Assembly (NCBI GenBank): GCA_027007025.1 | Contig: JALTFL010000001.1 | Span: forward strand, 248 to 64,247 | DNA length: 64,000 nucleotides | DNA from: Nanobdellati archaeon | GTDB lineage: Archaea > Nanobdellota > Nanobdellia > CSSed11-243R1 | Direction of reading: 5' to 3' | Part shown: positions 1 through 64,000 of the stretch, in pieces | How the letters are laid out: each line of letters starts with the position of its first letter | Position numbering within the stretch: position 1 is the stretch's first letter | Made by a program: the position numbers and the translations under genes | Notes under the pieces: model-generated | Seen by the model: only the letters and a program-made list of their open reading frames with translations | Databases searched by the model: none | Told to the model about the DNA's origin: nothing

Positions 1-303
1 TTTTATACACGGGCATAAATATCCGAGCGAAGAAGCTATGAAAAGCAAACTTTTGATAATGGCACACATACACCCGACTTTGAAGCTGAAAGATAATTCT
101 GGAACAACACACAGGTATCCTTATTGGATTATAGGCAGGATAAAGAAAGGGGAACTAAAAAGATACAAGGAAATAAAATGCGAAAAGGTGATTGTTATGC
201 CTTCTTTCAATCCCTTGACTTCGGGACACTCAAAACTGAACGGTGTGTTCGCGAAAGCAATAAAAAAAGAGGAAAAAATACTTCTGGACTTGACGAGAGT
301 CAG

Positions 304-798
304 CTAGTGCTTTACAAAAAATCCCCTGTCCAAAATGTTCTTGACAAGAGTTCCTTCTTTTATTCCTTCTTCTGATGAAAACATCGCCTTGCCGAACCCG
401 AGGGCTTCGTTGAACTTGTTCGTAACGACGACGATGTCTCCCTTAGAGATATCATTCGAGAAAGATGAGATGTACTTTTTCGTGAGGTTGCGCCTGTAAA
501 GGAACTTTTCCTCGCCGAACTTTGTGACGACGACCCTTTTCTTGCCGAACTTCGAGTATTTTTCAGCAACGTAAAAACCGAACTTAATTTCCTCTCCGAC
601 TTCCGCGAAAAAAACACCTATCCACTCCACAGGGATATGAAGTTTGCTTAAAACATTATACACCCCTTTAGACGCCAAGAATACTTTTTTTGACTCATCA
701 TCATAAAGGACAACTTTCCCGCTGAACAACTTCGTAACTCCGGGAAGAATTGAATCCATCCATTTGAACTCGCGCGGGTTAACTTGCTTCAAAACCAT
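304..798 (-). CDS. PUA-domain protein, NIP7-like (pre-PUA + PUA)
   Basis: 164 aa; C-terminal GDIVVVTNKFNEALGFGKA resembles PUA fold of archaeal NIP7 homologs. Confidence 0.45.
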   Translation of the reverse strand: MVLKQVNPREFKWMDSILPGVTKLFSGKVVLYDDESKKVFLASKGVYNVLSKLHIPVEWIGVFFAEVGEEIKFGFYVAEKYSKFGKKRVVVTKFGEEKFLYRRNLTKKYISSFSNDISKGDIVVVTNKFNEALGFGKAMFSSEEGIKEGTLVKNILDRGFFVKH

Positions 799-831
799 AC
801 CTTTAAAGAGTACAAAAATAAATATAAGGTT

Positions 832-990
832 ATGGAAAAAACAATGATAATTAACCTAATCGCGCTTTTCTTTTTAATTGGGGGATTCATCTCATTCTTT
901 GTGTGGAATAGAAGTGTCTCAAGCGCTATGGTTTTGGTGGGCGTCGCTTTGTATTTTATTGCAAAGAGGATTACACCTTCACAAGCTTAG
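832..990 (+). CDS. small membrane protein (hypothetical, 2 TM)
   Basis: ATG at 832 preceded by AAGGT; two hydrophobic helices; sits between two minus-strand genes. Confidence 0.25.
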   Translation: MEKTMIINLIALFFLIGGFISFFVWNRSVSSAMVLVGVALYFIAKRITPSQA

Positions 991-1894
991 CCAAGAAAAA
1001 TGCCTGTGTATTGTACTTGAACGGAACAACCCTTCCGCACTTCGAGAGAAACTGACTGTGTTTCTGGCCGAAAAATGAAACCATGCCTTTGTCTATGTAT
1101 TTGCCTATTTTCAATGGAAGCAGCTTGAATCCAAGCTCGTTGACTGCAAATTCCACCACTTCCTCATTTTCCTCAGGAGCGGTAGAACAGGTTGAGTAAA
1201 CCAAAATCCCGCCTTTTTTCAATAAGTTGTAAGCTGACTTGACAAGAGATTTCTGCAGTTTTTGAAACCTCGCATAGTCCTCCTTTTTTATCTTCTTTCT
1301 AAGCTCTGGATTTTTTGCCATGGTTCCGTCGGAGGAGCACGGCGCGTCAAGAAGGATTTTATCAAATTGTACGCCTATTTTTTGAAGGTTCCGCGAATCT
1401 GCGTTCAGGACAATCACATTTTGTGCGCCCATCCTTTCAATATTATTCTTCAATGAATCCAAGCGCTCTTTGTTTGAATCGACAGCCACAATCGTTCCCT
1501 TGTTGTTCATCAGCTGGGAAAGATGTGTTGTCTTTCCTCCCGGCGACGCCGCCATGTCCAAAACCAAATTATTCTGGCTCGGAGAAAGTTCTATTGGCGG
1601 AAGGGTTGACGCTGGGTCCAAGACATAAAAGTAGCCCATTAAGTATTCCACTGTTGTCGAGATGGGCTTAGGCTCCCTCATCAGGAAAAAAATGTAATTG
1701 CTCCACGGGACTTTTGAAAGAACATATCCTTTTGCTCTCAGCCTGCTCAAGCACCTGTTGACTCCCACTTTTGTGGTGTTTATCCTTATCGCCTTTGTAG
1801 GTTTCCTTGAATAAGCGGCAATTACTTTATTGAAATTGCTACCGAACAAATTCTTGAGCCGCTCTAGAAAGAAGTTTGGATAATTACTGCGCAT
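971..1894 (-). CDS. NOL1/NOP2/Sun-family RNA cytosine-C5 methyltransferase
   Basis: SAM motif LDMAASPGGKTTHL and catalytic DAPCSSDGT/TCS motifs. Confidence 0.85.
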   Translation of the reverse strand: MRSNYPNFFLERLKNLFGSNFNKVIAAYSRKPTKAIRINTTKVGVNRCLSRLRAKGYVLSKVPWSNYIFFLMREPKPISTTVEYLMGYFYVLDPASTLPPIELSPSQNNLVLDMAASPGGKTTHLSQLMNNKGTIVAVDSNKERLDSLKNNIERMGAQNVIVLNADSRNLQKIGVQFDKILLDAPCSSDGTMAKNPELRKKIKKEDYARFQKLQKSLVKSAYNLLKKGGILVYSTCSTAPEENEEVVEFAVNELGFKLLPLKIGKYIDKGMVSFFGQKHSQFLSKCGRVVPFKYNTQAFFLAKLVKV

Positions 1895-3131
1895 TTTTGA
1901 TACCCTTCTTAATTAGTGCCTTGACTATCCTCTTGACGTCGGTTTCCCTGCGCTTGACATCCGCCACCAGGTTTATCCCGTCAATGTAAACTTTTTTCCA
2001 CTTCGAAACAAAAATGTCGAAATGTTCCTTCGGCACCCATACCGGCGGACCGTAGTGCTTTTTCATTTTTGAAAGTTTAAGCGTGCTCAGCTCGAAGTAA
2101 ACCTTGACTGACTTCCCATCGCTTAAATAACCGTAATCATAAACATCTATATCTTCCCTCTCAATCGAAGAGTTAATACGCTTCAAAATTTTGTTCAGCT
2201 TGGCGAAGAAGATATCTTCCTTTTGGGAATCAATTTTTATTGTTTCAGCCACGAAAAGCGTTCCCCTCTTTTTGCTGCGCTCCTTCAAGTCGGCTATTGA
2301 AATTTTCTTCTTCCTGAACGCCGACAAAGACGGCTTCTTCCTGAACATCCTAAGAGCCAAAACCAAATTGGCAAAAGTTGTGTAGTTAAGCGAAGCGCTT
2401 GCGTTCCTGGACTTCATCACAGGGTCTATGAGCACTATTGGAGAGCTAATTTTCGGCTTTGACAACTGCCTTTTGGCGTCGTAAAAACTTTTATAGTGAT
2501 TTTCAATGTCAATGAAAACCGGTGGCTTCAGCTTGCAAGATTGATTAACCAAGTTCTTGAAAGAGCCGAAATGAATCATAAGCAGTTCGCTCACATATCC
2601 TGAAATTCCTGAAATGTGTGTTTCAGCCCCATAAACATTGTGCGCCTTCGCGAACATCTTGAACAGCCTTATCTCGTCCGCCAATTTCGGATTGTGGGAT
2701 ATTTTGTTCTTAATATAATTCACGTGGAAAATTGAAGCGTCCATGCTATTCTTCGCATCGCTTGGGGAGTTCACTTTCATAACAGGTATGATTTCAAGAT
2801 TGCACCCATTGAACTTAAGCTTGCAGTAATTTCTGCTTCCGTGCATAATCTCGCATCTGCCGAAAGCCCTTTTGACAACACCGACAAGCAGGTTTCCTAT
2901 CTCCTCATCCTTGTATCCTTTAAATCTCACAAACAAGTCAACGTCATAGTCTCCCTTTATCCACGTGCCCTTAGCGATGCTTCCGCCGACGAAAACTTCG
3001 GCGTTGATTCCCATCTTGGAAAGCTGAGAAGTCAAGAGAGATTTGGAAAGATTTATAATCGACTCCACTTTAGCTATCTCTGATTTTGATGGAGTTATCC
3101 TTTTCACTACCTTTTTGAGTATGGAATCCAT
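1884..3131 (-). CDS. cca: archaeal class I CCA-adding tRNA nucleotidyltransferase
   Basis: GSIAKGTWIKGDYDVDLFV nucleotidyltransferase motif, 415 aa as archaeal CCA enzymes. Confidence 0.85.
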   Translation of the reverse strand: MDSILKKVVKRITPSKSEIAKVESIINLSKSLLTSQLSKMGINAEVFVGGSIAKGTWIKGDYDVDLFVRFKGYKDEEIGNLLVGVVKRAFGRCEIMHGSRNYCKLKFNGCNLEIIPVMKVNSPSDAKNSMDASIFHVNYIKNKISHNPKLADEIRLFKMFAKAHNVYGAETHISGISGYVSELLMIHFGSFKNLVNQSCKLKPPVFIDIENHYKSFYDAKRQLSKPKISSPIVLIDPVMKSRNASASLNYTTFANLVLALRMFRKKPSLSAFRKKKISIADLKERSKKRGTLFVAETIKIDSQKEDIFFAKLNKILKRINSSIEREDIDVYDYGYLSDGKSVKVYFELSTLKLSKMKKHYGPPVWVPKEHFDIFVSKWKKVYIDGINLVADVKRRETDVKRIVKALIKKGIKNAQ

Positions 3132-3173
3132 AATAAAATATAATCAATCTCAACTTTAAAAAATAGTGGTAAA

Positions 3174-5915
3174 ATGACGTTCGAAAACCTGCATCCAAAA
3201 ATACGGGAATGGCTTGACAAACAGGGATACTTAGAAAGCACGCTACCCCAGAGGATGGCAATTCCAAATATAACAAAAGGAAAGGACATACTAATAATTG
3301 CTCCTACCGGACACGGGAAGACTCTCGCAGCAGTCCTACCGATATTTGACATGCTCCTCAAAGACAAAGACAAAAAGGGGATTCGGTTTCTTTACATAAC
3401 TCCGCTGAAAAGCCTAAACAGGGACATACTTGACAGGATAATAAAACTCGCGAGTTATATCGGACTGGATGTCGATTTGAGGCACGGAGACACCACAAAA
3501 AAAGAGAGAGCGCAGCAGCTTGCGGACCCCGCGGATGTGCTCATATCAACTCCCGAAACCCTCCAGGCAATTTTGATTGGGAAAAGATTCAGGGAACTTC
3601 TCAGGAACGTTGAGTATGTTGTCGTTGACGAGATTCATGAACTTTGCGAAAACAAAAGAGGAACACAGCTTTCGCTTGCCCTAGAAAGACTTGAGAGTCT
3701 GCGAGGCAAAAAATTCCAGAGGATAGGACTGTCCGCAACGGTGGGAGACCCAAAAAAAATCGCCAAGTTCCTGACAAGCAATGAGTGTGAGATAATAGAC
3801 GCCCGTGCCGAAAAGAAATACGAATTCAATGTTGACTATCCTAGGCCGTCAGCGGAAGACTTCGCTCTCGCGAGGGAGATAAGCACCACCCCCAACGTGG
3901 CGTACTGCCTGAGAAAAATTGATAGGATGGTTGAGGAAAGCAGGTCGACAATTGTCTTTGTAAACACAAGAGAGACGGCGGAAGGAATAGGCGCGAAATT
4001 CAGGATGTGGAAACCTGACGCAAAAATCGCTGTACATCATTCATCCCTATCTAAAGGTGTGCGGCTCGATGTAGAGCAGAAATTCAAGAACGGGGAACTC
4101 AAGGCGATAATCTCGACCTCCTCACTGGAGCTTGGAATTGATGTCGGAAGCGTTGATTTAGTCATTCAATATGGCTCGCCCCGCCAGGCGACAAAACTAA
4201 TACAGCGCGTGGGAAGAAGCGGGCACGGAGTCGGGAGGATTTCAAAGGGAGAAATAATATGCAACTCAATCGACGACTACCTTGAAGCCCTTGCTGTTGT
4301 CAAAAAAATCGAAGACGGCTGGCTCGAGGAGCCGACAATTCCAGAAAAGCCGTACGACGTTCTCTCGCACCAGATTGTCGGAATTTGCATGGATTTCCAA
4401 AACGAGAGCAGGACTCCAACAAGAGATGAAATTTACAAAATAGTAACAAAATCATACCCATACAGGAAATTGTCAAGGGAAGAATTGGATTCCATGATTG
4501 AATTAATGAAAGACATCCACCTTATAGGCGAAAAGGATGAAGGGCTGTTCAGGACGAGAAAGGGTATGATGTACTATTTCGAAAACCTTTCTATGATTCC
4601 CCACGAAAGAGACTACAAGGTATTCGCATCTGACTTGAACAAGGTAATTGGAATTCTCCACCAGGGATTCGTAGCTGAGCACATAAAGCACGGGGCACAG
4701 TTCATCATGAAAGGCGAAACCTGGCGCGTTGTTGATGTAGAGGAAGACAAAGTAAATGTGGTGTCAAGCGAGAGCGGAGAGGGAGCAGTCCCGAGCTGGG
4801 AAGGAGAATTGATACCAGTTCCCATGGAAATAGCAAAACTCGCAGGAGATTTGCGAGAAAAATTCGCCCTCGGGGAGCTGAAAAAACAAAAGGATGATTT
4901 CGTGATTTCCACAAGCAAGAGGATGTTCATAGAATCCTATGAAGATTACACGATTGTCCATTCCTGTTTCGGAAGCAAGGTTAACCAGACACTCTCAAAG
5001 GCAATTGGTGCAATGATAACATCCAAAATTGGCTCCTCAATCGGCGTTCAGAACGACGCTTATAGATTGCTTTTCAAGATGCCGTTGATAGTCGGGCAGG
5101 AGCAGATAGTCGAAGCAATGAACGAGCTTCAGCCAGAATGGATTGACGATATAATCAAAAAGTCTATGAAGAACACCTCGATGTTCCTTTATCGGTTTTA
5201 CCACGTGGCGAAAAGATTTGGCATAGTCGACAAAAACGCGGAGTTCTCACAGTATATCCTATCGCGACTGACGACTGTCTACCAAAACACATTCGTGTAT
5301 GAAGAGGCAATGAAGGAACTGCTTAGAGAAAAGCTCGACACGAAAAGCGCGAGGGACATTCTGGAAAAAATAAAAAGCGGAAAAATTGAAGTTATAAACT
5401 CCCCGAATTATGAGATTTCCCCTCTTGGAGTCGAAGGGCTGAGATACAGGACTTCACTCATGAAACCAAAGGGAAAGATAAAAGAAATTTATAATCTTGT
5501 CAAGGAAAGGCTGAAAAACAGGAAGTTCTGGTTCGGATGCCTCTCGTGCGGGAATACAATCGGCGTTTATTCCGTGAAAAATGTTCCAGAGAATTTGAAG
5601 TGTCCAAAATGCGGAGCTAAGCTAATAGGGTTTGTGCCATATAAGGAAAGTGAAATAGCCAAGAAGATACTCAGAAAATATACCAACAAGCAGAAGTTAA
5701 ACGAGGAGGAAGAAAAATTCATAAAAAAATTCAGCGAAACCGCCGAGATGTTCATCAATTATGGGAAGTCTGCGGTTTTCGTGCTTGCGGGCTACGGAAT
5801 AGGGCCGAAAGTCGGTAGAAGAATTCTCAATAGGTATCATAAAAATGAAGATGACTTGGTTAAAGACATAATAAAAGAAGAAAAAAGATTCATAGAAACG
5901 AGAATTTTCTGGTAA
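3174..5915 (+). CDS. Lhr-like SF2 ATP-dependent helicase with C-terminal zinc ribbon
   Basis: Walker A TGHGKT, DEIHEL box, SAT motif, C-terminal CxxC..CxxC; 913 aa. Confidence 0.75.
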   Translation: MTFENLHPKIREWLDKQGYLESTLPQRMAIPNITKGKDILIIAPTGHGKTLAAVLPIFDMLLKDKDKKGIRFLYITPLKSLNRDILDRIIKLASYIGLDVDLRHGDTTKKERAQQLADPADVLISTPETLQAILIGKRFRELLRNVEYVVVDEIHELCENKRGTQLSLALERLESLRGKKFQRIGLSATVGDPKKIAKFLTSNECEIIDARAEKKYEFNVDYPRPSAEDFALAREISTTPNVAYCLRKIDRMVEESRSTIVFVNTRETAEGIGAKFRMWKPDAKIAVHHSSLSKGVRLDVEQKFKNGELKAIISTSSLELGIDVGSVDLVIQYGSPRQATKLIQRVGRSGHGVGRISKGEIICNSIDDYLEALAVVKKIEDGWLEEPTIPEKPYDVLSHQIVGICMDFQNESRTPTRDEIYKIVTKSYPYRKLSREELDSMIELMKDIHLIGEKDEGLFRTRKGMMYYFENLSMIPHERDYKVFASDLNKVIGILHQGFVAEHIKHGAQFIMKGETWRVVDVEEDKVNVVSSESGEGAVPSWEGELIPVPMEIAKLAGDLREKFALGELKKQKDDFVISTSKRMFIESYEDYTIVHSCFGSKVNQTLSKAIGAMITSKIGSSIGVQNDAYRLLFKMPLIVGQEQIVEAMNELQPEWIDDIIKKSMKNTSMFLYRFYHVAKRFGIVDKNAEFSQYILSRLTTVYQNTFVYEEAMKELLREKLDTKSARDILEKIKSGKIEVINSPNYEISPLGVEGLRYRTSLMKPKGKIKEIYNLVKERLKNRKFWFGCLSCGNTIGVYSVKNVPENLKCPKCGAKLIGFVPYKESEIAKKILRKYTNKQKLNEEEEKFIKKFSETAEMFINYGKSAVFVLAGYGIGPKVGRRILNRYHKNEDDLVKDIIKEEKRFIETRIFW

Positions 5916-5920
5916 CCCCC

Positions 5921-6030
5921 TTTTATGAAAGCACGTACGGAAAAATATAAGTTTTTTCTCTTAGTGCAGTTTCTCTTTTCTAAAGAGAAAGTGCTTTCTT
6001 TAGTGCAGCTTTCTTCTTAAGAAAGGTACT
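5921..6030. repeat. cluster of degenerate CTTTCTY..RAGAAAG hairpins plus GCACGTACGGAAAAA motif (terminator-like, same family as tRNA-intron core)
   Basis: between convergent helicase and TyrRS 3' ends; repeated tttctcttttctaaagagaaag / tttcttcttaagaaagg hairpins and T6 tract. Confidence 0.5.
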
Positions 6031-7045
6031 AGGAAAGGAAAGCGTCGCCAAGAGCTTCGAGTTCATCCTTGTGCTCCTCAAAATACTTTCTTATTTTGGA
6101 GAAGATGTTCACGAGCTCGTTTGTCAGCGCCGCCTTGATGTCCAGCGGGTGGAGTTCCTTATCAATGAACTTTCTCTCCAAGTCGTCATAAAACTCGAAT
6201 TTTATGTCGCCACCGAATTTTTCAGGGCGCTTTATCTCGACACTTCCCTTAAGCGGGAAGACAACATATTTGTAAAGTTGTAATATTGGATTGTCCTTCA
6301 CCTCACCTGCCGGACAATACGCTTTCTTGATTTTCTCACGAATTGCTTCCTCGGAATCATGAACTTTTATGCTCGTTTCGGGAATTGACGCGCTCATCTT
6401 TACGCCGGGACCTTTCAGGCTAACCATCAGCGGCATCATAACTTCCACCCTTGATTTGTATCCCACTTTTGGAAGGTACTCCCTTGCATACGCAAGAATG
6501 TGTCGCTGGTCTATGCCGCCAAGCTGTATGTCAACTTTTAGGTATTCCTCGTCGAGCGCCTGCATCACAGGGTAAATTAATTCAGAAACCTTTGGGTTTT
6601 TCATCCTAGTGACTTCTGACGCCGCCCTTGTCGCCCTCTTGACTGTCGTGAAAGATGAAAGCTTCAGGATGTCTGCCTGGTATTCCCTTGTGAGCTCGAA
6701 GTCAGAGCCAAAGACAAATTCCGGCTTTGTTTTCCACGGAATCGCTAGCTCTAGGCATTTTTTCACATACTCCCTTCTCTTTTGAATTTCGTCCCATGGG
6801 GTTTTCAAGTCATCAAGCGCGGCGTGTATGTCGGCAATCATTATTTTCGTCTTTATTCCTGCCTTGCTGAAATCGAAAATCTTGCCCATTGTTGCTAGAT
6901 AACCCATATGAACTGGTCCTGTTGGGGCAATTCCCCAATACGCAGTAGGATTGCTTTTTGTCTTCAGCAGTTCCCTCAGTTCATCTTCAGTGAGAATTTC
7001 CTTTGTGTTCTGCTTCGCCAATTCGAATTTATCCTTCCATTCCAT
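6029..7045 (-). CDS. tyrS: tyrosyl-tRNA synthetase (archaeal type)
   Basis: near-collinear with M. jannaschii TyrRS incl. KMSAS and C-terminal KRPEKFGGD; HIGH region reads HMGY. Confidence 0.9.
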   Translation of the reverse strand: MEWKDKFELAKQNTKEILTEDELRELLKTKSNPTAYWGIAPTGPVHMGYLATMGKIFDFSKAGIKTKIMIADIHAALDDLKTPWDEIQKRREYVKKCLELAIPWKTKPEFVFGSDFELTREYQADILKLSSFTTVKRATRAASEVTRMKNPKVSELIYPVMQALDEEYLKVDIQLGGIDQRHILAYAREYLPKVGYKSRVEVMMPLMVSLKGPGVKMSASIPETSIKVHDSEEAIREKIKKAYCPAGEVKDNPILQLYKYVVFPLKGSVEIKRPEKFGGDIKFEFYDDLERKFIDKELHPLDIKAALTNELVNIFSKIRKYFEEHKDELEALGDAFLS

Positions 7046-7073
7046 GATTACATCAACAAGTTAGTCATTTTTA

Positions 7074-7763
7074 TTACTTTCCGAATCTCCTTTTCCTTTT
7101 CTTGAATTCATCCAAGTCCGCACGGAACATTTTGTAATTGTATTCCGGCCAAAGCTCGTCGCGGAATATCAGCTCCGCGTATGATGAATCCCATAACATA
7201 AAACCAGAAAGTCTCTTCTCACCACCAGTCCGTATTATCAAATCAAGAGGTGGAAGATTTTTCGTGTAAATGTTGTGCTTTATTGTTTTCTCGCTGGCTT
7301 TTTTAATATTAGAAGACAAGATATTATTTACAGCGCTGACAATTTCCTCGTGCCCGTCGTAGCACACCGCAAAGTTGAGGACCTTCCCGTTATGTCTTTT
7401 TGTTCTTTCGGAAATCTCATTCATTATTTTTCTCAACCCTTTGGGACACGAGTTCAAATCTCCTATGAAATTAACTCTTATTTTATCTCTATAAATCAAC
7501 TCGAAATCAACCATTTCCTTAAATCCCATTTCCAAAAGCTTGTAAATGAACTTCCGCTCCAGCAGATTCCTTTTCTTTAAGTTGTGAAGCGAAAAAGCAT
7601 ACAAAGTGAGATAATAAGGTTCATCCAGCTTTGCCCATTTAATCAGCAAGTTTTCAAGAGCTTTTTTGCCTTCAAGGTGCCCTTTAAATTTTGGAAAAAG
7701 TTTTTTCTTTGTCGCATACCTTCTGTTGCCATCCATTATTATTCCAACATGCATCTTGCTCAC
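7074..7763 (-). CDS. uppS: undecaprenyl/di-trans,poly-cis-prenyl diphosphate synthase
   Basis: HVGIIMDGNRRYA motif and full cis-prenyltransferase fold length. Confidence 0.9.
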   Translation of the reverse strand: MSKMHVGIIMDGNRRYATKKKLFPKFKGHLEGKKALENLLIKWAKLDEPYYLTLYAFSLHNLKKRNLLERKFIYKLLEMGFKEMVDFELIYRDKIRVNFIGDLNSCPKGLRKIMNEISERTKRHNGKVLNFAVCYDGHEEIVSAVNNILSSNIKKASEKTIKHNIYTKNLPPLDLIIRTGGEKRLSGFMLWDSSYAELIFRDELWPEYNYKMFRADLDEFKKRKRRFGK

Positions 7764-9734
7764 CTACTCCACAACTCCAAAAACATTTGAACTGTCGAGA
7801 ACGTGCTGCTTGATATCCTCTAATGATAAAGAAGAAATTAACTGCTTGTGCTCTTCCCGGGAAACATTAAGAAGTTGGTTTTTCACATCCTTTGCAATTG
7901 CATCTTTGCTCTTGTCTCCGGGTATCAAAACGGCGTAATATTTTGCCTTCCGCCTAACATTTTCAACGGGACCTGATATGATTTTCAGCGGGTCAATCTG
8001 GACGCCCACCCCGAAGCGAAGCTCGACATCTTTTATGTAATTCTTCCTTCCATAAATCATAAATGCGCCCCTGCCGATATACTCTCCGCTGGGCGCCTTC
8101 TTGGAAACCTGCTCCGGCAAAACCCAGTAAACGCTTTCAAGGCGCTTGTTCCTCCACGCACGAGAGTGGCACAAAGTAAACGTGGCTGCCTCAACTTTAT
8201 CTGTGTCTGTGCTATCTGCGCCTTTTTTCATCACCGCGAACGGCGAGCCGTACACGTCGGCGTGGAAAACAATGTCTCCCTGTTCCAGATATTTCTTTAT
8301 CAAAATCTCATTTTGGGTTGCGTCCTTTCCGGCAATGACTAATTTCCCGCCAGATGTGAAAAACCAATAGAACTTTTCAAACCATTCTCTCTCCTTCTTC
8401 TCGATTTTCTTTGGAGAGGAAACTTGGACTGATTCGCCTTTAATTCTTAATTGTTTTATTTTTTCCTCAACAAGTGCAATTGTCTTTTCCACCCCTTCTA
8501 TTTTTGACGCAAGTTTCTTTGACTTTGTGTACAAATCGTTGGCATTTTCTACCGCGCTCTTGCGGATGTCAATTTTGACTCCACTCTCAAGAACAATTTC
8601 TGCGTTAGATGGAGTGATATCTTCTATCAGCTGTGCTTCCCTGTTGCCCTCAGCTTTTTTTGACTTGAGGGTTGAGATTATTTCATCCCAGCTGTAATTT
8701 TTCTCCCTCGCATTCTGCACAGTTCGAATTATATCATCAACCTCGCCAAGGTGCTGGTATATGAAGTCCGCCTGAGATTTGTAAAGCTCGGACTTCTCAT
8801 TCAACTCTTTAAGATAATTCTTGTGCTGTTCAAGTATTGCCTCCTGCTTTATAATTTCTTTTAAGAACGCATTAGAGATAGTGGTTGATTCCTTGTTGCC
8901 CTCGTAGTTAGTGAAGTAAAAATCAAGTGCTTCGTTGTAGCTGCTGAAAATTCTCTTTTTATTAGAAGCGTATATCTGAAGCAGAAAGGGTTGAACATCC
9001 ACGGGCTTTTTATTTTCGAAGATGACATTTGCCTCAATATCTCCCTCTTTCGCCTTATTGATTAGTCCAATGATATTGTCAAACACAATTCTCAATTGGT
9101 TATCATCAAGTTCATCTACGGGAGTGTTCTTATTAATGTTTGACAAAAGGCAAATCTCCTCAGCATATGTCCCTCCAAGCCCCATTGTTGCTATCGTGCG
9201 AACAATGTCTTTTCCTGAAGATGAGACATGTGTCTTGAAAGAAGGAAAATCAATATCATCAAAGTCAACCTTTTGTGGTGGGAGGTTATACTTCTCACCA
9301 TACCTTATTACTCTGTCCCTCCATGACTGAGATGACAATGGAATGAGAATCTTGTGTTCGCTGTCGCAAAGAATGACATTGCCCTTGCTGAACAACTCGA
9401 AAATCAAAAAGTATTTTTGGACGCCTTTTTTGAACTCAAATTCCATTATCCTCTCGCTGTTAAGCTGCCGCACTGCATTAATCATTGAGTTTGACAGGTA
9501 CTTCCTCAAAAACATTGAGAAGTGTGAAGGTGTTGTGGGATTTTCCTTCTTGTACTCTGTGAGACAAATCACGCGCGGGACATCTGCCTTTAATATTGCC
9601 TTTCCGCCTTTATACAAATAGAAAGCAAATTCTTTTTTTGTTAATTGGTATATCTTTTCTACTCTCGCACCTAAGAGTTTCTGTAATTCTCTCACTAAAA
9701 CAATGATTTCAAGTGAAGTAAGTCCTTCTTTCAT
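7764..9734 (-). CDS. NFACT/FbpA family protein (Rqc2/NEMF homolog)
   Basis: NFACT-N, coiled coil, NFACT-R (FHADVYGSPFAV); start moved to ATG at 9734 to avoid overlap with polB. Confidence 0.8.
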   Translation of the reverse strand: MKEGLTSLEIIVLVRELQKLLGARVEKIYQLTKKEFAFYLYKGGKAILKADVPRVICLTEYKKENPTTPSHFSMFLRKYLSNSMINAVRQLNSERIMEFEFKKGVQKYFLIFELFSKGNVILCDSEHKILIPLSSQSWRDRVIRYGEKYNLPPQKVDFDDIDFPSFKTHVSSSGKDIVRTIATMGLGGTYAEEICLLSNINKNTPVDELDDNQLRIVFDNIIGLINKAKEGDIEANVIFENKKPVDVQPFLLQIYASNKKRIFSSYNEALDFYFTNYEGNKESTTISNAFLKEIIKQEAILEQHKNYLKELNEKSELYKSQADFIYQHLGEVDDIIRTVQNAREKNYSWDEIISTLKSKKAEGNREAQLIEDITPSNAEIVLESGVKIDIRKSAVENANDLYTKSKKLASKIEGVEKTIALVEEKIKQLRIKGESVQVSSPKKIEKKEREWFEKFYWFFTSGGKLVIAGKDATQNEILIKKYLEQGDIVFHADVYGSPFAVMKKGADSTDTDKVEAATFTLCHSRAWRNKRLESVYWVLPEQVSKKAPSGEYIGRGAFMIYGRKNYIKDVELRFGVGVQIDPLKIISGPVENVRRKAKYYAVLIPGDKSKDAIAKDVKNQLLNVSREEHKQLISSLSLEDIKQHVLDSSNVFGVVE

Positions 9735-9772
9735 AGCATAGTTTAAATAGTTTACAAGATTAATATCTTTTG

Positions 9773-12235
9773 ATGGGAAAAACATTGTTGGAATTTTATC
9801 CGTTTGATATAAAATATGACGACAATGAAGAAAAAATTGTGGTATATGGGTATACAAAAGAAGGGGAGAAAGTTATTGTAGTAGATAATTCTTTCCACCC
9901 CTATTTCTACGCTGTCATCAGTCCAGAAGATAAAGAAAGTGTAATCAACTCAATAAAAAATTTGAAGGTGATTGTCGGTGAAAAAGAGGCACTGATAAAA
10001 AAGATAGAGGAATATCAATCACATCTCGTTGGGAGAGATGTGACAACCCTAAAATTAACATTTAACACATATTCTGAGATGAAACATTTCTTCGAACCAA
10101 TAAAAAGAATAAGTGGCGTTTCAGAATTGTTAGAGACGGACATCCCAATCCACCGCAGGTACCTCATAGATAAAAGATTCAAAATGTTCACACGGGTGAG
10201 AGTAGAAGGAGAAAAAGTCAAGTCTACATCACCCAACACTAATTTTACAATTTTAGCGGATGTAATTGAAGAAACAAACAGCGAGCTCATTGAAAATCCA
10301 AAGATAATGGCAGTAGATATTGAAACATATAATCCAATAGGCAATCCTCGCCCCGAAAAAGACCCTATTTTAATGATATCAATCTCGACAAATTATGGAT
10401 TCAATAAAGTAATATCATGGAAAAAATGTGATGAGATGCAGGACTTCGTTGAGGTTGTCGAGTCAGAGATGGATGTGCTTCTTAGATTTGAGGATATTAT
10501 AAAAAATGAAAACCCACAGATAATCGTTGGGTACAACAGTGACAATTTCGACTTTCCATATATAAACGAAAGAGCAAAAAAGTACAAATTAAACTTAAAG
10601 CTTGGAGTTGATAACTCAAAGTTAAAAATAACTAAACGTGGGATTGGCAAGGCTGCAAAAATTATTGGCATACCACATATAGACCTCTTCATATTCATAA
10701 GAAATATTTTAGGACCCACATTAAAAACTGAAACATATAATCTAAATGCAGTGGCTGATGAATTGATAGGTGAAAAAAAAGTTGAAGGATTCCATTGGAC
10801 TGAAATGTCTAAAATGTGGGACAATGGCGGAGATGATTTAAAAAAAATATTCGAATACTCTATGAAAGATGCAGAAATAACCCTAAAACTCATGGAAAAA
10901 TTATTTAACTTGATTGCCGAAATGACAAAAATTGTTGGGCAAACTCCGTTCGATGTCAGCAGGATGACATATGGACAGTGTGTTGAATGGTTCCTTGCGA
11001 AAAATGCGCATGATTTTAAGGAATTAATACCCCCAAAGCCACTAGGGCACTTCGTTTCAGACAGGCAGGCAAAATCATATGAAGGAGCATATGTACACAA
11101 ACCAGAAGTGGGATTATTTGAGAATATCGTGGTTTATGACTTTCGTTCACTTTATCCAAGTATAATTGTATCATATAATATTTGCCCTACAACATTATTT
11201 TGTGACTGTTGCAAAGTTGGATTTGAAACGCCAGAAATAAATGGGAAAAAGTATAGTTTCTGTAAAGAAAAGAAAGGATTCATACCACAGCTACTTGAAA
11301 ATTTGATAAACAGACGGATAAGGATAAAAGAAATCATAAAAAAACTTCCAAAAAACGATGAAGACTACAAGATTTTATCCGCAAGAAGTTACGCTATAAA
11401 AACAATTGCGAATGCTATGTATGGTTATCTCGGATTCGCTCGGAGCAGGTGGTATTGTTGGGAATGCGCCGCAAGCATAACTGCCCTTGGCAGACATTAC
11501 ATCACAAAAGTGATAAGCGAAGCAGAATCAAAAGGGTTTAGTGTTTTGTATGCTGACACTGATTCTCTATTTATCTCATTAAAAAACAAAAGTTTGGAGG
11601 ACTCTAAAAAATTCATAAAAGAAATCAACTCATCCCTCCCGGAGATGATGGAATTAGATTTTCAAGGATTTTATTCGCGTGGAGTGTTTCTAGCTAAGAA
11701 AAGATACGCCCTCTCAGACACCCTAGGCAACTTAACAATCAAGGGGCTGGAGTGGGTTAGAAGAGATTGGTCAAAGATAGCAAAGGAAACACAAATCGCT
11801 GTCATAAAATCAATTCTTGTCGACGGCTCAAAGGAAAAAGCAATCAGGATAACACGAGACACTATTAAAAAACTAAAAGAAGGAAAGATTCCAATAGATA
11901 AAGTAACAATCTACACCCAACTGACAAGAAAAATAGAAGATTATGAATCAATAGGGCCTCATGTGTCTGCCGCGATAAAGGCAAAAGAGAAAGGGTACAC
12001 ATTCGAACCGGGGCAGATAATAAAGTATATAATTGTCAAAGGAAGTGGGAGCATATCTGACAAGGCGTTCATACTTGAAGACGTGCTCGACAGGAAGTTA
12101 GAATACGACCCAGAATATTACATAAACAACCAAGTAATACCCGCAGTTGAAAAGATATTTGAAGCAGTAGGTATTAGCAAAGATGAGTTGCTTGGTAAGG
12201 TCCAAACGAAACTTGGAGGATTTTTTGGTGATTGA
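9773..12235 (+). CDS. polB: DNA polymerase, family B
   Basis: exo motifs DIETYN, YGDTDS-type LYADTDSLF, KxxxNSxYG (YGYLGF); ATG at 9773 (track used TTG at 9770). Confidence 0.95.
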   Translation: MGKTLLEFYPFDIKYDDNEEKIVVYGYTKEGEKVIVVDNSFHPYFYAVISPEDKESVINSIKNLKVIVGEKEALIKKIEEYQSHLVGRDVTTLKLTFNTYSEMKHFFEPIKRISGVSELLETDIPIHRRYLIDKRFKMFTRVRVEGEKVKSTSPNTNFTILADVIEETNSELIENPKIMAVDIETYNPIGNPRPEKDPILMISISTNYGFNKVISWKKCDEMQDFVEVVESEMDVLLRFEDIIKNENPQIIVGYNSDNFDFPYINERAKKYKLNLKLGVDNSKLKITKRGIGKAAKIIGIPHIDLFIFIRNILGPTLKTETYNLNAVADELIGEKKVEGFHWTEMSKMWDNGGDDLKKIFEYSMKDAEITLKLMEKLFNLIAEMTKIVGQTPFDVSRMTYGQCVEWFLAKNAHDFKELIPPKPLGHFVSDRQAKSYEGAYVHKPEVGLFENIVVYDFRSLYPSIIVSYNICPTTLFCDCCKVGFETPEINGKKYSFCKEKKGFIPQLLENLINRRIRIKEIIKKLPKNDEDYKILSARSYAIKTIANAMYGYLGFARSRWYCWECAASITALGRHYITKVISEAESKGFSVLYADTDSLFISLKNKSLEDSKKFIKEINSSLPEMMELDFQGFYSRGVFLAKKRYALSDTLGNLTIKGLEWVRRDWSKIAKETQIAVIKSILVDGSKEKAIRITRDTIKKLKEGKIPIDKVTIYTQLTRKIEDYESIGPHVSAAIKAKEKGYTFEPGQIIKYIIVKGSGSISDKAFILEDVLDRKLEYDPEYYINNQVIPAVEKIFEAVGISKDELLGKVQTKLGGFFGD

Positions 12236-12236
12236 A

Positions 12237-13142
12237 ATGGAAGAAAAAATGGATGAAAAAACAATTGAAAAATACAAAAAGGCAGGAGATATTGCGAAAA
12301 AAGTTCATGCTCTCGCAAGAGAAATAATCAAACCAAATGTTAAAGCGCTGGATGTTGCTGAAAAACTGGAAAATGAGATAATAAAACTCGGTGGTTTTCC
12401 GGCGTGGCCCATGAATATTTCCATAAACGAAATAGCAGCCCACTGGACTCCTTCAATGAACGACGAGACTGTCTTCAAAAAGGGTGATGTCGTGAAAGTG
12501 GATGTCGGCGTGCATGTTGACGGATTCATAGCAGACACCGCAAGGACGATTGAAGTCGGAGACACCAAATGGAATGACTTGATTAAGGCAAGTGAGGAAG
12601 CAGTCAGGGCAGCCATTGACATCGCGAAGCCCGGCATTGAAGTTTCAAAGATAGGTGCTGTAGTTGAAGATACAATCAAAAGTAAAGGATTTAACCCAAT
12701 CGCAAACTTAACTGGACATGGATTGCAAGAATATGAGAATCACACCCCTCCAACTATCCCGAACTTTGACAATAAAAGTAATGTGAAATTGGAAAAGGGG
12801 ATGGCAATTGCAATTGAGCCTTTCGTAACAAATGGAATTGGCAGAGTGGTAGACGCATTCAACTCAGAAATATATATGCTCGAAAATCCAAAGCCTGTGA
12901 GGAACGCAACTGCAAGAAAAATTTTGAATATTGTCATGGACAAGTATAAGACGCTACCATTTGGGAAAAGGTGGCTCGCGAAAGAAGTTAGCGGATTCGG
13001 ACTGGAGATTGCATTAAGGGAACTCGTGAGAAATGGTTCACTCCACAATTTTTCAGTATTGAAAGAAGAAAGCAATGGGATGGTAGCCCAAACAGAGCAC
13101 ACACTTCTTATGCTGGATGAACCTATTGTAACTACACTTTAG
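12237..13142 (+). CDS. map: methionine aminopeptidase type 2
   Basis: pita-bread fold motifs, AHWTP, metal ligands; real start ATG 12237 right after polB stop. Confidence 0.9.
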   Translation: MEEKMDEKTIEKYKKAGDIAKKVHALAREIIKPNVKALDVAEKLENEIIKLGGFPAWPMNISINEIAAHWTPSMNDETVFKKGDVVKVDVGVHVDGFIADTARTIEVGDTKWNDLIKASEEAVRAAIDIAKPGIEVSKIGAVVEDTIKSKGFNPIANLTGHGLQEYENHTPPTIPNFDNKSNVKLEKGMAIAIEPFVTNGIGRVVDAFNSEIYMLENPKPVRNATARKILNIVMDKYKTLPFGKRWLAKEVSGFGLEIALRELVRNGSLHNFSVLKEESNGMVAQTEHTLLMLDEPIVTTL

Positions 13143-13809
13143 AATTTCCAGAATAGAAAAAGCTTAACAGCAATTCAACAAAGAATGAACTATTTGTCCA
13201 CACCCCGTGTAATATATCAAGGTTATCATTCGACAAAACAAAAACTATTGCTTCTTTTTTATCAACAACAATAAAATTGCTTCGTATCTTTTTTTTAGGA
13301 AACTTAATCTTTACTTTAACGCCTTTTTTTGATAGTTTATTCAATAAGTTATTCACTTTTTCAACTTTCGTAACGCACTTATCTGAAGAATATACCAAAA
13401 CCTCTTTTTTCGCAGAAACCATGGTCTGCTTAAGTTTATCCAAAATATGCATCCCCTTTATCAGCACAAATCCTCCTTTTTTAACACTTGTAGATTTGTC
13501 ATTAAATTCGTCCAACAACAGGTGTTTAATTTTGTTTATTTTTTTAATCTCATTCTCTTTAACACTTTGCATGACTTTATTTGGGTTAACTGCCGTAAAT
13601 TTCATTGGACGGGAGAGAACTGTTTCAACAAACCCTTTTTTTTCAAGTGTGGAAAGAACCTCATAAATTTTACCATAAGGAATATTGCATATAGTGCTAA
13701 CATCCTTCGCGCTTGCAGTTCCAAGTGTCGCCAGTGTTGTATAAACCTTGGATTCATATTGTGTTAACCCAATTGAATTAAGCAAAGCCATTATATCAGT
13801 GCGTGCCAT
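13132..13809 (-). CDS. TrmB-family HTH transcriptional regulator
   Basis: N-terminal wHTH LTQYESKVYTTLATLGTASAKDVS; TATA-like TTTATACATAAA ~20 nt upstream. Confidence 0.6.
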   Translation of the reverse strand: MARTDIMALLNSIGLTQYESKVYTTLATLGTASAKDVSTICNIPYGKIYEVLSTLEKKGFVETVLSRPMKFTAVNPNKVMQSVKENEIKKINKIKHLLLDEFNDKSTSVKKGGFVLIKGMHILDKLKQTMVSAKKEVLVYSSDKCVTKVEKVNNLLNKLSKKGVKVKIKFPKKKIRSNFIVVDKKEAIVFVLSNDNLDILHGVWTNSSFFVELLLSFFYSGNSKV

Positions 13810-13894
13810 GTATTATACTACACATTCTTTATGTATAAATGGCAATGGAAACAAAACGCGAAAAAGTATCATATGGTTATCCCCCATGGGAGGA

Positions 13895-15964
13895 TTACTT
13901 TTTCTTACCCCAATTTTCTTTTGTCTTGCATTTCGGGTCAAGACACATTGTAAATGGGCGCTTTCCCTTTCTTATGACCTTAACGATTGGCGTATGGCAA
14001 TAAGGACAAATTTTACCAGTATTGATTATCTTAGCCCCGCCAGGAAGCGGATAAATATTGTTACATTTCGGATAATTAGTGCACCCCACAAACTTCTTTT
14101 TTGTTTTAGGAGAATATAAAATCTTTAACTGCCCAGTCTTGCACTTTGGACATGTCCCGAGCAAACTTTGTTCTTCCTGTGTGTCAAGAATCGCTTTTTC
14201 TATCTTCGGCCCGATTTTTTTCTCATTTTCCTTAAATTCTTTTGATATCTTTTTAATTACCTTAACTGCATCTTTTATGACTTTCTCGCGCTTTATTTTC
14301 CCTTTCTCTACTTTCTCCATTTCATTCTCGAATTCCCTAGTGAGGTTTTCCGATGTTAAGTCCGGAACATTTTCAGCAAGAGCTTTCCCGACAGCCATGC
14401 CCAACTTTGTAACTTTTATACTTTTGTCTTCAATATACCCCCTATCATAAAGGGTCTGTAATATTGACGCCCTGGTTGCCTTTGTGCCAAGATTAACCTT
14501 TTCGAGCTCCTTAACAATTGAACCTTGTGAGTATCTGCTTGGGGGTTGTGTCTCCTTTTCAACAAGCTCAATTTTTTTGACCTTAAAATTGTCACCCTTT
14601 TCAATTTTTGGAAATTCTGCCTCTTCAAGCTTTGAGTATGACCCATAATAATTCATCCAATTCTTCTCCAATGTCTTTGAGCCCGTCGCCACAAATTCTT
14701 CCTTGCCTATGTCAAAAACAACTTTTGTGGATTCTCGTATTGCAGGTTCTCCAAATACTGCGAGAAATCTTCTGACTATTAAATCATAAAGCTTTTTTTC
14801 ATCTGCACGCAGAGTGGAAATATCTGGCACTTCTTTTGTCGGGTAAATAGCAGGGTGCGCGGGGTCATCCTTTTTTCCTTCTTTCGGGACAAGTTCTTTT
14901 TTTGAAAGAAGTTCTTTAGCAATTTTCTCATATTTTTTAATCTTAGCAAGATTTTTCAAAATAGAGTTATAACCTATTTGTTTCGGAAGCTTCTGAGAGG
15001 ATGTTCTCGGGTATGAGATATATCCTTTTGTGTATAAATTTTGAGCAATGTCAGATGTTCGCTTTGGAGAATACCCAAAATACCTGTATGCCTCCGTTTG
15101 GAGAGATGTCAAGTCAAACGGATTAGGTGGGTCTTTTTTTGTTTTAGTTCTTTTCATCAGCGTGACTACAGCGTCTTCCCTGTCAGCATTTTCATAAGCA
15201 GAGTCAACTTCTCTCTTCTTCCAAAACTTTGTCTTTTTGTGATGAGCAACAACCATGGGTTTTGTTTTTATCTCCGCGTAAAGTTCCCAATATGGCTTCG
15301 GCTTGAACGCAGCGATTTCCTTTTCGCGCTTTATCAAAAAGTAAAGCATCGGTGTCTGGACTCTTCCGGCAGACAAAAGGTAATGATGAAGTTTTTTCCC
15401 ATGATGTTTTATTGACAATGTGAGTGCCCTTGAAACATTTACCCCCCAAAGAAAATCAAGAGAGTGCCTTGTGAGTCCAGATTCTACTCTCCCAAAATCG
15501 AGATGCTTTTGTATTTTCTCAAATGAATTGATTAAATCTTCTTTTGTCAATGTGGAAAATTTCATTCTCTTTGCGTCTTTCTTATTGAACAAAAATCTAA
15601 GAATGTTGTAGCCTATCACGCTTCCTTCCTCATCAAAATCTGTTGCAACTATAAAATCTTTGACACCCTTTGATGCTTCCTTGAAGGTATCATAATATTT
15701 TTTTGTGTACTCTGCTTTTTTATTCGCTACAAAAACCGGCACCCATTCCATATCAAATATTGGATATTCCCAACCTTTTTTTGTGTCTTTTAACGCGAAA
15801 ATATGACCAACTGCCGGGACTGCTACATAAGTGTGTTTTTTTATGTTAAACTCGTAATAATCTACTCCTTCACTTGACTTTTTTACTGCCAACTTTCCCT
15901 GTGAAAGAGCAGTAGCTATCTTTTTTGCCGCTGTTGGTTTTTCACATATGATTAAAGTTTTCAT
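13895..15964 (-). CDS. topA: DNA topoisomerase type IA with C-terminal zinc ribbons
   Basis: Toprim MKTLIICEKP, catalytic Tyr region, multiple C4 zinc fingers at C-terminus. Confidence 0.9.
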   Translation of the reverse strand: MKTLIICEKPTAAKKIATALSQGKLAVKKSSEGVDYYEFNIKKHTYVAVPAVGHIFALKDTKKGWEYPIFDMEWVPVFVANKKAEYTKKYYDTFKEASKGVKDFIVATDFDEEGSVIGYNILRFLFNKKDAKRMKFSTLTKEDLINSFEKIQKHLDFGRVESGLTRHSLDFLWGVNVSRALTLSIKHHGKKLHHYLLSAGRVQTPMLYFLIKREKEIAAFKPKPYWELYAEIKTKPMVVAHHKKTKFWKKREVDSAYENADREDAVVTLMKRTKTKKDPPNPFDLTSLQTEAYRYFGYSPKRTSDIAQNLYTKGYISYPRTSSQKLPKQIGYNSILKNLAKIKKYEKIAKELLSKKELVPKEGKKDDPAHPAIYPTKEVPDISTLRADEKKLYDLIVRRFLAVFGEPAIRESTKVVFDIGKEEFVATGSKTLEKNWMNYYGSYSKLEEAEFPKIEKGDNFKVKKIELVEKETQPPSRYSQGSIVKELEKVNLGTKATRASILQTLYDRGYIEDKSIKVTKLGMAVGKALAENVPDLTSENLTREFENEMEKVEKGKIKREKVIKDAVKVIKKISKEFKENEKKIGPKIEKAILDTQEEQSLLGTCPKCKTGQLKILYSPKTKKKFVGCTNYPKCNNIYPLPGGAKIINTGKICPYCHTPIVKVIRKGKRPFTMCLDPKCKTKENWGKKK

Positions 15965-16515
15965 TTGAACCTGAACTCCTTTATTACCCCATAAGTTGGA
16001 CCCTGCTTCGAGAGCTTGCTTTCAAAAAGTGACATCGATAATGCTGTAAATGAACCAAATTCTTTTTTGTAATTCTCTCTTATCTTGTCAAGGAACATCT
16101 CTTTATTTCTTGGATTCCTTATTCTTGCTAAAGTTACGTGTGGTGTGAACCTGCGCTCGTCTTTTGGTATGCCAAGCTCCTCAAGTTTAGCCTCAACTAT
16201 AGTATGTAATTGTCTCAACCCTTCTGATTGGGCGCCCGCCCACAATACTCTAACAAATTCTTCACTTGGAAAGATGCCAACTCCCTGAACATCTACCTCA
16301 AAAAGACGAGTGGATTTAACTAAATCATTCAACACATCCAAAATATCCTTTAATTTCTTATCAGAGATATTACCAAAAAATTTTATGTTAATATGAAAAT
16401 TTTCTTCTTCAACAAATTTCGCGTCAATATCTAATTTTTTAATTTCATTTTGGAAACGAGACAGCTTCTGCGAGATTTCATCAGGAATTTTAATTGCTAA
16501 AAAAACTCTTTTCAA
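15961..16515 (-). CDS. thpR: 2H phosphoesterase LigT/ThpR (RNA 2',3'-cyclic phosphodiesterase)
   Basis: two HxT/S motifs (HINIKF, HVTLAR); TTG start overlapping stop of upstream S8 gene (TTGA). Confidence 0.8.
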   Translation of the reverse strand: MKRVFLAIKIPDEISQKLSRFQNEIKKLDIDAKFVEEENFHINIKFFGNISDKKLKDILDVLNDLVKSTRLFEVDVQGVGIFPSEEFVRVLWAGAQSEGLRQLHTIVEAKLEELGIPKDERRFTPHVTLARIRNPRNKEMFLDKIRENYKKEFGSFTALSMSLFESKLSKQGPTYGVIKEFRFK

Positions 16516-19500
16516 TAATTCTCCCTCCTATACATCTGAAATGCTAAAAACCCAACGACGACAATAACGACAACACCAATCACAATGTAAACAGTATTGC
16601 TTTGAGTTCCAGCATGGGTTACTTCAGTTATATTATTGGAGGTATTACCCTCCGTATTATAAATTGGAAGCTCACTTAAACACAATCCACAATCTGCCTC
16701 ACAAGTGGAACAATTTTCTCCAACTGTCTGGTTGCATATGCCGTTCCCACAGTATTCAACCAACTTAACCGATGTTACTGCGAATGCTGAAAGATGGTTT
16801 ATATCTATGGCATAAAGGTAATTATCCCCAGAAGTTCCTTTGTATGATGTAAATTCTGGAACCCATGAATTATTATAATAATGATACACGGTTACATTGT
16901 TAGGGTTATAACCATTGCTGATGAACCAACTAACAGGTACTCTTAAATCAACATGCATTGAACTAATTTCACTATCAAAATTTGTGGACACCGTGAAGTA
17001 CTGGTAAATAACACCTGGCGCGCCAGGAATTCCAAACGGCGGTGTGTCTCCACTTGATTTCACTGTGAGCTGAGCATTGGTAGTTAAGTTACTTAGATAT
17101 AACTTTATCATATCAACCGCTATGGCCGAACTTTTCACGTCTACATCAATCTCTTTGTTTGGTTCCAAGCTCTGCCAAAAGAATACCTCACTTACAACTT
17201 CGTTATTCTGTTGTGTGGTGTTCCCACCGCTGGCTCCAGCTTCATTATTTTCATTGCCCGACTCCCCTGCTGATGTAGTAAAGTTGTAACAAGTTGAGTT
17301 ATAGACGTTTCCCTGATAATCCTCAGCGATAATCTGGTAATAATATGTATACGAAGATGACAAACCGCTAAAGTATGCGGAGTGAGTAGTTCCCCAGTCA
17401 GTATTTTTTGATTCCCTCAAATCTGAACAATCTGATTTTCTATACAAATACACTGTTGATTTAGCATACTCGTCCGTCTTAAAATGAATTGTTGCCGATG
17501 AATTTGATTTACTAACATAAACTCCATTTAAACTTGGTGGTGTGTCATCATAGATGGTAAATTCACGATAGCTTGAGTTATAATTGCCACTCGAGTCAAC
17601 ACAATAAACTGTTATGTTGTGGTTTCCGTTCTTAAGTGGGCCAAGAGTTGATATAAAATACTCATTTGATTTGTTAAGAGAAACATTCGATGCACCATCA
17701 AGGGAGTAGGTACATGTCTCAACGTCATGGGATGAACTCACGTTGGTGTTTACAAAACAAGATGTGTAAACTTTATCCTCTGGAGAGCTAATTATGACAT
17801 CCGGGGGTGTTGTGTCATTCACCACAACAAGTGTCGAAAATCTATTTACATAAACTGTTGTTTCTGTTGACGAGTCAGTATAACAGTCAACATTGTTAGT
17901 TGTGCACGCGTTTAGTTTAACACAAGATGAAAAATCATCTGGAATCCCCCTACCACAAGAGTAAACACCATCATATCCTGAAGAATTAGGGGAGAAAGTA
18001 ATCTTCGCGTAGTCAGCATTTAAAAGATCCGTGCAGTTATTTTCTTCACAAATTTTGTCTTTAATCAGATTCTTGTCCAGGTATAGTGTCAAATAAGGCG
18101 TCATCCCATAATTTGAGGTTATGTTATTCAACTGCGAATCATTTTCTTTAAATGCAAAGTTGTAATCCCACCACACATTTGTCCCATTGACATCAACTAA
18201 TGTCACATTAAAGCTTGTCGAGTTCAAAGTGATGTTAAATGTTTGATTGTTCCAAACAGATGCTCCGTTTGGATAAATCGCCGACGCATTTGTTTCCGCT
18301 ATCCACTTTGTCGTGTTCATCTGTGAGATTTCATAAAATTCTTTCGTGTGATTGATTAAATTCCCTGAAGTATCGTTAGCGTAAACAACAAAATAGTTCC
18401 AACCCGGATAATTAAGTGTAACAGCGGTGTTGTTCACAACAGGCGTCATGCTTCCATAAAACAAAGTCGTGTTGCTTCCGCCATTTAGATTATACCACAC
18501 ACTACTTACATTCGTGTCATCTGAAACAGTAATGTTAAGCCAAGGAGTAGTTGTGTTTTGGGGGTATGATGAGTTAATGGTTATGCTTGGGTACGTCGCG
18601 TCTACTGTCAAGTTTTTAACAACAACAGATGTTGAATTTCCGAGAGAGTTAACCGCAGTTATCGTTAAGTTATACATACCTGAAGGGAGGTTAACTGTTG
18701 GGATGGTTGTATCCCAATAATTCGTGGCTTCGACTTTCGATAAATTTCCGCTTCTTAAAACGCTACCAGTACTATTTGTCAATTGATAACCAACAGTGGA
18801 AACCAAAGATGTGTTACAAAATGCGGATATATTGACATGCACTCCAGAAACACTTAATGATTGTCCATCTATTGGAGAATAAACTTTTAAGTCTGGGACA
18901 ACATTTTGAGGTACAATAGATATGCTATCTGTTGCACTCTTAACATCTCCTAAGATATCACTGTCTAACTTCACAAAGAAATCCCAAGTTGTATTCATCT
19001 GCCCGCTAGCATTGATTACCCATGTGACTAAACAATAATCTCCATCCTGCATATTTTGAAGACAACTTAGATTAGAAGAATAAATAGGATTTTGGCTGGT
19101 GTTGGTATACTGTGGATGTGTTGTCGTGAAAAATGGCGACCCAGAATCCATTGGAACAATACCTTTATATTTCAATCCTAATACAGACGCGTAAACATCA
19201 ATCCTCGGAAATGTCAAACCACTTCCAACACTCTTCCTTTTATCTGTTACATTAACGCCATAATCTTTAAGGTATTTTAAAGCGGCATCCTTGTCAAGAT
19301 TTGAGCCCATTCTCATCTTGTTGTACTGATCCATCAATAGAATTGCTCCAGCGACATGTGGCGCAGCCATTGATGTTCCAGAAAGATAGCACCAATCAGA
19401 ATTTGAATAACATCCCAATTCAGGACTGGAATTATAAATCATAGTAGAATAGATATTTGTTCCAGGGGCAAGCACATCCAAAATTGGAGCGACATTTGAG

Positions 19501-22157
19501 TAATCTGCGACAGTATCATTTTTGTCAACTGCCCCAACAGATATAACATTTCCAATACATGCCGGTGCAGATATCCCACTAGGACTACCATCATTCCCAG
19601 ATGCAGCGACAACAACTAATCCAGCATTCGTCGCATTGTTTATTGCGGAAGTCAGCGCTGAAAAGTTTCCTTCACACGACGAAACACTATCAAACAAAGT
19701 GTCGCTCCCCAAACTCATTGTTATAACCGATATGTTATACTTTGTCGCATTTGAAACACACCAGTCGATACCTGCAAGAATACTTTCAGTCGTTCCTGAA
19801 CCTGTTGCGTTCATCACTTTTACCGGAACAAACTTGGCATCTGGGGCAACACCTCTGTAAGTTGTGTCATTTGAGACAATTATCCCCGCGACATGTGTCC
19901 CATGCCCATATTCGTCCATTGGGTCTGCATCGTAACTATCATTACAATTGACACCATTACAAAAGTCATATCCACTATTGTTAAAATATGCATGCGCTAA
20001 ATTTGGATGAGTGTAATTGACACCACTATCTAAAATACATACTGTTTGATTTACACCTGTTATGTTAACTCCATGATATTGGATGTCCCATGTGTCATTT
20101 GCCCTTATCTGTGGGACACTCTCGTTAAGAGCAGCATGAAATACTCTATTTGGCACAACATCTGCAACATAAGGATTCCCCTTCAAATCATCAAGCTGTG
20201 GGGGTGTCAATTCAACTGCGACAATATTAAGAGTGGAGTATTTATGGATAACCTTAATGTTGGGAGATGTACTTAAAAATTTATCCTGAAGAGATTTGAC
20301 ATTTGATTTCATTGAATTTATACTAAATCCTTTCTGTGAATTAGTATTAGTTCCTTTTAATAAAATTATATACTGCCCATTTGGAGATACTTCAAAATTT
20401 TTAACATTATTCGTTGCAGGGATGTAGTTATTCTTATGTGTTGGATCAAGAGTTGCGTTTACATTTCCACAATAACCTCCGTTACACGAAATGTTTACTG
20501 TGTATTCAAACAATCCATTTTTTGAAACATTCTTGCTTGACAACGGGTAAATTGTGTTGACATTCAATGTTCCATTTTGAACAACCGATAGAGTGTAGTT
20601 CCCCCCTGCAGAAGAAATATCCCACACTTCAATATAATAAGTTCCATTGATAGTTGGTTTAAAATCAATTTCTGATAAGCAACCTTTGTAATCCGTCAAA
20701 CTACAGCTACCAACATCATCATTGTACTTCGCAATTGAATAATTTGGATAATACAAGATTAGATAAGTGTCTACAATCCTTCCACCAGGATTGTTTGTTT
20801 TGATTATGTATGTCTTTCCAGCAGTTGCATTGAATTTCACAAAATCTGACTCGCCATAGTAATAAAATGAATGGCTTTGCAACGTGTTGTTAGTGTAACT
20901 CCAATTAGCATCTGTGAAATAGTCGTCAGGTTCAAACGAATCAGAAGGTCCTGGCGGGATTGTATCATTGACAGACACATTAAATTGCCCACTTTTTATG
21001 TAATAATCGGAAACCTCGATGTAATATGTCCCATTCGTAGGGGCATACCATGTAACCAAAGAATTAGCATTTTGAACACCCGTAAAATATGTGTCATCAT
21101 CATATTTTAACAAACTAAAAGACGCGTTGTATAACTTGAGATAGGTATCAGTATTAGTAGTTATATTTTGTGTTTTAATGATATATTTTGTTCCAGCGAC
21201 TGCCGAAAATTTCGTGTAATTAGCTGAACCCACTTCATTAAAAGATTGGGTTATTGGCGTCCCGTCCGCTTGTAGCTGTGTAATTGTTGGCTTGTAAACC
21301 CTAATTGTATAATTGCCTCCCTTTCCATACCTGTCCCACACCGAAGCATAATATGTCCCATCTGAAGTGCAGTTCCAAACAATCCGAGAATTTAAATAAA
21401 TAGAATCATCGTCATTTTCTTTTATTACCGTCATCCCATTAGTATTATATAATGTTAGATAAGTATCTGTGCCGGGTGTTTTGTTGTATGTCTCAATTAC
21501 ATAGATATTCCCTGCTATCGCATTGAATTTAAAATAATCTTTATCGTTGGAAAAAAACGAGAATTGCTTAGAAATTTTTGTCCCATTTGTTGACAACTCA
21601 GTTGAGTTAAAATACGCATTGTCTCTCTCACTTACCGGAGAGGTTGTGTTGATTACATTTAATGTGTATGTAGCGGTAGAGTAATAACTGTACTCTAGTT
21701 TTACATAAATTGTCTCATTTGAATCACAATAAAAAATATCCTTTGGGGATTTAATTACATACTCACTTCCATTGTAATAATAGTTAAAGCTAACAAGATT
21801 TAGTGACGAGCCATATACTTGGATATATATATTTGAATCGTTTGTGGTTATGTTATATGACTCATTTTCTACACAGTTAAATTTTACCCAATCCACATCT
21901 GTTGTTGTATGAAAAGTGTGAGTTTGGATTGAACCATTAGTTGGAATCGATGACGCATATCCTGGTTCGTTATCATACTCATAATCATCAGGAGACACGG
22001 CAAGAGATGAAAATGAATTTGCCGAGATATCAGTGAAAATATGCTTAGCTATCGCTTGAGGTTTTTCTATCTGGATTTTTTGCCCCAAATCCGCATGTGC
22101 TACACCAAAAATTAAGATTAATAGTATAATCAAAACTAAACCTTTGCTTACCCCCAT
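16512..22157 (-). CDS. giant secreted S8 subtilisin-like serine protease, N-glycosylation-rich, C-terminal TM anchor
   Basis: signal peptide; catalytic triad in D-H-S order (ILDSGVNYTHPNL, HGTHVAGII, GTSMAAPHVAGA); many NxS/T sequons; C-terminal TM + RRENY. Confidence 0.85.
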   Translation of the reverse strand: MGVSKGLVLIILLILIFGVAHADLGQKIQIEKPQAIAKHIFTDISANSFSSLAVSPDDYEYDNEPGYASSIPTNGSIQTHTFHTTTDVDWVKFNCVENESYNITTNDSNIYIQVYGSSLNLVSFNYYYNGSEYVIKSPKDIFYCDSNETIYVKLEYSYYSTATYTLNVINTTSPVSERDNAYFNSTELSTNGTKISKQFSFFSNDKDYFKFNAIAGNIYVIETYNKTPGTDTYLTLYNTNGMTVIKENDDDSIYLNSRIVWNCTSDGTYYASVWDRYGKGGNYTIRVYKPTITQLQADGTPITQSFNEVGSANYTKFSAVAGTKYIIKTQNITTNTDTYLKLYNASFSLLKYDDDTYFTGVQNANSLVTWYAPTNGTYYIEVSDYYIKSGQFNVSVNDTIPPGPSDSFEPDDYFTDANWSYTNNTLQSHSFYYYGESDFVKFNATAGKTYIIKTNNPGGRIVDTYLILYYPNYSIAKYNDDVGSCSLTDYKGCLSEIDFKPTINGTYYIEVWDISSAGGNYTLSVVQNGTLNVNTIYPLSSKNVSKNGLFEYTVNISCNGGYCGNVNATLDPTHKNNYIPATNNVKNFEVSPNGQYIILLKGTNTNSQKGFSINSMKSNVKSLQDKFLSTSPNIKVIHKYSTLNIVAVELTPPQLDDLKGNPYVADVVPNRVFHAALNESVPQIRANDTWDIQYHGVNITGVNQTVCILDSGVNYTHPNLAHAYFNNSGYDFCNGVNCNDSYDADPMDEYGHGTHVAGIIVSNDTTYRGVAPDAKFVPVKVMNATGSGTTESILAGIDWCVSNATKYNISVITMSLGSDTLFDSVSSCEGNFSALTSAINNATNAGLVVVAASGNDGSPSGISAPACIGNVISVGAVDKNDTVADYSNVAPILDVLAPGTNIYSTMIYNSSPELGCYSNSDWCYLSGTSMAAPHVAGAILLMDQYNKMRMGSNLDKDAALKYLKDYGVNVTDKRKSVGSGLTFPRIDVYASVLGLKYKGIVPMDSGSPFFTTTHPQYTNTSQNPIYSSNLSCLQNMQDGDYCLVTWVINASGQMNTTWDFFVKLDSDILGDVKSATDSISIVPQNVVPDLKVYSPIDGQSLSVSGVHVNISAFCNTSLVSTVGYQLTNSTGSVLRSGNLSKVEATNYWDTTIPTVNLPSGMYNLTITAVNSLGNSTSVVVKNLTVDATYPSITINSSYPQNTTTPWLNITVSDDTNVSSVWYNLNGGSNTTLFYGSMTPVVNNTAVTLNYPGWNYFVVYANDTSGNLINHTKEFYEISQMNTTKWIAETNASAIYPNGASVWNNQTFNITLNSTSFNVTLVDVNGTNVWWDYNFAFKENDSQLNNITSNYGMTPYLTLYLDKNLIKDKICEENNCTDLLNADYAKITFSPNSSGYDGVYSCGRGIPDDFSSCVKLNACTTNNVDCYTDSSTETTVYVNRFSTLVVVNDTTPPDVIISSPEDKVYTSCFVNTNVSSSHDVETCTYSLDGASNVSLNKSNEYFISTLGPLKNGNHNITVYCVDSSGNYNSSYREFTIYDDTPPSLNGVYVSKSNSSATIHFKTDEYAKSTVYLYRKSDCSDLRESKNTDWGTTHSAYFSGLSSSYTYYYQIIAEDYQGNVYNSTCYNFTTSAGESGNENNEAGASGGNTTQQNNEVVSEVFFWQSLEPNKEIDVDVKSSAIAVDMIKLYLSNLTTNAQLTVKSSGDTPPFGIPGAPGVIYQYFTVSTNFDSEISSMHVDLRVPVSWFISNGYNPNNVTVYHYYNNSWVPEFTSYKGTSGDNYLYAIDINHLSAFAVTSVKLVEYCGNGICNQTVGENCSTCEADCGLCLSELPIYNTEGNTSNNITEVTHAGTQSNTVYIVIGVVVIVVVGFLAFQMYRRENY

Positions 22158-22226
22158 ATAAACACTTATAATATAGGCAATATATATAAATTGCGGTTAA
22201 AAAATCAAAAAAGGAGAAAAAAGAAA

Positions 22227-25100
22227 CTACTTCTTTTTAATTCCAAGTAACTCCGGTTTTAGGAACAAAATTGCCCCTCCAATAATTGCAAGGACAATGA
22301 TACCAACTATTAATGGACTCATCTCGCTGCTTGTTGGAGGTAATGAAGAACCACCATTCTCATTTATTGGAGTTGTTGGAGTTGTTGTCCCGTTTTCCGT
22401 TGGAGCTGTAGGCTCAGTTGTCGTACCCTGTGTTAACTTGTCAAGCGTGAAGTATGCCTTTCCAAGCTCGATTTTGCTCAAATAAATCGAAATGTCATTT
22501 ATACCGTCGCCGTTAATGTCAACATTCTTTGTTTCACCAACTGCAAGAGTTATGTTTGTTGGTGTTGATGCCACTTGGACTTTTGCACTATCTTGTGTCA
22601 ATTCCATCAATGTTATAGTATGGTTCTCACTCATCCAAGTAAGTATGACATTATCCCCAACAACCATTGGCGCTTCGAATGTTCCACCAGTCCACACATT
22701 ATTTGTTGGTTGTGGAGGAAGTCCACCTGTGCTGCCGCTTGAACCTGTATTTGTATTATCGTTATTAGATGTCGTCTGTTCTCCGCCGACAGCCCATGTA
22801 GAGAAATGAGTTGTGTTGCCCCACACATAATGGGCTGTGGTGTTCACCCCACCGGGTATTTTTACCCATTTTTGTATAGTATTGTTGTAATAATACAATC
22901 TCATCGTGCTTACATCTATGTTCGACGGCAAATCAGCAGGGTTGTAATATACTTTTATAATGGCATACCCGAAATTAGCAACATTTGAACCAACGAAGAA
23001 ATACAATCCTACCTCAACATCTCCAACTTTTGCAGAGGGATAGGGTTTACTATCCAGTTTAAACAATTGTAAATCTATACTCAAATTGCTGTTTGGAGTT
23101 AATTCAAGTTCAACAAATTTGTTTGTTGTGCCATTTTCAGTGGAATTTGCCACAATTGTTGTTGTGGTTGATGCATTTAAGGAACCATTGTATTCCACGG
23201 TAGTCCTGAAAGTGCTCTGGATTATGTTGCCACTATTACCAAGAACATCAGTACAATTTATATTATAATGATATTGTGTGCCATTATTTAAATTGTTTAT
23301 AACAAAATGATGAGTGGTATTCCATCCATCTAATGCAGTAGGGGTCCCAAAACTATCTGTCAACCCATAATCTATAAAGCATTTTGCATTTTCATTTGTG
23401 TTGAAATCAAATGTTGCGGAATCATTTGCTATACCAATGCCTAAATTTTGGATTAGTGGAGGTGTAGTATCAATTAACAATGGGTATTGAGTTGCGCTGC
23501 CAACATTTCCAGTTGTTCCTCCAAAATCCCTTGCAGTTATATTTAATGTATAGTTACCATTGTAATCTTCATTAATTGGAAAAGTACAGTTTATCACAGT
23601 GCCATCTGAAGTCAAATCAGTACAATAAGTATACAATGCAGTATCATTTAATGAGTACAATATTGTATCATTTAATTTAACTAATATTTTACTTATGGCT
23701 GTCCCAGTACCATTTATCTTTGCGGATACATTGAATGGTGTTTTAGTTGGAGAAATAACAGGGGATATAGTAACAATTGGGTCAACTGTATCTGCTATAG
23801 TATATCCAGAAAAATGAGACACATTAAACTTTATAGTCATATTTGGGACAGTACATGAAACATTGTTTATTGTGATATTGTACGGGGTCCCTAAAGTTGT
23901 ATTTATATTTGGTATATCACTCGTGTTGATGCCACTCATATTTAAGAAATTACTATCACTAAATGGGGTATTGTAAAACTCAATTTCCGCGCTACCATTC
24001 AAACTAGCAAACATAGAAGTATTAACAAACAAAGATGCGTTGCCAAATGCGTGCGGTACAGGAACCCTAAAGTTTATTGCATTAAATAGGTTAAATAATG
24101 CTCCCATAGTCGCGTCATCAAATAAATTTAACCCATAAAATTGGATAAACATAACTTCTTTAAATCCATCCCATAAATGAAATTCAAACTGTGTTCCATT
24201 CTCACTAACGAATGTGCCTCCAGTTCCGTTTAACTCAGCAGTAACTGACAAGTTCGCATCAGTAAAATTAGTTATATTGCATAAATTAGTGGAGAGTTTT
24301 ATATTTTCATCATCATATGTTAACCCCAATCCTTTGTATATCACAACATCAGAAAAATTAATACCTTCCCACCCATTATTGTCTTTAACAACTACAAAAA
24401 GAGGGTATGTTTGAAAGATACCACCTGTGGAATTATAATTTGTAGTGTTAAATGGAATTATAACACTCCATGTTGTGTTTGTTGGATCAATAGGGGACAT
24501 ATTATATCTAAGGGTTACATTTGGAATGCTAGATCCATTAAAATCGACATATACTTCTGAGATGTTGTTACCTGTTGGGTTAACTATAACTGTTACATTC
24601 AAATTCTGGTTGCCATTTGTTGCATATGGACATACCAAATTATCAGGGGTCGGAATTGGAGGGTTAACTATTGGAGGCATCGCATCTATTGACACATTAA
24701 CAGCGGTATCATTTATTGATGTATCATTGTCAACAACTGCTATGAAAGTGTTTCCTTCTGAATCAGGGACATTAAATAATGTATTGTTACATGAAAATAA
24801 ATTTCCGGCCGAGTTATATGCAGTACAAATTTCGACAAGTGCGCTAGAGTTACTAGCATTTATCCAATAAAATGTTACATTATTCGCAGTAGTATTAGTT
24901 GCTGCAGTGAAAACAGTTTCATTTATAGAAGTTATAACTGAATTGTTAACTGGATTTGTTATATTAACATATTGTGCTGGCAACGCAGATGCGGCACTAA
25001 CAAATATTAATGACGCTAAACCTACAATCATAATTGCCAAAAACACCTTAAGTTGTGACGATGCTTTTGAAGAATTTGGTATAAAATCGTCTAATTTCAT
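22227..25100 (-). CDS. large secreted surface glycoprotein (putative S-layer/adhesin-like), C-terminal TM anchor
   Basis: signal peptide from MKLDD start; Ig-like repeats, dense NxS/T sequons, Thr/Pro linker then TM and KKK tail. Confidence 0.6.
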   Translation of the reverse strand: MKLDDFIPNSSKASSQLKVFLAIMIVGLASLIFVSAASALPAQYVNITNPVNNSVITSINETVFTAATNTTANNVTFYWINASNSSALVEICTAYNSAGNLFSCNNTLFNVPDSEGNTFIAVVDNDTSINDTAVNVSIDAMPPIVNPPIPTPDNLVCPYATNGNQNLNVTVIVNPTGNNISEVYVDFNGSSIPNVTLRYNMSPIDPTNTTWSVIIPFNTTNYNSTGGIFQTYPLFVVVKDNNGWEGINFSDVVIYKGLGLTYDDENIKLSTNLCNITNFTDANLSVTAELNGTGGTFVSENGTQFEFHLWDGFKEVMFIQFYGLNLFDDATMGALFNLFNAINFRVPVPHAFGNASLFVNTSMFASLNGSAEIEFYNTPFSDSNFLNMSGINTSDIPNINTTLGTPYNITINNVSCTVPNMTIKFNVSHFSGYTIADTVDPIVTISPVISPTKTPFNVSAKINGTGTAISKILVKLNDTILYSLNDTALYTYCTDLTSDGTVINCTFPINEDYNGNYTLNITARDFGGTTGNVGSATQYPLLIDTTPPLIQNLGIGIANDSATFDFNTNENAKCFIDYGLTDSFGTPTALDGWNTTHHFVINNLNNGTQYHYNINCTDVLGNSGNIIQSTFRTTVEYNGSLNASTTTTIVANSTENGTTNKFVELELTPNSNLSIDLQLFKLDSKPYPSAKVGDVEVGLYFFVGSNVANFGYAIIKVYYNPADLPSNIDVSTMRLYYYNNTIQKWVKIPGGVNTTAHYVWGNTTHFSTWAVGGEQTTSNNDNTNTGSSGSTGGLPPQPTNNVWTGGTFEAPMVVGDNVILTWMSENHTITLMELTQDSAKVQVASTPTNITLAVGETKNVDINGDGINDISIYLSKIELGKAYFTLDKLTQGTTTEPTAPTENGTTTPTTPINENGGSSLPPTSSEMSPLIVGIIVLAIIGGAILFLKPELLGIKKK

Positions 25101-25170
25101 AAAATCTCCCTCCGATAAGTTACCCCTATAGAACATTTGGAGGATTCATTCTTTTAAAAAGGTATTGGTA

Positions 25171-25211
25171 AAAAATTCTCTTTGGTACAGCTTTCTCCCT
25201 TTAAGAGAAAG
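25171..25211 (-). terminator. hairpin CTTTCTCTTAAAGGGAGAAAG plus U6 downstream of proS
   Basis: minus-strand hairpin followed by UUUUUU; same CTTTCT/AGAAAG hairpin family. Confidence 0.45.
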
Positions 25212-25214
25212 ATG

Positions 25215-26714
25215 TTAATATTGACGAGCTACCCAGACAATTTCCTTTGCTGGCTTTCCGCAAACTGCGCATTTCTTGCCTTTTGCTGCCTTCCTTGAAG
25301 TTTCAACGCTCTCCTCGACGGACTTTTCGCCGTTGGCAAAAAGCTGAACTCCCCTAACCTTGATTGTTTCTTCCTTAAGCTTTTCAACGCATTTCTGTGA
25401 GTTGCAAAATGGGATTTCAACAAGATGGATTCCTGCATTTATCTCTTTCAAAATACCTTCAAAACTGTCTGCCTTCGCGCGCTTGAAGTTTTCCTCAGCC
25501 TTCGCGAACATAAGCTCGGTAATTTCCTCAAACTTCTTTTCAATGGTTTTTGAGCTCAAATCACTAATTGGAATGAATTCTTTGTTCCTGTCAAAGCGCC
25601 TTACCAAAACAACTTGGTTTTTCTCGACATCTTTAGGACCTATCTCAATCCTGATTGGAACACCCTTCATTTCCCACTCGTTGAATTTCCATCCCGGCGA
25701 ATAGTTGTCGCGCGAATCAATTTTTATCCTAAATTTTTTCAGCTTTGACTTAACGCTGTTGGCGAGCCTGAGCGCCGCTTCCTTTTCGTCGTCCTTGTAA
25801 TAAATTGGGACAATCACTATTTGTATCGGAGCTACTTTTGGCGGCAATACTAATCCGTTGTCGTCGCCGTGAATCGCCGCAAGCATCCCGAGTATTTTGC
25901 TTACACCCATTCCGAAAGAAGTCTGGTGGCAGAACTGCTTTTTGTTGTTCTTGTCAACATATGTAACGTCAAACGGCTTCGAGAAATTTAGCCCGAGATT
26001 GTGAGTCGTGCCTATCTGCGATATCCTGCCGTCAGGAAGTGGAGAATCATAAGCACATGTATATTCCGCCCCCGCGAACTTGTCCCACTCCGGGCGCTTG
26101 AAAAGCATGAAAGGTATTGCCAAATTGTCCTCGACAACTTTCTTGAAAATTGTCATGTCTTCCTTCACCTGCTTGTCTGCGTCATCGTTTGAAACCTGAG
26201 CGGTGTGAGACTCTATCCAAAAGAACTCTGCCGTCCTCAACAACGGGAAAATCGCATTTGTCCTTTCGGCGCGGAATGACGGGCGCGTTTCAAAAACCTT
26301 GAAAGGTAAGTCTTTGTAGGTTTGAATCCAATAGCTGAAGTAGGGATACATAACAGCTTCGCCTGTCGGGCGGAGAACTTTTGGTATTTCCAAATCCTTG
26401 CCGCCATGCCCCTTAGTTATCATAAAAACTTCCGGTGCGAAACCTGTCGCGTGCTCCTTCTCCTTTTCAAGAAGTGTGACCGGAATTGCGGTCGGAGTCC
26501 TGATTGGAGAATGTTCCTTTTCGATAAGCTCGCTTTCAAAAAGGCGTTCTACCTCCCTCAAAATTTTTGAGCCCCATGGGGGGTATCCATAAAATCCTCT
26601 GGAATTCTCCAGGCGCTTGTCCGCGAGCCCGCATTTCAAAACTACCTGTTCGTACCACTCGCTGAAATTTTTCTTGCCGACAGTAATTCCCTGTAACTTG
26701 TCCTTTGCCATCAA
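25215..26714 (-). CDS. proS: prolyl-tRNA synthetase (archaeal/eukaryotic type)
   Basis: class II core, anticodon-binding domain, C-terminal Zn motif CAVCGKP and terminal Tyr. Confidence 0.9.
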   Translation of the reverse strand: MMAKDKLQGITVGKKNFSEWYEQVVLKCGLADKRLENSRGFYGYPPWGSKILREVERLFESELIEKEHSPIRTPTAIPVTLLEKEKEHATGFAPEVFMITKGHGGKDLEIPKVLRPTGEAVMYPYFSYWIQTYKDLPFKVFETRPSFRAERTNAIFPLLRTAEFFWIESHTAQVSNDDADKQVKEDMTIFKKVVEDNLAIPFMLFKRPEWDKFAGAEYTCAYDSPLPDGRISQIGTTHNLGLNFSKPFDVTYVDKNNKKQFCHQTSFGMGVSKILGMLAAIHGDDNGLVLPPKVAPIQIVIVPIYYKDDEKEAALRLANSVKSKLKKFRIKIDSRDNYSPGWKFNEWEMKGVPIRIEIGPKDVEKNQVVLVRRFDRNKEFIPISDLSSKTIEKKFEEITELMFAKAEENFKRAKADSFEGILKEINAGIHLVEIPFCNSQKCVEKLKEETIKVRGVQLFANGEKSVEESVETSRKAAKGKKCAVCGKPAKEIVWVARQY

Positions 26715-26796
26715 AAAGAAAAATATATTTAATCTTATATTCTTTTCCTTACAAAAACAAAAAGCTTTTATAGAACTATCTATAGACTATATATAG

Positions 26797-27048
26797 GTGA
26801 TGATAATGGCAGAATACACAAGTATTCAAATATATCCTGAAACAAGAAAAAGTCTTGCTAAATTAAAAGAGAGTAGTAAAGAATCTTATGATGATATTAT
26901 AAGGAAATTATTAGAATTAATCCCGAAAGGCGACGAAGAAGGAGAGTATACTGAAGAATTCAGAATAGGTATCCTAAACGCAAGACTTAATCTAAAGAAA
27001 GGTAAAAAGATAAGCTTAACCAAGGCTAAAGCTAAACTAGGGGTGTGA
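26797..27048 (+). CDS. putative antitoxin (RelB-like)
   Basis: 83 aa, ATGA 4-nt overlap with downstream RelE-family gene. Confidence 0.45.
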   Translation: MMIMAEYTSIQIYPETRKSLAKLKESSKESYDDIIRKLLELIPKGDEEGEYTEEFRIGILNARLNLKKGKKISLTKAKAKLGV

Positions 27049-27317
27049 GTAAAATTTCTTGGAAAATTGAACTTTCGGAGGAAGCATTTAGGGACTTATC
27101 TAATCTTGATTTAACAATCTCTAAGCGGGTTATAGACAAGTTGGAAAAATCTGCCAAAGACCCAAAACACTTTTTCAAACGGCTAAAAGGGTGCGATGAT
27201 TACAAGCTTAAAGTTGGGGACTATAGAATATTAGCACTTTTATTACATGAAAAAAAGATAATCTTCGTAGAAAAAGTAGGACATCGACGGAATATCTACA
27301 AAGAAAAACATATTTAA
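27045..27317 (+). CDS. relE: RelE/ParE-family toxin
   Basis: 90 aa; WKIELSEEAFRDL..KRVIDKLE..DYRILA pattern typical of RelE/StbE. Confidence 0.7.
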   Translation: MSKISWKIELSEEAFRDLSNLDLTISKRVIDKLEKSAKDPKHFFKRLKGCDDYKLKVGDYRILALLLHEKKIIFVEKVGHRRNIYKEKHI

Positions 27318-27340
27318 TCTGATATATTCTTTCAAAAAAT

Positions 27341-28981
27341 ATGAAAGTGTTGATTTGCAGCGCATGGCCTTATGGGTATAACATGCCACATTTGGGGAAT
27401 TTGGTTTCATCTCTTTTGTCGGGAGATGTTTTTTCCAGGTATTACAAGCTCAAGGAATATGACACTCTTTATGTTTCGGGAACAGACATGCACGGCACCC
27501 GCGCGGAATTCGAGGCTGCGAAAAGAGGGATTGATGTGAAGTCACTTCTCGAAGAAAACCACAACAGACTGAAAGAGTTGATAGAACAATTCAACATAAA
27601 ATTTGACAATTACACCTCAACAGAGAGTCCAATTCATAAAAAGTTTATCACTGATATATACAAAAAAATGGATAAAAATGGATATATAACCACCAAAGTT
27701 GAAAAACGCCCCTACTGTAACAATTGTAAGGTTTTTCTCGCGGATGCATTCATAGAAGGTACTTGTCCAAAGTGCGGTTATGAATATGCAAAAGGGAATC
27801 AATGTGAGAAATGTGGTGCGCTTCTTGAACCGCAGGATTTAATAAACCCACACTGTAAAATTTGTGGTGGAACAAATATTATTTTCAAAGAAACGAAGCA
27901 CTGGTTCCTTGACTTAGCGAGGCTCCAGCCAGAGATAGAGAAATATGTTAATTCTCATTCAGAGTGGCAGGATAATGTGAGACATTTCACACTCAATTTA
28001 TTGAAGCAGGGATTAAAACCAAGAGCTGTAACAAGAGATTTGAAATGGGGGATTCCTGCTCCGTTCAAAGGCGCGGAGGGAAAAGTAATTTATGTTTGGG
28101 CTGAGGCGGCATTGGGCTATGTGTCGGCGACAATTGAATATTTCAAAGAAGATGAAAAATGGAAAGAATTCTGGTTCGGGAGTGATGTGAAGCAAATTTA
28201 CACTCTCGCCAAGGATAATATCCCCTTCCACACAATATTTTTCCCGGCGCAGTTAATGGCATCCCAAGAAGGATACCATCTACCTGACAGCATTTACGCA
28301 ACAGAATATTTAAACTGGGAAGGTGGGAAAAAATTCTCCAAATCAAAAAAGATTGGGATATTTATTGACGACGCGCTCAAGCTTTTGCCCGCACCCTATT
28401 GGAGATTTTACCTGCTTTATGACAGGCCGGAATCAAAGGACACTAACTTTTCATGGAAGGAACTCGAGAAAACAATTAACCAGATTTTAATCGGCGACTT
28501 TGGCAACTTTGTCAATAGGGTTTTAAAATTCTTGGAAAGGTATTACGCGCTTAAAGTGCCGAAGGCAGAGCTGACAACAGAAGACAAGGAACTGCTTGAC
28601 AAAATAGATGTGACTTCAGATGTGATTTCCGGATTTTTGGAAAAAGGCAAGATAAAGGACGCGATGGACGCAGTAGTCAATATATGTAGGGACGCAAACA
28701 CATACTTCCAGCAGAACGAGCCGTGGAAAAACGAAAACAGACGCGACAGCGTAATTTACGTCGGAGTACAACTAACCAAGGCGCTCGCGGTTTTCATGTA
28801 TCCTTTCGTTCCGTCGCTGTCGGAGAAGCTGTGGAAAATTCTGAAATTGGACGAAGAAATTAAATGGAGTTCGATTGAATCGGAAATTAAACCAGGACAT
28901 ATCATTAATGCGCCCGAGGTTCTTATTGAAAGAATAGATATAGACGAGATAAAAAAGAAGTACGAAAAGATGAAAGAGTGA
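27341..28981 (+). CDS. metG: methionyl-tRNA synthetase
   Basis: class I motifs (PHLGN variant of HIGH, KFSKS), MetRS zinc knuckles CPKCG..CEKCG..CKICG. Confidence 0.9.
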   Translation: MKVLICSAWPYGYNMPHLGNLVSSLLSGDVFSRYYKLKEYDTLYVSGTDMHGTRAEFEAAKRGIDVKSLLEENHNRLKELIEQFNIKFDNYTSTESPIHKKFITDIYKKMDKNGYITTKVEKRPYCNNCKVFLADAFIEGTCPKCGYEYAKGNQCEKCGALLEPQDLINPHCKICGGTNIIFKETKHWFLDLARLQPEIEKYVNSHSEWQDNVRHFTLNLLKQGLKPRAVTRDLKWGIPAPFKGAEGKVIYVWAEAALGYVSATIEYFKEDEKWKEFWFGSDVKQIYTLAKDNIPFHTIFFPAQLMASQEGYHLPDSIYATEYLNWEGGKKFSKSKKIGIFIDDALKLLPAPYWRFYLLYDRPESKDTNFSWKELEKTINQILIGDFGNFVNRVLKFLERYYALKVPKAELTTEDKELLDKIDVTSDVISGFLEKGKIKDAMDAVVNICRDANTYFQQNEPWKNENRRDSVIYVGVQLTKALAVFMYPFVPSLSEKLWKILKLDEEIKWSSIESEIKPGHIINAPEVLIERIDIDEIKKKYEKMKE

Positions 28982-29260
28982 CACAAGATATAGCGTGGAA
29001 CTCCAAAACGAAATGTGTTTTCTTCACTTGAAAGTTAGTTTGCTTTTTAATTTTTGTATTCTTCAAAACAACTATTACCAAATTTATACCAAAGTAAATG
29101 AGTATATATAAAGAAGTTATGCGTTTAGATAGCGGAGGTAAGAACATGGCGGCAGAAAACACAGAAGAAAACGAAATCAAATTCCAAAGACAATTCAAAC
29201 TCGGGGAGTTCCCGGAGAATTCTGAATAATTTTATAAGCATCCCTCCCTCTTTCTTTTAT

Positions 29261-30367
29261 ATGTTAAAGCCAAACTACGACGACAGCATACTACAGATAA
29301 AAGATTTAGTTCTTAATTCAAAAAGGAAAAAGACATTGTTTATATTAATCGATGCTTTCGGGTATAAAATTCTTGAAAAAATAAAGAAAGATAAGTACGT
29401 GCGAAAAGTATTGAGAGAATCAAAGTTAAGAAAAATAAGCAGCGTGTTCCCAACGACAACGACGGCGGCAATAACATCCATATTCAGCGGCGAACCGCCC
29501 GGAAAGCATGGATTGTATGAATGGAAGGTATACTCCAGTAAAATAAAAATGGAATTTAATCCGCTGCCTTTTGAAGCTGTCGATGAAAAGATGCAAAAGA
29601 AATTTGAAAAGATTGCAACTCCATCATTAATCAAGCACAAAGATTTCATAAAAGATTTGCACAAAAAAAGAGTTTCTGTTTATCAAATATACCCTCACGA
29701 ACTTAAAGGGAGTTTATACAATTTTAACAAAGGGGATTTAGTTTTTTATAGAAATATCGTAGAGGCGGTTGTAAAAACAAAAAATGTAATAAAAAATGAA
29801 AAGAAAAAATCTTTCTTTTATTTATACCTCCCACACTACGATGAATCAGAGCATCTAAACGGTCCTTTTTCGGAAGAATCTATTGCATTAATAAAAGAAA
29901 TTTTTAGATTAATCTACAACGAATTGTTTAGCATAAAAGGAATAAAGATAATCATAACAGCAGACCATGGATGTGTGAGTATTAAAAAGGAAATAAAACT
30001 CGAAAGCAAAAAGTGGTTTTGGGAAAATGTTTGGCAGAATTTGAAATCTTGCTGTAGAAGAAAAATATTCCCCGTTGGTGGATCAAGAGATGTGTTCCTT
30101 CATGTGAAAGAAAACAAAATCAATTATGTTTTGACTGTATTAAAAAAACGACTTGAGAAATACGCCGAGATATATAAAACAAAAGACTTAATTGATAATG
30201 GATTTTTCGGGAAAAAAACGAGTAAACAATTTCTAAAAGATGTGGGCAATATTATAATACTACCAAAAGACAACATAGATATTACATTCTATGTCAAACA
30301 CAAATTCAACGGCGACCACGGCGGACTAAGCAAAGATGAGCTTTTTGTGCCGCTGATAATCCACTAA
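29261..30367 (+). CDS. alkaline-phosphatase-superfamily metalloenzyme (type I phosphodiesterase/nucleotide pyrophosphatase-like)
   Basis: LFILIDAFGY and FPTTTTAAITSIFSGEPPGKHG motifs typical of PF01663-like core. Confidence 0.55.
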   Translation: MLKPNYDDSILQIKDLVLNSKRKKTLFILIDAFGYKILEKIKKDKYVRKVLRESKLRKISSVFPTTTTAAITSIFSGEPPGKHGLYEWKVYSSKIKMEFNPLPFEAVDEKMQKKFEKIATPSLIKHKDFIKDLHKKRVSVYQIYPHELKGSLYNFNKGDLVFYRNIVEAVVKTKNVIKNEKKKSFFYLYLPHYDESEHLNGPFSEESIALIKEIFRLIYNELFSIKGIKIIITADHGCVSIKKEIKLESKKWFWENVWQNLKSCCRRKIFPVGGSRDVFLHVKENKINYVLTVLKKRLEKYAEIYKTKDLIDNGFFGKKTSKQFLKDVGNIIILPKDNIDITFYVKHKFNGDHGGLSKDELFVPLIIH

Positions 30368-30380
30368 AAGAAAAACTATT

Positions 30381-30412
30381 TCTTCCGTGCACGCTTCTTT
30401 CTAAGAAGGGTG
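30381..30412 (-). repeat. extragenic copy of conserved intron-core element, immediately 3' of tRNA, followed by U-tract
   Basis: minus strand reads CACCCTTCTTAGAAAGAAGCGTGCACGGAAGA then TTTTTCTTTT. Confidence 0.7.
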
Positions 30413-30414
30413 TA

Positions 30415-30574
30415 TGGCCCGGCGGAGATTTGAACTCCGGACCTCTGGTTTTCTGAGACCTGAGGTAACCCACAGGCGTCATATAAGACCAGCGCTCCAA
30501 CCAGGCTTCACCCAAACACCACTTCTTCCGTGCACGCTTCTTTTTAAGAAGGGTGCTTGTTAAGCTACCGGGCC
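30415..30574 (-). tRNA. tRNA with two introns; anticodon most likely UAU (Ile), assignment tentative
   Basis: acceptor GGCCCGG/CCGGGCC, D arm GCTT..GAGC, T arm CGGAG-TTCAAAT-CTCCG; D-loop intron 30508-30561 (54 nt, contains element) and anticodon-loop intron 30451-30481 (31 nt); mature 75 nt. Confidence 0.7.
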
Positions 30575-30624
30575 ATAAGGTAGGAAATGGAAATATTTAT
30601 TTAAAAAGTTATCTTTTGGTACAC

Positions 30625-31758
30625 ATGGCAAAATACTTATTTACTTCGGAATCTGTGACGGAAGGACACCCTGACAAATTGTGCGACCAAATTTCTGACG
30701 AAATACTCGATAAGCTGATAAAACAGGACAAAAACTCTAAAGTTGCCGTCGAAACTCTCGCGACGCGTGGACTCATACTCGTTGCCGGAGAAGTCAGCAC
30801 CAAGGGATATGTCGATGTTCAAGGAACTGCAAGAAAAGTTGTCCATGAAGTTGGGTATGACAATCCCGAATATGGATTTGATTTTGACTCAATCGCGGTC
30901 CTGACTGCACTGCATGAACAGTCGCCGGACATAGCAAGGGGCGTCATTAAGAAGGAGATGGGCGCCGGAGACCAGGGTTTAATGTTCGGTTATGCCACCA
31001 ACGAAACAAAGGAATTAATGCCTCTGCCAATAATAATGGCGCACAAAATTGCGATGCGCCTCGCGGAAGTCAGGAAGAAAAAAATACTTGACTGGGTGCG
31101 CCCAGACGGGAAGTCGCAGGTTACAGTCGAATACAAAAACGGAAAGCCTGTCAGGATAGACACAATTGTTGTTTCAACTCAGCATTCTCCAAAAGTCAAG
31201 AACAAAAAGATAAGAAAAGAAATAATTGACAAAGTAATTTCTCCTGTCGCGAAAGATTGGATTGATAAGAAAACAAAATTCTACATAAACCCCACTGGAA
31301 GATTTGTCATAGGCGGACCAGCAGCGGACACGGGACTCACTGGAAGAAAAATAATAGTTGATACATATGGTGGATTTGGCGCCCATGGTGGAGGATGCTT
31401 CTCCGGAAAGGACCCGTCAAAAGTTGACAGGAGCGGAAGTTACATGGCGAGGTATATAGCGAAAAATCTTGTCGCGGCAAAGCTTGCCGAAAAAGTCGAG
31501 GTGCAGATTGCCTATGCTATCGGCGTTTCAAAGCCTGTTTCAGTAATGGTAAATTCATTCAACACGGGAATAATCTCAGACGAAAAATTGATTGGAATCG
31601 TGAAAAAAGTTTTTGATATGCGCCCGGGAGCAATAATCAAACAACTGAAATTACAGAACCCTATTTACAGAAAAACCGCGGCGTATGGACACTTCGGCAG
31701 AAAAGGATTCCCGTGGGAGAAAACAGATAAAATAAACGAAGTAAGACATTACTTATGA
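30625..31758 (+). CDS. metK: S-adenosylmethionine synthetase, bacterial/eukaryotic type
   Basis: [33 protein letters not shown]-like motifs; start ATG 30625. Confidence 0.95.
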
Positions 31759-32120
31759 TTTTTTTCCTCTTTTTTTATCTCATACCATCTTCGGGCGGCT
31801 TCTTCCGCTGTTGAAACTTTCTCATCACCGAACACCCATGGCTTGCGCCGCTTTATCTTTTCAATAACCCTCTTCAAAACGTTATGGTAGTTGGTTATCC
31901 CTTGCTTTTCGGCAACCGCAAGAATCAGAAGCGCGTCATAAATTAAGTCTCCTATCTCTTCTTCAAAGTTGTCCATGTCATTGTTCTCAATTGCTTCCTT
32001 GACTTCGCGCGCCTCATTAAGCGGCTCACCTTTTAGGGAGTATATCGTTTGCTCTTTTAACCACGGGCACTTTCTTAAAGTTTCGTTGATTACATCAATC
32101 AATTCGTCTATTTCTTTCAC
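31749..32120 (-). CDS. MazG-like nucleoside triphosphate pyrophosphohydrolase
   Basis: [14 protein letters not shown] EExGD motif, 123 aa all-alpha. Confidence 0.75.
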
Positions 32121-32256
32121 ATTATCCCCTGCTTAACAGTAAAGTACCTTCCGCAGAAAAAGCATTGTACCCTTTTGTTCATTAAGTTCTTCTTGTTTCT
32201 AGGCAAAAATTTTCTTTTGTTATCACAATATGGGCATTTAAGAGTGATTTCCATGA

Positions 32257-32790
32257 TTAGGACGTTCCTATTTTGATTCCGCCTGTTCCAGGAATTGCTA
32301 CAGGCTTCCCGCCAAAGCAGCTGCTCAATCCAGATATTCCGTTAACGTAACTTCCCCATATCAAATACAAAATAATCAAAGGTATAACAATGTTAGCTAT
32401 AAAGATTATTGTTCCTATGACAGGGATTATTTCTAAAATTGAAAGGATATGAAGCACAAAAAGTATTAGAGTTAATACTAATATCAACCACAACGAACTA
32501 CTTATTGGTGCTATTGCGCTCCCTATTGATGGACCAATCCACGGAAGAGAGGGTCCAAAATAAACACCTAATGCTCCAAAAAATTCACCAAGTATTATGG
32601 CAACAACTGCAAGGACCAATCCAAGAGCGGGACAAAAGGTGGAAACTGTTGCGGCGCCGATTGCGGCGCCGATACCAATTATGATTTTAACAATCATCCC
32701 AAATGTTCCCTTTAGCATTGGATGAAGCAAAACTTTTAGAGCTATCACTGGGAACAATGTCGCCGCCGCGATTAGCCATGCTTCAACCAT
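32257..32790 (-). CDS. polytopic membrane protein (hypothetical)
   Basis: 177 aa, 5-6 hydrophobic helices, Gly/Ala-rich. Confidence 0.4.
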   Translation of the reverse strand: MVEAWLIAAATLFPVIALKVLLHPMLKGTFGMIVKIIIGIGAAIGAATVSTFCPALGLVLAVVAIILGEFFGALGVYFGPSLPWIGPSIGSAIAPISSSLWLILVLTLILFVLHILSILEIIPVIGTIIFIANIVIPLIILYLIWGSYVNGISGLSSCFGGKPVAIPGTGGIKIGTS

Positions 32791-32842
32791 ATAATAGCAA
32801 TATTTGAAAAACTATTTAAACAATTCTAAATTTTTATCTTTT

Positions 32843-35167
32843 ATGCTTAATGAAAAAAGGTGGAAAAAAGAGTTTGAAGAAGAATTAAACAAGTTTTGGA
32901 AAGAAAAGGGAATTTATGACTTCAAACTTTCGGATGACAAAGAAGTGTTTTCAATAGACACACCTCCACCTTATCCTTCTGGGAAACCTTGGCACATAAG
33001 CGCCGTTGCGCATTACTCGCAGATAGATATGATTGCGCGGACAGAAAGAATGATGGGAAAAAATGTGCTGTTTCCTATTGGAATTGACAGAAACGGACTC
33101 CCTGTCGAGCTTTACACTGAGAAAAAATACAAAATCCAAATGCATAAGATACCGCGTGAGGAATTTGTTGGGTACTGCAGAAAATCCCTCGACGATTTGG
33201 AAGAATATATTGTTGACATAATGCACAAAATTGGATTTAGTGCTGATTTCAAGAATCATCGTTACAGAACTGACTCTGAGGAGTATAGGAAATTGACGCA
33301 GGCAACATTTATCGAAATGTGGAAGAAAGGATTAATATATGAAGACACACGTCCGAACAACTACTGCGTCAAAACAAAAACAACAATTGCTGATGCAGAG
33401 ATAGAGTATAAAGATATAGAGACAAATCTTGTGTATATAAAATTCAAAACAGATAGCGGAAAAGATATTGTTGTAGCTACTACACGTCCAGAGCTTCTTG
33501 GCGCCTGCGCAGCCATACTTTACAATCCAAAAGACGAAAGATACAAAGGATTGAATGGAAAGGCGATTGTTCCGATTTATGGACAAAAAGTTCCAATAAT
33601 TGCACACCCGTACGCCAAACCAGAATTCGGAACAGGAATGGTTATGATTTGTTCCTATGGGGATTATGCCGATGTGAGAATCTTCAGGGAACTCAAGCTT
33701 CCGGAAAAAATCCTGATTGATGAAAACGGTAGGATGAACGAAAACTCTGGAAAGTATAAGGGGATGAAAGTCAAAGAAGCGCGGGAAAAAATAACTGAAG
33801 ACTTAAAGGAAATGGGTGTCGTTGAAAAAGTCGAAAAGATAATGCACAGAACGCCTTTCTCGGAAAGGGGGAAATACCCAATTGAAATAATCCCAATGAA
33901 AGAATATTACTTGAAACAGATTCCTTTCCTCGATGACGTGAAAAAATGCGGGGAGAAAATAAAATTCCATCCCGATTATTACAGGCAGATGCTATTTGAC
34001 TGGATAAACTCAGTCACCATGGACTGGCCAATCACAAGAAGAAGATTCTACGGCACCGAAGTCCCAATTTGGTACTGCAAGAAATGTGGTGCGCCTCACC
34101 TTCCGGAGCCTGGAAAATATTACCAGCCATGGAAGGAAAAAGCACCGTTTGAAAAGTGTGAGAAATGTGGCAGTACGGAATTTGTAGGGGATAAAAGAAC
34201 ATTTGACACTTGGATGGATTCCAGCATATCAGCTCTTTTTATATCAGGATATAAAAGAGATGAACAATTGTTCAAAAAAGCATTCCCTGTATCGGTGCGC
34301 CCGCAGGCAAAAGATATCATAAGGACTTGGCTTTATTATTCAATATTGAGAACTTATCAGCTTACTAAAAAGTGTGTCTTCAAACACGCGTGGATAAGCG
34401 GGTATGGCGTTGACGAGCACGGAAAGAAAATGAGCAAGTCAATAGGGAATGTTGTTGACCCTATACCCTATCTTGAGAAATATGGCGGAGATAGTATAAG
34501 GTTCTGGATTGCAGCCGAGACAAACGTCGGAAGCGATTTCAGGTTCTCAGAGTCAAGGCTAGAAACCGCCAAGAAGTTCCTGACAAAACTCTGGAATGTC
34601 TCAAGATTCATATCATCATTCGAGCTTAAAGAGGGCGAAGCCGAGCTTATGCCCACGGACAAATGGATTCTTGCGGAGCTCAACAAAACAATCGAGAAAA
34701 GCAAAGAGGGGTATGAAGATTTCAACTTTTTCGTTCCGGCGACGGAAATAAAGCACTTTGCATGGAGTATATTTGCGGACCATTATGTCGAGATGGTAAA
34801 AGCAAGAGCATACAATAAGGAAGGGTTGTTCACTGAAGCGCAGCAGAGGGGTGCGATAAAGACGCTTTATACTGTACTTGAAAATGTTTTGAAACTTTTG
34901 GCGCCGATAACGCCTTTCATCACGGAAAAAATCTGGCTTGAAATTTTCTCAAAGAACTCAATACACACAACCAAGTTTCCGGAAAAAGTTGAAACCGACG
35001 ACAGCCTGACAGAATTGACAGAAAAAATAATCGAGTTCAACTCAAACATTTGGAAAACAAAAAAAGAAAAAGGCATGTCCCTCAACGCGGACATCGGCGG
35101 AATAGAAATTCCAAAAGAGCTTACATTGTTCGCCGAAGACTTGGTAAGAATGCACAAGATTATTTAA
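32843..35167 (+). CDS. valS: valyl-tRNA synthetase (short form, degenerate HIGH)
   Basis: IDTPPPYPSGKPWHISAVAH aligns with archaeal ValRS IDTPPPFTSGTLHLGH; KMSKSIGNVVDP; start ATG 32843. Confidence 0.85.
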   Translation: MLNEKRWKKEFEEELNKFWKEKGIYDFKLSDDKEVFSIDTPPPYPSGKPWHISAVAHYSQIDMIARTERMMGKNVLFPIGIDRNGLPVELYTEKKYKIQMHKIPREEFVGYCRKSLDDLEEYIVDIMHKIGFSADFKNHRYRTDSEEYRKLTQATFIEMWKKGLIYEDTRPNNYCVKTKTTIADAEIEYKDIETNLVYIKFKTDSGKDIVVATTRPELLGACAAILYNPKDERYKGLNGKAIVPIYGQKVPIIAHPYAKPEFGTGMVMICSYGDYADVRIFRELKLPEKILIDENGRMNENSGKYKGMKVKEAREKITEDLKEMGVVEKVEKIMHRTPFSERGKYPIEIIPMKEYYLKQIPFLDDVKKCGEKIKFHPDYYRQMLFDWINSVTMDWPITRRRFYGTEVPIWYCKKCGAPHLPEPGKYYQPWKEKAPFEKCEKCGSTEFVGDKRTFDTWMDSSISALFISGYKRDEQLFKKAFPVSVRPQAKDIIRTWLYYSILRTYQLTKKCVFKHAWISGYGVDEHGKKMSKSIGNVVDPIPYLEKYGGDSIRFWIAAETNVGSDFRFSESRLETAKKFLTKLWNVSRFISSFELKEGEAELMPTDKWILAELNKTIEKSKEGYEDFNFFVPATEIKHFAWSIFADHYVEMVKARAYNKEGLFTEAQQRGAIKTLYTVLENVLKLLAPITPFITEKIWLEIFSKNSIHTTKFPEKVETDDSLTELTEKIIEFNSNIWKTKKEKGMSLNADIGGIEIPKELTLFAEDLVRMHKII

Positions 35168-35532
35168 TACTCGTGCGCTCTTGTGTATCCCGGCTGCCAT
35201 CGTGGATTCGGCTGCCCTGGAAGCCATATATATTCTTTATACCCTGGAACCGCGCCAGTTGCCGCATATTCAAAAAGTATAGGATCATCTATCACATCCA
35301 TAAGTTCCCGAATGCGATTTACCATGTCACCAAGAGTCAGCCCTCCCTTTTCCTCTCTTAGTTGCCTGTATTTTTTATTTATTTCTAAAACTTGGGGGTA
35401 TTCCTCTTCAATCCTCTTGTTGAGCCTTGCTTCAATTTCGCTTTTAGATTTTCCATTCAAGGATGCCCTAATCCTTGCCAGACGTTCCAGTGTTTCCTCG
35501 CGAGTAATTGGTGTGCTTTCCATAATTATCAC
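35164..35532 (-). CDS. hypothetical protein
   Basis: 122 aa, coiled-coil N-terminus, no recognised motif. Confidence 0.3.
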   Translation of the reverse strand: MIIMESTPITREETLERLARIRASLNGKSKSEIEARLNKRIEEEYPQVLEINKKYRQLREEKGGLTLGDMVNRIRELMDVIDDPILFEYAATGAVPGYKEYIWLPGQPNPRWQPGYTRAHEY

Positions 35533-35629
35533 CTCAAAAAATTTACTTATTGTAATTTAAAGGCATCAGATGTATTTAACTTTTTGGTATCAAAGAATTT
35601 AAAAAGACACTTGAAATTGTTTTAATGAA

Positions 35630-36718
35630 ATGGATGAAGAAATGTATCATTTGAAAAAACTTGTAGAAAGGCTGGGAAAAATTAGAGGCAGGCATACAGA
35701 GTTAGTCAGTTTTTATGTCCCGGCTGGATACAATCTTGACGTCGCAAAAACACAGCTCGCAAATGAGGCAGACACCGCATCAAACATAAAGTCAAAACCA
35801 GTTAGGTTGAATGTTATATCTGCGATTGAAAAGATAATAAGTGAACTCAGAAATTTTAAGAAGACACCTGACAACGGCGTCGTTGTGTTTGCCGGAAACA
35901 TTTCCGACACCGAAGGAAAGCCTGACTTGCAGGTTTGGACAATCATACCACCAGCCCCAATAAATGTAAAATTGTACCGATGTGATTCTTATTTTGTCGT
36001 AGAGCCGTTGAAAGAAATGCTTGAAGCAAAGCATGTCTATGGATTGATAGTAATTGACCACAAGGACGCGAATGTCGCACTTCTAAAGGGGAAAAGTGTA
36101 ATTGAACTCAACAATATGCACTCCTTTGTTCCTGGCAAAATGAAGGCAGGGGGACAGTCAGCCCCGCGTTTCCAGAGGGAAAGACAGGAAGAAATAAAAC
36201 AATTCTTCAAAAAGGCGGCGGATGTCGCGGCAAATGGTTTCAGGGGAATAAAAAATCTAAATGGTATATTACTAGGTGGACCCGGTCCGGCGAAAGAAGA
36301 TTTTTACAAAGGGGACTTTCTTCCTGATGACTTGAAGAAAAAAGTCATAACTGTTAAAGACACGAGCGATACAGGAGAACAAGGCTTGCGCCAGCTTATA
36401 CTTAAAAGCGAAGATGTGCTCTCGCAGGAAGAAATAATCGCCGAAAAAAAGATACTTGATGAATTCTTCAGGCACCTAGCAAAGGATGATGGCTTCGCAT
36501 CCTATGGTGAATATGAAGTAAAAACAAATCTTGAGAAAGGTGCGGTTGAGAAACTTTTGCTTTCGGAAGCGCTTGAGGAAAGCAAGATAGATGAATTCTC
36601 AAACATTGCGAAGCAGTTCGGCACAGAAGTTATTCTTATATCCGAAGAAACCCAGGAAGGGGTTCAATTGCGTGAATTAGGTGGATTTGGAGCGATATTA
36701 AGATATAAATCAAACTAA
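35630..36718 (+). CDS. prf1: peptide chain release factor aRF1
   Basis: NIKS and GGQ motifs (NIKSKPV, GGQSAPRFQRERQ). Confidence 0.9.
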   Translation: MDEEMYHLKKLVERLGKIRGRHTELVSFYVPAGYNLDVAKTQLANEADTASNIKSKPVRLNVISAIEKIISELRNFKKTPDNGVVVFAGNISDTEGKPDLQVWTIIPPAPINVKLYRCDSYFVVEPLKEMLEAKHVYGLIVIDHKDANVALLKGKSVIELNNMHSFVPGKMKAGGQSAPRFQRERQEEIKQFFKKAADVAANGFRGIKNLNGILLGGPGPAKEDFYKGDFLPDDLKKKVITVKDTSDTGEQGLRQLILKSEDVLSQEEIIAEKKILDEFFRHLAKDDGFASYGEYEVKTNLEKGAVEKLLLSEALEESKIDEFSNIAKQFGTEVILISEETQEGVQLRELGGFGAILRYKSN

Positions 36719-36778
36719 AAAGAGTTAAAAAGGATACACCCCTTAATTATTCTATATCTTTTATGAGGTGATGATAAT

Positions 36779-36982
36779 ATGAGTATTTTGGCATTAGCAG
36801 CGATGGAGAAGCTTATTAGAAAAGCGGGGGCAAAAAGAGTAAGCGAAAGCGCGAAAAAAGCGCTTAGAGATGTGTTAGAAAAATATGGGGAAAAATTATC
36901 CACCAAAGCAGTTATGCTTGCGAAACATGGAGGAAGAACAACAGTTAAAGACGAAGATATAGAATTAGCATTAAAGACTTAA
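36779..36982 (+). CDS. archaeal histone (HMf family)
   Basis: 67 aa, strong similarity to HMfB (AKRVSESAKKAL..KHGGRTTVKDEDIELAL). Confidence 0.9.
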   Translation: MSILALAAMEKLIRKAGAKRVSESAKKALRDVLEKYGEKLSTKAVMLAKHGGRTTVKDEDIELALKT

Positions 36983-37021
36983 TGAAAACATTAATAAATG
37001 AATTAAATTTGGTGTTGTAGT

Positions 37022-37408
37022 ATGGAAAAAAGGTTCGCATCTCTTAATGAGTTGAAAATTGGTAGTTTTGTTTTGATTGATAATATTCCTTGTAAGGTTG
37101 TTTCTACAATTCATTCAAAGCCTGGAAAACATGGCGCTCCAAAGATAAGGCTGGAAGCCGTCGGAATAGTAGATGGTAGAAGGCGATCAATCGTTTCGTC
37201 AGCGGATTCCCGTGTAGAAGTTCCAATCATTGAAAAGAAAAATGCACAGGTTATTTCAATCTCAGGCGACAAAGCGAACGTGATGGACTTGGAAACTTTC
37301 GAAACATTTGACATTGATATACCTGACGAATTTAAGGATAAGATTCAGGAGGGTATGAATATTCTTTACTGGGACGTTGGCGTAAAACTGATGAAAGGAG
37401 TTAAGTAA
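37022..37408 (+). CDS. eif5a: translation initiation factor 5A
   Basis: hypusine loop SKPGKHGAPK, SH3-like + OB fold, 128 aa. Confidence 0.9.
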   Translation: MEKRFASLNELKIGSFVLIDNIPCKVVSTIHSKPGKHGAPKIRLEAVGIVDGRRRSIVSSADSRVEVPIIEKKNAQVISISGDKANVMDLETFETFDIDIPDEFKDKIQEGMNILYWDVGVKLMKGVK

Positions 37409-37744
37409 TCACTTCAAATTCTTTAGTTTTTTTGTAAGTATCTTTGTGTAAGCTACATTTAATATGGAATATCCATATAAAAGTGTTCCAGCTGAGATTG
37501 AAGCTATCTTCGACAAATCATCTTGCTGAAACAAAGCTATGACACCTATTAATGTCCCTAATCCAGCAGCCAAAAGGGAATTATAACTCTCACCAATTTC
37601 AAGAACATTTGAGGCATACCCTTTTTTAATCGCATCTTGTGTAAAAAATGAAGTTCCATCCAGACATTCCTCAAGAGAGCGCCCTTCGTTTACACTTTTA
37701 ATGACTTTTTTTATTTCCCAAGCCATCCTTCTATAACCATACAT
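37409..37744 (-). CDS. hypothetical protein
   Basis: 111 aa, one hydrophobic segment; no recognised motif. Confidence 0.3.
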   Translation of the reverse strand: MYGYRRMAWEIKKVIKSVNEGRSLEECLDGTSFFTQDAIKKGYASNVLEIGESYNSLLAAGLGTLIGVIALFQQDDLSKIASISAGTLLYGYSILNVAYTKILTKKLKNLK

Positions 37745-37746
37745 TT

Positions 37747-38103
37747 TTAACCACTCAAATATTCTGCGGCTTTGTTGACATCATCAAACTCAATAATAAT
37801 ATTTCCCAGAGCATAGTCTTCCTCAACAAAATGTATTTTTCCCACTATAAGAGTCTGCTTGTTGAGTTCAAGTTTTGAAGAATTTCCACTCTTATTTTTT
37901 TCAAGAAGATAAAGGACAGTTGTCTTTATTCTGCCATCCTCAACTTTATGTTTTAGATTTTCCAAAAGATTGATGTCAGTGAATTCTGAATAAATTTCCC
38001 CTTTTTTCTTTTTGAATTTTACAGGAAATATTTTTTCCAGAGATGAGATTATTTTATCTCCATCCTCTGTTGGATAAAGTGGCGTGGATATTTTTATCTT
38101 CAT
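37747..38103 (-). CDS. hypothetical protein
   Basis: 118 aa; stop/start adjacency with RPA gene suggests co-transcription. Confidence 0.35.
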   Translation of the reverse strand: MKIKISTPLYPTEDGDKIISSLEKIFPVKFKKKKGEIYSEFTDINLLENLKHKVEDGRIKTTVLYLLEKNKSGNSSKLELNKQTLIVGKIHFVEEDYALGNIIIEFDDVNKAAEYLSG

Positions 38104-39122
38104 TTTTCTATCTCTTTAAGTAATTTATTTGCTTCAACTGTTGGATTTGGAAATTCAACTCTCCTTGCTATCATCTCCAAATCACCGGAATAATCATTTC
38201 TGGAAACTTTTCCCTCAATCACAATTTCCCTACCAAGTATATCAAACTTCCTCACTTCAATTGGATAAAACGAATTATTGTGCTCCTTTGAAAGCTCGAA
38301 TGCCTCATCTGCCGGAATGCCAAGAAGTTTTTCTGCCTGGCTACCAAAAAACACAACTTTCATATTATCTGTTCCGTCGTCGACAACAGTTGAGATAAAC
38401 ATTGACTTTTTAGGTTCCACTTTACCATGCTCACTACATATCCCATCATGAACTCTTCTCCTGCACTTTGGGCAGACATCAAAGAAAGGATTGTTTTCCA
38501 AAATGTTCACGACCGCACCCCTTATCTCGTAAACTCCACCATCAGTTATGTTACTTATCTTTGTCCTTTCAGTATGCTGCCAAATTTGTTCCATTGGTGG
38601 AATCTCTTTCGCCTCTGGGATATCAGGATTAACTTCTATCAAACTTGCCGAACGCGCATGAAGCTCAAGTCCATTTAGTCCTTCTTTGACATACGCATTT
38701 GTTATTTTGATTATATCTCCCTCGTTGAGCTTTCCTTCTTCTATTAATTTTATCTGCTTGTTATCCCAAAAAACGATTCTCATCCTTCCGGTGGCATCAC
38801 CAACTAAAAATGAAACTACTTTTCCTTCATTTCCTTTTTTTGTGGTGAACTCTTTTACTGGATAAATCCTGAGAACTCTTGCGACAACTGAGGCGGTTTT
38901 TATTCCGGAAAGGATATTTTTGATTTTCAAAAAGCCAGCAGGCGTCTGCTTGAACAATTGAATACCAAATTCATTGGCGATTATATGTGCAGCTCCATCC
39001 TTGGAAACAAGCCCAGAAAGCTCGGTGACTTTATCATTTATCTTTTTCTCAATTACACTTTCATCCAAGCCGGTTTTTTCTTTAATCTTCTTTATAATAT
39101 CATTTAATGGAATTTTTATCAT
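38100..39122 (-). CDS. rpa: replication protein A (RPA) ssDNA-binding protein with OB folds and C4 zinc finger
   Basis: OB-fold pattern, CPKCRRRVHDGICSEHG zinc ribbon typical of archaeal RPA. Confidence 0.75.
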   Translation of the reverse strand: MIKIPLNDIIKKIKEKTGLDESVIEKKINDKVTELSGLVSKDGAAHIIANEFGIQLFKQTPAGFLKIKNILSGIKTASVVARVLRIYPVKEFTTKKGNEGKVVSFLVGDATGRMRIVFWDNKQIKLIEEGKLNEGDIIKITNAYVKEGLNGLELHARSASLIEVNPDIPEAKEIPPMEQIWQHTERTKISNITDGGVYEIRGAVVNILENNPFFDVCPKCRRRVHDGICSEHGKVEPKKSMFISTVVDDGTDNMKVVFFGSQAEKLLGIPADEAFELSKEHNNSFYPIEVRKFDILGREIVIEGKVSRNDYSGDLEMIARRVEFPNPTVEANKLLKEIEK

Positions 39123-39254
39123 TACACAACACCCTAATGATATTTCTATTTTTTATTATAAAAAGGTTTGTTTTGTGAATGATTTTTATGTGTTTAGGGG
39201 TTATTTATTTTCAATATAGAAAAAAATTAAAAGACCAAAACACAAGAAATTTGT

Positions 39255-39821
39255 ATGCCAAGAGGAAGACCTATAAAAACAGACATACGTGAGAGGATAG
39301 CTGCGATTCTTCAGCACATGAACATAGCTTATGGATATCAGATATTCAAAATTTACAGGGATGTTTTTGGATATATATCACTGCGCAACTTGTATTACAA
39401 TGTCAAAAAGGGAATGGAGCTTGGGGAATTTGTGGTTGTTGATGTTAAAAGAGAAAATGGATTATTCACGTGGGGGCAAAATGTTGAACATAAATATTAT
39501 ACCTTAGGCCCTTTTGCTATATTCCCTAAAAAACTGAAGGAAGGCGAAATTAAAAAACTAAATTCATTGAATCGTGAGGAAATAAAGATTGACTGGGAAG
39601 ATATAATAAAAAAGCAGATAATTAAGTTGGAAAATGAAATTAGAGAATTCAACAAGTCTAAGAGCCGATTTAGATATGAAGATAAAATAAAAATAGAACA
39701 TTCTATCAAAAGGAAGATAGTTGTCCTTAAGGATTGGTTAAAAGCCAAAGTCGGAAAGAATCAAATACTAAAAGCTAAAATAAATAATCTCAATGAATTA
39801 ATCAACACACAGACACCATAA
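39255..39821 (+). CDS. hypothetical protein (possible wHTH N-terminus, coiled-coil C-terminus)
   Basis: 188 aa immediately upstream of predicted oriC. Confidence 0.35.
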   Translation: MPRGRPIKTDIRERIAAILQHMNIAYGYQIFKIYRDVFGYISLRNLYYNVKKGMELGEFVVVDVKRENGLFTWGQNVEHKYYTLGPFAIFPKKLKEGEIKKLNSLNREEIKIDWEDIIKKQIIKLENEIREFNKSKSRFRYEDKIKIEHSIKRKIVVLKDWLKAKVGKNQILKAKINNLNELINTQTP

Positions 39822-39884
39822 TTTCCTTTAGAACACTATAAAAAATAAAAATCAAATTTTAAGATAATTTCGAAAAAAAGAATA

Positions 39885-40260
39885 TAATACACCCCTTTAT
39901 TTCTTTTGGAATTAAAAATACACCCCTTTTGTTCTTTTGGAAGCAATTTTTAACCTCCCCCTCATTTCCAATGGAAATTTCCAATTTTGTATATTATATA
40001 TTATATTATATATATTATATATATATTTACTATATAGATAATAAATAAATAAATAATATTTTAACCTCTAAATTCAATTTTAAAGTTGTTTTTTCTTATA
40101 TATTACATAATATAGCTATTATAAATTATATTAACCATTATTTCGCTTGAAATTAAATTCTTTTATTCTTTTAAAGGAAATCATAGTCCCATTGTTGTGT
40201 AATACCTATTTTTTCCTTTATTCTGCATGATTTACCGAATATATTTCCATAGGAAATGAT
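39885..40260. promoter_or_regulatory. oriC: predicted replication origin: direct repeats, ORB-like inverted repeats TTTCCAATGGAAA (39965-39977) and TTTCCATAGGAAA (40243-40257) flanking an AT-rich unwinding element
   Basis: ACACCCCTTT(A/G)TTCTTTTGGAA direct repeats, TATATTATAT tract 39990-40060, located directly upstream of orc1/cdc6. Confidence 0.55.
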
Positions 40261-40367
40261 GGTATGACTGTCTTCCATCCGTGAAGAAGGCAGATAATAA
40301 TTATTTCATGTGGAACATATCATAGAGTATACAAATAATTTTAAATAAGTTAATATTATAATTTTCT

Positions 40368-41573
40368 ATGGGGGTAGCTGTTGATAAAATCTTTGAAGAC
40401 TTTCTAAACAAACAATCTATATTTAATAATAAAGATGCGCTGACAATACAATACACACCTGATAATATCCCTCATAGAGAAGAACAAATAGCTGCATTAG
40501 CAAAGATTTTGGCGCCGGCTTTAAGGATGGAGAAACCATCAAATGTTTTTGTATATGGTAAAACAGGTTCCGGAAAATCATTATGTACAAATTATGTTTG
40601 TTCTCAATTAAATAAAATTTCAGAATCTAAAAATGTACCACTAAAAGTTGTGTATGTAAACTGTAAAATGAGAAAAGTTGCAGATACAGAATATAGGTTA
40701 ATTGCTCAACTGGCGCGTGAATTTGGGCAGAATATTCCAGCAACAGGGCTTCCAACAGATGAAGTATATAAAATATTTTTTGAGACTATAGACAAGGACA
40801 AAAAGTTGATTATTTTGATTTTAGATGAAGTTGATCAGCTTGTCAAAAAGGTAGGCGACGAAGTTTTGTATAATCTCACAAGAATTAATCAGGAACTAAA
40901 AAATGCAAAAATTAACATTATTGGGATATCAAATGATGTTTTATTTATGAATAACATTGACCCAAGAGTAAAATCTTCTCTAAATGAAGAAGAAATGGTA
41001 TTCCCACCTTATGATGCTCTTCAGTTGAAAGATATTTTATCAGAAAGGGCTAAAATTGCATTTAATAAAGGTTCAATATCAGAATCTGTAATAGCAAAGT
41101 GCGCCGCATATGCAGCTAGAGAGCACGGTGACGCAAGGCGTGCCCTTGATTTACTTAGAGTCGCAGGGGAGATAGCTGAAAGGGCGGGAAGGGATAGAGT
41201 TGAAGAAAAAGATGTTGACTTGGCAGAAGAAAAGATTGAAAAGGAAACAATTGAAGAGGTAGTTAAAAATCTACCTGTTCAATCTCAATCTGTCCTTTAT
41301 GCGGCATTTTTGATTCTGAAAAGCAGAGAACCTCCAGTTTATACAGGAGAAATATACGATGTTTACAAAAGTATTTGTGTAAGAACCGCGACAAAGCCGC
41401 TTACACAGAGGCGTGTCTCAGATTTGATATCCGAACTTGATATGCTTGGTATAATAAACGCAAAAGTTATTTCCAAGGGTAGATATGGACGAACACGAGA
41501 AATAAGCCTTAGTGTTTCAGATGAGATATTAAATAAAATAGAAGATCTTTTGAAGGTAGATCTTAAGTTGTAA
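40368..41573 (+). CDS. orc1: Orc1/Cdc6 replication initiator
   Basis: Walker A VYGKTGSGKS, Walker B ILDEVD, C-terminal winged helix. Confidence 0.95.
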   Translation: MGVAVDKIFEDFLNKQSIFNNKDALTIQYTPDNIPHREEQIAALAKILAPALRMEKPSNVFVYGKTGSGKSLCTNYVCSQLNKISESKNVPLKVVYVNCKMRKVADTEYRLIAQLAREFGQNIPATGLPTDEVYKIFFETIDKDKKLIILILDEVDQLVKKVGDEVLYNLTRINQELKNAKINIIGISNDVLFMNNIDPRVKSSLNEEEMVFPPYDALQLKDILSERAKIAFNKGSISESVIAKCAAYAAREHGDARRALDLLRVAGEIAERAGRDRVEEKDVDLAEEKIEKETIEEVVKNLPVQSQSVLYAAFLILKSREPPVYTGEIYDVYKSICVRTATKPLTQRRVSDLISELDMLGIINAKVISKGRYGRTREISLSVSDEILNKIEDLLKVDLKL

Positions 41574-41598
41574 TTAAAATCCCCGAGGGGTATGTAAT

Positions 41599-43068
41599 AT
41601 GGAAAATGTGGTGAACAAATTAATCGAGAAAGGATACTTAATTTCTCCAGATGTGGAAATTCTAGACAAAGATATAAATGCTTTCTTAAGTTTCCTGGAC
41701 TCTCAAAATCCTAAACCAACATTTGTGACAAAAGACACTTATGAAAAATTTAAGGGCACTTTGAAAGGGGAACTTGAAATTAATTATGTTGTAAAGAGGC
41801 ATGTTGAAAGAAGGAGCGAAGCAGATACGAGAGTTGAGCTCAAGAAGATGTACAAACAGTCAAATAAGAAAATTGACATAAATGACTGGCTTGCCTACTA
41901 CACTGACAGATTTGAGAGGATTAGCCGCCTTTTGAGAAATAGGATTGAGTTAAGGAATGTCATTTCAATTTCCAGGATATTAAAAACAACGGGCCGCCAG
42001 GAAGTCGCGACAATAGGGATGATAAAAGATATACGAAAAACATTCACAGGCGCGCATATAGTGGAAATAGAAGACCCTACAGGACAAATAAAATTAATTA
42101 TAAAAAAGGATAAAATGCTGAAAGTTGTTGATGATTTGGTTTTAGATGAAGTTATAGGTGTTGTTGGAACAAAATCAAAAGATGTGTTATATCCTTCTAA
42201 TATAATATTTCCTGATGTTCCAGACAGACCTTTGAAGAAGGCAAAAGATGATGTTTATGCTGCATTTATATCTGACACTCATGTTGGGAGTGATATGTTT
42301 CTCCCAAAAGAGTTTGGGATGTTTGCCAAATGGTTGAAGGGAAAGATGGGTTCAGAATCCCAGAGAGAAATAGCCAAGAAGATAAAATATATTTTTGTGA
42401 TAGGTGATTTGGTTGATGGGGTTGGAATTTACCCCGGACAAGAGAATGAGCTGATTATAAAAGACATTTATGACCAATACAATGAGTTCGCGAAATATTT
42501 TGCTGACATACCAGAAGATATACAGATTATTGTTGCTCCAGGGAACCACGATGCGCTAAGGCTCGCAGAGCCACAACATGTTCTATTTGAAGACATTGCA
42601 AAGCCAGTTTATCAGATAAACAACATAACTATGACATCAAATCCTGCTGTTGTTAATATTCATGGCATTGATGGTTTTCCAGGATTTGACACGTTGCTTT
42701 ATCACGGAATGTCGTTTGATAAATTAGTTTCTGATGTTCCATCTCTTAGGAAATATGGTTATGAAAGGGCAGATAAGATTATGGAATTCCTTCTCAAGAA
42801 AAGACATCTTGCGCCATCACACGGCTCGACACTGATAAATCCTATGTCAAGAGATTTTCTCGTGATTGACAGCCCAGTCGATGTTTTTGCAAGTGGGCAT
42901 ATTCATTATACAAAAGTTGGGAGATACAAAAATATAACCACTATTGGAACAGGATGCTTCCAGAAGAAAACGCCCTTCCAGGAGAAACTCGGACACAACC
43001 CAACTCCAGGGAGAGTTCCAATTTTCAGCTTGAAGAACAACCAAACAAAAGTAATGAGGTTTTTGTGA
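41599..43068 (+). CDS. DNA polymerase II (PolD) small subunit DP1
   Basis: calcineurin-like phosphoesterase motifs GDLVDGVG, GNHD; stop overlaps DP2 start (TGATG). Confidence 0.95.
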   Translation: MENVVNKLIEKGYLISPDVEILDKDINAFLSFLDSQNPKPTFVTKDTYEKFKGTLKGELEINYVVKRHVERRSEADTRVELKKMYKQSNKKIDINDWLAYYTDRFERISRLLRNRIELRNVISISRILKTTGRQEVATIGMIKDIRKTFTGAHIVEIEDPTGQIKLIIKKDKMLKVVDDLVLDEVIGVVGTKSKDVLYPSNIIFPDVPDRPLKKAKDDVYAAFISDTHVGSDMFLPKEFGMFAKWLKGKMGSESQREIAKKIKYIFVIGDLVDGVGIYPGQENELIIKDIYDQYNEFAKYFADIPEDIQIIVAPGNHDALRLAEPQHVLFEDIAKPVYQINNITMTSNPAVVNIHGIDGFPGFDTLLYHGMSFDKLVSDVPSLRKYGYERADKIMEFLLKKRHLAPSHGSTLINPMSRDFLVIDSPVDVFASGHIHYTKVGRYKNITTIGTGCFQKKTPFQEKLGHNPTPGRVPIFSLKNNQTKVMRFL

Positions 43069-46000
43069 TGGAGATTCAGGAATATTTTGAGTCTATGGAA
43101 AAAGAGGTCAAGAAGGCGTACGAACTTGCCACAAAAGCAAGGAAAAACGGCTCCGACCCAGAGGATTATGTAGATATTCCTTTAGCAAAAAACCTTTTTG
43201 AGAGAGTGGAAGGATTGATAGGTGCTCTTTCCCCTCAGATTGTCGGCTCCGGAGTCGCAAAAAGATTAGAGGAGCTTGATAAAAAATATGGGAGCGGGGA
43301 CTGGAGAGTAGCTTTGAAAATTGCGGAAGAAGTTGCCAAGGAAAAATTTTGCAAATTCAAAGACCAAAAAGAAGCTCTTGAAGTAGGCGTAAGAGTTGGA
43401 CTTGCATACATAACTATGGGTGTCGTGTCTGCTCCGCTTGAGGGATTTATAGAATTTAAAATCAAGGACAGGAACGACGGGAAGAAATACGCGTCATGCT
43501 ACTTTGCTGGGCCAATAAGAGCTGCAGGCGGAACCGCCGCAGCAGTTACATTATTGATAGCAGATTATTTAAGGAGAGTGTTCGGCTTCGAGTCATTTGA
43601 TATAACGAAAGAAGAAATAGAAAGAACAAAGGTTGAGGTTGAAGCGTACCATAAAAGTGTTGCAAGGCTCCAATACTTTCCAGCTCCAGAAGAGCTTGAC
43701 TTTCTTTTATCTAAAATACCCATTGAGATAAATGGAGACCCCACATCAGAAAGAGAAGTTTTAATTTACAAGGACTTGCCAAGAGTTGGCACACCGAAGA
43801 TAAGAGGGGGGATGTGTCTTGTATTGTGTGAGGGGCTAGCCCAAAAAGCCCCTAAGATTTTAAAGAGAATTGAAAAGTGGGGGGAAGAGTTCGGGCTTTC
43901 TGATTGGAATTTCCTAAAAGAGTATGTTGATATAAAAACTAAAGTTCACGCCGGAAAGAAAAGCGACTCGAAAACAATTAAACCAAACGATATTTTCATC
44001 CAAGAAACTGTCGCTGGACGTCCAGTGTTTTCGTATCCTATGAGGAAAGGAGGATTTAGACTAAGATATGGGCGTTCAAGATTAAGTGGGCTTGCTGCGG
44101 CAAGTTTTAATCCAGCGACTATGCATGTTTTAGGAAATTTCATAGCGACAGGCAGTCAGTTGAGACTGGAGCGCCCCGGAAAAGCATGCGCAGCGACACC
44201 TTGTGACACTATTGATGGACCTATTGTCAAACTGTACGATGAAAGCGTTGTGAAAATAAACACAATGGATGATTTTTACAGATACAAAAACAAAATAAAA
44301 GATATACTTTTCCTCGGAGACATTTTAGTTGCATATGGAGAATTTACGAGGAATAATCATATATTAGTTCCAAGTCCTTATGTGGAAGAGTGGTGGATTC
44401 AAGAATTCAAAAACGCCAACGGAAGCGAGGATGTTTCCTCTCTCGACGCGAAGCAGCTTGCGGGACTTTCTGTAAAATATAATATCCCCCTTCACCCAAG
44501 ATTAACTCCTTTCTTCAATAATTCCACAGTTGACGGAGTAAAAATGCTTTATGATGCTGTTAAGAATGCAAAGATTGAAGATTCAAATATACTCCTCTCA
44601 CACTCGAAGGAAACAAAAAAAGTTCTCGAAGACATTTATATCCCCCACAAGCTTGTTGACAAAGGGATTTTAATTGAAGGGGAGGATGCAATAGGATTAC
44701 TCTACTCATTTGGCTACCTTCCGAAAAATGAATGGAAGGAAACCCCAAGTGAAAAATTTGAAACACCAATAGATTTCATCAACTCTCTTTCTGAAGTTGC
44801 CATTAAGGATAGAGCAGGAATTTATGTCGGCTCGCGCCTTGGAAGGCCCGAGAAGGCAAAGCTTAGAAAGATGAAAGGAAGTCCACATGGTTTGTTCCCA
44901 GTAGCATCACAGGGGGGGAGAATGAGAAGCATCAACGCCGCGATGGAAGTTAGATATGTTGAAACAAATCTTCCGGTTTTTAGATGTCCTAAATGTGGGG
45001 TGGAAAGCGTTTATCCCAAATGCCCAAAGTGCGGGGAGAGATTGAAACCTTTGAGATTTTGTGTTAAGTGTGGAAAGGAAACTGACAAAGAAACCCACTG
45101 CGGACTGCGGACTGTTTTCTACACAAAACAAAAGTTGGACATAAAAAAATACGTGAATGATGCGCTTGAAAATCTTGGGGTGTCTATGCCATCTCTTGTG
45201 AAAGGGGTGAGGGGGACTTCAAATAAGCTGAGAATTCCGGAGCCTGTTGAAAAGGCTATACTTCGCGCCCTTCATGATGTTTATGTGAACAAAGATGGCA
45301 CAATTAGATATGATGCAATTGAAACTCCAATTACTCACTTCAAGCCGAAGGAAGTCGGGACTCCAGTTGAAAAGCTGAAAGAACTCGGATACACAACAGA
45401 CATATATGGAAAACCTCTTGAAGATTCAAATCAAGTTTTAGAGTTATTCCCGCAGGATGTTATACTTCCAGACTGCGAAGACTGGACAGATGTTACCGCG
45501 CTCAAGATGGTTTACAACACCGCAGCATTTGTTGATGATGAGCTTCAAAGATATTACAAAACATCAAGTTATTACAATATATCCTCACCAAAAGACATGA
45601 TTGGCACGCTTATCATTGCCCTTGCACCACACACTTCAGCGGGAATAATAGGGAGGATAATAGGGTTCTCAAAAACACAGTGCTTTTTCGCACATCCATA
45701 CTTCCATTCCGCCGTCAGACGAAACTGCGACGGCGACGAAGTAGGGTTCATGCTTTTGATGGACGCGCTTTTAAACTTTTCAAGGCAATACCTTCCGGAC
45801 GCGAGAGGCAGCAGGCACATGGACGCGCCATTGGTACTCACAACAAGGTTAATCCCTGAAGAAGTTGATGATGAGGTTTACAACATGGATATAGTTTCAA
45901 GTTACCCCATTGAGTTTTATGAGGCAACCCAAAAGTGGGCGTCGCCATATGATGTGAAAATAAAGCAGGTAAAAGACACCCTTGGAAAGCCAGAGGAATA

Positions 46001-46481
46001 TAAAGGATTTATGTTTACCCACAACGTTTCAGATATGAACATAGGGAACCGCGTTTCGGCGTACAAGACACTTACCACAATTTCTGACAAGGTAAAGCTG
46101 CAGATGGAGCTCGCGGAAAAAATCAGGGCTGTCGATAAGTCGGACGTCGCAAGGATTGTTATCGAAAAACACTTCTTGAAAGACATAAAAGGGAATCTTA
46201 GAAAGTATACTCATCAGGAAGTCAGGTGCATAAAGTGCAACGAAAAATACAGAAGGATACCTCTTGCCGGTAAGTGCTTGAAATGCGGAGGAAAGCTCGT
46301 GCTTACGGTTTCAGAAGGAACAGTGTCGAAATATCTCGGGCCATCGCTGACTCTTGCCGAGAAATATTCCATCCCTGAATATCTGAAGCAGACTTTGGAC
46401 ATATTGAAGAGAAGAGTAGATTCTGTTTTTGGAAAGGAACCCACAAAGCAAAAAGGACTCACAGAATTTTTTGGTGGTTAA
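43068..46481 (+). CDS. DNA polymerase II (PolD) large subunit DP2
   Basis: 1137 aa, zinc fingers CPKCGVESVYPKCPKCG and CIKCN..CLKCGG, conserved DP2 catalytic core. Confidence 0.95.
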   Translation: MEIQEYFESMEKEVKKAYELATKARKNGSDPEDYVDIPLAKNLFERVEGLIGALSPQIVGSGVAKRLEELDKKYGSGDWRVALKIAEEVAKEKFCKFKDQKEALEVGVRVGLAYITMGVVSAPLEGFIEFKIKDRNDGKKYASCYFAGPIRAAGGTAAAVTLLIADYLRRVFGFESFDITKEEIERTKVEVEAYHKSVARLQYFPAPEELDFLLSKIPIEINGDPTSEREVLIYKDLPRVGTPKIRGGMCLVLCEGLAQKAPKILKRIEKWGEEFGLSDWNFLKEYVDIKTKVHAGKKSDSKTIKPNDIFIQETVAGRPVFSYPMRKGGFRLRYGRSRLSGLAAASFNPATMHVLGNFIATGSQLRLERPGKACAATPCDTIDGPIVKLYDESVVKINTMDDFYRYKNKIKDILFLGDILVAYGEFTRNNHILVPSPYVEEWWIQEFKNANGSEDVSSLDAKQLAGLSVKYNIPLHPRLTPFFNNSTVDGVKMLYDAVKNAKIEDSNILLSHSKETKKVLEDIYIPHKLVDKGILIEGEDAIGLLYSFGYLPKNEWKETPSEKFETPIDFINSLSEVAIKDRAGIYVGSRLGRPEKAKLRKMKGSPHGLFPVASQGGRMRSINAAMEVRYVETNLPVFRCPKCGVESVYPKCPKCGERLKPLRFCVKCGKETDKETHCGLRTVFYTKQKLDIKKYVNDALENLGVSMPSLVKGVRGTSNKLRIPEPVEKAILRALHDVYVNKDGTIRYDAIETPITHFKPKEVGTPVEKLKELGYTTDIYGKPLEDSNQVLELFPQDVILPDCEDWTDVTALKMVYNTAAFVDDELQRYYKTSSYYNISSPKDMIGTLIIALAPHTSAGIIGRIIGFSKTQCFFAHPYFHSAVRRNCDGDEVGFMLLMDALLNFSRQYLPDARGSRHMDAPLVLTTRLIPEEVDDEVYNMDIVSSYPIEFYEATQKWASPYDVKIKQVKDTLGKPEEYKGFMFTHNVSDMNIGNRVSAYKTLTTISDKVKLQMELAEKIRAVDKSDVARIVIEKHFLKDIKGNLRKYTHQEVRCIKCNEKYRRIPLAGKCLKCGGKLVLTVSEGTVSKYLGPSLTLAEKYSIPEYLKQTLDILKRRVDSVFGKEPTKQKGLTEFFGG

Positions 46482-46633
46482 GAAAGTTTTACAATTTTTT
46501 CAGGAGACACTTGGAACGGCAAGCGCTACGGAACATGGCACCATCACGGCGGAAATATTGATAAACTCAAAGCTTCTGTAAATCTATTATCTTCCCTCAA
46601 CCAAAATTAATATGCCCTGGACATGATTTTCCA

Positions 46634-47782
46634 TTAGAAATAATAAAGTAATGTAGGAACAACAAGTGAACCCATGCAGTTCGACATGCTTGTTTTTACT
46701 TTGTTTGCCAGCACACCTATTCCGGATGCAGCCGCCAGGAATGCAATACCCAAAACACCGTCGAAGAAAAACGCAGCGGCTGTTATTGCGAGCACAACTA
46801 TTATTTTTATCCATGTGTAATTTATTCTGTTTTCAAGATTTGCGAATAATTTTCCTACATGCAGCGTCAGTATATAAGAGATAATTCCAACAGTCACCGT
46901 GGTAAGCAAGACAAGCACGAATGTTTTTATGTCAAAACTAAACTTTTGCCCTAGCATTTCAATAACACCAATCCTTGCCTTGCCCACTGTGAACAGGAGT
47001 ATTGTTGAGAATACTATGTCAAATCCGGAAATTGCTCCGATTGAAATCAAAAATTCTTCTTTCTTCTTCAGCATCCATCTTGAGAAAAGGGAAGCTTGCG
47101 CTGGACCGACCGCCGGGATGAATGTAAGGAAAAACGACGACAAGAACGCCGAGCCCAAACCCTTTGAAACATCTTTCTTATTAATTGGGATTTTATAAGA
47201 TTTGATTTGTTTTGGTAGTTTCTGTCTTATTTCAAGCAAAATTGGGAAACCAAAAAATCCAGTGAGCAGTATCATAAGGGGTTGGTTCAGCATTTTCAGC
47301 CCGAAATACCCAACCACACCAGACATTAAGAAAATAATAATTGCATAAAGAGGTTTTCTATCTTTTATTATCAAGAGTCCCATAATAATCAACAATCCGA
47401 ACGGCACATATTTCCTTATTGAATCATACAAGAAGGGAACAAACTTTATTAAAACAGGCGACAACACAACACCAGTTAACAGCGCTGACAAGATGCCAAC
47501 AGTGATTAATTTTATTGCCGCCAAAGACTTTCCCTCATGGACAAACCTGAATATGGGATGCATCGCGAGAACATTGCTTTCATCCGGGACAAAGAGAAAT
47601 GTTGAGCGGATTATCTCGAAGAATTGATAAGATACAATCATTGTGACAAAAGTCGGCAGAATCCACCAGTCGCTGAATTGAAAGAGCAGGATACTTCCAA
47701 TAAAGTTGGGATGTAGTCCCGGAATTAATCCTGTAATAAATCCGAGTGCAAGTCCAATAAGTATTGAAATTAACACATTCAT
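46634..47782 (-). CDS. TctA-like (DUF112) integral membrane protein
   Basis: 382 aa, ~10 TM helices, N-terminal GLIPGLHPN motif region. Confidence 0.5.
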   Translation of the reverse strand: MNVLISILIGLALGFITGLIPGLHPNFIGSILLFQFSDWWILPTFVTMIVSYQFFEIIRSTFLFVPDESNVLAMHPIFRFVHEGKSLAAIKLITVGILSALLTGVVLSPVLIKFVPFLYDSIRKYVPFGLLIIMGLLIIKDRKPLYAIIIFLMSGVVGYFGLKMLNQPLMILLTGFFGFPILLEIRQKLPKQIKSYKIPINKKDVSKGLGSAFLSSFFLTFIPAVGPAQASLFSRWMLKKKEEFLISIGAISGFDIVFSTILLFTVGKARIGVIEMLGQKFSFDIKTFVLVLLTTVTVGIISYILTLHVGKLFANLENRINYTWIKIIVVLAITAAAFFFDGVLGIAFLAAASGIGVLANKVKTSMSNCMGSLVVPTLLYYF

Positions 47783-48333
47783 TTTAACATAGATTCATAT
47801 TTTTTCATCCAGCTTGTTTTCCCATAGGATGGCTTTTTTCTTCCATTAATTATTTTTATTATCTCATTGACAATGTCATCTATTTTTCTGTCGCTGGTGT
47901 TTATCTCATGAATTTTCCTGTGCTTGTTTTGAATTGATTCAATCAAACATGAATCAAGAATCTCTGTCTCAACATTTTCCATAACTTTCCTTTTTGGATA
48001 TTTTCTCCTTTTTAGCCTATGTTCGAGTTTTTTGGGATTGTATCTTAACACAAAACAGAAATCGACTATTTTCGGAGAAATAAACTGCGACAAATGATTG
48101 GGGACAATGTAATCTTTTCCCTTTTCAATATATTTTTTTATTGCTTTTGTTATTTTGGTTTCATCAATCACGTAAGAACGAGCGCTCCTATCATATCCTT
48201 TGACAATTTTTTCTTTTTTGGCAATTTCTTCCAAGTCAAGAACATTTGCTCCAATTCTTTTGGATAATCGCTTGGCAATTGTGGATTTTCCAACTCCAGG
48301 AGTCCCCGTGATACAGATTATCATCTTAAACAC
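47779..48333 (-). CDS. putative adenylate kinase / AK6-Fap7-like P-loop NTPase
   Basis: P-loop ITGTPGVGKST, 184 aa. Confidence 0.65.
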   Translation of the reverse strand: MFKMIICITGTPGVGKSTIAKRLSKRIGANVLDLEEIAKKEKIVKGYDRSARSYVIDETKITKAIKKYIEKGKDYIVPNHLSQFISPKIVDFCFVLRYNPKKLEHRLKRRKYPKRKVMENVETEILDSCLIESIQNKHRKIHEINTSDRKIDDIVNEIIKIINGRKKPSYGKTSWMKKYESMLK

Positions 48334-49867
48334 TTATGACTTCAATTGGCATGCCAATCCTTCTTTCGAGATTTCTTACCCGCTTTCCATTGCGTCCAAG
48401 AATTCTTTTTATTTGGTTTCTGTTAGCATAGATGTATGCAACACCATCTTTGGTTCTTATTTCAACATCCATTCTCAGTTCTTTCTTCAACATTTCCTCA
48501 ATGCCTTTCTTGGGAGTCACAGGAATCACGACTGTTTCGTCTCCGTAAGAATACATTTCATACTCCACTTCTCCGGAAAAGAAGTCTCTTATCTCAACAA
48601 GCGGACGAGCAAGGTCACTTTCAGTCATCCCACTTGGAACCTTAACTGATATATTCAATGAGTACACCTTTGCGACATTCCCATTTTCTATGAAAATCAC
48701 AGTATCAATAATTGAAGGAATCATTCCTAATTCCACTCTTTTGACAAATCTTTGTATGGAATCAATCGGGGATGTTGCGTGTACTACACCTATCATACCT
48801 ACACCTGCGAGACGCAAATCCGAGTAAAGAAGGAAATCCTGGTTGTTCCTCATCTCGTCAAAGATGGTGTAATCAGGACGGCTCAAAAGAAGAACGTCGC
48901 GTATTTCATCAATGCTGCCGAGCGCCTTGCTGTATTGAGTAATCTCAGCAGGAAGTCTCAAATCCCTTGGCGCCTCGACAGTCTTGACAACTTTATTTTT
49001 CTTCATGTAAAACTCAGCGAGAGCTTCTGCGAATGTTGACTTCCCGTGCCCTGGCGCACCAGATATAAGTATGCCTGCGGCGTTGGTTTCAAATCTTTTC
49101 GTCAGCTTTTTCGGCAAGTCATAATCACTTAAACTCATTTTCTTGATTGGGCGGACTATTGTTATTTCCCATCCATCTGAGAACGGGGGTTTGGTTATAA
49201 CAATCCTGTAATCATTTATCTGGGCGATTATTGTTCGCTTGCGTTCGTTTTCTATGAATGAGCCAGGAAGATTCATTTTCCCTCTTTCAACAATTTCCTT
49301 TGAGATGTTTTGAATTTCTTCTTTTTCTATCTTTTTCTTGCCAACTTTTGTCATCTCCCAGCTTCCCGGGACACCCTTTTTGGCAATTGGTACCATTCCT
49401 TCTCTCAAATGAATTGACATTGTTTTTTCATCAAATAACTTTTCAAAGGAAAGAGGAGACGTCTCAACAATCCTTTCGGTTTCAATGAAAATAACTTTGA
49501 TACCCTGAGCTCTTGCGGCTTCGGCATCGACTTTGTCAAGAGTTACGAAGTACGCCTCTTCTTTGAGGGCGAGTTCTCTTATCATCGCATCTATTTCGCC
49601 AGCCTTCGCATATTTTATCTCGAATTCTTTCGGGCGTTCGCCAATGTAATTTAACTTTACTTTCTTGTTTTTCTTTGAAATTTCCTTTAGCTTCTTCAAT
49701 TCTTCGAGCCCTAAGAATCCTATTTCTTTTCCGTAGTTTGCCTGGGCTTCGAGCTCAGCTAGTACTGCCTTGTGAACAAGAATCGTGGCTTCTTTTATTT
49801 CCTTACCTTCAATCTTCTTGGACATCACACCATCGATTATGGCAGATGTGTCTGGAACATACTTCAT
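48326..49867 (-). CDS. PIN-PhoH-KH ATPase (COG1855 PilT-family ATPase)
   Basis: N-terminal PIN, Walker A GAPGHGKSTFA, C-terminal KH (ILGRNGKRVRNLERRIGMPI). Confidence 0.75.
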   Translation of the reverse strand: MKYVPDTSAIIDGVMSKKIEGKEIKEATILVHKAVLAELEAQANYGKEIGFLGLEELKKLKEISKKNKKVKLNYIGERPKEFEIKYAKAGEIDAMIRELALKEEAYFVTLDKVDAEAARAQGIKVIFIETERIVETSPLSFEKLFDEKTMSIHLREGMVPIAKKGVPGSWEMTKVGKKKIEKEEIQNISKEIVERGKMNLPGSFIENERKRTIIAQINDYRIVITKPPFSDGWEITIVRPIKKMSLSDYDLPKKLTKRFETNAAGILISGAPGHGKSTFAEALAEFYMKKNKVVKTVEAPRDLRLPAEITQYSKALGSIDEIRDVLLLSRPDYTIFDEMRNNQDFLLYSDLRLAGVGMIGVVHATSPIDSIQRFVKRVELGMIPSIIDTVIFIENGNVAKVYSLNISVKVPSGMTESDLARPLVEIRDFFSGEVEYEMYSYGDETVVIPVTPKKGIEEMLKKELRMDVEIRTKDGVAYIYANRNQIKRILGRNGKRVRNLERRIGMPIEVISV

Positions 49868-50046
49868 GGATACTAAAAGAAAAAGTGCGTTTTTAAAACT
49901 ATTTATTCCACAATGTTGTGAAGAGGTTATTCAAACCATCACCTATAGCTTTTCCTTTGCTCCCCCACGAAAGCCATAAAACAACAATTGCTGCAAGTCC
50001 GACAATTAAGAGAATTATTGCAAGAGTTTCATTTATGACTGCTTTC

Positions 50047-51321
50047 TTACTCATTTGGCGTCAGCTCTTTGAAACCCGTGTAGTCCCACAGGGCTTTTGG
50101 TATCTTGACGCTTCCGTCTTCCTGCTGGTGATTTTCTAATATAGCACAGATTGCCCTTTCGGTTGCTACGCCTGTATTGTTTAACGTGTGGACAAGCTCT
50201 TTATTTCCGCCGACTTTTCCGAATTTTATGTTTAGCTTCCTTGCCTGATAATCAGTTGTGTTAGTGGCGGAACCAAGCTCCCTATACCTCTTTTGGCTTG
50301 GGAACCACCCTTCCAGGTCATATTTCTTTGCGCCGTTGTCATTCATTTCCCCGCTTGCTATATTGACAATTTGATAAGGAATTTCAAGCGCCTGATAAAT
50401 TTTTTCGCTTATTTTTACCATTTTTTCATGCCAGTTCCAGGAATCCTCCGGCTTGCAGATAACATACTGCTCCACTTTGTCGAACTGGTGAACTCTAAAA
50501 ATTCCCTTGGTGTCTTTTCCATGGCTTCCCGCTTCTCTTCTAAAATTAGTTGAGTACCCAACATATTTGATTGGGAGCTCTTTTTCATCTAGGACTTCGT
50601 TTGAGTGGTATGATGCAAGTGGCTGTTCTGTCGTGGCAATTAAGTACCAGTTTTCATCTTTTATCGAGTAAAGCTGTTCATCAAAGTCGCCAAGCTCTGC
50701 AGCTTCCTTCATATAACTTTTTCTCAGGAGGAATGGTGTCCACATAGGAGTGAATCCCTCTTTTATAATCATATCAAATGCGAATCTGATTAATGCAAGG
50801 TTTAGAAGAACACCTTTTCCTTTCAGGAAATAAAATCTCGCGCCCGTTATTTTTGAGGCTTTTTCCACATCAGCGATTTTCAAACTTTCAATCAAGTCTG
50901 CGTGCGACTTCGGCGCAAAGTCAAACTCTTTAGGTTCACCCCATTTTCTGACGACAACATTCCCTTCTTCAGTTTCAGCAACAGGAACGCTTTCGTGAAG
51001 AATATTGCCAACCTTGTACCTGTACTCGTCTCTTTTTTGAAGAAGTTCTTTGGTCCTGTCTTCGAGCATTGCTATTTCATTAGTTATATTTTTCATCAAG
51101 GAAATCTTTTTTTCTCCGCTTCCGCCTTTCTTTTTCAACTCTATGATTTCCTTTGAGACTTCATTTTGTTTGTGCTTCAATTCTTGGAGTTCGGCAACTG
51201 CTTCCCTCCATTTGATATCATACTCTATTACTTTGTCCACATTTTTTGTGTCCTTGAATCTCTTCTTTTCAGATTCCCTTATTATATCCGGATTCTCCCG
51301 AAACAGCTTTATGTCCAACAT
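50047..51321 (-). CDS. serS: seryl-tRNA synthetase
   Basis: N-terminal coiled coil, class II motifs 2 and 3 (FRREAGSHGKDTKGIFRVHQF, GSATNTTDYQARK). Confidence 0.9.
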   Translation of the reverse strand: MLDIKLFRENPDIIRESEKKRFKDTKNVDKVIEYDIKWREAVAELQELKHKQNEVSKEIIELKKKGGSGEKKISLMKNITNEIAMLEDRTKELLQKRDEYRYKVGNILHESVPVAETEEGNVVVRKWGEPKEFDFAPKSHADLIESLKIADVEKASKITGARFYFLKGKGVLLNLALIRFAFDMIIKEGFTPMWTPFLLRKSYMKEAAELGDFDEQLYSIKDENWYLIATTEQPLASYHSNEVLDEKELPIKYVGYSTNFRREAGSHGKDTKGIFRVHQFDKVEQYVICKPEDSWNWHEKMVKISEKIYQALEIPYQIVNIASGEMNDNGAKKYDLEGWFPSQKRYRELGSATNTTDYQARKLNIKFGKVGGNKELVHTLNNTGVATERAICAILENHQQEDGSVKIPKALWDYTGFKELTPNE

Positions 51322-51422
51322 ATTTTTAAAAATCTCTCAGAAGTTTATAATGTTTTGCAAATAAACAAAAAGATTTATAAACATGTATTACGATTTAATC
51401 CCTAGCAATTCTGGTTGATACT

Positions 51423-52058
51423 ATGGAAGGAATATCAAAAGACGAAATGAAACATGGCACAACTACAGTCGGACTTGTAACAAAGGAAGGCGTGGTTGTT
51501 GCAGCGGACAAAAGAGCCACAATGGGATACTTAATAGCCCATAAGAATGTCGACAAAGTAGTGGAAATAACGAACAAGATTTTGATGACAACAGCGGGCA
51601 TGGTGGGCGACGCGCAGATGATAGCCAAGTATCTAAAGGCAGAGCTTGAGCTTTACGAAATTCGAAAGGGAAGACCAATAACCATGAAAGCAGCGTCGAC
51701 TTTGCTTGCGAACATTTTGTACGGCAACAGATTTAGCGTTCCATTTTACGTTCAGCTTTTGCTGGCGGGTGTAGATGACAGTGGATATCATCTTTACTCT
51801 CTCGGACCTGACGGAAGCAACCTTGAAGACAAGTTTATTTCAACTGGCAGCGGAAGCGTGATGGCTTACGGTGTTTTGGAAGACAACTACAAGGACGGAG
51901 CTTCGCTTAAGGAAGGAGTCCGAATCGCGGCAAGAGCGATAAAGGCAGCAATGGCGAGAGACATAGCGACAGGCGAAGGGATTGATGTTTACACAATAAC
52001 TGAAAAGGGGATTACAAAAGTTCCAAAAGATGAAATACAAAAAATAGTGAGCAAGTAG
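51423..52058 (+). CDS. psmB: proteasome beta subunit
   Basis: propeptide then GTTTVGLV active-site Thr, Ntn-hydrolase fold. Confidence 0.9.
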   Translation: MEGISKDEMKHGTTTVGLVTKEGVVVAADKRATMGYLIAHKNVDKVVEITNKILMTTAGMVGDAQMIAKYLKAELELYEIRKGRPITMKAASTLLANILYGNRFSVPFYVQLLLAGVDDSGYHLYSLGPDGSNLEDKFISTGSGSVMAYGVLEDNYKDGASLKEGVRIAARAIKAAMARDIATGEGIDVYTITEKGITKVPKDEIQKIVSK

Positions 52059-52066
52059 TTTTTTCT

Positions 52067-53980
52067 GTGATGATAATGAAGAATGGAGACATCCTGAAAC
52101 AAATCAAGGAAGACTTACCTCCCAACGCACAAATCTCTGACGTGTTTTATGAGGGGGCAAACATAGTACTGTACACAAAAAACAGGGATTTCTTTCTTGA
52201 TTCAAAGGAAACAATAAGAAGTATTGTGAACAAAGTTAAGAAAAGGGTAGAGTTAAGGATGGACCCGTCAATGCTCGTTCCTCCGGAGGAAACCCAGGAC
52301 ATCATAAGCAAAATTGTTCCCAAAGAGGCGGGGCTTGGAGAAGTTTGGTTTGATTACAAGCGTTCAATCGCGTTTATAGAAGCTCAAAAGCCAGGACTTG
52401 TCATAGGAAAAGAAGGACAGGTAATGAATGAGATAAAAGAAAAGACGCTTTGGGTTCCAAAGATAAGACGCGCGCCAGTCATAAATTCTGACTTGATTAA
52501 GACAATCAGGTACACATTGTTCCAGAACTCAGAATATCGCAGAGATTTCATGAACAAGATTGGAAAGAAAATTTACATGACAAAATGGGAAAGGGACCCA
52601 TCGTACTGGGTAAGGGTTTCCGTACTTGGAGCCGGAAGGGAAGTCGGAAGAAGCTGCATGCTATTGCAGACGCCGCTTTCAAACGTGCTCTTGGACACAG
52701 GCATAAATGTCGCGTCTCCGGAAAACGCGTTCCCGCACTTTGATGCCCCAGAGTTTGACATTCACAAGATAGACGCAGTTGTGATATCACACGCGCACCT
52801 TGACCATAGTGGTGCAGTGCCGTTGCTTTTCAAGTACGGTTACACAGGACCCGTTTACGCGACTGAGCCGACAAGGGACATCATGACACTGCTTCAATTA
52901 GATTACATTGATGTCATACAAAGGACTGGAAAGAAGCCACAGTATTCAAGCCGCGAGATAAAGGATGTAATCAAAAACACAATCACATTGGATTACGACG
53001 AAGTTACGGATGTAACTGCCGACGTCAGACTTACACTTCACAATGCAGGACACGTTCTCGGAAGTTCGCTTGTCCACTTGAATATTGGAAACGGATATCA
53101 CAACTTTTTGTACACGGGAGACTTCAAGTATGCGAGAACAAAGCTGCTCGAGCCGGCAATGACGAGATTCCAAAGAGTAGAAACACTTATGATGGAATCC
53201 ACATACGGCTCAAAGGAGGATGTCCAGCCATCAAGGGAAGAATGTGAAACTCAACTTATAGATATAATCAAATCTACTATTGACAACAAGGGAAAAGTTT
53301 TGATTCCCGTTCTTGGTGTCGGGCGCGCCCAGGAAGTAATGCTCATAATCGAAGAAGCAATGCGCCAGAAAAAGATTCCTGAAGTCAGCGTTTATGTTGA
53401 CGGTATGGTTTGGGATGTTACCGCAATCCACACTACATATCCTGAGTTCATGAACCGTGATGTCAAAAAACAGATATTTGGGGATGATAATAATCCATTT
53501 GTAGCGAAGTGTTTTGTGCGTGTCGGCTCTCAGGAAGAAAGGGACAAAATAATCAACAGCAGAAAGCCTTGTATAATACTCGCGACATCAGGTATGCTTA
53601 CAGGAGGTTCAAGTGTTTATTACTTCCAGAAGCTGGCTCCTAATAAGAAGAATTCAATTGTCTTTGTTTCATACCAAGCTGAGGGAACCTTAGGTCGAAG
53701 GGTGCAAAGGGGCGAGAAGCAAGTTCCTGTTGAAACGTTTGGGGGAAAAGTCGAGATGGTTGATACCAAGCTTGCGGTGCATTCTGTTGAGGGGCTTTCA
53801 GGGCACTCCGACAGAAACCAATTGATAAACTATGTCAAGCATATGGACCCGAAGCCGAGGAAGGTTATGTTTGTCCATGGGGAAAGCTCGAAGTGCTTGG
53901 ACTTGGCATCCACTATACACAAGCTTTTGAGAGTGGAAACGACAGCTCCTAGGAATTTGGACGCGACAAGGATAAGGTAG
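52067..53980 (+). CDS. aCPSF1 beta-CASP ribonuclease (KH + MBL + beta-CASP)
   Basis: HAHLDHSG metallo-beta-lactamase motif, N-terminal KH domains, 637 aa. Confidence 0.9.
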   Translation: MMIMKNGDILKQIKEDLPPNAQISDVFYEGANIVLYTKNRDFFLDSKETIRSIVNKVKKRVELRMDPSMLVPPEETQDIISKIVPKEAGLGEVWFDYKRSIAFIEAQKPGLVIGKEGQVMNEIKEKTLWVPKIRRAPVINSDLIKTIRYTLFQNSEYRRDFMNKIGKKIYMTKWERDPSYWVRVSVLGAGREVGRSCMLLQTPLSNVLLDTGINVASPENAFPHFDAPEFDIHKIDAVVISHAHLDHSGAVPLLFKYGYTGPVYATEPTRDIMTLLQLDYIDVIQRTGKKPQYSSREIKDVIKNTITLDYDEVTDVTADVRLTLHNAGHVLGSSLVHLNIGNGYHNFLYTGDFKYARTKLLEPAMTRFQRVETLMMESTYGSKEDVQPSREECETQLIDIIKSTIDNKGKVLIPVLGVGRAQEVMLIIEEAMRQKKIPEVSVYVDGMVWDVTAIHTTYPEFMNRDVKKQIFGDDNNPFVAKCFVRVGSQEERDKIINSRKPCIILATSGMLTGGSSVYYFQKLAPNKKNSIVFVSYQAEGTLGRRVQRGEKQVPVETFGGKVEMVDTKLAVHSVEGLSGHSDRNQLINYVKHMDPKPRKVMFVHGESSKCLDLASTIHKLLRVETTAPRNLDATRIR

Positions 53981-54025
53981 GGAAACCTTAAAATATGCAA
54001 ATTCTCTTAAAATAAGTGATGTATC

Positions 54026-54523
54026 ATGGAAGAAATAGCAATTACAAAAGGACGTGCAAAATATTCGGGAATATTTGACTTTAGCGCATATTATCGTTTA
54101 TTATATGATTTGTTTAGAAGTATGGGATATGATGTCGAGGAGCAAAAGTATACCAACAAGACAAAGCCCGAAGGGGATGAAGTGGAGATTGAATGGAACT
54201 GTTACAAGAAGGTCGATGATTATTCATTATTCAGGATTTTCGCAAAGACATTAGTTTTGGGATTGCAGAAAAAGCAAGTAGTTGTTGAGGGCGTTCAGAC
54301 AACGAAAAATTATGGTACAATCGAGTTGGAAATAAAATGTTTCATACAGACTGATTACGAAAACAGATGGGAAACAAATCCAATGATGAAATTCCTTAAA
54401 GGTATATATGATACATATTTCTATCGTTCGACTTTCGAGACATGGAAGCAGAAGGTTGTCACAGATATGCACACCGTTGAGAATGAGGTTAAGGCATTTT
54501 TCAACATGCAGAGATTCCTTTAA
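54026..54523 (+). CDS. hypothetical protein
   Basis: 165 aa, no recognised motif. Confidence 0.3.
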   Translation: MEEIAITKGRAKYSGIFDFSAYYRLLYDLFRSMGYDVEEQKYTNKTKPEGDEVEIEWNCYKKVDDYSLFRIFAKTLVLGLQKKQVVVEGVQTTKNYGTIELEIKCFIQTDYENRWETNPMMKFLKGIYDTYFYRSTFETWKQKVVTDMHTVENEVKAFFNMQRFL

Positions 54524-54816
54524 TATTTTTTTAAGAAGTGATGTTCTTGTCCCGGCATAAATTCTTTCAGTAAGGACATCATTCTTTTTTCATCTTCATT
54601 TGCGTAACTTGTGTAACCACCTATTTCAATTGCCTGCCATGACTGTCCTGGCTTGAAAAATTCAAGAAGTGAAGCTGTACTCCTTTCGTTGTAATCTCTA
54701 TTAATTAGGGTGTAATTTCTTTCTCCAATTAAGGTATATCTCTTAAATGGAATAAATGCCAAATCTTCATTTGATATTTCTTCGAGATTTTTCATAACAA
54801 GTATATTCAAGAACAT
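54520..54816 (-). CDS. hypothetical protein
   Basis: 98 aa, overlaps stop of convergent ORF; weak. Confidence 0.25.
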   Translation of the reverse strand: MFLNILVMKNLEEISNEDLAFIPFKRYTLIGERNYTLINRDYNERSTASLLEFFKPGQSWQAIEIGGYTSYANEDEKRMMSLLKEFMPGQEHHFLKKY

Positions 54817-54889
54817 TATTTAAATATTTGTCGTTTCTTTTGGGTAGTGAATGGAAAGTTTTATAAAACTATGTAACTTAATCAATAAC

Positions 54890-55025
54890 GGCAAGGCTTA
54901 GTCAAGTGGGCCGGTCTCTATATGAGGAGCTCGAGCAGAGCTTCGCCTATGAGTATAGTTTACTCCCACTTGATTTTTGGCCCGCGAAGGTGCTGGCTTG
55001 ACACGTGATAGCCGGATAGTTGCGG
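54890..55025. ncRNA. candidate structured ncRNA (unclassified; GC-rich island with nested helices)
   Basis: GC-rich against ~33% background, no ORF; helices CAAGTGGG/CCCACTTG, CTATA/TATAG, GGCCCGC/GCGGGCC. Confidence 0.2.
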
Positions 55026-55104
55026 GCCATCATAATCACCTTACCAAACTCATAATTAAATGCCAATTGGCGAGATCATCATAATCACTTAATCACCAAT
55101 GAAT

Positions 55105-55174
55105 TGGGGTATAAATGCCCAACTAGGTAAGCAAGTAGCTATTTCTCGTCTTTGGCTAAAAGGAGGCGAACTTT
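55105..55174 (+). promoter_or_regulatory. dnaG promoter/leader: TATA-like GGTATAAATG and strong SD AAAGGAGG 8 nt before ATG
   Basis: seen directly in sequence upstream of 55175. Confidence 0.45.
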
Positions 55175-56404
55175 ATGGGTAAAATTGCACCTGTATCCGC
55201 GAAGTATATAATTCGCGTGAAGATACATGTTGATGGAACAGTCGAAAAGCCGGATGTCATTGGAGCTATTTTCGGACAGACAGAAGGGCTTTTGGGAACA
55301 GACCTCGAATTGAGGGAACTACAAAAATCAGGAAGAATAGGTAGAATAGAAGTTAATCTTCAAAACAAAGGTGGAAAAGCAGATGGAGAAATAACAATTC
55401 CTTCTTCTATGGATATGGCAGAGACAGCCATTGTCGCGTCAGCTATTGAGACAATCCAAAGGATTGGACCATGTAACGCGAAACTTGTAATAGAGAACAT
55501 AGAGGATGTCAGGGTAACCAAAAGAGAGTATGTCATTGAAAGGGCAAAGGAACTCTTGAAGAACATGATTGACAAGGGACCTGATTCCGCGGAGCTCATG
55601 GAAGAATTGAAGCAGACAGTCAGGGGAATGGAGCTTGTCAATTACGGGAAAGACAAAGTTCCAGCAGGGCCTAATGTAAAAGACAGCGATGACATAATTG
55701 TTGTTGAAGGAAGAGCTGACGTAATAAATTTGCTTAAGCATGGTTTCAAGAACGCAATAGGGTTGAACGGAACTTCGGTGCCGCCAACAGTCGCCGAGCT
55801 GACGAAGACAAAAACAACAACAGTATTTGTTGACGGAGACAGAGGAGGAAACTTGATTGTAAGGGAACTTATGGCAGTAGGCGACATTGACTTTGTAGCT
55901 ATGGCACCGTCAGGAAGGGAAGTTGAAGAATTGACAAAGAAGGAAATTCACAAGTGCTTGAGGTCAAAGATACCTTTGGACCAGTTCAAGGAGGAGATGG
56001 GTGAAAGCTCACGAAACGGAAACCTTCACAGCAGCAAGCCACAGAGGAATGACAGAAATGATGACAGGAGACCACAGCGACAAAGACAGCAGCAAAGGAA
56101 GCGCGACATACACCCTGAATACGCGAAGCAGTTCAAGAAAATGCTCGACGAGCTTATAGGAACACGCGGGGCGTACTTGCTTGACGCGGACATGAATATT
56201 CTTGGCAAAGTTCCTACAAAAGAGCTCAAGAACGCGATAAGGAGCCTTCCGGAAATAAACATGATTGTTATGGACGGCCAGGTTACGCCTGAAATGATAA
56301 GGTTCATCGAACGTTCGTCCGTGAACACAGTCGTAGCGGAAGGAGCGACGGGCACCAGCAGAAGATTGAAGATATTGACAGCTGCTGACTTGGGAAGCGC
56401 TTAG
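55175..56404 (+). CDS. dnaG: archaeal DnaG primase (Toprim)
   Basis: conserved N-terminus MGKIAPVSAKYIIRVKIHVDG, Toprim IIVVEGRADVINL..DGDRGG. Confidence 0.9.
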   Translation: MGKIAPVSAKYIIRVKIHVDGTVEKPDVIGAIFGQTEGLLGTDLELRELQKSGRIGRIEVNLQNKGGKADGEITIPSSMDMAETAIVASAIETIQRIGPCNAKLVIENIEDVRVTKREYVIERAKELLKNMIDKGPDSAELMEELKQTVRGMELVNYGKDKVPAGPNVKDSDDIIVVEGRADVINLLKHGFKNAIGLNGTSVPPTVAELTKTKTTTVFVDGDRGGNLIVRELMAVGDIDFVAMAPSGREVEELTKKEIHKCLRSKIPLDQFKEEMGESSRNGNLHSSKPQRNDRNDDRRPQRQRQQQRKRDIHPEYAKQFKKMLDELIGTRGAYLLDADMNILGKVPTKELKNAIRSLPEINMIVMDGQVTPEMIRFIERSSVNTVVAEGATGTSRRLKILTAADLGSA

Positions 56405-56438
56405 AAAACTTTTTAACCTCTTTTTTCTTATTTTATTT

Positions 56439-56707
56439 GGGCGAGCTAGGTGGGCCGTTGGGCGTGGCCTGTCAATCCCAAACCGTCCTTAGGGGAGCCG
56501 AAGCCAGCTTGAGGGTTGTCACATTTTGAGTAAGCTCATGCCGTATCTGCGAAGCCTCGCCCCAAGGGATGTGTTATTCTGTGAACCGTGCGAGGTCCGG
56601 AAGGAAGCAGCACTAAGCGGAGTAGCATATGCTCTTGGGATACGGGGTGGAGAAAAGGTATGGGGACTGCTCCTGGTGCGGCTTCTCGATGGCTGGTGTG
56701 CTCGCCT
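56439..56707 (+). ncRNA. signal recognition particle RNA (7S/SRP RNA)
   Basis: terminal helix GGGCGAGC/GCTCGCCT, universally conserved helix-8 GGTCCGGAAGGAAGCAGC, GC-rich, TATA-like TTTTTAA ~25 nt upstream. Confidence 0.85.
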
Positions 56708-56712
56708 ATTAA

Positions 56713-56747
56713 CTTCTTTTTCCGTGCACGCTTTTTCCAAAAGGGTG
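56713..56747 (-). repeat. inverted copy of conserved intron-core element directly 3' of SRP RNA, followed by T6
   Basis: plus strand cttctttttccgtgcacgctttttccaaaagggtg is reverse complement of CACCC..GCGTGCACGG..AAG consensus. Confidence 0.7.
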
Positions 56748-56794
56748 CTAAGAAAGCTGCACCAAAAGAAACACTTTTTTACATATGTGAAAAC

Positions 56795-57349
56795 TTATTT
56801 AAGAAATTCTTTTATTTTTTCAAGCAAAAATGGAAACTTTGTGTACCCCGCTTTTTCGTTGAAGTGCCCAGCGCCGTGAATTATTATTGGTTTCACATTA
56901 AGTTTTTCCGCGAGTTCATAAGTTTTTTCTAAAGGAATATAAGGGTCGTTGTCAGAACCGATTACAAAAATGTTCTTGCAGTTTTCTTTTATTTTCTTCC
57001 AGTCAAACGGCTTTTCGAAAAAGGTTGAATTGATTTTATCGACTTCGGCGAAACCTAGTGCTCCGAGGAAACCCGCTATTAAAAAAGTAGCTTTGGTTTT
57101 ATACTTCTCTAAAAGATGCAATACAAATGAGGGTCCAATGCTGTGAGCAACAAAAATTGTATTCTCGTCAACATACTTTTCATAATCTTTGAAAACATTT
57201 AGCCAATTTTCTAAGGATTGCCCTTCTGGTGTCGGGAATTTTGGCACAAAGACTTTGCAACCCACCTTCTCGAGTTCTTTCTTCAGCCAAGGAAACCAAT
57301 TTTCCTGCGGATGCCCAAATGCGCCGTGTATGATGAAAACATTTGTCAT
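56795..57349 (-). CDS. alpha/beta-fold serine hydrolase (YdeN/RBBP9-like esterase)
   Basis: 184 aa, nucleophile elbow AHSIGP, HGAGH near C-terminus. Confidence 0.6.
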   Translation of the reverse strand: MTNVFIIHGAFGHPQENWFPWLKKELEKVGCKVFVPKFPTPEGQSLENWLNVFKDYEKYVDENTIFVAHSIGPSFVLHLLEKYKTKATFLIAGFLGALGFAEVDKINSTFFEKPFDWKKIKENCKNIFVIGSDNDPYIPLEKTYELAEKLNVKPIIIHGAGHFNEKAGYTKFPFLLEKIKEFLK

Positions 57350-57477
57350 AATCTCTCTAATAATCTTTGTAGTTATATCTTTATCCTTTTAGAGCTCTTT
57401 TTTTGGTAAATATTTTTCCTTGGAAAAACGTTTGCTGCGAAAGAAATATAAGGGGTTTATTCATTCTATTGGATTAT

Positions 57478-57725
57478 GCCGGGGTCGCCTAGCACCACCC
57501 TTTTCTTAAAAGAAAAGCGTGGACGGAAAAGAAGAGGGTGATGGGTTATCTGGTTATGGCGCTGGCCTGCTAGCACCCTTTCTTAGAAAGAAAGCGTGCA
57601 CGGAAAGAAATTTCCGTGGGTCGTAGTCAGCCAGTTTCCTTCGGGATCCGTGAGTTCGAAAGAGCCTTTCTCTTGCGAAGAGAAACCCTCGGGAAAGAGA
57701 AGCTCCGATTTTCTCACCCCCGGCG
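57478..57725 (+). tRNA. class II tRNA with three introns; anticodon most likely GCU (Ser)
   Basis: acceptor GCCGGGG/CCCCGGC, anticodon stem CTGGC/GCCAG loop CTGCTAG, 15-nt variable arm, T arm GTGAG-TTCGAAA-CTCAC; introns 57493-57549 (D-loop), ~57574-57629 (anticodon loop), 57662-57712 (T-loop); mature 84 nt; TATA-like AAATATAA ~30 nt upstream. Confidence 0.7.
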
Positions 57726-57770
57726 CTTTTTTTAGAAAAATTAATAATCAACATTTTCATTAATATTCAC

Positions 57771-58379
57771 ATGTACATAGAAGAAATAGGAAATAGAAAA
57801 TATTTTGCCGAAGTTATTGCGGATGACCTGCTTAAAAAATCTTTTCTAAAAATTTGGTGGAACAATAACGGCAAAGACATCTCGCTTGAACTTTACCCAG
57901 GGAATGGACTGGAGTATATTGTTGATAACTACACTGAAAGTGAAAGTATTAATGGTGTGTACAAACAAATGTTAAGCTCATTATCCGAAGTAGCAACAGG
58001 CATTAAAACAGGAATTGGGGTGTGGAAAGGCGGAAGGATAAGGTTTTCATACTGGGTTAATGAAGAAGGCATATTCTTTGTTGATGAAAATGAAGATGAA
58101 GTTGAGAAGCTGACGATTAAAGATATTTTGTCGAGACTAAATGGTGTGAAGCCGTTCAATTGGGAATTTGACACGTCGGGCATGAGTTTTATTGAGAAGT
58201 TTGCCTATGTGTTTAGTTCTCTTGACAAGAATCCGTGTCCGTTTATGAACAAGGATAAAATTTGTTTCGCTGATGGAGAACATTGCAATCACTACAGAAA
58301 ATTTGTGTACTATGGGCACACCTGTCCGAGGTACGAAACCGATTTTGAGCTTGAGAAAAAGCTTTTTGGTAAAGTTTAA
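57771..58379 (+). CDS. hypothetical protein with C-terminal Cys/His cluster
   Basis: 202 aa; CPFMNKDKICFADGEHCNHYRKFVYYGHTCPRY possible metal site. Confidence 0.3.
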   Translation: MYIEEIGNRKYFAEVIADDLLKKSFLKIWWNNNGKDISLELYPGNGLEYIVDNYTESESINGVYKQMLSSLSEVATGIKTGIGVWKGGRIRFSYWVNEEGIFFVDENEDEVEKLTIKDILSRLNGVKPFNWEFDTSGMSFIEKFAYVFSSLDKNPCPFMNKDKICFADGEHCNHYRKFVYYGHTCPRYETDFELEKKLFGKV

Positions 58380-58460
58380 TGATTCAGTGTTCCGAATTGT
58401 ATGTGGCGAAATATTTATAACTCTTTAGTCATTACTTTTTTTGAAATAGGGGTGATTGAT

Positions 58461-59084
58461 ATGGATTTTTTAGAAAAAGTAAATGGTATTGATAAATACA
58501 AATTATACACAGGTCCCCTTGAGGATGCCATTCACGCAATTAGAGCTGATGGGAGAACCCCAATGACTATTGAACAAATAGCACGCAAAAGACTTGAAGT
58601 TTATTCGAGTGGAGATGCCAATCATGATAAGGTTTGGTGGTGGAATGAATCACACTTTGGTGTGTATAACGGTGTTGCGTATTTTGAGGATAAGATTAAA
58701 GTTATAGATGGAGACACATTGCTTATGGCTGCTCTTGAGGGGAGAAAAAATGAATATTCCCTTATGATTAGCGAGGAATTGTATCATTCACTTGAAGGCG
58801 AGGAGTTCAAAAAATCAAAATCATACGATAGGAGAGACAATTCTTTCTTAAAAGCATTGTTCGGTGATGTGTTTGATGAGTATAAGAAAGTGGCAGAGGA
58901 TAGGTACATTGGTTTTAGAGGAGATAGATGTGTTTTGCCAACATTTAATGACTGCCTTAAATTTTGGAAGCCTAAAATACCTGAAGTGCGTGGACTAACA
59001 ATATCTGGATTGGTGGATGTATCTACTATTTATACGACATCTCCCCCAGGGGGGAATTTTGTTGGGGAAATAGCAAAAGAGTAA
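58461..59084 (+). CDS. hypothetical protein
   Basis: ATG 58461 preceded by GGGGTGA; 208 aa, no recognised motif. Confidence 0.3.
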   Translation: MDFLEKVNGIDKYKLYTGPLEDAIHAIRADGRTPMTIEQIARKRLEVYSSGDANHDKVWWWNESHFGVYNGVAYFEDKIKVIDGDTLLMAALEGRKNEYSLMISEELYHSLEGEEFKKSKSYDRRDNSFLKALFGDVFDEYKKVAEDRYIGFRGDRCVLPTFNDCLKFWKPKIPEVRGLTISGLVDVSTIYTTSPPGGNFVGEIAKE

Positions 59085-59134
59085 CAATCCCTTCCACAAA
59101 AGTTTAAAAATGATAATCTTACTTTTCTTTTCAT

Positions 59135-59345
59135 GGGCCCGTGGCCTAGTGGCTATGGCGTCCGCTTGACGAAACCCTTTCTTCCAAGAAAGCATTTACG
59201 GAAAGAAGGGTGTTCAAAATGCGGGAGATCCCCGGTTCGAAAGCAGCCTTTCTTTAGGAAAGAAAGCCTGCAGGGAAAGAAATTTCTTTTCCCTCAAGGC
59301 TTTTCTTTTTAAGAAAAGGCTTGCACGAAAGTCCGGGCGGGCCCA
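59135..59345 (+). tRNA. tRNA-Val (GAC) with two introns
   Basis: exons 59135-59172, 59221-59242, 59333-59345 give 73-nt cloverleaf; acceptor GGGCCCG/CGGGCCC, anticodon stem TCCGC/GCGGG loop TTGACGA, T arm CCCGG-TTCGAAA-CCGGG; introns 48 nt (anticodon loop) and 90 nt (T-loop). Confidence 0.8.
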
Positions 59346-59384
59346 TTTCTAAAGTTTTAAATATGTAACTCATTTTAATCTTAT

Positions 59385-59738
59385 ATGGCAAAGAAAAAGA
59401 CAACGAAAAGAAAAACAGCTAAAAGAGCACCAAAGAGAAAAGTCGTGGAATTGAAAAACAAAGCAGCTATGAATACAGTACACTTGGTTTTTGAGATTTT
59501 GGCGGCAGCAGGATTCGCGATTGGGTTAATTCCATTAGGATATCTGTTCTCTATGTGGTGGGTAATACCAATGACGTTGATATCGATGATTATCTCTGTG
59601 ATGTGGAGCAAAAAAACGTTGACTTTAGATGTTGTTACTTTTATAATGAGTCTATTGTCAATAATACCTATATTGGGTTTTGTTGCAAGGGTTATTGGTA
59701 TTATAACAGCTGCAGTAGCGGCTAAAGATTTAATTTAA
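59385..59738 (+). CDS. small membrane protein with Lys/Arg-rich N-terminus
   Basis: 117 aa; MAKKKTTKRKTAKRAPKRK then 3 TM helices. Confidence 0.35.
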   Translation: MAKKKTTKRKTAKRAPKRKVVELKNKAAMNTVHLVFEILAAAGFAIGLIPLGYLFSMWWVIPMTLISMIISVMWSKKTLTLDVVTFIMSLLSIIPILGFVARVIGIITAAVAAKDLI

Positions 59739-59744
59739 TTTTTT

Positions 59745-62700
59745 TTATTTTTTTGGTAGTTTGACGGAAACTATTTGTGATTCTCCAAGTTGGTTCATGT
59801 GCACTCCGTATATTGTATCTGCATATGAAAGAATTGCGTCGTTGTGGGTTACGACTATGAACTGCGAGGTTTTTGAATATTCCGACAAAAGCTGGGCAAG
59901 TTTTTCTGAGTTTTCCCTGTCAAGAGCTGCTTCAACTTCGTCCATTATGTAAAATGGAGATGGTATGAATTCCTGAACAGCGAATATGAATGCGAGGGTT
60001 ACCAGTGTTTTCTCGCCCCCGCTCATCGCTCTAAGGGATATGAATTTTTTTCCTCCGGGACGGGCGATTATATCAAGTCCACCTTCAAACGGATTCTCTT
60101 CGTTTTCAATTACAAGTTTTGCCTCTCCGTTTGGCGAAAGAATTGAGAACACCCTTTCAAAGTTCTTCGCGACATTGTTGTATGTTTCAAGGAAAGATTC
60201 CCTTTTCTTCTCCTCTACCTCATCCATGACTTTTAGAATCTCATTCTTTTCTTCATCAAGCTTGTCATACTTTGCTTTTAGTTCGTTGTATTCCTTTTCG
60301 ACTTCGTTGTAAACATCAAGGGCGCGGAGATTGACAGCTCCAAATTGAGATATTATAGATTCTAAATGTTTAATCTCGCTTTCAAGCTCATTAACACTTT
60401 TCGTTACTTTTTCTATCTTTATGTCTGAAAATTCTTCCATTGCAGTGCGCTTGCCTTCAAGTTTCGCATTTGTTTCTGCTATTTTAAGCTTCAAGTTGTT
60501 GAAGTCATCTTTTAACTTTTCAATCTTTTCGTCTATTCTTGCCCTTTTTATTTCAATTTGTTTTATTCTTTCATTGAGTTTGTTTCTTTTGTCATACAAC
60601 TCCCTTAATTTTGTGTGAAATTTCTTTTCTTCTTCAATTTTTTTCTCAAGCTCTTTGTTGAAAGTTTTCAGCTCAATACTGGATTTTTCAATTGCTTCTT
60701 TGAAAGAGTTTTCTTCCTTCTCCAAGTCTTTGAGCAACTTTTGAGAATGCTCCAAATCTTTTTGAGAGATTTCAATTTCAAATTTGATTCCACCTTTCTT
60801 TGCTTCTATCTCATTCAACTTGTTTTGCATTTCATTTATCTGGTAATTCAGCTTTTTGATTAGAGAATCATCCACTTTTACTGGAAGGTTCTTCATCTTA
60901 TCCTCTAGAGATTTCTTCTCATCCTCCTTCTCTTTAAGTTTCTCCTTTAACTTTTCAAACTTAGTCTCATCAACTTCTTTGATTCCCTCAATTGACGCAC
61001 TAAGATGGAATATCTCCCCCCGCATATTTGTAATCTCTTCGATTAATGTTTCTCTTTTGGATTCAATTGTTGAGATACTCGAAGCAATTTCGCTTAATTC
61101 TGATTTTATTTTTTCAATTTTTTCATCGATAGGCTCGCTGCTGAATCCAAGTGTTCCCTTTTGTCTATACCCTCCTGAAATTGCTCCGCTTCGTTCTATT
61201 AAATCGCCTTTTAGGGTCACCATCCTATAGCTGTTTATGCCAACTTTCTTTGCTGTTTCTATTGAGTCCACGATTAACGTGTCAGAAAGTATGTGTTGAA
61301 ACACCTTTTCGTATTTCTTGCTGAATTTTACTAAATTTATAGCATAATCAACTACACCCTCAATCTTGGGTGGTTCCCTTTTGATTTTTTCAGTTTTTAG
61401 TTTATCAAGCGGAAGAAATGTTGCCACGCCAAGTTTGTTGTTGCGCAAATAGTTTATACATTCTTTTGCGGCATTCACATCATCGACTACAATTGCATTG
61501 CTTCTCGAACCTGCCGCGACTTTTATAGGTATAGAATATTTTTCATCAACTTTTGCCAAATCATACACCAAACCATGGACTCCTTTTAATTCTCCCCGTT
61601 CTTTCGCCGCCAGGACGGCGCGTGTTCCCTTGTTCAATAATCCAAGTAGCACGTCTCGCTTTCCTTCGAGGTTATGAAGCTGTTTGTTTAATCTTTCCCT
61701 TTCGCTTTTTAGATTTGACAATTTAATCGCGAGATTTGCATCATTTTCAGCCTTTTCCTTGAGCAAGCGCTCTTTTGTAGAAAGCTCCTTTTTGGTTGTC
61801 TCTGCCTTTTTGATTTCATTAAGTTTGTCTTCAAAGGAAGAAATTTCATTTTTTATCGAAACTATCTCTGTTTCTATCTCACTAATTTTTGAGGCTATCT
61901 CGAGCCTTTCCTTGTCGGCGTTGCTTACCCTATTAAGCTCAACCTTCAACTGGTTTATTTTTGATTTTATTTCTTCCCCTTCATTTATTAGCTGCGGAAT
62001 TTTTAATTTTGATTGTGTCGCATTTTTCTCATTTATTGATATATCATTTAATATCTGCTTCTTTCTTTCATTGATTCTTATAATTTCATTCTTTTTTCCT
62101 TTTATTTCTGCGTTGAGCTCATTGATTTTAATCCTCAAATTTTCAATTTGGTTGTTGAGTTCTATCTGTTCCGTTTCGCCAAGCTTTTCTGTTGTGCTGT
62201 TTATTTCTTCAATTTCTTTTGTGATATCCTCTATTTTATTTGATAACTCCGCTTTTTGATTAGTTAACTTATCTATTTCTTCTTCTTTTGCTTTTAATTT
62301 CTCGTCAAGCTTCTGCCTTTCGGAATTTATATACTCCATCTCCTTGAATATCCTTGCCGCTTTGGAGTATCTTAGTTTTTCATTTAAATCTTTGAATTTT
62401 TCAGCTTCATCTTTTTCTTTCTTTAGCTCCTCCATATGTCTTATTTTTTCATTTAGGATGATGCGAGCTTCTTTGAGTTTTTGTTCTACTTTATCTATTT
62501 CTAAAAGGCATTTGTGTTTTTTTTCTTCATATATAGAAATTCCGGACAAATCCTCGATTATTTTTCTTCGTTCGTCAGATGACAATTCAACAAATTTTTG
62601 GATTTCCCCCTGCATGACAATATTATACCCGTCAGCATCGATGTTTGCATAAGCAAGTAAACTTTTTACGTAATCTCTTGTCTCCCTTTTCCCGTTTACG

Positions 62701-63041
62701 CGGAATAAGCTTCTCCCTTCTTTATCAACTTTCCTGCTTATTCTTAGCTCATCTTCATCGATAGGAAACTTTCTGTTTTTATTATCGATTATAATAGTTA
62801 CTTTAGCGAATTTGCTTGGCGGAAGTTTTTTTCCACCATTGAACACCAAATCCCCAAGCCTTTCAGCCCTTAAATCCTTTTTAGATGCTTTTCCCAAAAC
62901 AAAGCATATTGCTTCGGTTACGTTACTCTTCCCGCTCCCATTCGGGCCCATGACACAGTTCAATCCCTCAGGAAAAGTGATTTCTTTTCTTCCAGAGAAA
63001 GATTTGAATCCAAATATTTCAAGCTTTTTGATGTGGTTCAT
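59745..63041 (-). CDS. smc: chromosome segregation protein SMC
   Basis: N-terminal Walker A GPNGSGKSN, long coiled coils, hinge, C-terminal signature LSGGEKTL and Walker B. Confidence 0.9.
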   Translation of the reverse strand: MNHIKKLEIFGFKSFSGRKEITFPEGLNCVMGPNGSGKSNVTEAICFVLGKASKKDLRAERLGDLVFNGGKKLPPSKFAKVTIIIDNKNRKFPIDEDELRISRKVDKEGRSLFRVNGKRETRDYVKSLLAYANIDADGYNIVMQGEIQKFVELSSDERRKIIEDLSGISIYEEKKHKCLLEIDKVEQKLKEARIILNEKIRHMEELKKEKDEAEKFKDLNEKLRYSKAARIFKEMEYINSERQKLDEKLKAKEEEIDKLTNQKAELSNKIEDITKEIEEINSTTEKLGETEQIELNNQIENLRIKINELNAEIKGKKNEIIRINERKKQILNDISINEKNATQSKLKIPQLINEGEEIKSKINQLKVELNRVSNADKERLEIASKISEIETEIVSIKNEISSFEDKLNEIKKAETTKKELSTKERLLKEKAENDANLAIKLSNLKSERERLNKQLHNLEGKRDVLLGLLNKGTRAVLAAKERGELKGVHGLVYDLAKVDEKYSIPIKVAAGSRSNAIVVDDVNAAKECINYLRNNKLGVATFLPLDKLKTEKIKREPPKIEGVVDYAINLVKFSKKYEKVFQHILSDTLIVDSIETAKKVGINSYRMVTLKGDLIERSGAISGGYRQKGTLGFSSEPIDEKIEKIKSELSEIASSISTIESKRETLIEEITNMRGEIFHLSASIEGIKEVDETKFEKLKEKLKEKEDEKKSLEDKMKNLPVKVDDSLIKKLNYQINEMQNKLNEIEAKKGGIKFEIEISQKDLEHSQKLLKDLEKEENSFKEAIEKSSIELKTFNKELEKKIEEEKKFHTKLRELYDKRNKLNERIKQIEIKRARIDEKIEKLKDDFNNLKLKIAETNAKLEGKRTAMEEFSDIKIEKVTKSVNELESEIKHLESIISQFGAVNLRALDVYNEVEKEYNELKAKYDKLDEEKNEILKVMDEVEEKKRESFLETYNNVAKNFERVFSILSPNGEAKLVIENEENPFEGGLDIIARPGGKKFISLRAMSGGEKTLVTLAFIFAVQEFIPSPFYIMDEVEAALDRENSEKLAQLLSEYSKTSQFIVVTHNDAILSYADTIYGVHMNQLGESQIVSVKLPKK

Positions 63042-63145
63042 TCTAATTTAGTATAAGTTTAGATTGTTTTTAAATCATTGTGTCTAATAATCTATTGAAA
63101 TTAAAAAAATATAAAGGTGCTCACAGTTAAATTAATGGGTCAAAA

Positions 63146-64000
63146 ATGAGGAAGCCAATGAAAAATTATATAATTCGTATTGGGACTACTAAAGTAGCAG
63201 TGTCCATAAATAAGGAAGAAGGCAAATTTGTTCCGATTTACACTCTTAACTTGCCAAAATTGGAACCCGCAACACTTGCTTTTTTTGAGGATGTTAGGGA
63301 CAAGTTGATATCCACAGTTCCAATTAAATTGGAAGTTCTTAGGGACCCAACAGAATTTGAGAAAATTAAATATGTGCTTTCTAATAAGGCAACAGAACTT
63401 ATTAAAAAAGGGCTTCCATCAGCGCCTGATGAAGTCGTTGATTTTGGTGTGACCTTTTTGTTGAATGAAATGCTTGGATTAGGCAATATTGAATTTTTGC
63501 TTCATGACACAAATCTTGAAGAAATTGTCATTAATGACAGTAAGGAACCAATTTGGGTTTATCACAAAGAGTTAGGTTGGCTTCAAACAAATATTATCGT
63601 TGATAGCGAAGAACAAATAAAAAATTATGCGTCAATTGTTGGCAGGCGTGTTGGACGACAGATAACTATCTTAAACCCGCTTATGGATGCCCATTTAATA
63701 ACAGGAGACAGAGTTAATGCTACCCTGTTCCCAATTTCTACAAAAGGCAACACATTGACTATAAGAATGTTCAGGAGGAAGCCTTGGACAATTACTGATT
63801 TCATAAAAAACAAAACACTAAATTATGAAACTGCGGCGTTGTTATGGCTTGCAATTCAGTATGAAATGAGTATAATCATCGGCGGCGGAACTGCAAGTGG
63901 AAAGACAAGTATGCTAAATGTAATTCTTCCGTTCATACCGCCAAATCAAAGGATAATTAGCATAGAAGAGACAAGGGAAATTAACCTACCCACCTTCTTG
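63146..64000 (+). CDS. FlaI/PilB/VirB11-family secretion ATPase (type IV pilus/archaellum assembly), 3' truncated by window edge
   Basis: own translation of frame from ATG 63146 gives Walker A GGGTASGKTSML; no stop before window end. Confidence 0.8.
   Translation, partial: MRKPMKNYIIRIGTTKVAVSINKEEGKFVPIYTLNLPKLEPATLAFFEDVRDKLISTVPIKLEVLRDPTEFEKIKYVLSNKATELIKKGLPSAPDEVVDFGVTFLLNEMLGLGNIEFLLHDTNLEEIVINDSKEPIWVYHKELGWLQTNIIVDSEEQIKNYASIVGRRVGRQITILNPLMDAHLITGDRVNATLFPISTKGNTLTIRMFRRKPWTITDFIKNKTLNYETAALLWLAIQYEMSIIIGGGTASGKTSMLNVILPFIPPNQRIISIEETREINLPTFL

Follow-up and report, generated by a model that had tools for sequence, protein, structure and literature searches.

A structured hairpin module of archaeal tRNA introns occurs as a solo copy in the 3' trailer of a tRNA-Ile(UAU) gene

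The 3' trailer of a tRNA-Ile(UAU) gene with two introns contains an exact 32-mer, CACCCTTCTTAGAAAGAAGCGTGCACGGAAGA (30412..30381, minus strand), a sibling of which lies in the D-loop intron of the same gene. Positions refer to the window, the whole stretch of 64,000 nt of archaeal DNA that was analysed. The 32-mer belongs to a family of structured repeats of 32-42 bases, here called the core family. The trailer element is probably a solo copy of the module, which is transcribed together with the tRNA, folds on itself, stays unspliced, is removed by RNase Z and arrived by copying or recombination at the DNA level. The core hairpin is apparently an undescribed family of structured repeats in several archaeal phyla. 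Rfam has no family for it, a literature search with the motif string returned unrelated primer matches only, and keyword searches returned no description of the element.

The tRNA-Ile gene is complete without the trailer copy (Table 1). In-silico removal of 30560..30507 and 30481..30451 yields a 75-nt tRNA-Ile(TAT) that is accepted by ARAGORN. The gene as it stands was missed by ARAGORN with or without the intron mode because the two introns interrupt it, and the program reported no tRNA anywhere in the window. Rfam at gathering thresholds recovered the SRP RNA only, and the tRNA-Ile appears only in the E-value mode. At E < 0.1, nothing but tRNA was found by Rfam in 30340-30600, and the whole window gave SRP RNA and tRNA only. 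The TATA-like box is conserved in the relatives, and from its distance of ~26 nt to tRNA position 1, transcription would begin immediately upstream of the tRNA-Ile. On the opposite side, the stop codon of the convergent ORF overlaps the T tract, and the element takes up almost all of the 47-nt spacer. A second public record (GCA_015522785.1, L104) carries the tRNA-Ile and its trailer without a single base change. The proteins closest to the MetK of the window are those of Nanoarchaeota archaeon MAGs (DPANN); an exact-protein look-up gave no match for the window MetK or P0001.

Table 1. Positions of the trailer element, its host gene and the other core copies in the window
Feature	Position	Strand	Evidence
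Solo core copy in the 3' trailer (feature under study)	30381..30412	-	Exact match; hairpin in minimum-free-energy fold
tRNA-Ile(UAU) with two introns; discriminator A at 30415	30415..30574	-	Rfam tRNA match, 45.8 bits
D-loop intron, 54 nt, relaxed BHB, holds the sibling core	30507..30560	-	Splice points reproduce the intron-less D-loop of L003
Sibling core in the D-loop intron, one mismatch to the trailer copy	30524..30555	-	Covariance model 30522-30559, 52.6 bits
Anticodon-loop intron, canonical 37/38 position, 31 nt, without core	30451..30481	-	In-silico splicing, BHB scan
Spacer UA (DNA TA), 2 nt, discriminator to element	30413..30414	-	Sequence
Repeat extension AATAGTTTTT, counterpart of intron GTGGTGTTT with G changed to A or T	30371..30380	-	42-nt repeat
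Second predicted hairpin, purine run GGAAGAAA and U tract	30362..30389	-	Predicted fold
Presumed oligo-T terminator TTTTTCTTTT	30375-30366	-	Sequence
Convergent ORF, phosphodiesterase/PglZ-like	29261..30367	+	Pfam families on the L001 ortholog
TATA-like box TTTTTAAATAAATATTT, putative promoter, ~26 nt upstream of tRNA position 1	30591..30607	-	Sequence; kept in relatives
SRP RNA (archaeal)	56439-56707	+	Rfam
Solo core between a minus-strand ORF (56795..57349) and the SRP RNA 3' end	56716..56751	-	Covariance model, 47.6 bits
Core in the D-loop intron of tRNA-Ser(GCU)	57492..57532	+	Covariance model, 51.1 bits; in-silico splicing
Core in the anticodon intron of tRNA-Ser(GCU)	57570..57609	+	Covariance model, 58 bits; in-silico splicing
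tRNA-Val(GAC), three cores in introns	59135-59346		Sequence, in-silico splicing
Core variant (AAC...GCAUUUACGG) in the anticodon intron of tRNA-Val(GAC)	59169..59207	+	Covariance model, 43.7 bits
Two inverted cores forming the T-loop intron of tRNA-Val	59240-59281 / 59285-59326	+ / -	Covariance model, 41.6 and 27.8 bits
Degenerate solo cores between convergent ORFs	5912-5946 / 5995-6032	+ / -	Covariance model, 17.3 and 17.5 bits, E ~0.003

Sequence comparison of the trailer copy and the D-loop intron copy confirmed the near-identical pair of the preliminary description and corrected its details. The two copies differ by one mismatch over the 32-mer, which has no match in dinucleotide-preserving shuffles. 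The similarity is longer than had been given, extending over 42 nt at 90% identity (30371-30412 vs 30514-30555). The copy does not follow the discriminator base immediately, as TA (30414-30413) intervenes, and the oligo-U tract described after the element is indeed present as TTTTTCTTTT, but five bases, AATAG, come first. The covariance model matches the trailer copy at 30379-30416 (49.5 bits, E = 4e-13). One of the four differences over the 42 nt is located in the hairpin loop and three are located in the helix-closing segment, which is GTGGTG in the intron copy and ATAGTT in the trailer copy, each G being replaced by A or T. The GTGGTG segment of the D-loop intron closes a helix with CAAG-CACC, and in the RNAfold prediction the intron copy forms a long helix that juxtaposes the splice sites. 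The trailer copy is predicted to form a local hairpin, CAC-C-CUUCUU-AGA-AAGAAG-C-GUG, which is followed by CACGGAAGA and by the second hairpin of GGAAGAAA with the U tract. The two-hairpin fold has a predicted energy of -14 kcal/mol (z = -3.0).

The loss of the closing strand bears on whether the trailer copy could be spliced. The BHB scan gave a central helix of 3/4 for both introns, with an inner helix of 8 bp and an outer helix of 0 for the D-loop intron, a relaxed motif, and with an inner helix of 3 and an outer helix of 5 for the anticodon intron. Removal of the D-loop intron leaves a canonical tRNA, and L003 has an intron-less allele. The best candidate at the mature 3' end of the tRNA, where the preliminary description had proposed to look for a BHB by folding, has a central helix of 3/4, a flank of 2 and an outer helix of 0, compared with the inner helix of 8 for the D-loop intron. 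This candidate is not above the noisy background of the custom scan, which is permissive with many background matches and allows no more than the weak statement that no candidate at the 3' end is conspicuous. The closing strand is absent from the trailer copy, and thus there is no convincing BHB across the tRNA 3' end. Together with the completeness of the tRNA and the degenerate closing strand, the predicted folds argue that the trailer copy is not a splicing substrate.

In most copies, the module forms the core of a tRNA or rRNA intron, in which a site-specific 3' strand pairs back with CACCC and the upstream exon and so gives the splicing endonuclease a relaxed BHB. At the tRNA-Ile gene, transcription from the TATA-like box (30607-30591) would run through the tRNA and the trailer copy as far as TTTTTCTTTT. 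The trailer copy would fold as a hairpin without being spliced and would be discarded when RNase Z cuts after A73. Its arrival probably occurred through the same duplicative process at the DNA level, by copying or by recombination between copies, that seeds and removes introns.

The module is composed of a 3-bp foot (CAC/GUG), a C·C mismatch, a hairpin with a pyrimidine arm and a purine arm, the single-stranded segment N-ACGGAA and a second purine run (R2). Covariation analysis of the hairpin showed that 95.9% of the cells are paired and that 39 changes are two-sided, compared with 10.8 in shuffles (0/500), and all the slid registers are much worse than the true one. In the 150-sequence model alignment, the foot covaries between C-G (116/114) and A-U (30/33), the C·C mismatch is invariant (149/150 and 150/150), and the N-ACGGAA after the foot is nearly invariant. 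R2 starts at the GG of ACGGAA and complements the 5' pyrimidine arm in parallel orientation, which makes it the mirror of the 3' arm. The run-length patterns of R2 agree with the stem in 52 of the 58 comparable copies (permutation control, 7.35 vs 5.72 +/- 0.11). Of the 38 copies whose stems are asymmetric, 32 obey the mirror rule (for example, CCUUUUCUCUU vs GGAAAAGAGAA) and none obeys the antiparallel rule. The mirror repeat therefore falls outside Watson-Crick pairing, and a purine-motif triplex could account for it. R2 can be a third strand that runs antiparallel to the purine arm in a G·G-C and A·A-U/T triplex, a reading taken solely from the symmetry of the sequence. Purine-motif triplexes are established for DNA and are disfavoured for all-RNA molecules. 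The C·C mismatch and the ACGGAA, invariant across phyla, and the mirrored purine run point to selection on the structure or to a binding partner. The trailer copy keeps all three, unlike a purely passive relic, and may have some role.

Three other readings of the module were considered and rejected. R2 as a direct repeat of the 3' arm, which would give an alternative Watson-Crick helix, fits only the mirror-symmetric stems, and the asymmetric stems follow the mirror. Inspection of the flanks (AG-CAC ... GUG-CAC-GGAA) for a K-turn as an L7Ae site revealed no register with tandem G·A pairs. A palindrome or kissing loop of CGUGCACG does not keep its self-complementarity, as the centre varies among GUGUAC, GUGGAC, GUUUAC, GUUGAC and AUUUAC.

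The covariance model, built from 41 copies, gave ten matches in the window at E < 0.01. Three of them are in the introns of tRNA-Ile and tRNA-Ser(GCU), three are in the introns of tRNA-Val(GAC), and four are solo copies, located in the tRNA-Ile trailer, next to the SRP RNA (one abutting copy) and between convergent ORFs (two copies). Pyrimidine/purine hairpins in general are enriched ~9-fold in the window (17 vs 1.8 in shuffles).

Scanning one genome from each GTDB species with a strict pattern gave 93 stretches, almost all in archaeal MAGs and from at least six lineages. The carriers are Nanoarchaeota, Woesearchaeota, Aenigmatarchaeota, Altiarchaeota, Iainarchaeota, Undinarchaeota, a few Thermoplasmata MAGs and unclassified archaea. 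The covariance model identified 169 copies in 98 loci (702 kb). The 101 strict matches, 98 of them archaeal, were sorted by eye from the flanking sequence: about 68 are in tRNA introns on the sense strand (D-loop, anticodon loop, variable arm and T-loop), 3 are in rRNA introns, 1 lies antisense in a tRNA intron (L038), solo copies number about 26 and 3 are chance matches on contigs labelled as bacterial. The last group, L012, L059 and L082, looks like chance, but two further contigs with bacterial labels do not belong there, since L083 carries archaeal rRNA by Rfam and the flanks of the L050 copy are, by eye, a tRNA with an intron. Rfam confirmed rRNA introns with the core in the 5S rRNA of L026, the 16S rRNA of L042 and the 23S rRNA of L083. 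The scan of IMG/VR viral contigs gave no pattern match, and a viral origin was rejected on this result. The statement of the preliminary description that the element serves as an intron core and also sits outside the exons thus extends to other phyla.

Trailer copies recur as well. A stringent detector, which demands an intact T-arm, a 7-bp acceptor and a discriminator, located cores that begin 0-5 nt beyond the 3' end of a complete tRNA in five MAGs (the window, L017, L057, L045 and L014), with distances from the discriminator to the element of 0, 2, 2, 3 and 5 nt. Further trailer cases were recognized by eye in L001 and L053. The trailer copies are far in excess of the share of tRNA trailers in intergenic DNA, as roughly estimated. 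In the introns, the CAC starts 1-2 nt after the 5' splice site.

Comparisons of the locus among relatives showed a turnover of both the introns and the trailer element. L001 has a DNA identity of 98.2-98.6% to the window over 21 kb, and its D-loop and anticodon introns are identical base for base. A 172-nt insertion at T-loop position 53/54 of L001 comprises a T-arm intron, a second 3' exon and a spacer of ~105 nt, and the trailer element is kept 3' of the displaced 3' exon. The trailer of L001 has three changes in ~40 nt compared with ~0.7 expected, namely the loss of CA in the foot, a G/A change in the loop and a change from GTGCAC to GTGTAC, and these changes break the foot helix. L003 and L004 (87% MetK identity) lack the D-loop intron and have a core in a T-arm intron, and their trailer contains a related CTGCAC-type hairpin, TTTTCTT-AGG-AAGAAAA-GCTGCACC-AAAAGAAA-T7. 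The T-arm intron is thus present in L001 and L003 and absent in the window. The trailers of L102 and L103 (79%) have only the plain hairpin CTTCT-ATT-AGAAG-T5. In L100 and L101 (83%), the 3' exon and trailer are duplicated in tandem with a pyrimidine/purine hairpin in between. In L099 (86%), the 3' exon is identical and leads into TTTATCTTATAA and the stop codon of the neighbour, with no hairpin there. The anticodon arm at the locus is UAU or GAU among the relatives, and the acceptor, D and T arms are unchanged. The trailer element is thus kept in near-identical strains and variable at moderate distance, and it appears to be dispensable for the tRNA. Most relatives keep some pyrimidine/purine hairpin in the trailer, which hints at function and runs against the reading as a solo copy.

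The copies also carry signs of spread. The hairpin similarity is 0.405 within genomes and 0.231 between genomes (0/2000 permutations), and each genome has its own loop/stem subfamily at non-homologous sites, in intron as well as solo contexts. The CAYUWT subfamily, for instance, includes solo copies in L016 and L075 and a T-loop copy in L062, and an exact 37-nt variant of the window trailer copy is the anticodon-intron core in AUK188 (L045). Scars of rearrangement are found at the elements as orphan 3' exons (L001 and L100) and as truncated 5' tRNA fragments that end in a core and adjoin an intact copy (L006 and L044). Tandem arrays of the element are present in L016 and L035, and antisense copies are present in L038 and in the window at 59285-59326. 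Similar cores at different positions of many tRNAs, with presence and absence among relatives, are what a family of transposed tRNA introns displays, and the core family is short, multicopy, hairpin-forming and divided into genome-specific subfamilies in the manner of MITE- or REP-like elements. The suggestion of the preliminary description that the element may be mobile fits these gains and losses among close relatives and the genome-specific subfamilies. A comparison of the filled and the empty D-loop sites shows no duplication of 2 nt or more, and the direct repeat CCGGA(G/A) at the T-arm site is equally required by the BHB central helix. No terminal inverted repeats were found. A model in which target-site duplication creates the BHB fits the T-arm site (CCGGAG...CCGGAA) but not the D-loop and anticodon sites, and was not adopted. 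The solo copies have no GGGTG arm.

Two functional roles at the tRNA 3' end were weighed against the solo-copy explanation. The element could be a functional 3'-end module, in which the hairpin and the oligo-U form a terminator or an exonuclease-blocking hairpin and from which the intron cores derived; the convergent gene may be served too, since the reverse complement of a pyrimidine-arm/purine-arm hairpin keeps its polarity and both convergent transcripts would see one. Oligo-T terminates archaeal transcription and is alone sufficient, and the tract of the window, T5CT4 on the transcribed strand downstream of the tRNA-Ile gene, has the required form. The terminator part of the preliminary description stands to this extent, and the two-hairpin fold with the U tract in its second hairpin, the hairpins in the trailers of L003, L100 and L102, the local enrichment of such hairpins and the position of several of them in the window after stop codons and before T5-T7 all agree with it. 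However, the known archaeal signal does not include a hairpin, a T tract is lacking in most family members, and only 12 of the 160 family copies have T5 or more within 35 nt, several of these being T-loop introns beside the tRNA's own terminator, so that termination as a family-wide property was rejected. The trailer copies in other phyla (L014, L017 and L057) have no following T runs, L099 has no hairpin at the position, T7 directly follows the tRNA-Ser of the window without any hairpin, the foot helix is lost in the L001 copy, and the same module lies inside tRNA genes, where termination would be harmful. A bacterial-type terminator scan found nothing. The trailer copy is at most a hairpin next to a terminator, and a functional 3'-end module is an unlikely account of it. 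The other role, a processing signal in which a BHB or bulge-helix-loop forms with the acceptor end and EndA or a hairpin-guided RNase Z makes the 3' end, is very improbable. The start of the element 0-5 nt after the discriminator in five MAGs, and the same CAC shortly after the 5' splice site in introns, would accord with such a signal, but the spacing is variable and hence offers no fixed cleavage register, the strand that would close on CACCC is missing, no BHB rises above background, and the L001 copy has a deletion in its CAC foot. The element is moreover absent in L099 beside an identical 3' exon, the situation that the preliminary description, which had proposed a splicing-endonuclease or RNase Z signal, had itself named as speaking against its reading.

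A further alternative places the function in the DNA. The module could be a structured recombination site, an H-DNA-like hairpin with a purine third strand that is prone to recombination or is the target of a recombinase or HUH-type enzyme, and the direct repeat of cores flanking the 3' part of the tRNA would be the scar of such an event. The mirrored R2, which a G·G-C and A·A-T triplex explains, the clustering of rearrangements at the elements (L001, L100, L006, L044, L016 and L035) and the existence of antisense copies are in line with this proposal. Nevertheless, about 68 of the 98 archaeal strict matches (~70%) are in sense orientation in transcribed RNA, which points to selection at the RNA level, the arms span just 6-11 nt, no enzyme has been linked to the module, and the triplex is deduced from sequence symmetry only. 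As a separate explanation it appears rather improbable. It overlaps with the solo-copy explanation rather than excluding it and is the best home for the mirror repeat.

Comparisons with known systems showed partial likenesses. Large-scale transposition of BHB introns has been described in tRNA genes of Thermoproteales (Fujishima et al. 2010, as cited in PMC4090602). As far as that secondary account goes, the likeness is that a recent intron gain at the DNA level is implied, and the differences are that the core family occurs in DPANN, Altiarchaeota and some Thermoplasmata, keeps its 12-14 nt motif and hairpin across phyla and not just in one order, is also found in introns of 5S, 16S and 23S rRNA, as solo copies and in tRNA trailers, and has a mirrored purine run. 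In Caldiarchaeum subterraneum, tRNA genes are disrupted by integration or recombination of a mobile element (Sugahara et al. 2012, PMC3293823). The population heterogeneity there and the intron gain with orphan tRNA fragments beside an intact gene are similar to L001, L100, L006 and L044, but the 1.8-kb element of Caldiarchaeum encodes a recombinase, whereas the pieces here are 40-170 nt with no recombinase in view (PMC3293823). The 5' halves of the split tRNAs of Nanoarchaeum equitans have trailers with an intron-like half of a BHB directly after the tRNA piece, but the tRNA-Ile here is complete, and therefore nothing is left for trans-splicing (PMC4090602). Eukaryotic introners are likewise repeated elements whose insertion makes removable introns in bursts of gain; here, however, EndA and a BHB take the place of the spliceosome, and no transposon hallmarks were found in the core family (PMC11282704).

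Short and imperfect hairpins (35-45 nt) with a conserved mismatch and flanks, many copies and genome-specific subfamilies are known in bacteria as REP sequences and REPINs. The core family resembles them in hairpin size, mismatch, subfamilies, enrichment between convergent genes and inverted doublets (59240-59326 of the window), but is archaeal and has most of its copies within genes for structural RNAs, which tolerate them because splicing removes them. The cross-phylum motif and fold, the rRNA introns, the solo copies outside genes and the mirrored third strand differ from the known systems. The core family is nonetheless filed under the repeated, transposing BHB-intron sequences, with putative mobility, and is not categorically new.

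The mechanism of intron gain in archaeal tRNA genes is unexplained, and the tRNA sets of these lineages are not fully predictable (PMC4090602, PMC5829648). Heavy disruption of tRNA genes and incomplete tRNA sets have been reported in DPANN genomes, with no shared core described (PMC5829648). A core that occurs in introns and as solo copies provides a sequence handle on the agent of intron gain, and filled and empty sites are visible among near-identical strains. The covariance model recovers tRNAs that are missed by ARAGORN and Rfam (three in the window) and could better the annotation of tRNA and rRNA in DPANN MAGs. Should the three-way covariation of the 5' arm, the 3' arm and the mirrored purine run stem from a triplex, such a fold would be uncommon among natural nucleic acids. 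Taken more broadly, and tentatively, the family may be a cross-phylum module of ~40 nt, introner- or REP-like, that carries the C·C mismatch, the ACGGAA and the mirrored third strand of a possible intramolecular triplex, copies itself at the DNA level into harmless positions, becomes or nucleates a BHB intron inside tRNA and rRNA genes and stays a solo copy in trailers and intergenic spacers. If this is true, the module would be a main driver of the extreme fragmentation of tRNA genes in DPANN archaea.

The tRNA-Ile(UAU) locus, whose 3' trailer carries the element copy, is rearranged in relatives. In the strain L001, which shares 98-99% identity with the window, a 172-nt insertion (L001 9639-9810) is placed at T-loop position 53/54, corresponding to 30434/30435 of the window. 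The insertion is made up of a T-arm intron, a duplicate of the 3' exon (TTCAAATCTCCGCCGGGCCA), a trailer starting TTTATCTTA as in the relative L099, and GC-rich hairpins, and it pushes the element, together with the pre-existing 3' exon, downstream. In the relatives L100 (950-1297) and L101 (1-310), the tRNA-Ile 3' exon (positions 54-73) and the trailer are duplicated in tandem, with the pyrimidine/purine hairpin TTTTCTT-TCT-AAGAAAA located between the copies. The syntenic MetK-adjacent tRNA of the window, L001, L003, L099, L100 and L102 is either Ile(UAU) or Ile(GAU), depending on the relative. The two forms share identical acceptor, D and T arms and are distinguished by a swap of the anticodon arm alone. 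A UAU anticodon on tRNA-Ile is unusual in archaea. The adjacent S-adenosylmethionine synthetase (MetK) of the window belongs to the bacterial/eukaryal type, which is also present in many DPANN and Thaumarchaeota matches, and not to the classical archaeal one.

Positions of the features described (window numbering unless a locus is given)
Feature	Position	Strand	Remark
tRNA-Ser(GCU)	57478-57722	+	three introns
tRNA-Ser(GCU) D-loop intron	~57491-57543	+	
tRNA-Ser(GCU) anticodon intron	~57571-57626	+	
tRNA-Ser(GCU) T-loop intron	~57660-57710	+	
tRNA-Val(GAC)	59135-59346	+	anticodon and T-loop introns
Solo core adjoining SRP RNA 3' end	within 56708-56790	-	
Second-subfamily hairpins	25170-25211; 5950-6032	-	3' of protein-coding ORFs
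S-adenosylmethionine synthetase	30625-31758	+	PF00438/PF02772/PF02773
Mirrored purine run, examples	30381-30389; 57525-57538		
Core in rRNA genes or 16S leader, other MAGs	L026 5719-5895; L042 913-2653; L083 1772-4837; L071 5540-5577		

Two further tRNA genes of the window carry the core in their introns. The tRNA-Ser(GCU), missed by both ARAGORN and Rfam, has the core in two of its three introns and a diverged AGCC...GCUC variant in the remaining one. The tRNA-Val(GAC), missed by standard tools, has the variant AAC...GCAUUUACGG in its anticodon intron, and its T-loop intron of ~89 nt consists of two cores in opposite orientations, resembling the REPIN doublet of inverted bacterial REP hairpins. 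In the locus L035 (~2080-2165), a D-loop intron has AGAATGCACGGAAAGAAAA triplicated in tandem, and the repeat unit takes in part of the conserved tail. In other MAGs, the core lies within 5S, 16S and 23S rRNA genes, presumably as introns, and in one 16S leader. A second hairpin subfamily (...AAG-CTG(C/T)AC-C/T, followed by a purine run and T5-T7) is also found as the core of introns in further MAGs, for example in the flanks of L028, L058 and L079.

Solo copies are also associated with truncated tRNAs. At two loci (L006 ~100-260 and L044 ~2700-2900), tRNA 5' fragments (positions 1 to ~34) end with a solo core plus an A-rich run, and an intact tRNA that shares this 5' sequence lies directly downstream. 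These fragments are either relics or split-tRNA-like halves. On the 3' side of the SRP RNA, the solo core overlaps a CTGCACC-type hairpin followed by T6 on the + strand (56708-56790). Thus, a single pyrimidine/purine stem may serve both convergent transcripts.

Across the aligned core copies, the purine run 3' of ACGG is a mirror image of the hairpin's 3' arm and hence complementary to the 5' arm in parallel orientation. The C·C mismatch is invariant. Watson-Crick pairing accounts for neither feature. The arrangement may reflect a triplex.

Follow-up and report, generated by a model that had tools for sequence, protein, structure and literature searches.

What is a piece of a tRNA intron doing in inverted orientation immediately behind an SRP RNA gene, and does its presence there mean that two unrelated stable RNAs share a device that matures or terminates their 3' ends, as a preliminary description of this locus had proposed? 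The stretch of DNA analysed, hereafter the window, comprises 64,000 nucleotides (positions 248-64247 of contig C1) of a 0.68 Mb Nanoarchaeia genome (G000; five contigs, 678 kb, 93% complete), whose source run is labelled as a hydrothermal vent metagenome. The features on which the argument rests are the following:

56405-56416, plus strand: putative SRP promoter, a BRE-like AAAAC followed by the TATA box TTTTTAA (read from the sequence)
56439-56707, plus strand: SRP (7S) RNA gene, 269 nt (Rfam RF01857 Archaea_SRP, full model)
56713-56747, minus strand: inverted copy of a GCGTGCACGG-type intron/spacer repeat, antisense to the SRP RNA (exact core, nhmmer profile)
56714-56770, plus strand: predicted RNA hairpin formed by both repeat copies (RNAfold)
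56750-56772, plus strand: sense partial copy of a GCTGCACC-type repeat (13-mer AAGCTGCACCAAA)
56775-56780, plus strand: T6 tract, the third oligo-T after the SRP gene (sequence; T7 in the sister strain L030)
56795-57349, minus strand: serine hydrolase gene, 184 aa, convergent with the SRP RNA gene (Pfam PF06821, E 4.7e-20)
57413-57453, plus strand: degenerate sense element and tRNA-Ser TATA box, the retained right part of the ancestral spacer
57478-57726, plus strand: tRNA-Ser(GCU) with three introns, the ancestral neighbour of the SRP gene (sequence; 5' end GCCGGGGTCGCCTAG common to relatives)

The SRP RNA gene is genuine, probably transcribed independently and otherwise ordinary, and in itself a matter of routine annotation. 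When the window was searched with cmscan (Rfam 15), RF01857 was the sole match above the gathering score, covering model positions 1-317 with 121.5 bits against a gathering score of 96.5 (E 4.4e-27), at exactly the boundaries first given for the gene (56439-56707, plus strand); the helix 8 motif and the 5'/3' closing terminal helix from which it had been recognised are both contained in the alignment. The Alu domain, helix 5, helix 8 and the terminal helix are present and helix 6 is absent, with helix 8, its GGAA tetraloop and its SRP54-binding internal loops aligned at high posterior probability. The GC content of the RNA is 58%, against 32-44% in the window, and an SRP54 M domain (PF02978) is encoded elsewhere in the genome (C5:73186-73488). 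Upstream, the TATA box lies at -29 to -23 from the first SRP base within a AAACTTTTTAA block (-33 to -23), which recurs at approximately the same distance from the SRP RNA in the relatives G001, G002, G003 and G005 and probably acts as the promoter; with a TATA box conserved in this position, transcription should begin at or next to the first base of the SRP RNA. The open reading frame directly upstream (55175-56404) encodes a 409-aa Toprim-domain protein (DnaG-like), and its stop codon lies 1 nt ahead of the promoter block.

The absence of helix 6 extends beyond this genome. The 40 positions of RF01857 between helix 5 and helix 8 are matched by no nucleotide in G000 and by 0-2 nt in all four SRP RNAs aligned, the other three (L001, L003 and L010) belonging to other families of the class. 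Archaea_SRP was detected in 24 of the 31 genomes of the class, and all 24 RNAs are correspondingly short, with lengths of 263-279 nt. A search for SRP19 (PF01922) in the 31 class genomes (G000 and 30 relatives) returned no match, though its sensitivity is limited, Sulfolobus having been missed among the controls. This protein has been reviewed as present in all archaeal subgroups, coexisting with helix 6 (Zwieb and Bhuiyan, 2010, PMC2905702), and a limited literature search, which is no proof of novelty, returned no paper on the loss of either helix 6 or SRP19 in DPANN or Nanoarchaeota. If confirmed, the double absence would represent a bacterial-like simplification of the archaeal SRP that has not been described in the literature searched.

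Behind the gene, a 5-base gap (56708-56712) separates the SRP RNA from the inverted copy, which starts at the sixth base after the SRP 3' end and thus where the preliminary description had placed it, 6 nt downstream. Read on the SRP strand, this copy is composed of T5 (56717-56721), the core (56722-56731), T5 (56732-56736) and GGGTG (56743-56747). The 10-mer GCGTGCACGG is exact on the minus strand at 56722-56731, and a profile from the other copies of the repeat matches 56712-56747 on the minus strand in genome-wide nhmmer searches (E 3.3e-7 and 3.2e-5). The same 10-mer has four exact occurrences in the window, six when matches with one mismatch are included as compared to 0.68 expected, and eight in the 678-kb genome as compared to none for the reversed control. 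Only the SRP copy, among 25 in the genome, has A-runs of A5 on both sides of the core. Directly after it comes the sense copy, composed of a purine arm, the core CTGCACC and a mirror purine arm; its 13-mer AAGCTGCACCAAA occurs five times in the genome and never as the reversed control, with three of the four other sites in tRNA-like (intron) sequence and the fourth in a repeat array 3' of tRNA-Arg, and the copy is about 95% conserved in the sister strain. The T6 tract previously noted as a terminator is indeed present at 56775-56780, where it aligns with the TTTTGGTG closing segment of the intron copies of the GCTGCACC subtype and reads TTTTTTAC. The two T5 tracts, the sense copy, the mutual complementarity of the two copies and the absence of helix 6 had all escaped the first reading. 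RNAfold predicts that the copies pair into a hairpin over 56714-56770 (-17.6 kcal/mol, z -2.77, a value reached by 3 of 200 shuffles), with the T6 tract 4 nt further on. A consensus scan for intrinsic terminators does not call this hairpin, because its loop and internal loops are too large for a simple consensus, and the combined sigma-70 and intrinsic-terminator scan of the SRP flank returned nothing relevant.

The inverted copy belongs to a large repeat family. An iterated nhmmer search assigned 25 copies in the genome to the GCGTGCACGG subtype: 20 in tRNA introns, three in tRNA trailers, directly after the discriminator base (C1:30627, C4:27625 and C4:143712), and two solo copies, namely the SRP copy and C4:4965; these classes were read from the flanking acceptor, D-arm and T-arm sequences, because most of the intron-rich tRNA genes escape both ARAGORN and the Rfam tRNA model. 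Each copy is built of a pyrimidine arm, a loop, a complementary purine arm, a GC-rich core and a mirror-image purine arm. Scanning the 0.68 Mb genome for this architecture with arms of at least 7 nt returned 109 elements, against 0-1 in block shuffles, and the SRP copy is recovered with 6-nt arms. The GCGTGCACGG subtype is therefore nested in about 100 pyrimidine/purine-arm hairpin repeats, a family that makes up most tRNA introns in G000. In the anticodon intron of tRNA-Ser, as read from the sequence, the CACCC of the element and a 3' GGGTG/GGGTC form the outer helix of a canonical BHB.

That one and the same element flanks a tRNA and the SRP RNA, as originally claimed, was borne out: a tRNA at approximately 30406-30575 (minus strand) carries one copy in its intron (30514-30555) and a second directly after its discriminator base (30371-30412), while the copy at 56713-56747 follows the SRP RNA. 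An element lies 1-11 nt past the tRNA 3' end in six of the 22 tRNA genes scored and most of the 22 lack one; several of the trailer elements are then followed by an antisense copy carrying T5 or longer. Of the elements behind stable RNA genes, the first is in sense in seven tRNA trailers (the six just mentioned and C4:27625) and at the SRP loci of four relatives, with the SRP locus of G000 as the exception, a pattern that is not a statistical test because these loci are related, and that hints at a constraint which a purely neutral model does not predict.

Members of the family have also gathered at other places. An array of three to four overlapping copies in alternating orientation fills positions 5950-6040 of the window, between two ORF ends, and one part of it nearly matches the GCTGCACC-type copy of the SRP flank (86% complementary over 28 nt). 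Past the tRNA at C4:143747-143877 (minus strand), the segment C4:143590-143760 contains two copies, sense and then antisense, separated by a T8 tract; behind them the last 17 bases of the tRNA occur a second time, in what resembles a duplication of either the 3' exon or a target. The gene for RNase P RNA (C4:96706-97102; L026) scores only 63 bits against RF00373 and apparently contains two insertions of the repeat architecture (~96733-96769 and ~96796-96870), one of them antisense, which may be introns or replaced stems.

Comparison with relatives shows how the spacer came to its present form. The hydrolase gene has been inserted, in the G000 lineage, between the SRP RNA gene and its ancestral neighbour, tRNA-Ser. 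This tRNA(GCU) lies 27-80 nt past the SRP RNA and on the same strand in G001 and G002 (same genus) and in G005 and G006 (another genus of the family), as compared to 770 nt in G000, where an alignment (A1) reveals a G000-specific block of about 720 nt between the two genes. The right end of the ancestral spacer, including the tRNA-Ser TATA box, is retained at 57440-57477 according to the same alignment, and the part of the G002 spacer that directly precedes tRNA-Ser aligns with the right element (57413-57453). The hydrolase gene was not found in G001, G002, G003 or G005, and in G004 it is located 34 kb from the SRP gene. As to the repeats, a sense-oriented element, each time with a different core, is found 3-7 nt past the SRP RNA in G001, G002 and G005, and no element of this architecture follows the SRP RNA in the family members G003, G004 or G006, the last of which has a 27-nt spacer to tRNA-Ser.

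A tRNA gene behind the SRP RNA, on the same strand, was observed in several families of the class (L002 in G022, L010 in G017 and L011 in G020, as well as L008, L003, L020 and L023). The gap between the two genes is 1-3 nt in three cases and 27-80 nt, to tRNA-Ser, in the family of the window, mostly with no T5 in between. This arrangement suggests SRP-tRNA co-transcripts, in which RNase P, by cutting at the tRNA, may define where the SRP RNA ends.

The most informative comparison is offered by L030, a metagenome contig of a sister strain. Its gene order, tRNA-Ser/hydrolase/SRP, is that of G000; the hydrolases are 86% identical, and the two sequences are about 95% identical over the stretch that starts at the hydrolase stop codon and takes in the T7 tract and the sense copy. 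At the position of the inverted copy of G000, L030 has instead a 30-nt perfect hairpin in sense orientation, nearly identical to that of G001. Contigs from three vent-metagenome runs were also compared: one from the source sample bridges 56589-56993 exactly, confirming the assembly across the SRP-hydrolase junction, and in another from the same sample, belonging to a related population, 56707-56800 is replaced by 116 other bases. Two scans of the metagenome contigs with SRP patterns returned none and one contig (L028), respectively, the latter ending, flankless, at the SRP 3' end. In light of the sister strain, the relatives and the sample variant, the inverted copy appears to have displaced an older sense hairpin very recently, at the level of the strain. 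The near-identity of the G001 and L030 hairpins could, for its part, reflect function and not shared ancestry only. The locus thus provides a dated series of four states, i.e., the ancestral SRP-hairpin-tRNA-Ser arrangement, the hydrolase with the old hairpin in L030, the inverted copy in G000 and a further allele in the same sample, which documents the fast movement of intron-forming repeats in and out of non-intron sequence and bears on the origin of archaeal tRNA introns.

Archaeal RNA polymerase terminates at oligo-T. Past the SRP end, T5 occurs at +10, T5 at +25 and T6 at +68, so that three tracts of T5 or longer fall within 75 nt, a density (at least three per 80 nt) found in 1.5% of intergenic windows; runs of at least five T on the non-template strand shortly past the 3' end are the sequence expected of a candidate oligo-T terminator. 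In this genome, T5 or longer is present within 50 nt of 50% of the 22 tRNA 3' ends, 33% of ORF ends and 19% of random sites, and it is carried by 19 of 89 repeats in antisense orientation versus 10 in sense, a doubling of the chance. No T5 was detected in the SRP-tRNA-Ser spacer of the relatives in which tRNA-Ser follows directly, and there the two RNAs may be co-transcribed. A dedicated SRP stop would have become necessary with the insertion of the convergent hydrolase gene. The T5, T5 and T6 tracts would stop transcription of the SRP gene here, and a repeat-derived oligo-T stop region appears to be the most likely function of the flank.

Other explanations have been weighed against this one. 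The element could be an RNA-level 3' maturation signal common to tRNAs and SRP RNA, folding with the flank into a BHB-like structure that the tRNA splicing endonuclease would cut. The genome does encode the endonuclease (PF01974, 101 bits, a 177-aa frame at C4:141089-141349), element copies begin 1-11 nt past the 3' ends of several tRNAs, and a precedent exists in the permuted SRP RNA of Thermoproteus, whose BHB is cut by this enzyme (PMC4731332). A BHB at the 3' end of the present gene is, however, excluded, because its second strand would need a 5' leader and the TATA box at -29 to -23 leaves none; the BHB-like fold envisaged in the preliminary description did not appear when the RNA was folded together with 0-35 nt of leader and 20-75 nt of trailer; these two flanks, both T-rich, did not pair with each other. 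Moreover, the SRP copy is antisense, so that the flank RNA is the complement of the element found in tRNA precursors, and on its own strand the CACCC of the copy is not followed by GGGTG, so the spliceable CACCC/GGGTG closure does not form. The inverted copy is also missing from the sister strain and from all relatives. We regard a maturation signal of this kind as very improbable, and the SRP flank is neither a BHB or splicing substrate nor a conserved SRP-specific signal. A separate candidate, a tRNA or half of a split tRNA concealed on the opposite (minus) strand next to the element, was rejected, as no tRNA-like arms surround the copy. According to another explanation the inverted copy belongs to the hydrolase block and is a recombination scar, left when inverted composites bracketing the block recombined and brought in or flipped the gene. 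The copy is indeed sense to the hydrolase gene, 45 nt after its stop codon, and in a local alignment the left composite, in reverse complement, is similar to the right border (57397-57452; score 33, reached by 3 of 300 shuffles), the two bracketing stretches lying at 56700-56800 and 57380-57470; the gene, missing in the same-genus genomes, occurs elsewhere in G004 and in two metagenome contigs, and triplex-type repeats have been tied to local instability in Escherichia coli (PMC4666352). Nevertheless, L030 possesses the hydrolase block and the right border and lacks the inverted copy, which must therefore have been gained or lost independently of the hydrolase. The similarity of the borders is weak and of low complexity, so that they look only weakly like inverted composite repeats, and elsewhere the hydrolase is found without such a copy (G004) or with one of a different subtype in the other orientation (L029). 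A scar is accordingly judged quite unlikely. Arrival of the repeat together with the hydrolase gene was rejected: homologues 63-80% identical (G004, L029, L031 and L032) are not beside an SRP RNA and did not carry this repeat along.

A more serious alternative is that selection acts on structure, with a hairpin a few bases past a stable RNA working in either orientation and being kept although its sequence is swapped, by pausing, terminating or defining the 3' end by means of either an RNA hairpin with its U tract or a polymerase-blocking DNA triplex. Such a hairpin starts 3-7 nt past the SRP RNA in five of the eight family-level sequences (G000, L030, G001, G002 and G005) despite their differing sequences, the trailer elements of six of the 22 tRNA genes, several with an antisense T5+ copy behind them, occupy a comparable position at 1-11 nt, and the other solo copy, C4:4965, has an identical head-to-head two-copy layout near a gene end. 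Against it stand the lack of the hairpin after the SRP RNA in G003, G004, G006 and the rest of the class, the 27-nt spacer of G006 that does without an element, the majority of tRNA genes that lack one and the modest fold z-scores of the hairpins of the relatives (-1.5 to -2.0). The bacterial PIT/TM-ECO repeats, of the same architecture, are moreover described as devoid of terminator activity in E. coli, in a passage that cites earlier work (Holder et al., 2015, PMC4666352). On balance the recurrence in five of eight sequences leaves some room for a structure-level function, which we consider possible though unlikely. Its widest form, in which triplex-type repeats would serve as interchangeable, orientation-tolerant 3'-end cassettes for stable RNAs (SRP RNA, tRNAs and perhaps RNase P RNA), swapped by recombination and stopping or pausing the polymerase by an RNA hairpin with a U tract or a DNA triplex, is decidedly doubtful; if true, it would define a repeat-borne class of archaeal terminator.

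The explanation that we favour, and consider probable, is that the 3' spacer of the SRP gene was colonised by two head-to-head repeats of the hairpin family, whose T5, T5 and T6 arms now terminate a gene that has come to stand alone. Directed by the conserved TATA box, transcription would begin with the first SRP base or one adjacent to it and would end at the oligo-T tracts supplied by the repeat arms, after which the short trailer would be trimmed back to the terminal helix; the inverted copy, a recent arrival, may be kept for shielding the convergent gene from read-through. The repeats would occupy the SRP spacer for the reason that they occupy introns and tRNA trailers, namely that they are tolerated there. 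The 3' device that the preliminary description had inferred from one element beside two stable RNAs thus survives in part: the maturation component falls, the copy being antisense, devoid of a BHB and not conserved, and the termination component is retained in a weaker form. The flank is a by-product of a repeat family filling sequence that is transcribed but discarded, and not a device shared with tRNAs as such. On the favoured explanation, the locus would be a concrete case of repeat arms turned into oligo-T terminators after an insertion had parted an SRP gene from its tRNA.

Several known systems resemble the present one in part. With the archaeal SRP RNA of RF01857 the gene shares the terminal helix, the Alu-domain helices, helix 5 and a helix 8 with GGAA loop and SRP54-binding motif, and it differs from it, together with three relatives, in the missing helix 6 and, at the level of 31 genomes, in an SRP19 that was not found. 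The permuted SRP RNA gene of Thermoproteus (2015, PMC4731332) likewise occurs in an archaeon with very many tRNA introns and raises the same question of the splicing machinery moonlighting on SRP RNA, whereas the gene of G000 is colinear and complete and has no leader-trailer BHB. In the Thermoproteales, transposed BHB introns have been reported in tRNA genes (Fujishima et al., 2010, as cited in PMC4731332). They share with the G000 family the recurrence of one short family in the introns of many tRNA genes at different positions, and the CACCC/GGGTG helix beside the canonical BHB in the G000 tRNA-Ser anticodon intron is in keeping with them; the G000 family differs in occurring outside introns as well, in either orientation, including the unspliceable SRP copy.

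The closest architectural match is found in bacteria, in the intrastrand-triplex repeats PIT, BoxC and TM-ECO (Holder et al., 2015, PMC4666352), which have the same succession of pyrimidine arm, loop, purine arm, spacer and mirror purine arm and are similarly intergenic, without strand bias, arranged in tandem inverted pairs and variable in sequence between close strains. The repeats of G000, recognised here from their sequence architecture, differ in their archaeal host, in the location of most copies in tRNA introns and in the GC-rich, partly palindromic core of each subtype. The flank finally resembles archaeal oligo-T intrinsic terminators in its T5, T5 and T6 tracts within 75 nt past the mature 3' end in the transcribed strand, and differs from them in that the tracts lie within a hairpin and originate in mobile-repeat arms. 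A hairpin is dispensable for archaeal termination at oligo-T. To these systems the present locus adds the specific anatomy of an SRP RNA 3' flank, a comparative series of its spacer and the observation on helix 6 and SRP19.

Follow-up and report, generated by a model that had tools for sequence, protein, structure and literature searches.

The three tRNA genes found in the window, the whole 64-kb stretch of DNA analysed here, are each split into exons by two or three inserts, seven introns in all, of which six contain copies of one shared element. In the interpretation that we consider likely, these are functional tRNA genes whose BHB introns are spliced by an endonuclease and have at their core a structured, proliferating repeat, which is also present in rRNA genes, leaders, trailers and 3′ UTRs. 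The initial annotation had already recognized real multi-intron tRNAs, with some introns at non-canonical sites and a need for a relaxed BHB-type endonuclease, and the BHB/HBh′ junctions and conserved exons bear this out. Its treatment of the introns as independent insertions, however, overlooks the common repeat.

Identity of the interrupted tRNA genes

Before removal of the inserts, neither ARAGORN nor Rfam at the gathering threshold found a valid tRNA; all that ARAGORN reported, whether run with default, intron or relaxed settings, was a partial ‘His’ tRNA in the wrong frame. Once two or three inserts per gene were taken out, ARAGORN accepted all three spliced products, and the cloverleaves became canonical, with intact exons. 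The genes are as follows.

57478..57725, plus strand: tRNA-Ser(GCU) gene, class II; 248-nt precursor, 85 nt mature, three introns, no encoded CCA (ARAGORN on the spliced product)
59135..59345, plus strand: tRNA-Val(GAC) gene; 211-nt precursor, 73 nt mature, two introns (ARAGORN on the spliced product)
30415..30574, minus strand: tRNA-Ile(UAU) gene; 160-nt precursor, 76 nt mature, two introns (called tRNA-Ile(tat) by ARAGORN on the spliced product)

The coordinates, the intron counts (three, two and two), the precursor lengths of 160–248 nt and the insert sizes of 31–90 nt all agree with those originally proposed. The class II gene described as ‘Ser-like’ is indeed a real tRNA gene, and its identity can now be given precisely; the minus-strand locus is likewise real and has been supplied with the isoleucine identity that it lacked. 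An intron-tolerant structural scan detected no further tRNA gene in the window, so that the claim of ‘three out of three’ stands for this stretch of DNA. The seven introns are listed below.

57493..57548, plus strand: Ser intron 1, D-loop ~15/16; 56 nt; relaxed HBh′ (H = GCCU/GGGU, no outer helix, 12–14 bp inner helix); element copy 57495–57536 (BHB scan, covariance model 52.1 bits, MFE fold)
57573..57628, plus strand: Ser intron 2, canonical 37/38; 56 nt; hBHBh′ (H = CUGC/GUAG 4/4, h = 6 bp); element copy 57573–57613 and a second hairpin CACGGAAA/UUUCCGUG (BHB scan, covariance model 56.2 bits, MFE fold)
57661..57711, plus strand: Ser intron 3, T-loop 59/60; 51 nt; H = UUCG/CGAU 3/4, h = T-stem 5 bp, h′ = GAGC/GCUC; element copy 57662–57704 (BHB scan, covariance model 35.9 bits)
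59172..59219, plus strand: Val intron 1, canonical 37/38; 48 nt; H = UUGA/UCAA 4/4, h = 5 bp; element copy 59172–59211; orthologous intron in AUK188 (BHB scan, covariance model)
59242..59331, plus strand: Val intron 2, T-loop 59/60; 90 nt; H = UUCG/CGAA 4/4, h = 5 bp; two tail-to-tail element copies (BHB scan)
30507..30559, minus strand: Ile intron 1, D-loop ~15/16; 53 nt; relaxed HBh′ with a G.U-rich H; the junction slides by 1–2 nt (AA repeat); element copy 30518–30556 (BHB scan, covariance model 49.7 bits, MFE fold)
30451..30481, minus strand: Ile intron 2, canonical 37/38; 31 nt; H = CUUA/UCAG 3/4, h = 5, h′ = 3; no covariance-model match, the only intron without the element (BHB scan)

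The initial annotation had suggested folding the exon–intron junctions, and all seven fit a BHB or relaxed HBh′ motif. At five of them, the BHB scan gives a central helix with three or four of four pairs and an outer helix of 5–6 bp supplied by the anticodon stem or T-stem of the tRNA itself. Both D-loop junctions belong to the HBh′ type: the central helix has 4/4 pairs, G.U pairs included, the outer helix is absent and the inner helix is long. The T-loop inserts, formerly placed at 60/61, actually lie at 59/60 (UUCGAA/.../U). Insertion into the D-loop is confirmed, at position ~15/16, with a junction that is ambiguous by 1–2 nt. The exact junctions, the splicing and the order of intron removal are those predicted from the sequence.

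Related MAGs provide an independent view of the same genes. In the tRNA-Ser gene of MAG AUK188 (L003), introns occupy the same three sites as in the window gene; exons 1 and 2 are identical between the two, the T-stem carries a compensatory change, and the introns have diverged in sequence while keeping their architecture. The second tRNA-Val intron lies at 59/60 in the window versus 53/54 in AUK188. Orthologues of tRNA-Ile are found at L045, L042 and L051, the last of which, from Dive96, has an additional insert in the T-arm (L051:7609). Intron position or presence thus varies between the Val and Ile orthologues, as expected of transposing tRNA introns. Uninterrupted tRNA genes are also present at related loci (e.g. 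L042:4646-4716). A sequence identical to that of the window occurs in NCBI assembly GCA_015522785.1 (WALP01000027.1) and this, together with the orthologous interrupted genes, excludes an assembly artefact.

It could be argued that the three loci are tRNA pseudogenes inactivated by repeats, with functional tRNAs encoded elsewhere, since standard tRNA finders reject them and the inserts form a repeat family. This is hardly credible. Every tRNA gene in the 64 kb is affected and retains its intact exons and canonical cloverleaf; the introns diverge, but the exons are conserved and show a compensatory change in the T-stem; and a spliceable junction has been kept at every insert. The pattern, moreover, is repeated across numerous genomes and extends to rRNA genes, of which genomes as small as these usually have a single copy. 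Judged from their sequence, the three loci are probably functional archaeal tRNA genes with two or three introns each.

Architecture of the shared element

The element, which folds independently, is made up of a hairpin and, 3′ to it, a purine tail. The hairpin has a covarying base of 3–4 bp and a polypyrimidine/polypurine stem, and carries a C.C mismatch that is conserved. The core, CC ... GC-N4-N2-GG, remains conserved regardless of where the element is inserted. Very similar intron sequences were found by repeat families and by the covariance model in different tRNA genes, at canonical and non-canonical sites alike; the copy in the Ser anticodon-loop intron, for example, is 93% identical over 29 nt to a copy in the Val T-loop intron. 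The latter intron harbours two copies in opposite orientations, 59243–59285 (plus, 52.2 bits) and 59281–59323 (minus, 45.3 bits), which together fold as one long hairpin (MFE, z = −5.9).

Covariation supports the hairpin: in its register, 96.5% of cells are paired as compared with 37–62% in slid registers, compensatory changes occur at nine of the 11 pairs, and cells changed on both sides number 207 versus 53 ± 5.5 in shuffles. G.U wobbles (12) are not enriched relative to A.C mismatches (16). Such an absence of wobble enrichment is atypical for a purely RNA-level structure.

The purine tail mirrors the 3′ strand of the hairpin, and is therefore a same-direction, position-by-position complement of the 5′ strand. 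The mean matching run between tail and 5′ strand is 5.4, as compared with 3.55 ± 0.11 when tails are swapped between copies, and most copies show a match between their first U-run and first A-run. In the parallel register, 87.6% of cells are complementary versus 58–74% in slid registers, with 80 cells changed on both sides versus 0–25. A canonical triple type is found at 93.7% of levels, versus 79.3 ± 1.0% with permuted tails. The element also has the strand order Y-loop-R-linker-R, with a mirror-repeat antiparallel third strand (G*G-C, A*A-U). The tail rule thus appears to fit a purine-motif triple helix and no Watson–Crick scheme.

Several other candidates for the tail and core were discarded. 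Antiparallel Watson–Crick pairing between tail and 5′ strand fits some intron copies, giving helices of 12–14 bp, and fails on the run-length rule and on the solo copies. A K-turn or C/D-box core was ruled out on inspection, there being neither a GA/AG tandem nor a UGAUGA/CUGA box. Kissing or dimerization through the GUGCAC palindrome can also be dismissed, as palindromy is not kept in the variants GUUGAC, AUUCAU and GUUUAC; the palindrome is accordingly a by-product of the basal-stem rule.

These features raise the possibility, which we advance as a tentative alternative, that the element is a functional RNA module and not a selfish repeat. Hairpin and mirror tail would form an intramolecular purine-motif triple helix (Y.R*R, antiparallel, 6–10 levels) acting, in archaea of several phyla, as a rigid and portable cap in tRNA and rRNA introns and at transcript 3′ ends. 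Such a cap would shield 3′ ends from exonucleases and, in introns, would limit misfolding with the tRNA body or stabilize the excised intron. In a weaker version, the triplex would form in single-stranded or supercoiled DNA and thereby drive the spread of the element. Tail matching, parallel-register covariation and triple-type statistics, all above their controls, speak for a triplex, and the order of strands (Y, loop, R, linker, mirrored R) with an antiparallel third strand is that of the purine motif (PMC7583470). Solo copies, furthermore, lie just upstream of oligo-U terminators, and a strict Watson–Crick stem without wobble enrichment would suit this structure. On the other hand, no natural example of a long purine-motif triplex in RNA is known, and results obtained in vitro with RNA in this motif are mixed. 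The linker between hairpin and tail is very short unless basal pairs open, some intron copies need the same purines for the Watson–Crick h′ helix, and inherited subfamilies could account for part of the covariation. A related ambiguity concerns the introns, in which the 5′ nucleotides needed for the hairpin are also those of the h′ helix, so that either fold may be the one that is cleaved.

Copies outside introns and the spread of the element

The element is not confined to introns. The window also contains the following copies.

30375..30413, minus strand: solo copy in the tRNA-Ile 3′ trailer, directly after the discriminator base and followed by a U-run; 45.8 bits, repeat family D1, hairpin in MFE fold
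56712..56748, minus strand: solo copy 46 nt downstream of the stop codon of a serine-hydrolase gene (56795–57349, minus; Pfam); 47.2 bits
25173..25215, minus strand: probable variant copy (CUGUACC-AAAGAGAA tail), right after the ProRS stop codon (gene 25215–26714, minus; Pfam) and followed by U6; 16.5 bits, E = 0.003
5915..6029, strand unassigned: intergenic region between convergent genes (Pfam) with three probable variant copies; 14.8, 10.5 and 16.0 bits

The trailer copy shares 90% identity with the D-loop copy of the same tRNA-Ile gene, and the copy at 56712–56748 abuts the 3′ end of an SRP RNA gene on the opposite strand (Rfam). In the intergenic region, one probable copy (5915–5950, plus) follows a gene for an Lhr-like helicase and two (5969–5990 and 5991–6029, minus) follow a Trp/Tyr-tRNA synthetase gene, each of the three being in the sense orientation to the gene that ends just upstream. 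Their low scores are backed by the hairpin and mirror-tail architecture, which is visible by eye. By contrast, two hits of the first pattern search (33035 and 34413) were rejected as chance matches inside a class I aminoacyl-tRNA synthetase gene.

Beyond the window, a pattern scan detected 54 loci in several archaeal phyla, and the covariance model found 133 copies in 448 kb. The MAGs concerned are labelled as Nanoarchaeota, Aenigmatarchaeota, Altiarchaeota, Iainarchaeum, Woesearchaeota and Thermoplasmata. Copies are located in the D-, anticodon and T-loops of tRNAs, in 16S and 23S rRNA genes, in 16S leaders, in tRNA leaders and trailers, and after stop codons. An insert in a 16S gene, at GGAUUAGAU|ACCCC, shows, by eye, a clean junction, UUAG/CUAA followed by CACC/GGUG. 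Intron copies terminate in inverted repeats and solo copies do not. Inverted doublets occur at 59243–59323, L021:7390/7428 and L036:3489/3527. Relative to the neighbouring T-arm, 67 copies are in the sense orientation versus eight that are antisense only; this strong bias favours a constraint at the RNA level or an RNA-mediated route.

Rfam 15 has no family for the element: at the gathering threshold only the SRP RNA was found in the window, and at E ≤ 10 the region 57380–59420 gave chance-level matches only, with no tRNA, ribozyme or sRNA family. The element was not found in IMG/VR viral contigs, nor was any description of it found in the searchable literature, where the work of Fujishima et al. 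(2010) is represented by later summaries. The ORFs between the Ser and Val tRNA genes matched no PHROG or Pfam entry, and no transposase or reverse transcriptase was recognized among the ORFs of the window. Target-site duplication was consistent in no case and absent at D-loop and anticodon sites; the direct repeats at T-loop sites are not such duplications, since the palindromic UUCGAA central helix requires them. The distribution of the element, the similarity between copies and the one difference in intron position nevertheless suggest that it is mobile.

Mobility could be purely a matter of DNA. The element would then be a mobile or recombinogenic repeat of the REP/REPIN or MITE kind, acting in single-stranded or supercoiled DNA as a cruciform or H-DNA, and tRNA and rRNA genes would merely be tolerant sites, because the terminal inverted repeat GCACCC...GGGUGC gives a helix open to removal by the splicing endonuclease. 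The classical motif of H-DNA is a homopurine mirror repeat, G.U is not preferred over A.C, intron copies are bounded by inverted repeats, and copies reside in 3′ intergenic regions between convergent genes and as inverted doublets. In the same vein, intron gain in tRNA genes of Thermoproteales has been argued in a review to proceed at the DNA level (PMC4090602). We nonetheless regard such an explanation as unlikely. A sense bias of 67 to 8 is unexpected if insertion is blind to orientation, above all for palindromic forms; neither a transposase nor a RAYT-like gene is present in the window; target-site duplication is not consistent; and orthologous introns persist and covary across species.

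Intron removal and relation to known systems

We propose that the spliced introns with the repeat at their core would be processed as follows. In intron copies, the distal GG(G)UGC would pair with the 5′ GCACC(C) to give the inner helix h′ of the splicing motif, while a short site-specific 3′ segment would combine with the last exon nucleotides in a 4-bp central helix with a 3-nt bulge on either side. A splicing endonuclease of relaxed specificity may cut both bulges, an RtcB-type ligase would join the exons, and the CCA-adding enzyme, whose gene lies in the window, may complete the tRNA. The element itself would be a proliferating repeat family spread across DPANN lineages, Altiarchaeota and some Thermoplasmata, surviving in stable-RNA genes because splicing removes it.

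Genes for EndA and RtcB were not detected in the 64-kb window (Pfam; tblastn with an approximate M. jannaschii EndA query). An element-bearing relative (L018) encodes a 183-aa, α4-like EndA with a Lys-rich insertion beside the catalytic His (Pfam, PDB), and its gene lies ~500 nt from an element-bearing tRNA. According to the literature, extra loops in DPANN EndAs go together with a larger number of disrupted tRNA genes, and tRNA prediction is incomplete for some DPANN (PMC5829648).

Alternatively, the inserts might be removed, or transcript ends made, not by the BHB endonuclease but by an activity specific to the element, either self-cleavage or a dedicated nuclease reading the core. The core is conserved independently of the insertion site, and copies are present at places that do not need a BHB, namely tRNA 5′ leaders, trailers directly abutting mature ends, and 3′ UTRs. 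Such an activity is, however, very unlikely: Rfam gave no match to a ribozyme or any other family even at E ≤ 10, the core lies anywhere from ~6 to >40 nt away from the 3′ splice site while the BHB geometry of the junctions stays constant, the anticodon-loop intron of tRNA-Ile lacks the element and still has to be removed, and the EndA of the element-bearing relative is an ordinary one.

Multiple or non-canonical BHB tRNA introns are known from Thermoproteales, Ca. Micrarchaeum ARMAN-2 and Ca. Caldiarchaeum, and Methanopyrus kandleri has a D-loop intron (PMC5829648, PMC3239211). The genes described here resemble them in that each has two or three introns, distributed over the D-loop, the anticodon loop and the T-arm, with BHB or HBh′ junctions and a predicted dependence on a broad-specificity EndA. 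They differ in their host, a low-GC DPANN-type archaeon, and in that one structured core is common to introns of different genes and positions in several phyla and is also found outside introns. Thermoproteales also have transposing tRNA introns (Fujishima et al. 2010), which the introns described here resemble and which later summaries regard as transposable elements of unknown mechanism (PMC4090602, PMC10714607). As far as these summaries describe them, they belong to a single crenarchaeal order, whereas the present element occurs in MAGs labelled as six lineages, lies also in 16S/23S rRNA genes, in the leaders and trailers of tRNAs and in the 3′ regions of mRNAs, and is distinguished by its hairpin, C.C mismatch and mirror tail. 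The rRNA inserts are comparable to the 16S/23S BHB introns of Thermoproteales in their location in conserved regions and their BHB-compatible junctions (L051:3531), but are only ~40–60 nt long, contain no homing-endonuclease gene and come from the family that is also represented in the tRNA introns.

REP/REPIN elements are mobilized by RAYT transposases. Like these and MITEs, the element is a short (35–60 nt) imperfect palindrome with many copies in 3′ intergenic regions, sometimes as inverted doublets; unlike them, it has no recognizable RAYT or other transposase nearby, is strongly sense-biased, is spliceable inside stable-RNA genes and resides in archaea, and its mirror-repeat tail has no counterpart in REPs. 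With the RNA triple-helix stability elements MALAT1/PAN ENE and with H-DNA mirror repeats it may share a three-strand logic, in which the third strand is matched level by level to a polypurine/polypyrimidine helix, and, as with the ENE, some copies are situated at transcript 3′ ends. To our knowledge, the natural RNA triplexes described so far are of the pyrimidine motif (U.A-U, parallel). The third strand predicted here would instead be purine and antiparallel, a motif known mainly for DNA.

The mirror-repeat covariation represents a rare type of signal, lying beyond any Watson–Crick model. If the purine-motif triplex is true, it would constitute a new class of natural nucleic-acid structure, hitherto undocumented in RNA. 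More practically, standard finders missed all three tRNA genes, and the covariance model of the element offers a direct route to hidden interruptions of tRNA and rRNA genes in MAGs. The element also bears on the origin of archaeal introns: its core is defined by sequence, crosses phyla, is both intronic and free-standing, has a preferred orientation, and is found as orthologous and non-orthologous insertions in close relatives. With a shared core, free copies, a defined orientation and insertion differences between relatives at hand, the gain and loss of these introns, and the mechanism involved, be it DNA insertion or reverse splicing, become testable.

Interrupted tRNA genes and their predicted splice junctions

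The window is archaeal, as its markers indicate (an archaeal SRP RNA, Cdc6/Orc1, PolB, PolD, eRF1, aIF5A, FttA and an archaeal CCA-adding enzyme), and the identical sequence is found in NCBI contig WALP01000027.1 of GCA_015522785.1. Neither ARAGORN nor Rfam detected a tRNA gene in the raw window sequence. The initial annotation had proposed three tRNA genes with 3, 2 and 2 inserts of 31–90 nt, and ARAGORN accepts all three once the inserts are removed; the gene coordinates and the precursor lengths hold as proposed:

57478–57725, plus strand: class II tRNA-Ser(GCU), precursor 248 nt, mature 85 nt
59135–59345, plus strand: tRNA-Val(GAC), precursor 211 nt, mature 73 nt
30574–30415, minus strand: tRNA-Ile(UAU), precursor 160 nt, mature 76 nt

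An intron-tolerant scan based on T-arm and acceptor-stem closure recovered the same three genes and no further credible tRNA locus in the window. None of the three encodes CCA; the gene for the CCA-adding enzyme is located at 1884–3131 (minus). In most archaea, AUA is decoded by an agmatidine-modified CAU tRNA, while UAU tRNA-Ile has been reported for Nanoarchaeum equitans and Korarchaeum. The UAU anticodon observed here, which is shared by the orthologue in the metagenome-assembled genome (MAG) AUK136 (L042:2747; L numbers denote related loci from other genomes), would be consistent with a Nanoarchaeota-like affiliation. In MAG AUK188, an isoacceptor with the anticodon GAU shares the D-loop intron (L045:1010).

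Splice-site pairs were enumerated and each was scored for canonical bulge–helix–bulge (BHB) geometry, in which the 5′ strand runs from the outer helix h through a 4-bp central helix H and a 3-nt bulge to the inner helix h′, the 3′ strand runs from h′ through H and a 3-nt bulge to h, and cleavage follows the second nucleotide of each bulge. All seven inserts fit the scored geometry, canonical or relaxed (HBh′):

57573–57628, plus strand: Ser anticodon intron, H = CUGC/GUAG (4/4), h = 6 bp
59172–59219, plus strand: Val anticodon intron, H = UUGA/UCAA (4/4), h = 5 bp
30451–30481, minus strand: Ile anticodon intron, H 3/4, h = 5, h′ = 3
57661–57711, plus strand: Ser T-loop intron, site 59/60, T-loop UUCG pairs with intron-3′ CGAU
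59242–59331, plus strand: Val T-loop intron, site 59/60, T-loop UUCG pairs with intron-3′ CGAA
57493–57548, plus strand: Ser D-loop intron, site ~15/16, relaxed HBh′
30507–30559, minus strand: Ile D-loop intron, site ~15/16, relaxed HBh′

The placement of the inserts in the D-, anticodon and T-loops thus stands, but the T-loop site is 59/60 rather than 60/61 as originally assigned. All three anticodon-loop introns occupy the canonical 37/38 site. Both T-loop introns use the palindromic T-loop for H and the T-stem as outer helix. In both D-loop introns, the boundaries of which are ambiguous by 1–2 nt, H is 4/4 but G·U-rich, the outer helix is absent and the inner helix spans 7–14 bp.

A hairpin element with a mirrored purine tail

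Six of the seven introns contain a common element with the consensus N1N2N3N4-C-C-(U/C)n ... (A/G)n-G-C-N4′N3′N2′N1′, then N3N4-GG-(purines), most commonly GCACCC-UUUCUU-loop-AAGAAAG-CGUGC-ACGG-AAAGAA; in a variant, the base is 3 bp long and the tail reads ACC-AAAGAA (...GCUGCACCAAAGAA). A covariance model built from 46 aligned copies and searched against the window and 54 related loci returned 133 copies in 448 kb. Since the pattern used to fetch the loci fixed part of the element sequence, conservation at those positions arises partly by construction; the additional model matches are free of this bias.

The hairpin is strongly supported by covariation in the copy alignment: 96.5% of cells are paired (37–62% in slid registers), compensatory changes occur at 9 of 11 pairs, and both sides are changed in 207 cells, as compared with 53 ± 5.5 in shuffles. 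Basal stems include GCAC/GUGC, CAAC/GUUG, GAAC/GUUC, CAGC/GCUG, CAAG/CUUG and GAAU/AUUC, whereas the C·C mismatch above them is conserved (106+9+2 of 127 distinct copies have CC). The apex ranges from a triloop to insertions of ~60 nt.

The purine tail has no Watson–Crick partner nearby. It is the positionwise complement of the 5′ pyrimidine strand when both are read 5′-to-3′, and therefore mirrors the purine strand of the hairpin (CC-UUUC-UU/GG-AAAG-AA; CC-UUUUC-UU/GG-AAAAG-AA; CC-UUC-UU/GG-AAG-AA; CC-UUUCUCUU/GG-AAAGAGAA). By alignment-free comparison, the first U-run equals the first A-run in most copies, and matching runs average 5.4, against 3.55 ± 0.11 when tails are swapped between copies and 0.1–2.5 in shifted registers. 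Pair counting with crossing brackets gave 87.6% complementarity between columns 9–12 and 97–100 (58–74% when slid), with 80 cells changed on both sides (0–25 when slid); column 10/98 is split between U/A (49) and C/G (42), with 11 exceptions. At 93.7% of Watson–Crick levels the tail base matches one pair member (G*G-C, A*A-U, C*G-C or U*A-U), as compared with 79.3 ± 1.0% for permuted tails; at variable levels alone it is identical to a pair member in 88.6% versus 61.9 ± 2.3%. Inherited subfamilies may have inflated this tail covariation. In one related locus (L019:2040–2120, minus) the tail segment (GAAUGCACGGAAAGAAAAA) occurs in at least four tandem repeats after a D-loop copy, suggesting that the tail unit has slipped or been amplified.

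As read from the sequence, the strand order of the element (Y, loop, R, short linker, mirrored R) and its polarity are those of a purine-motif triple helix, in which the third strand runs antiparallel to the purine strand (PMC7583470). We infer that the tail may form such a triplex, although the shortness of the linker between hairpin and tail calls for caution. To our knowledge, no other base-specific interaction would select mirror repeats; equally, we know of no long purine-motif triplex in natural RNA.

Alternative folds, proposed splicing and intron turnover

The 5′ GCACC(C) of intron copies can pair not only within the hairpin but also with a distal GG(G)UGC, and this other pairing places h′ beside the bulges. 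Both D-loop introns are then predicted to fold into a single long helix from which the middle loops out, and the Ser anticodon intron into a junction between the C·C hairpin and another hairpin (CACGGAAA/UUUCCGUG). The 90-nt Val T-loop intron is a full inverted doublet (59243–59285, plus, tail-to-tail with 59281–59323, minus), and the long intron form equals such a doublet minus its second hairpin; inverted doublets also occur in L021 and within a 23S rRNA gene (L036:3489–3569). The distal partner is missing from solo copies in trailers and 3′ regions. Hairpin and h′ are in competition for shared nucleotides, and covariation is seen in each; the C·C mismatch would tip the fold towards h′ as soon as transcription of the distal strand is complete.

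By analogy with established archaeal tRNA biology, the splicing endonuclease EndA would cut both bulges, an RtcB-type ligase would join the exons and circularise the introns, and CCA would be added after splicing. No EndA gene was found in the window. One element-bearing genome encodes a 183-aa single-subunit, alpha4-like EndA (L018:1074–1625, minus), whose gene lies ~500 nt away from a tRNA gene interrupted by two introns that carry the element. This protein has both Pfam domains, matches M. jannaschii 1a79 (E = 2.6e-33) and carries a Lys-rich insertion just before the catalytic His (VKKGPKAPSEH versus IDK----EH in M. jannaschii), close to which, according to Kaneta et al., lie the specificity loops L1 and L2 (PMC5829648). 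As a clue to the type of EndA at work here, this protein is suggestive only. The window also encodes a LigT-like 2H phosphoesterase of the 2′-5′ RNA ligase family (15961–16515, minus) and FttA/aCPSF1 (52067–53980, plus), which, like the CCA-adding enzyme, bear on the handling of spliced or trimmed ends; none is element-specific.

In AUK188 (L003), tRNA-Ser(GCU) is interrupted at the three sites used in the window gene and has identical exons 1 and 2; the variable arm and T-stem differ by compensatory changes (GUGAG/CUCAC versus GUGGG/CCCAC). Each of its introns carries a diverged element, with a different basal stem or the other tail family, that keeps the hairpin and mirror tail. For tRNA-Val, the anticodon intron is common to both genomes, and the second intron is at 53/54 in AUK188 versus 59/60 (the doublet) in the window. 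MAG Dive96 has an extra T-arm insert in tRNA-Ile that is absent from the window (L051:7609). These comparisons support the view that the genes are functional, and they point to long-term retention under structural constraint, together with gain, loss or movement. Not every tRNA is interrupted, since related loci also carry unsplit genes (e.g. L042:4646–4716).

Between tRNA-Ser and tRNA-Val (57771–59084, plus), the window has two ORFs of 202 and 227 aa, neither with a Pfam or PHROG match; in AUK188 only one ORF, of 166 aa, lies between these two tRNA genes, and on inspection by eye it seems unrelated. The differing ORFs suggest a variable island amid conserved tRNA genes.

Distribution and nature of the element

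Outside the introns, copies in the window lie at the ends of genes:

30375–30413, minus strand: solo copy directly after the tRNA-Ile discriminator base
56712–56748, minus strand: solo copy 46 nt past the stop codon of a minus-strand hydrolase gene, adjoining the SRP RNA gene on the opposite strand
25173–25215, minus strand: weaker variant copy right behind a stop codon
5915–6029, convergent intergenic region: weaker variant copies right after stop codons

The weaker copies are all sense to the gene ending upstream, and most are followed by oligo-U. The archaeal SRP RNA gene (56439–56707, plus; RF01857, 121.5 bits) is followed by the reverse complement of an element copy and a partial variant copy, before a T-run at ~56773; a primary transcript reaching this T-run would include antisense element.

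A pattern scan in which each species was represented by a single genome located the commonest version at 54 loci, sampled as 8-kb snippets beside the 64 kb of this genome. By their NCBI record labels, the host MAGs are Nanoarchaeota (AUK188 and AUK136, with many matches), Aenigmatarchaeota, Altiarchaeota, Iainarchaeum, Woesearchaeota and Thermoplasmata. One match in a Caulobacterales bin (L047) has no hairpin and probably arose by chance. The 2.6-kb contig of L030 (CAYJQU010000019.1), placed in an 'uncultured Gammaproteobacteria bacterium' bin, is probably mis-binned, since it carries an archaeal-type tRNA with an element-bearing anticodon-loop intron. The element had no copies in IMG/VR viral contigs and matched no Rfam family.

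In related loci, copies occur in D-, anticodon and T-loops and T-stems, in 16S leaders and tRNA 5′ leaders, abutting tRNA 3′ ends and directly after stop codons. An archaeal RNase P RNA gene (L036:1408–1743, minus) has a variant copy in antisense orientation (1676–1719, plus), located either within the gene or at its 5′ edge. Two Altiarchaeota MAGs (L002:1–260 and L025:2650–2950) contain tandem tRNA 5′ portions (GGGCCCGUAGCCUAGC...GGGCAC + 5–6 nt). Behind each portion comes an element copy, then A-rich sequence leading to the next portion, and the vicinity contains no 3′ half. Such arrays may represent split tRNA genes with the element at the end of their 5′ halves.

Two observations pull in different directions on the nature of the element. 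Structured RNAs usually accept G·U far more readily than A·C, yet the stems of the 133 copies have 12 G·U wobbles and 16 A·C mismatches, and this missing G·U excess is unusual among RNA structures. It would fit a DNA-level constraint, as in a REP/MITE-like element; against this, 67 copies have a T-arm on their own strand only and 8 on the opposite strand only, a sense bias that favours an RNA-level explanation or insertion via RNA. Alternatively, the conserved core may be a functional triplex cap, for which strictly isomorphic pairs would likewise account for the lack of G·U. We favour the reading that the core belongs to a proliferating structured repeat, which stable RNAs would tolerate because a ready-made h′ helix comes with it.

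Multiple and non-canonical tRNA introns are already known, as is their link to EndA variants in DPANN (PMC5829648, PMC3239211), and transposing tRNA introns of Thermoproteales, with similar sequences at many positions and an unknown mechanism, were described by Fujishima (2010), as related in PMC4090602 and PMC10714607. Full-text searches of open-access papers for the phenomenon and the core sequence returned nothing relevant, and an earlier description is possible. Apparently new are an intron core defined by sequence and structure and common to several phyla, its inverted-doublet forms, its mirror-repeat tail, and its occurrence in rRNA genes, leaders, trailers and mRNA 3′ regions.

Within 16S rRNA genes (L024:1827–1966, L042:6457–6500, L051:3203–3571), copies occupy several conserved sites, near 785, 900 and 1070 by sequence context. 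The insert at GGAUUAGAU|...|ACCCCGG has, by eye, a clean junction (UUAG/CUAA then CACC/GGUG). The 16S and 23S interruptions would be rRNA introns of ~40–60 nt without ORFs, and as such could interfere with 16S-based surveys of these lineages and with the primers used for them.

Follow-up and report, generated by a model that had tools for sequence, protein, structure and literature searches.

A sequence module of 35-40 bases, present in several copies in a 64-kb stretch of archaeal DNA (the whole stretch analysed, hereafter the window), probably constitutes the core, conserved throughout, of an intron family spread across the ultrasmall DPANN archaea, whose members are very short, protein-spliced bulge-helix-bulge (BHB) introns. 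Members of this family occur in about eight lineages, share a covarying hairpin whose 3' arm is repeated downstream, display BHB geometry at their junctions and leave restored tRNAs upon excision. Architecture and family are well supported; a function of the core beyond intron architecture is inferred.

Three tRNA genes interrupted by one module

No tRNA was detected in the raw 64-kb window by ARAGORN or Rfam. Once inserts had been excised, ARAGORN in no-intron mode returned clean cloverleaves for tRNA-Ser(GCU), tRNA-Val(GAC) and tRNA-Ile(UAU), the insert sites being the D-loop, 37/38 and 59/60. The first-pass annotation had described the same module in three tRNAs and at three tRNA positions, and this was indeed seen in these genes. 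The sequence quoted there and all seven of its variants were present in the window. The former, CACCCTTTCTTAGAAAGAAAGCGTGCACGGAAAG, occurred exactly at 57574-57607 (+), with an expectation of zero matches at up to three mismatches (100 shuffles). The variants were located at 57491-57531, 57663-57697, 59171-59205, 59245-59279 and 59297-59331 (all +), at 30524-30557 (-) and, as a near-copy, at 30381-30413 (-), inside a copy located in a tRNA trailer (30376-30413, see below). They cluster at 57478-57725 (+), 59135-59345 (+) and 30415-30574 (-), corresponding to the tRNA-Ser, tRNA-Val and tRNA-Ile genes, respectively.

Two kinds of search were used for the core. A descriptor scan required a pyrimidine arm together with two purine stretches complementary to it, an arm and a second tract. 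A covariance model (CM) was built from 17 cores and seeded with equal-length type-I cores, because MAFFT alignments of mixed subtypes were mis-registered. Nine places in the window matched the CM, with E-values from about 6e-17 to 5e-5.

The tRNA-Ser(GCU) gene (57478-57725, +) contains three module-bearing introns and was recognized by ARAGORN only after in-silico removal of the inserts. Intron 1 (57493-57548, +) lies in the D-loop and its core matched the CM at 57491-57536 (E=2e-8); its 5' and distal arms, CCACCCTTTTCTT and AAGAAGAGGGTG, pair with each other, the BHB displays H 4/4 and h' 10, and the MFE fold contains a 12-bp long-range helix. Intron 2, at the canonical 37/38 position (57573-57628, +), includes the copy at 57574-57607 and gave the best CM match of the window (66.5 bits). 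ARAGORN calls a 56-nt intron there. Its H helix, as read from the sequence, is CTGC/GTAG, and its MFE fold is a three-way junction composed of ACCC/GGGT, CTTTCTT/AAGAAAG and CACGGAAA-GAAA-TTTCCGTG. Intron 3, at T-loop position 59/60 (57661-57711, +), was found by the descriptor scan and matched the CM weakly (E=0.26). Its core is diverged (TTTCTCTT/AAGAGAAA, with GGAAAGAGAAG as second tract) and its BHB displays H 3/4, h 5 and h' 4.

Two module-bearing introns were found in the tRNA-Val(GAC) gene (59135-59345, +), again recognized by ARAGORN after insert removal. The first, at 37/38 (59172-59219, +), has its core at 59168-59211 (CM E=1e-9) and an H helix, read from the sequence, of TTGA/TCAA; ARAGORN calls a 48-nt intron. 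The second, at 59/60 (59242-59331, +; CM E=1.5e-13 and 5e-7), is composed of three cores: one in sense orientation (59239-59285), one inverted (59281-59327, -) and a second sense copy (59297-59331). The three are predicted to fold as one long hairpin (MFE -50 kcal/mol), and the BHB displays H 4/4 and h 5.

The tRNA-Ile(UAU) gene (30415-30574, -) was recovered by ARAGORN after removal of both of its introns. The D-loop intron (30506-30561, -; CM E=2e-9) carries the core GCAC-C-CTTCTT aaa AAGAAG-C-GTGC ACGG AAGAAG TGGTG, and the canonical 37/38 intron (30451-30481, -), delimited by excision and sequence, is devoid of the module. A further core (30376-30413, -; CM E=4.6e-9) starts 2 nt past the discriminator base, is followed by TTTTTCTTTT and lies directly ahead of TTTTT. 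Hence, most of the quoted copies, all initially taken as intronic, were so, with the exception of this one, which lies in the 3' trailer. A related tRNA in locus L104 also has a trailer core, ahead of T7. Another candidate tRNA, at ~12008 (-), turned out to be coding sequence.

A strict BHB search, which demanded 2 bp or more without interruption in both h and h', missed the true junctions, and the criteria were relaxed. Introns at 37/38 and 59/60 scored about H 4/4, h 5-7 and h' 4-13. T-loop introns displayed the full hBHBh' motif (H 4/4, h 5, both bulges of 3 nt), in which exon TTCG pairs with intron TGAA or CGAA and the T-stem serves as helix h. D-loop introns displayed a relaxed BHB only, of the HBh' type, with h = 0-2. 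Coincidence of copies with BHB-flanked inserts, a check proposed in the first-pass annotation, held for the tRNA inserts, in strict or relaxed form.

In other genomes, 39 module clusters resolved to tRNAs, with junctions at ~13-20, 36-44 and 52-75. Of 65 introns called automatically, with a median length of 51 nt, 60 had their 5' splice site no more than 2 nt away from the base that opens the core; these counts are approximate, as a few calls are false (trailer copies forced into introns) and several obvious tRNA contexts were missed. The family ranges from about 37 to 90 nt. With the splice site at the core start and such a median length, the intron is essentially the core plus about 6-15 nt. 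The helix between the 5' arm and the distal arm (described below) extends from intron nucleotide 2 to a point 6 nt ahead of the 3' splice site, which is the position of h'. The 5' splice site of the introns coincides with the initial nucleotide(s) of the 5' arm, and the ~6 nt after the distal arm (four complementing the upstream exon, plus two) complete a BHB that the splicing endonuclease would cut. Cleavage and ligation of the inserts are thus predicted from sequence. Pfam scans of 39 window ORFs recovered neither the splicing endonuclease EndA nor the ligase RtcB.

A covarying hairpin with a repeated 3' arm

The core is an imperfect palindrome of ~30 nt with a conserved mismatch. Its 5' arm consists of 3-4 variable nucleotides (usually GCAC), a C and a pyrimidine tract such as CTTTCTT. 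After a loop of 2-5 nt comes the proximal 3' arm (AAGAAAG, C, GTGC), which complements the 5' arm to form an extended hairpin with a conserved C.C mismatch, and then a linker, ACC or ACGG. The 3-4 nt preceding the pyrimidine tract pair with those following the first purine tract in an outer helix, and the 1x1 mismatch separating inner and outer helices is C.C in 81 of 116 copies. The CTTTCTT hairpin reported initially is thus real, and is extended by a second, covarying helix.

In the model-derived alignment, 97.6% of the hairpin cells were paired, versus 86.9% after shuffling and 37-60% after sliding. In the same alignment, double changes occurred at 8 of the 11 hairpin pairs and compensatory cells numbered 120 versus 23.5 expected; having been fitted to the CM structure, this alignment leans towards it. 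The same pairs were observed in raw listings of the copies. Outer-helix variants include GCAC/GTGC, ACAC/GTGT, CAAC/GTTG, GAAC/GTTC, CCAG/CTGG, CAGC/GCTG, CAAG/CTTG and GCAG/CTGC.

Two elements of the first-pass annotation were modified. What had been described as a CGTGCACG-like palindrome is not a conserved palindrome, being the 3' strand of the outer helix followed by the conserved linker AC(G)G. The segment is palindromic with a GCAC prefix only, because it tracks the prefix. A role of CGTGCACG as a dimerisation or restriction-type palindrome was rejected on the same ground, as a change in prefix is accompanied by a matching change in the segment and palindromy is lost (GTGT-ACGG, GTTG-ACGG, GTTC-ACGG, GCTG-GCGG). 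As to the trailing AAAG, it opens the downstream repeat of the 3' arm.

This second purine tract is a direct repeat of the first, often followed by G and the complement of the prefix. The resulting distal arm (AAAGAA..., often then G-GTG(C)) complements the same 5' arm without mismatch: the base opposite the 5'-arm C is G in 25 of 32 distal copies, whereas the proximal copy has C there. An exact complement of 5'-arm nucleotides 2-6 was found downstream in 45% of validated introns, versus 8% with permuted partners; complementarity reached the prefix in no more than about half of the introns. Of 53 MFE folds, computed on introns with 12-nt flanks, 33 joined the 5' arm to the distal repeat, 11 joined it to the proximal copy only, and eight were three-way junctions, including that of 57573-57628. 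For transcripts ending just after the proximal arm, the predicted fold was the hairpin in 101 of 116 copies.

These predicted energies point to a two-state fold. The proximal hairpin would be the first to form during transcription and would then be displaced by pairing of the 5' arm with the mismatch-free distal arm. The resulting helix, or its three-way-junction variant, would constitute helix h' abutting both 3-nt bulges. Splicing, circularisation and the order of folding are likewise modelled on sequence and predicted energies. Metastable 5' hairpins are known to guide sequential RNA folding, as in hok mRNA, where an early metastable hairpin is exchanged for a stabler, later pairing of the same strand. 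The likeness to hok is an analogy only, drawn here from complementarity and predicted energies, and we know of no such folding among BHB introns.

Other structural identities were considered and rejected. A purine-motif triple helix, in which the second tract would mirror the first, is contradicted by asymmetric type-II cores, where CTTTTT is found with AAAAAG in both tracts; the second tract is hence a direct repeat and Watson-Crick complement of the 5' arm. The geometry of a triple helix would also be poor, with a 3-4-nt linker beyond a 4-bp helix. No tandem G.A pairs indicative of a K-turn or L7Ae site were seen by eye, and neither the C box RUGAUGA nor the D box CUGA of C/D-box guide RNAs occurs in the three pre-tRNAs. 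At gathering threshold, the SRP RNA was the sole Rfam match in the whole window, the core matching no family; at E<=1, two insignificant matches only were recorded in 57400-59400.

The stem CTTTCTT/AAGAAAG is nearly invariant across phyla and loops and 3' tails vary, which hints at sequence-specific recognition by some partner. The core could accordingly be read as the binding site of a DPANN-wide RNA-binding protein (e.g. a processing, chaperone or decay factor) that marks RNA for removal or ending, so that a single recognition event would explain both intron and 3'-end locations. We regard this reading as improbable. It would account for the sequence conservation of stem and ACGGAAAG linker, given that complementarity alone would let a stem fold, for the C.C mismatch being kept even in copies without a competing distal arm, and for the presence of the same core not only in introns but also in a 16S leader, in tRNA trailers and at mRNA 3' ends. 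Yet, no candidate protein was found among the window ORFs scanned, and one subfamily displays a GC-rich UUCG-type mini-hairpin in place of the apical pyrimidine/purine stem, implying that much of the stem sequence is dispensable.

Distribution and copies outside tRNA genes

When 185,579 species-representative genomes were scanned for an exact pattern, 65 loci matched, of which 43 were classed as archaeal from their record names. Most of these were DPANN MAGs, and the lineages named were Nanoarchaeota, Woesearchaeota, Aenigmatarchaeota, Iainarchaeum, Micrarchaeota, Undinarchaeota, Parvarchaeota and Altiarchaeota. Several genomes had many pattern matches. The remaining 22 loci, nearly all bacterial, had single matches resembling coding sequence. 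No locus with a Thermoproteales name occurred among the 65.

A CM search beyond the window, suggested in the first-pass annotation, gave 131 matches in 382 kb of DPANN loci plus the window; as these loci were chosen for containing a match, copy densities are not genome-wide estimates. None was obtained in 149 kb comprising the 22 non-DPANN loci, each of which contains an exact pattern match, and the concern that the module might reflect a simple AG/CT bias was thereby dispelled. Resemblance by chance or composition, i.e. purine and pyrimidine tracts in an AT-rich genome, is already refuted and retains a negligible probability. The tracts are of low complexity and the loose descriptor also matches coding sites (e.g. 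14910 and 34394), but shuffle expectations were 0-0.05, CM E-values reached about 6e-17 with no match in control loci, and the variable outer helix covaries. The CM match at 34394, within an aminoacyl-tRNA synthetase ORF, is itself attributed to chance.

Over its right-hand 9.9 kb, the window shows complete identity with contig WALP01000027.1 of assembly GCA_015522785.1. One ORF spans the point of the window where that contig begins, and the idea that the window is a concatenation of contigs was therefore dropped.

The core family is not intron-specific. Copies found by the descriptor scan outside tRNA genes were mostly confirmed by the CM, two of them being weak (E=0.07 and 0.22), and their host protein genes were identified with Pfam. 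Two tandem cores (5950-6033, -; CM E=5e-5) extend from the TAG stop of a Tyr/Trp-tRNA synthetase ORF (6029-7045, -); they sit between convergent genes and are followed by a T-rich run. A diverged core (25172-25214, -; CM E=0.07) is located directly past the TAA stop of a ProRS ORF (25215-26714, -), with TTTTTT after it. An overlapping pair (56712-56774, both strands; CM E=1.2e-8 and 0.22) separates two convergent units: the core at 56712-56752 (-) lies 3' of a hydrolase ORF (56795-57349, minus strand), and a degenerate one at 56722-56774 (+) lies just past an archaeal SRP RNA identified with Rfam (56439-56707), ahead of TTTTTT. Overall, outside stable-RNA genes, at least seven copies start 0-6 nt past the stop codon of a same-strand ORF of at least 90 aa. 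One of the seven is in the window and at least six are in other genomes, with stop-abutting copies in loci L052, L064, L077, L080 and L091. Several are followed by T5-T9.

These locations raise the question of whether the core is basically a transcription-terminator or 3'-end hairpin, with intron copies being secondary. In the window, copies abut the ends of the Tyr/TrpRS, ProRS and hydrolase ORFs, the SRP RNA and tRNA-Ile, and four of these five are followed by T5-T6, which, together with the stop-adjacent copies ahead of T-runs elsewhere, is consistent with such a role. A hairpin with oligo-T, as in intrinsic terminators, is however encountered in several extragenic copies and not in the intronic majority. 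Genes for tRNA or rRNA contain at least 77 of 116 copies, and a terminator within such a gene would be lethal; some intercistronic copies have no T-run, like the one at ~4021 in L064, which runs directly into the GGAGG-ATG of the next gene. Furthermore, archaeal transcription termination depends on oligo-T rather than on a hairpin. As an explanation of the whole family, termination is thus distinctly improbable. Copies at gene 3' ends may act as terminator-associated or stabilising hairpins. Extragenic cores retain the second purine tract and the C.C mismatch though they have no splice sites, which argues for some constraint beyond intron architecture.

Copies were also found in ribosomal RNA genes: six within the 16S rRNA genes of three MAGs and one more in a 16S leader. 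The 16S genes with internal modules measured 1590-1741 nt against a 1478-position model, i.e. 110-260 nt longer. Small BHB introns were previously described in Thermoproteales 16S rRNA genes (PMC4496867), and BHB introns beside group I introns in DPANN rRNA (PMC6125680). The inserts found here resemble them in being located in 16S rRNA genes, DPANN included. They measure about 45-60 nt, have no ORF and display the same core as the tRNA introns, a tie that was not made in the literature on archaeal rRNA introns examined.

Origin of the family and related systems

Across a large number of DPANN genomes, numerous tRNAs carry the core at D-loop, anticodon-loop and T-loop positions, and near-identical intron sequences were found at different positions of non-orthologous tRNAs. 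Because a single core recurs at three positions in so many tRNAs and genomes, duplication from a common ancestor has a much higher likelihood than separate origins. A duplicative or mobile intron family had been suggested initially; duplication and shared descent were retained, whereas restriction to introns and current mobility were not. No sign of the latter was found in window ORFs, viral contigs or orthologous introns.

Regarding age, the tRNA-Ile D-loop intron has orthologues in three other genomes, and the four display prefix, proximal and distal sequences of GCAC/GTGC/GGTG in three cases and CAAC/GTTG/GGGTTG in the fourth, with a remodelled apical stem as well. Such three-way compensatory change in orthologous introns argues for long vertical inheritance under selection and not for recent hopping. 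Sequence comparison thus indicates that the elements are likely to be old, vertically inherited and under purifying selection. The family would have grown by DNA-level duplication into loops with conserved flanks, followed by vertical inheritance.

A bolder reading, possible but on the doubtful side, is that the core acts as a portable and self-contained cassette for splicing, a unit defined by its sequence through which BHB introns would be gained. Such a cassette would supply the helix flanking its splice sites, require no more than 4 nt of exon complementarity, behave as a two-state RNA (a metastable hairpin with the C.C mismatch versus a perfect distal helix) and be recognised by a DPANN-wide factor also acting at RNA 3' ends. 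If true, this would provide archaeal intron gain with a concrete, testable mechanism.

Alternatively, the core may be primarily a selfish REP- or MITE-like DNA palindrome mobilised as folded ssDNA by some transposase, whose copies in RNA genes would survive as spliceable inserts and those behind genes as neutral ones. Bacterial REP/BIME elements are likewise imperfect palindromes of ~35 nt, which often form tandem or inverted pairs and are located just behind genes or in the space separating convergent ones. An imperfect palindrome repeated in extragenic 3' regions was found both in the window and in other loci. A selfish origin would further fit the many copies per genome of an imperfect ~30-nt palindrome with its conserved mismatch, their occurrence in both orientations and in tandem and inverted pairs, and the copies in loci L105, L072, L059 and L069 that are flanked by direct repeats, ~20 nt or longer, of the tRNA 3' end. 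Several observations nevertheless make this reading unlikely. Within host RNAs, orientation is strongly biased towards sense; orthologous introns were kept across genomes with compensatory change; and stems are near-identical across phyla while loops differ, favouring purifying selection over recent spread. REPs are species-specific, bacterial and tied to RAYT transposases, in contrast to the DPANN core, and to our knowledge they have not been found as introns in stable RNA genes. Pfam analysis of 39 ORFs of the 64-kb window recovered ordinary information-processing genes and no transposase (RAYT/Y1 included), reverse transcriptase, homing endonuclease or ligase. Likewise, a stricter scan of 2.9 million viral contigs gave 0 copies. 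A viral or plasmid origin was set aside, as the 39 matches of a first viral scan look like coding noise and are devoid of the prefix.

Duplicated introns bring the family close to those of Thermoproteales. Multi-intron tRNAs, non-canonical BHB introns and related introns at different positions were described there (Fujishima et al. 2010, as reviewed in PMC4090602), where 'intron transposition' designates gain by duplication or transposition through a mechanism still unknown. Both families display related introns at different positions of non-orthologous tRNAs. The DPANN family differs by belonging to another superphylum, by a conservation that spans phyla instead of a single order, by the presence of its core in 16S rRNA and at gene 3' ends, and by a defined covarying hairpin with an alternative helix; the two were likened by description.

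More generally, non-canonical BHB introns and multi-intron tRNAs of archaea (Thermoproteales, ARMAN/Micrarchaeota and other DPANN) include short D-loop, anticodon-loop and T-loop introns, 59/60 among them, with strict or relaxed junctions and hosts missed by standard finders, as was the case here. Unlike these, the present family shares one core across its lineages, possesses a duplicated 3' arm and occurs outside introns too. In the literature examined and in Rfam 15, no description was found of a cross-phylum structured intron core, of its duplicated arm or of its presence in rRNA and at gene 3' ends. Kaneta et al. 2018 (PMC5829648) linked DPANN endonucleases with the L3 loop to an increased disruption of tRNA genes and to tRNA sets that are incomplete. 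The origin and movement of archaeal BHB introns have remained open since 'intron transposition' was reported in Thermoproteales. As a defined, alignable and structured unit, the core makes gain, loss, selection and any trans-acting partner accessible to comparative genomics and biochemistry.

The family also bears on annotation, as ARAGORN and Rfam overlooked every tRNA of the 64-kb window. In a 2026 preprint surveying 208 complete Nanobdellota genomes, tRNA-Val and tRNA-Trp were reported as 'missing' and split genes were considered. The tRNA-Val gene described here suggests multi-intron genes as a simpler alternative cause, and a model of the core could serve to find such genes where annotation missed them.

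Structural variants of the module

Two departures from the common core were encountered among module copies. A first subfamily, found at loci from the pattern scan of 185,579 species genomes (designated by L-numbers: L088 at 2743 and 1864, L090 at 4287, L103 at 7480, L063 at 1823 and L060 at 1588), displayed a GC-rich mini-hairpin (e.g. CCGC-TTCG-GCGC) in place of the apical pyrimidine/purine stem. Its members retained CTTT/AAAG pairing at the base, together with the outer helix, the C.C mismatch and ACGGAAAG. Secondly, some introns were composed of a sense and an inverted module (L057 3815-3895, L061 7394-7474 and window 59242-59331), the pair forming a single long near-perfect hairpin.

Modules outside stable-RNA genes

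At four loci (L105 ~6100-6260, L072 ~5950-6100, L059 ~4640-4760 and L069 ~7150-7400), an intact tRNA gene had a module in antisense orientation shortly beyond its 3' end, and this module was followed by a second, partial copy (~20 nt) of the T-loop-to-3'-end segment of the same tRNA. A longer unit was tandemly repeated at L069 (~7150-7400). These tRNA 3'-end repeats around modules look like a target duplication, an integration scar or the product of unequal recombination. On the L069 contig, which belongs to Woesearchaeota, a tRNA gene broken by a run of N (masked sequence) adjoined the repeated module unit (L069 ~7330-7430).

Other copies occurred between genes or beside stable RNAs. In the intercistronic copy of L064 (~4021-4063, minus strand), the outer helix overlapped the stop codon (TGA) of the preceding ORF and the second purine tract continued into the GGAGG-N6-ATG of the next gene, an arrangement that could translationally couple both genes. 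Copies in the 16S rRNA leader, ~130 nt upstream of the 16S gene, were flanked by a BHB-like TGAC/GTCA helix (L088 5539-5581 and L090 5436-5482). In the window (56439-56800), a bidirectional module pair was located 3' of the archaeal SRP RNA and was common to a convergent hydrolase gene, with T-runs on both strands.

tRNA genes and their genomic setting

All three tRNA genes present in the window were multi-intron genes, and none was detected by ARAGORN or Rfam across the 64 kb (1-64000); they are an annotation blind spot. Multi-intron genes invisible to these tools may likewise explain the tRNA-Val and tRNA-Trp described as 'missing' in Nanobdellota genomes (2026 survey). No RtcB or EndA gene was found among the 39 window ORFs scanned with Pfam; the window carried genes for a LigT-type 2'-5' RNA ligase/phosphoesterase (15964-16515) and a CCA-adding enzyme (1887-3131), both on the minus strand.

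The tRNA-Ile (30415-30574, minus strand) displayed a UAU anticodon rather than CAU, which is unusual among archaea. Known cases are Nanoarchaeum and Korarchaeum, both devoid of the agmatidine enzyme TiaS.

The first base of NCBI contig WALP01000027.1 (GCA_015522785.1) corresponded to window position 54138 and fell within an ORF that is intact in the window (54026-54523); the window therefore derives from a less fragmented version of that genome.
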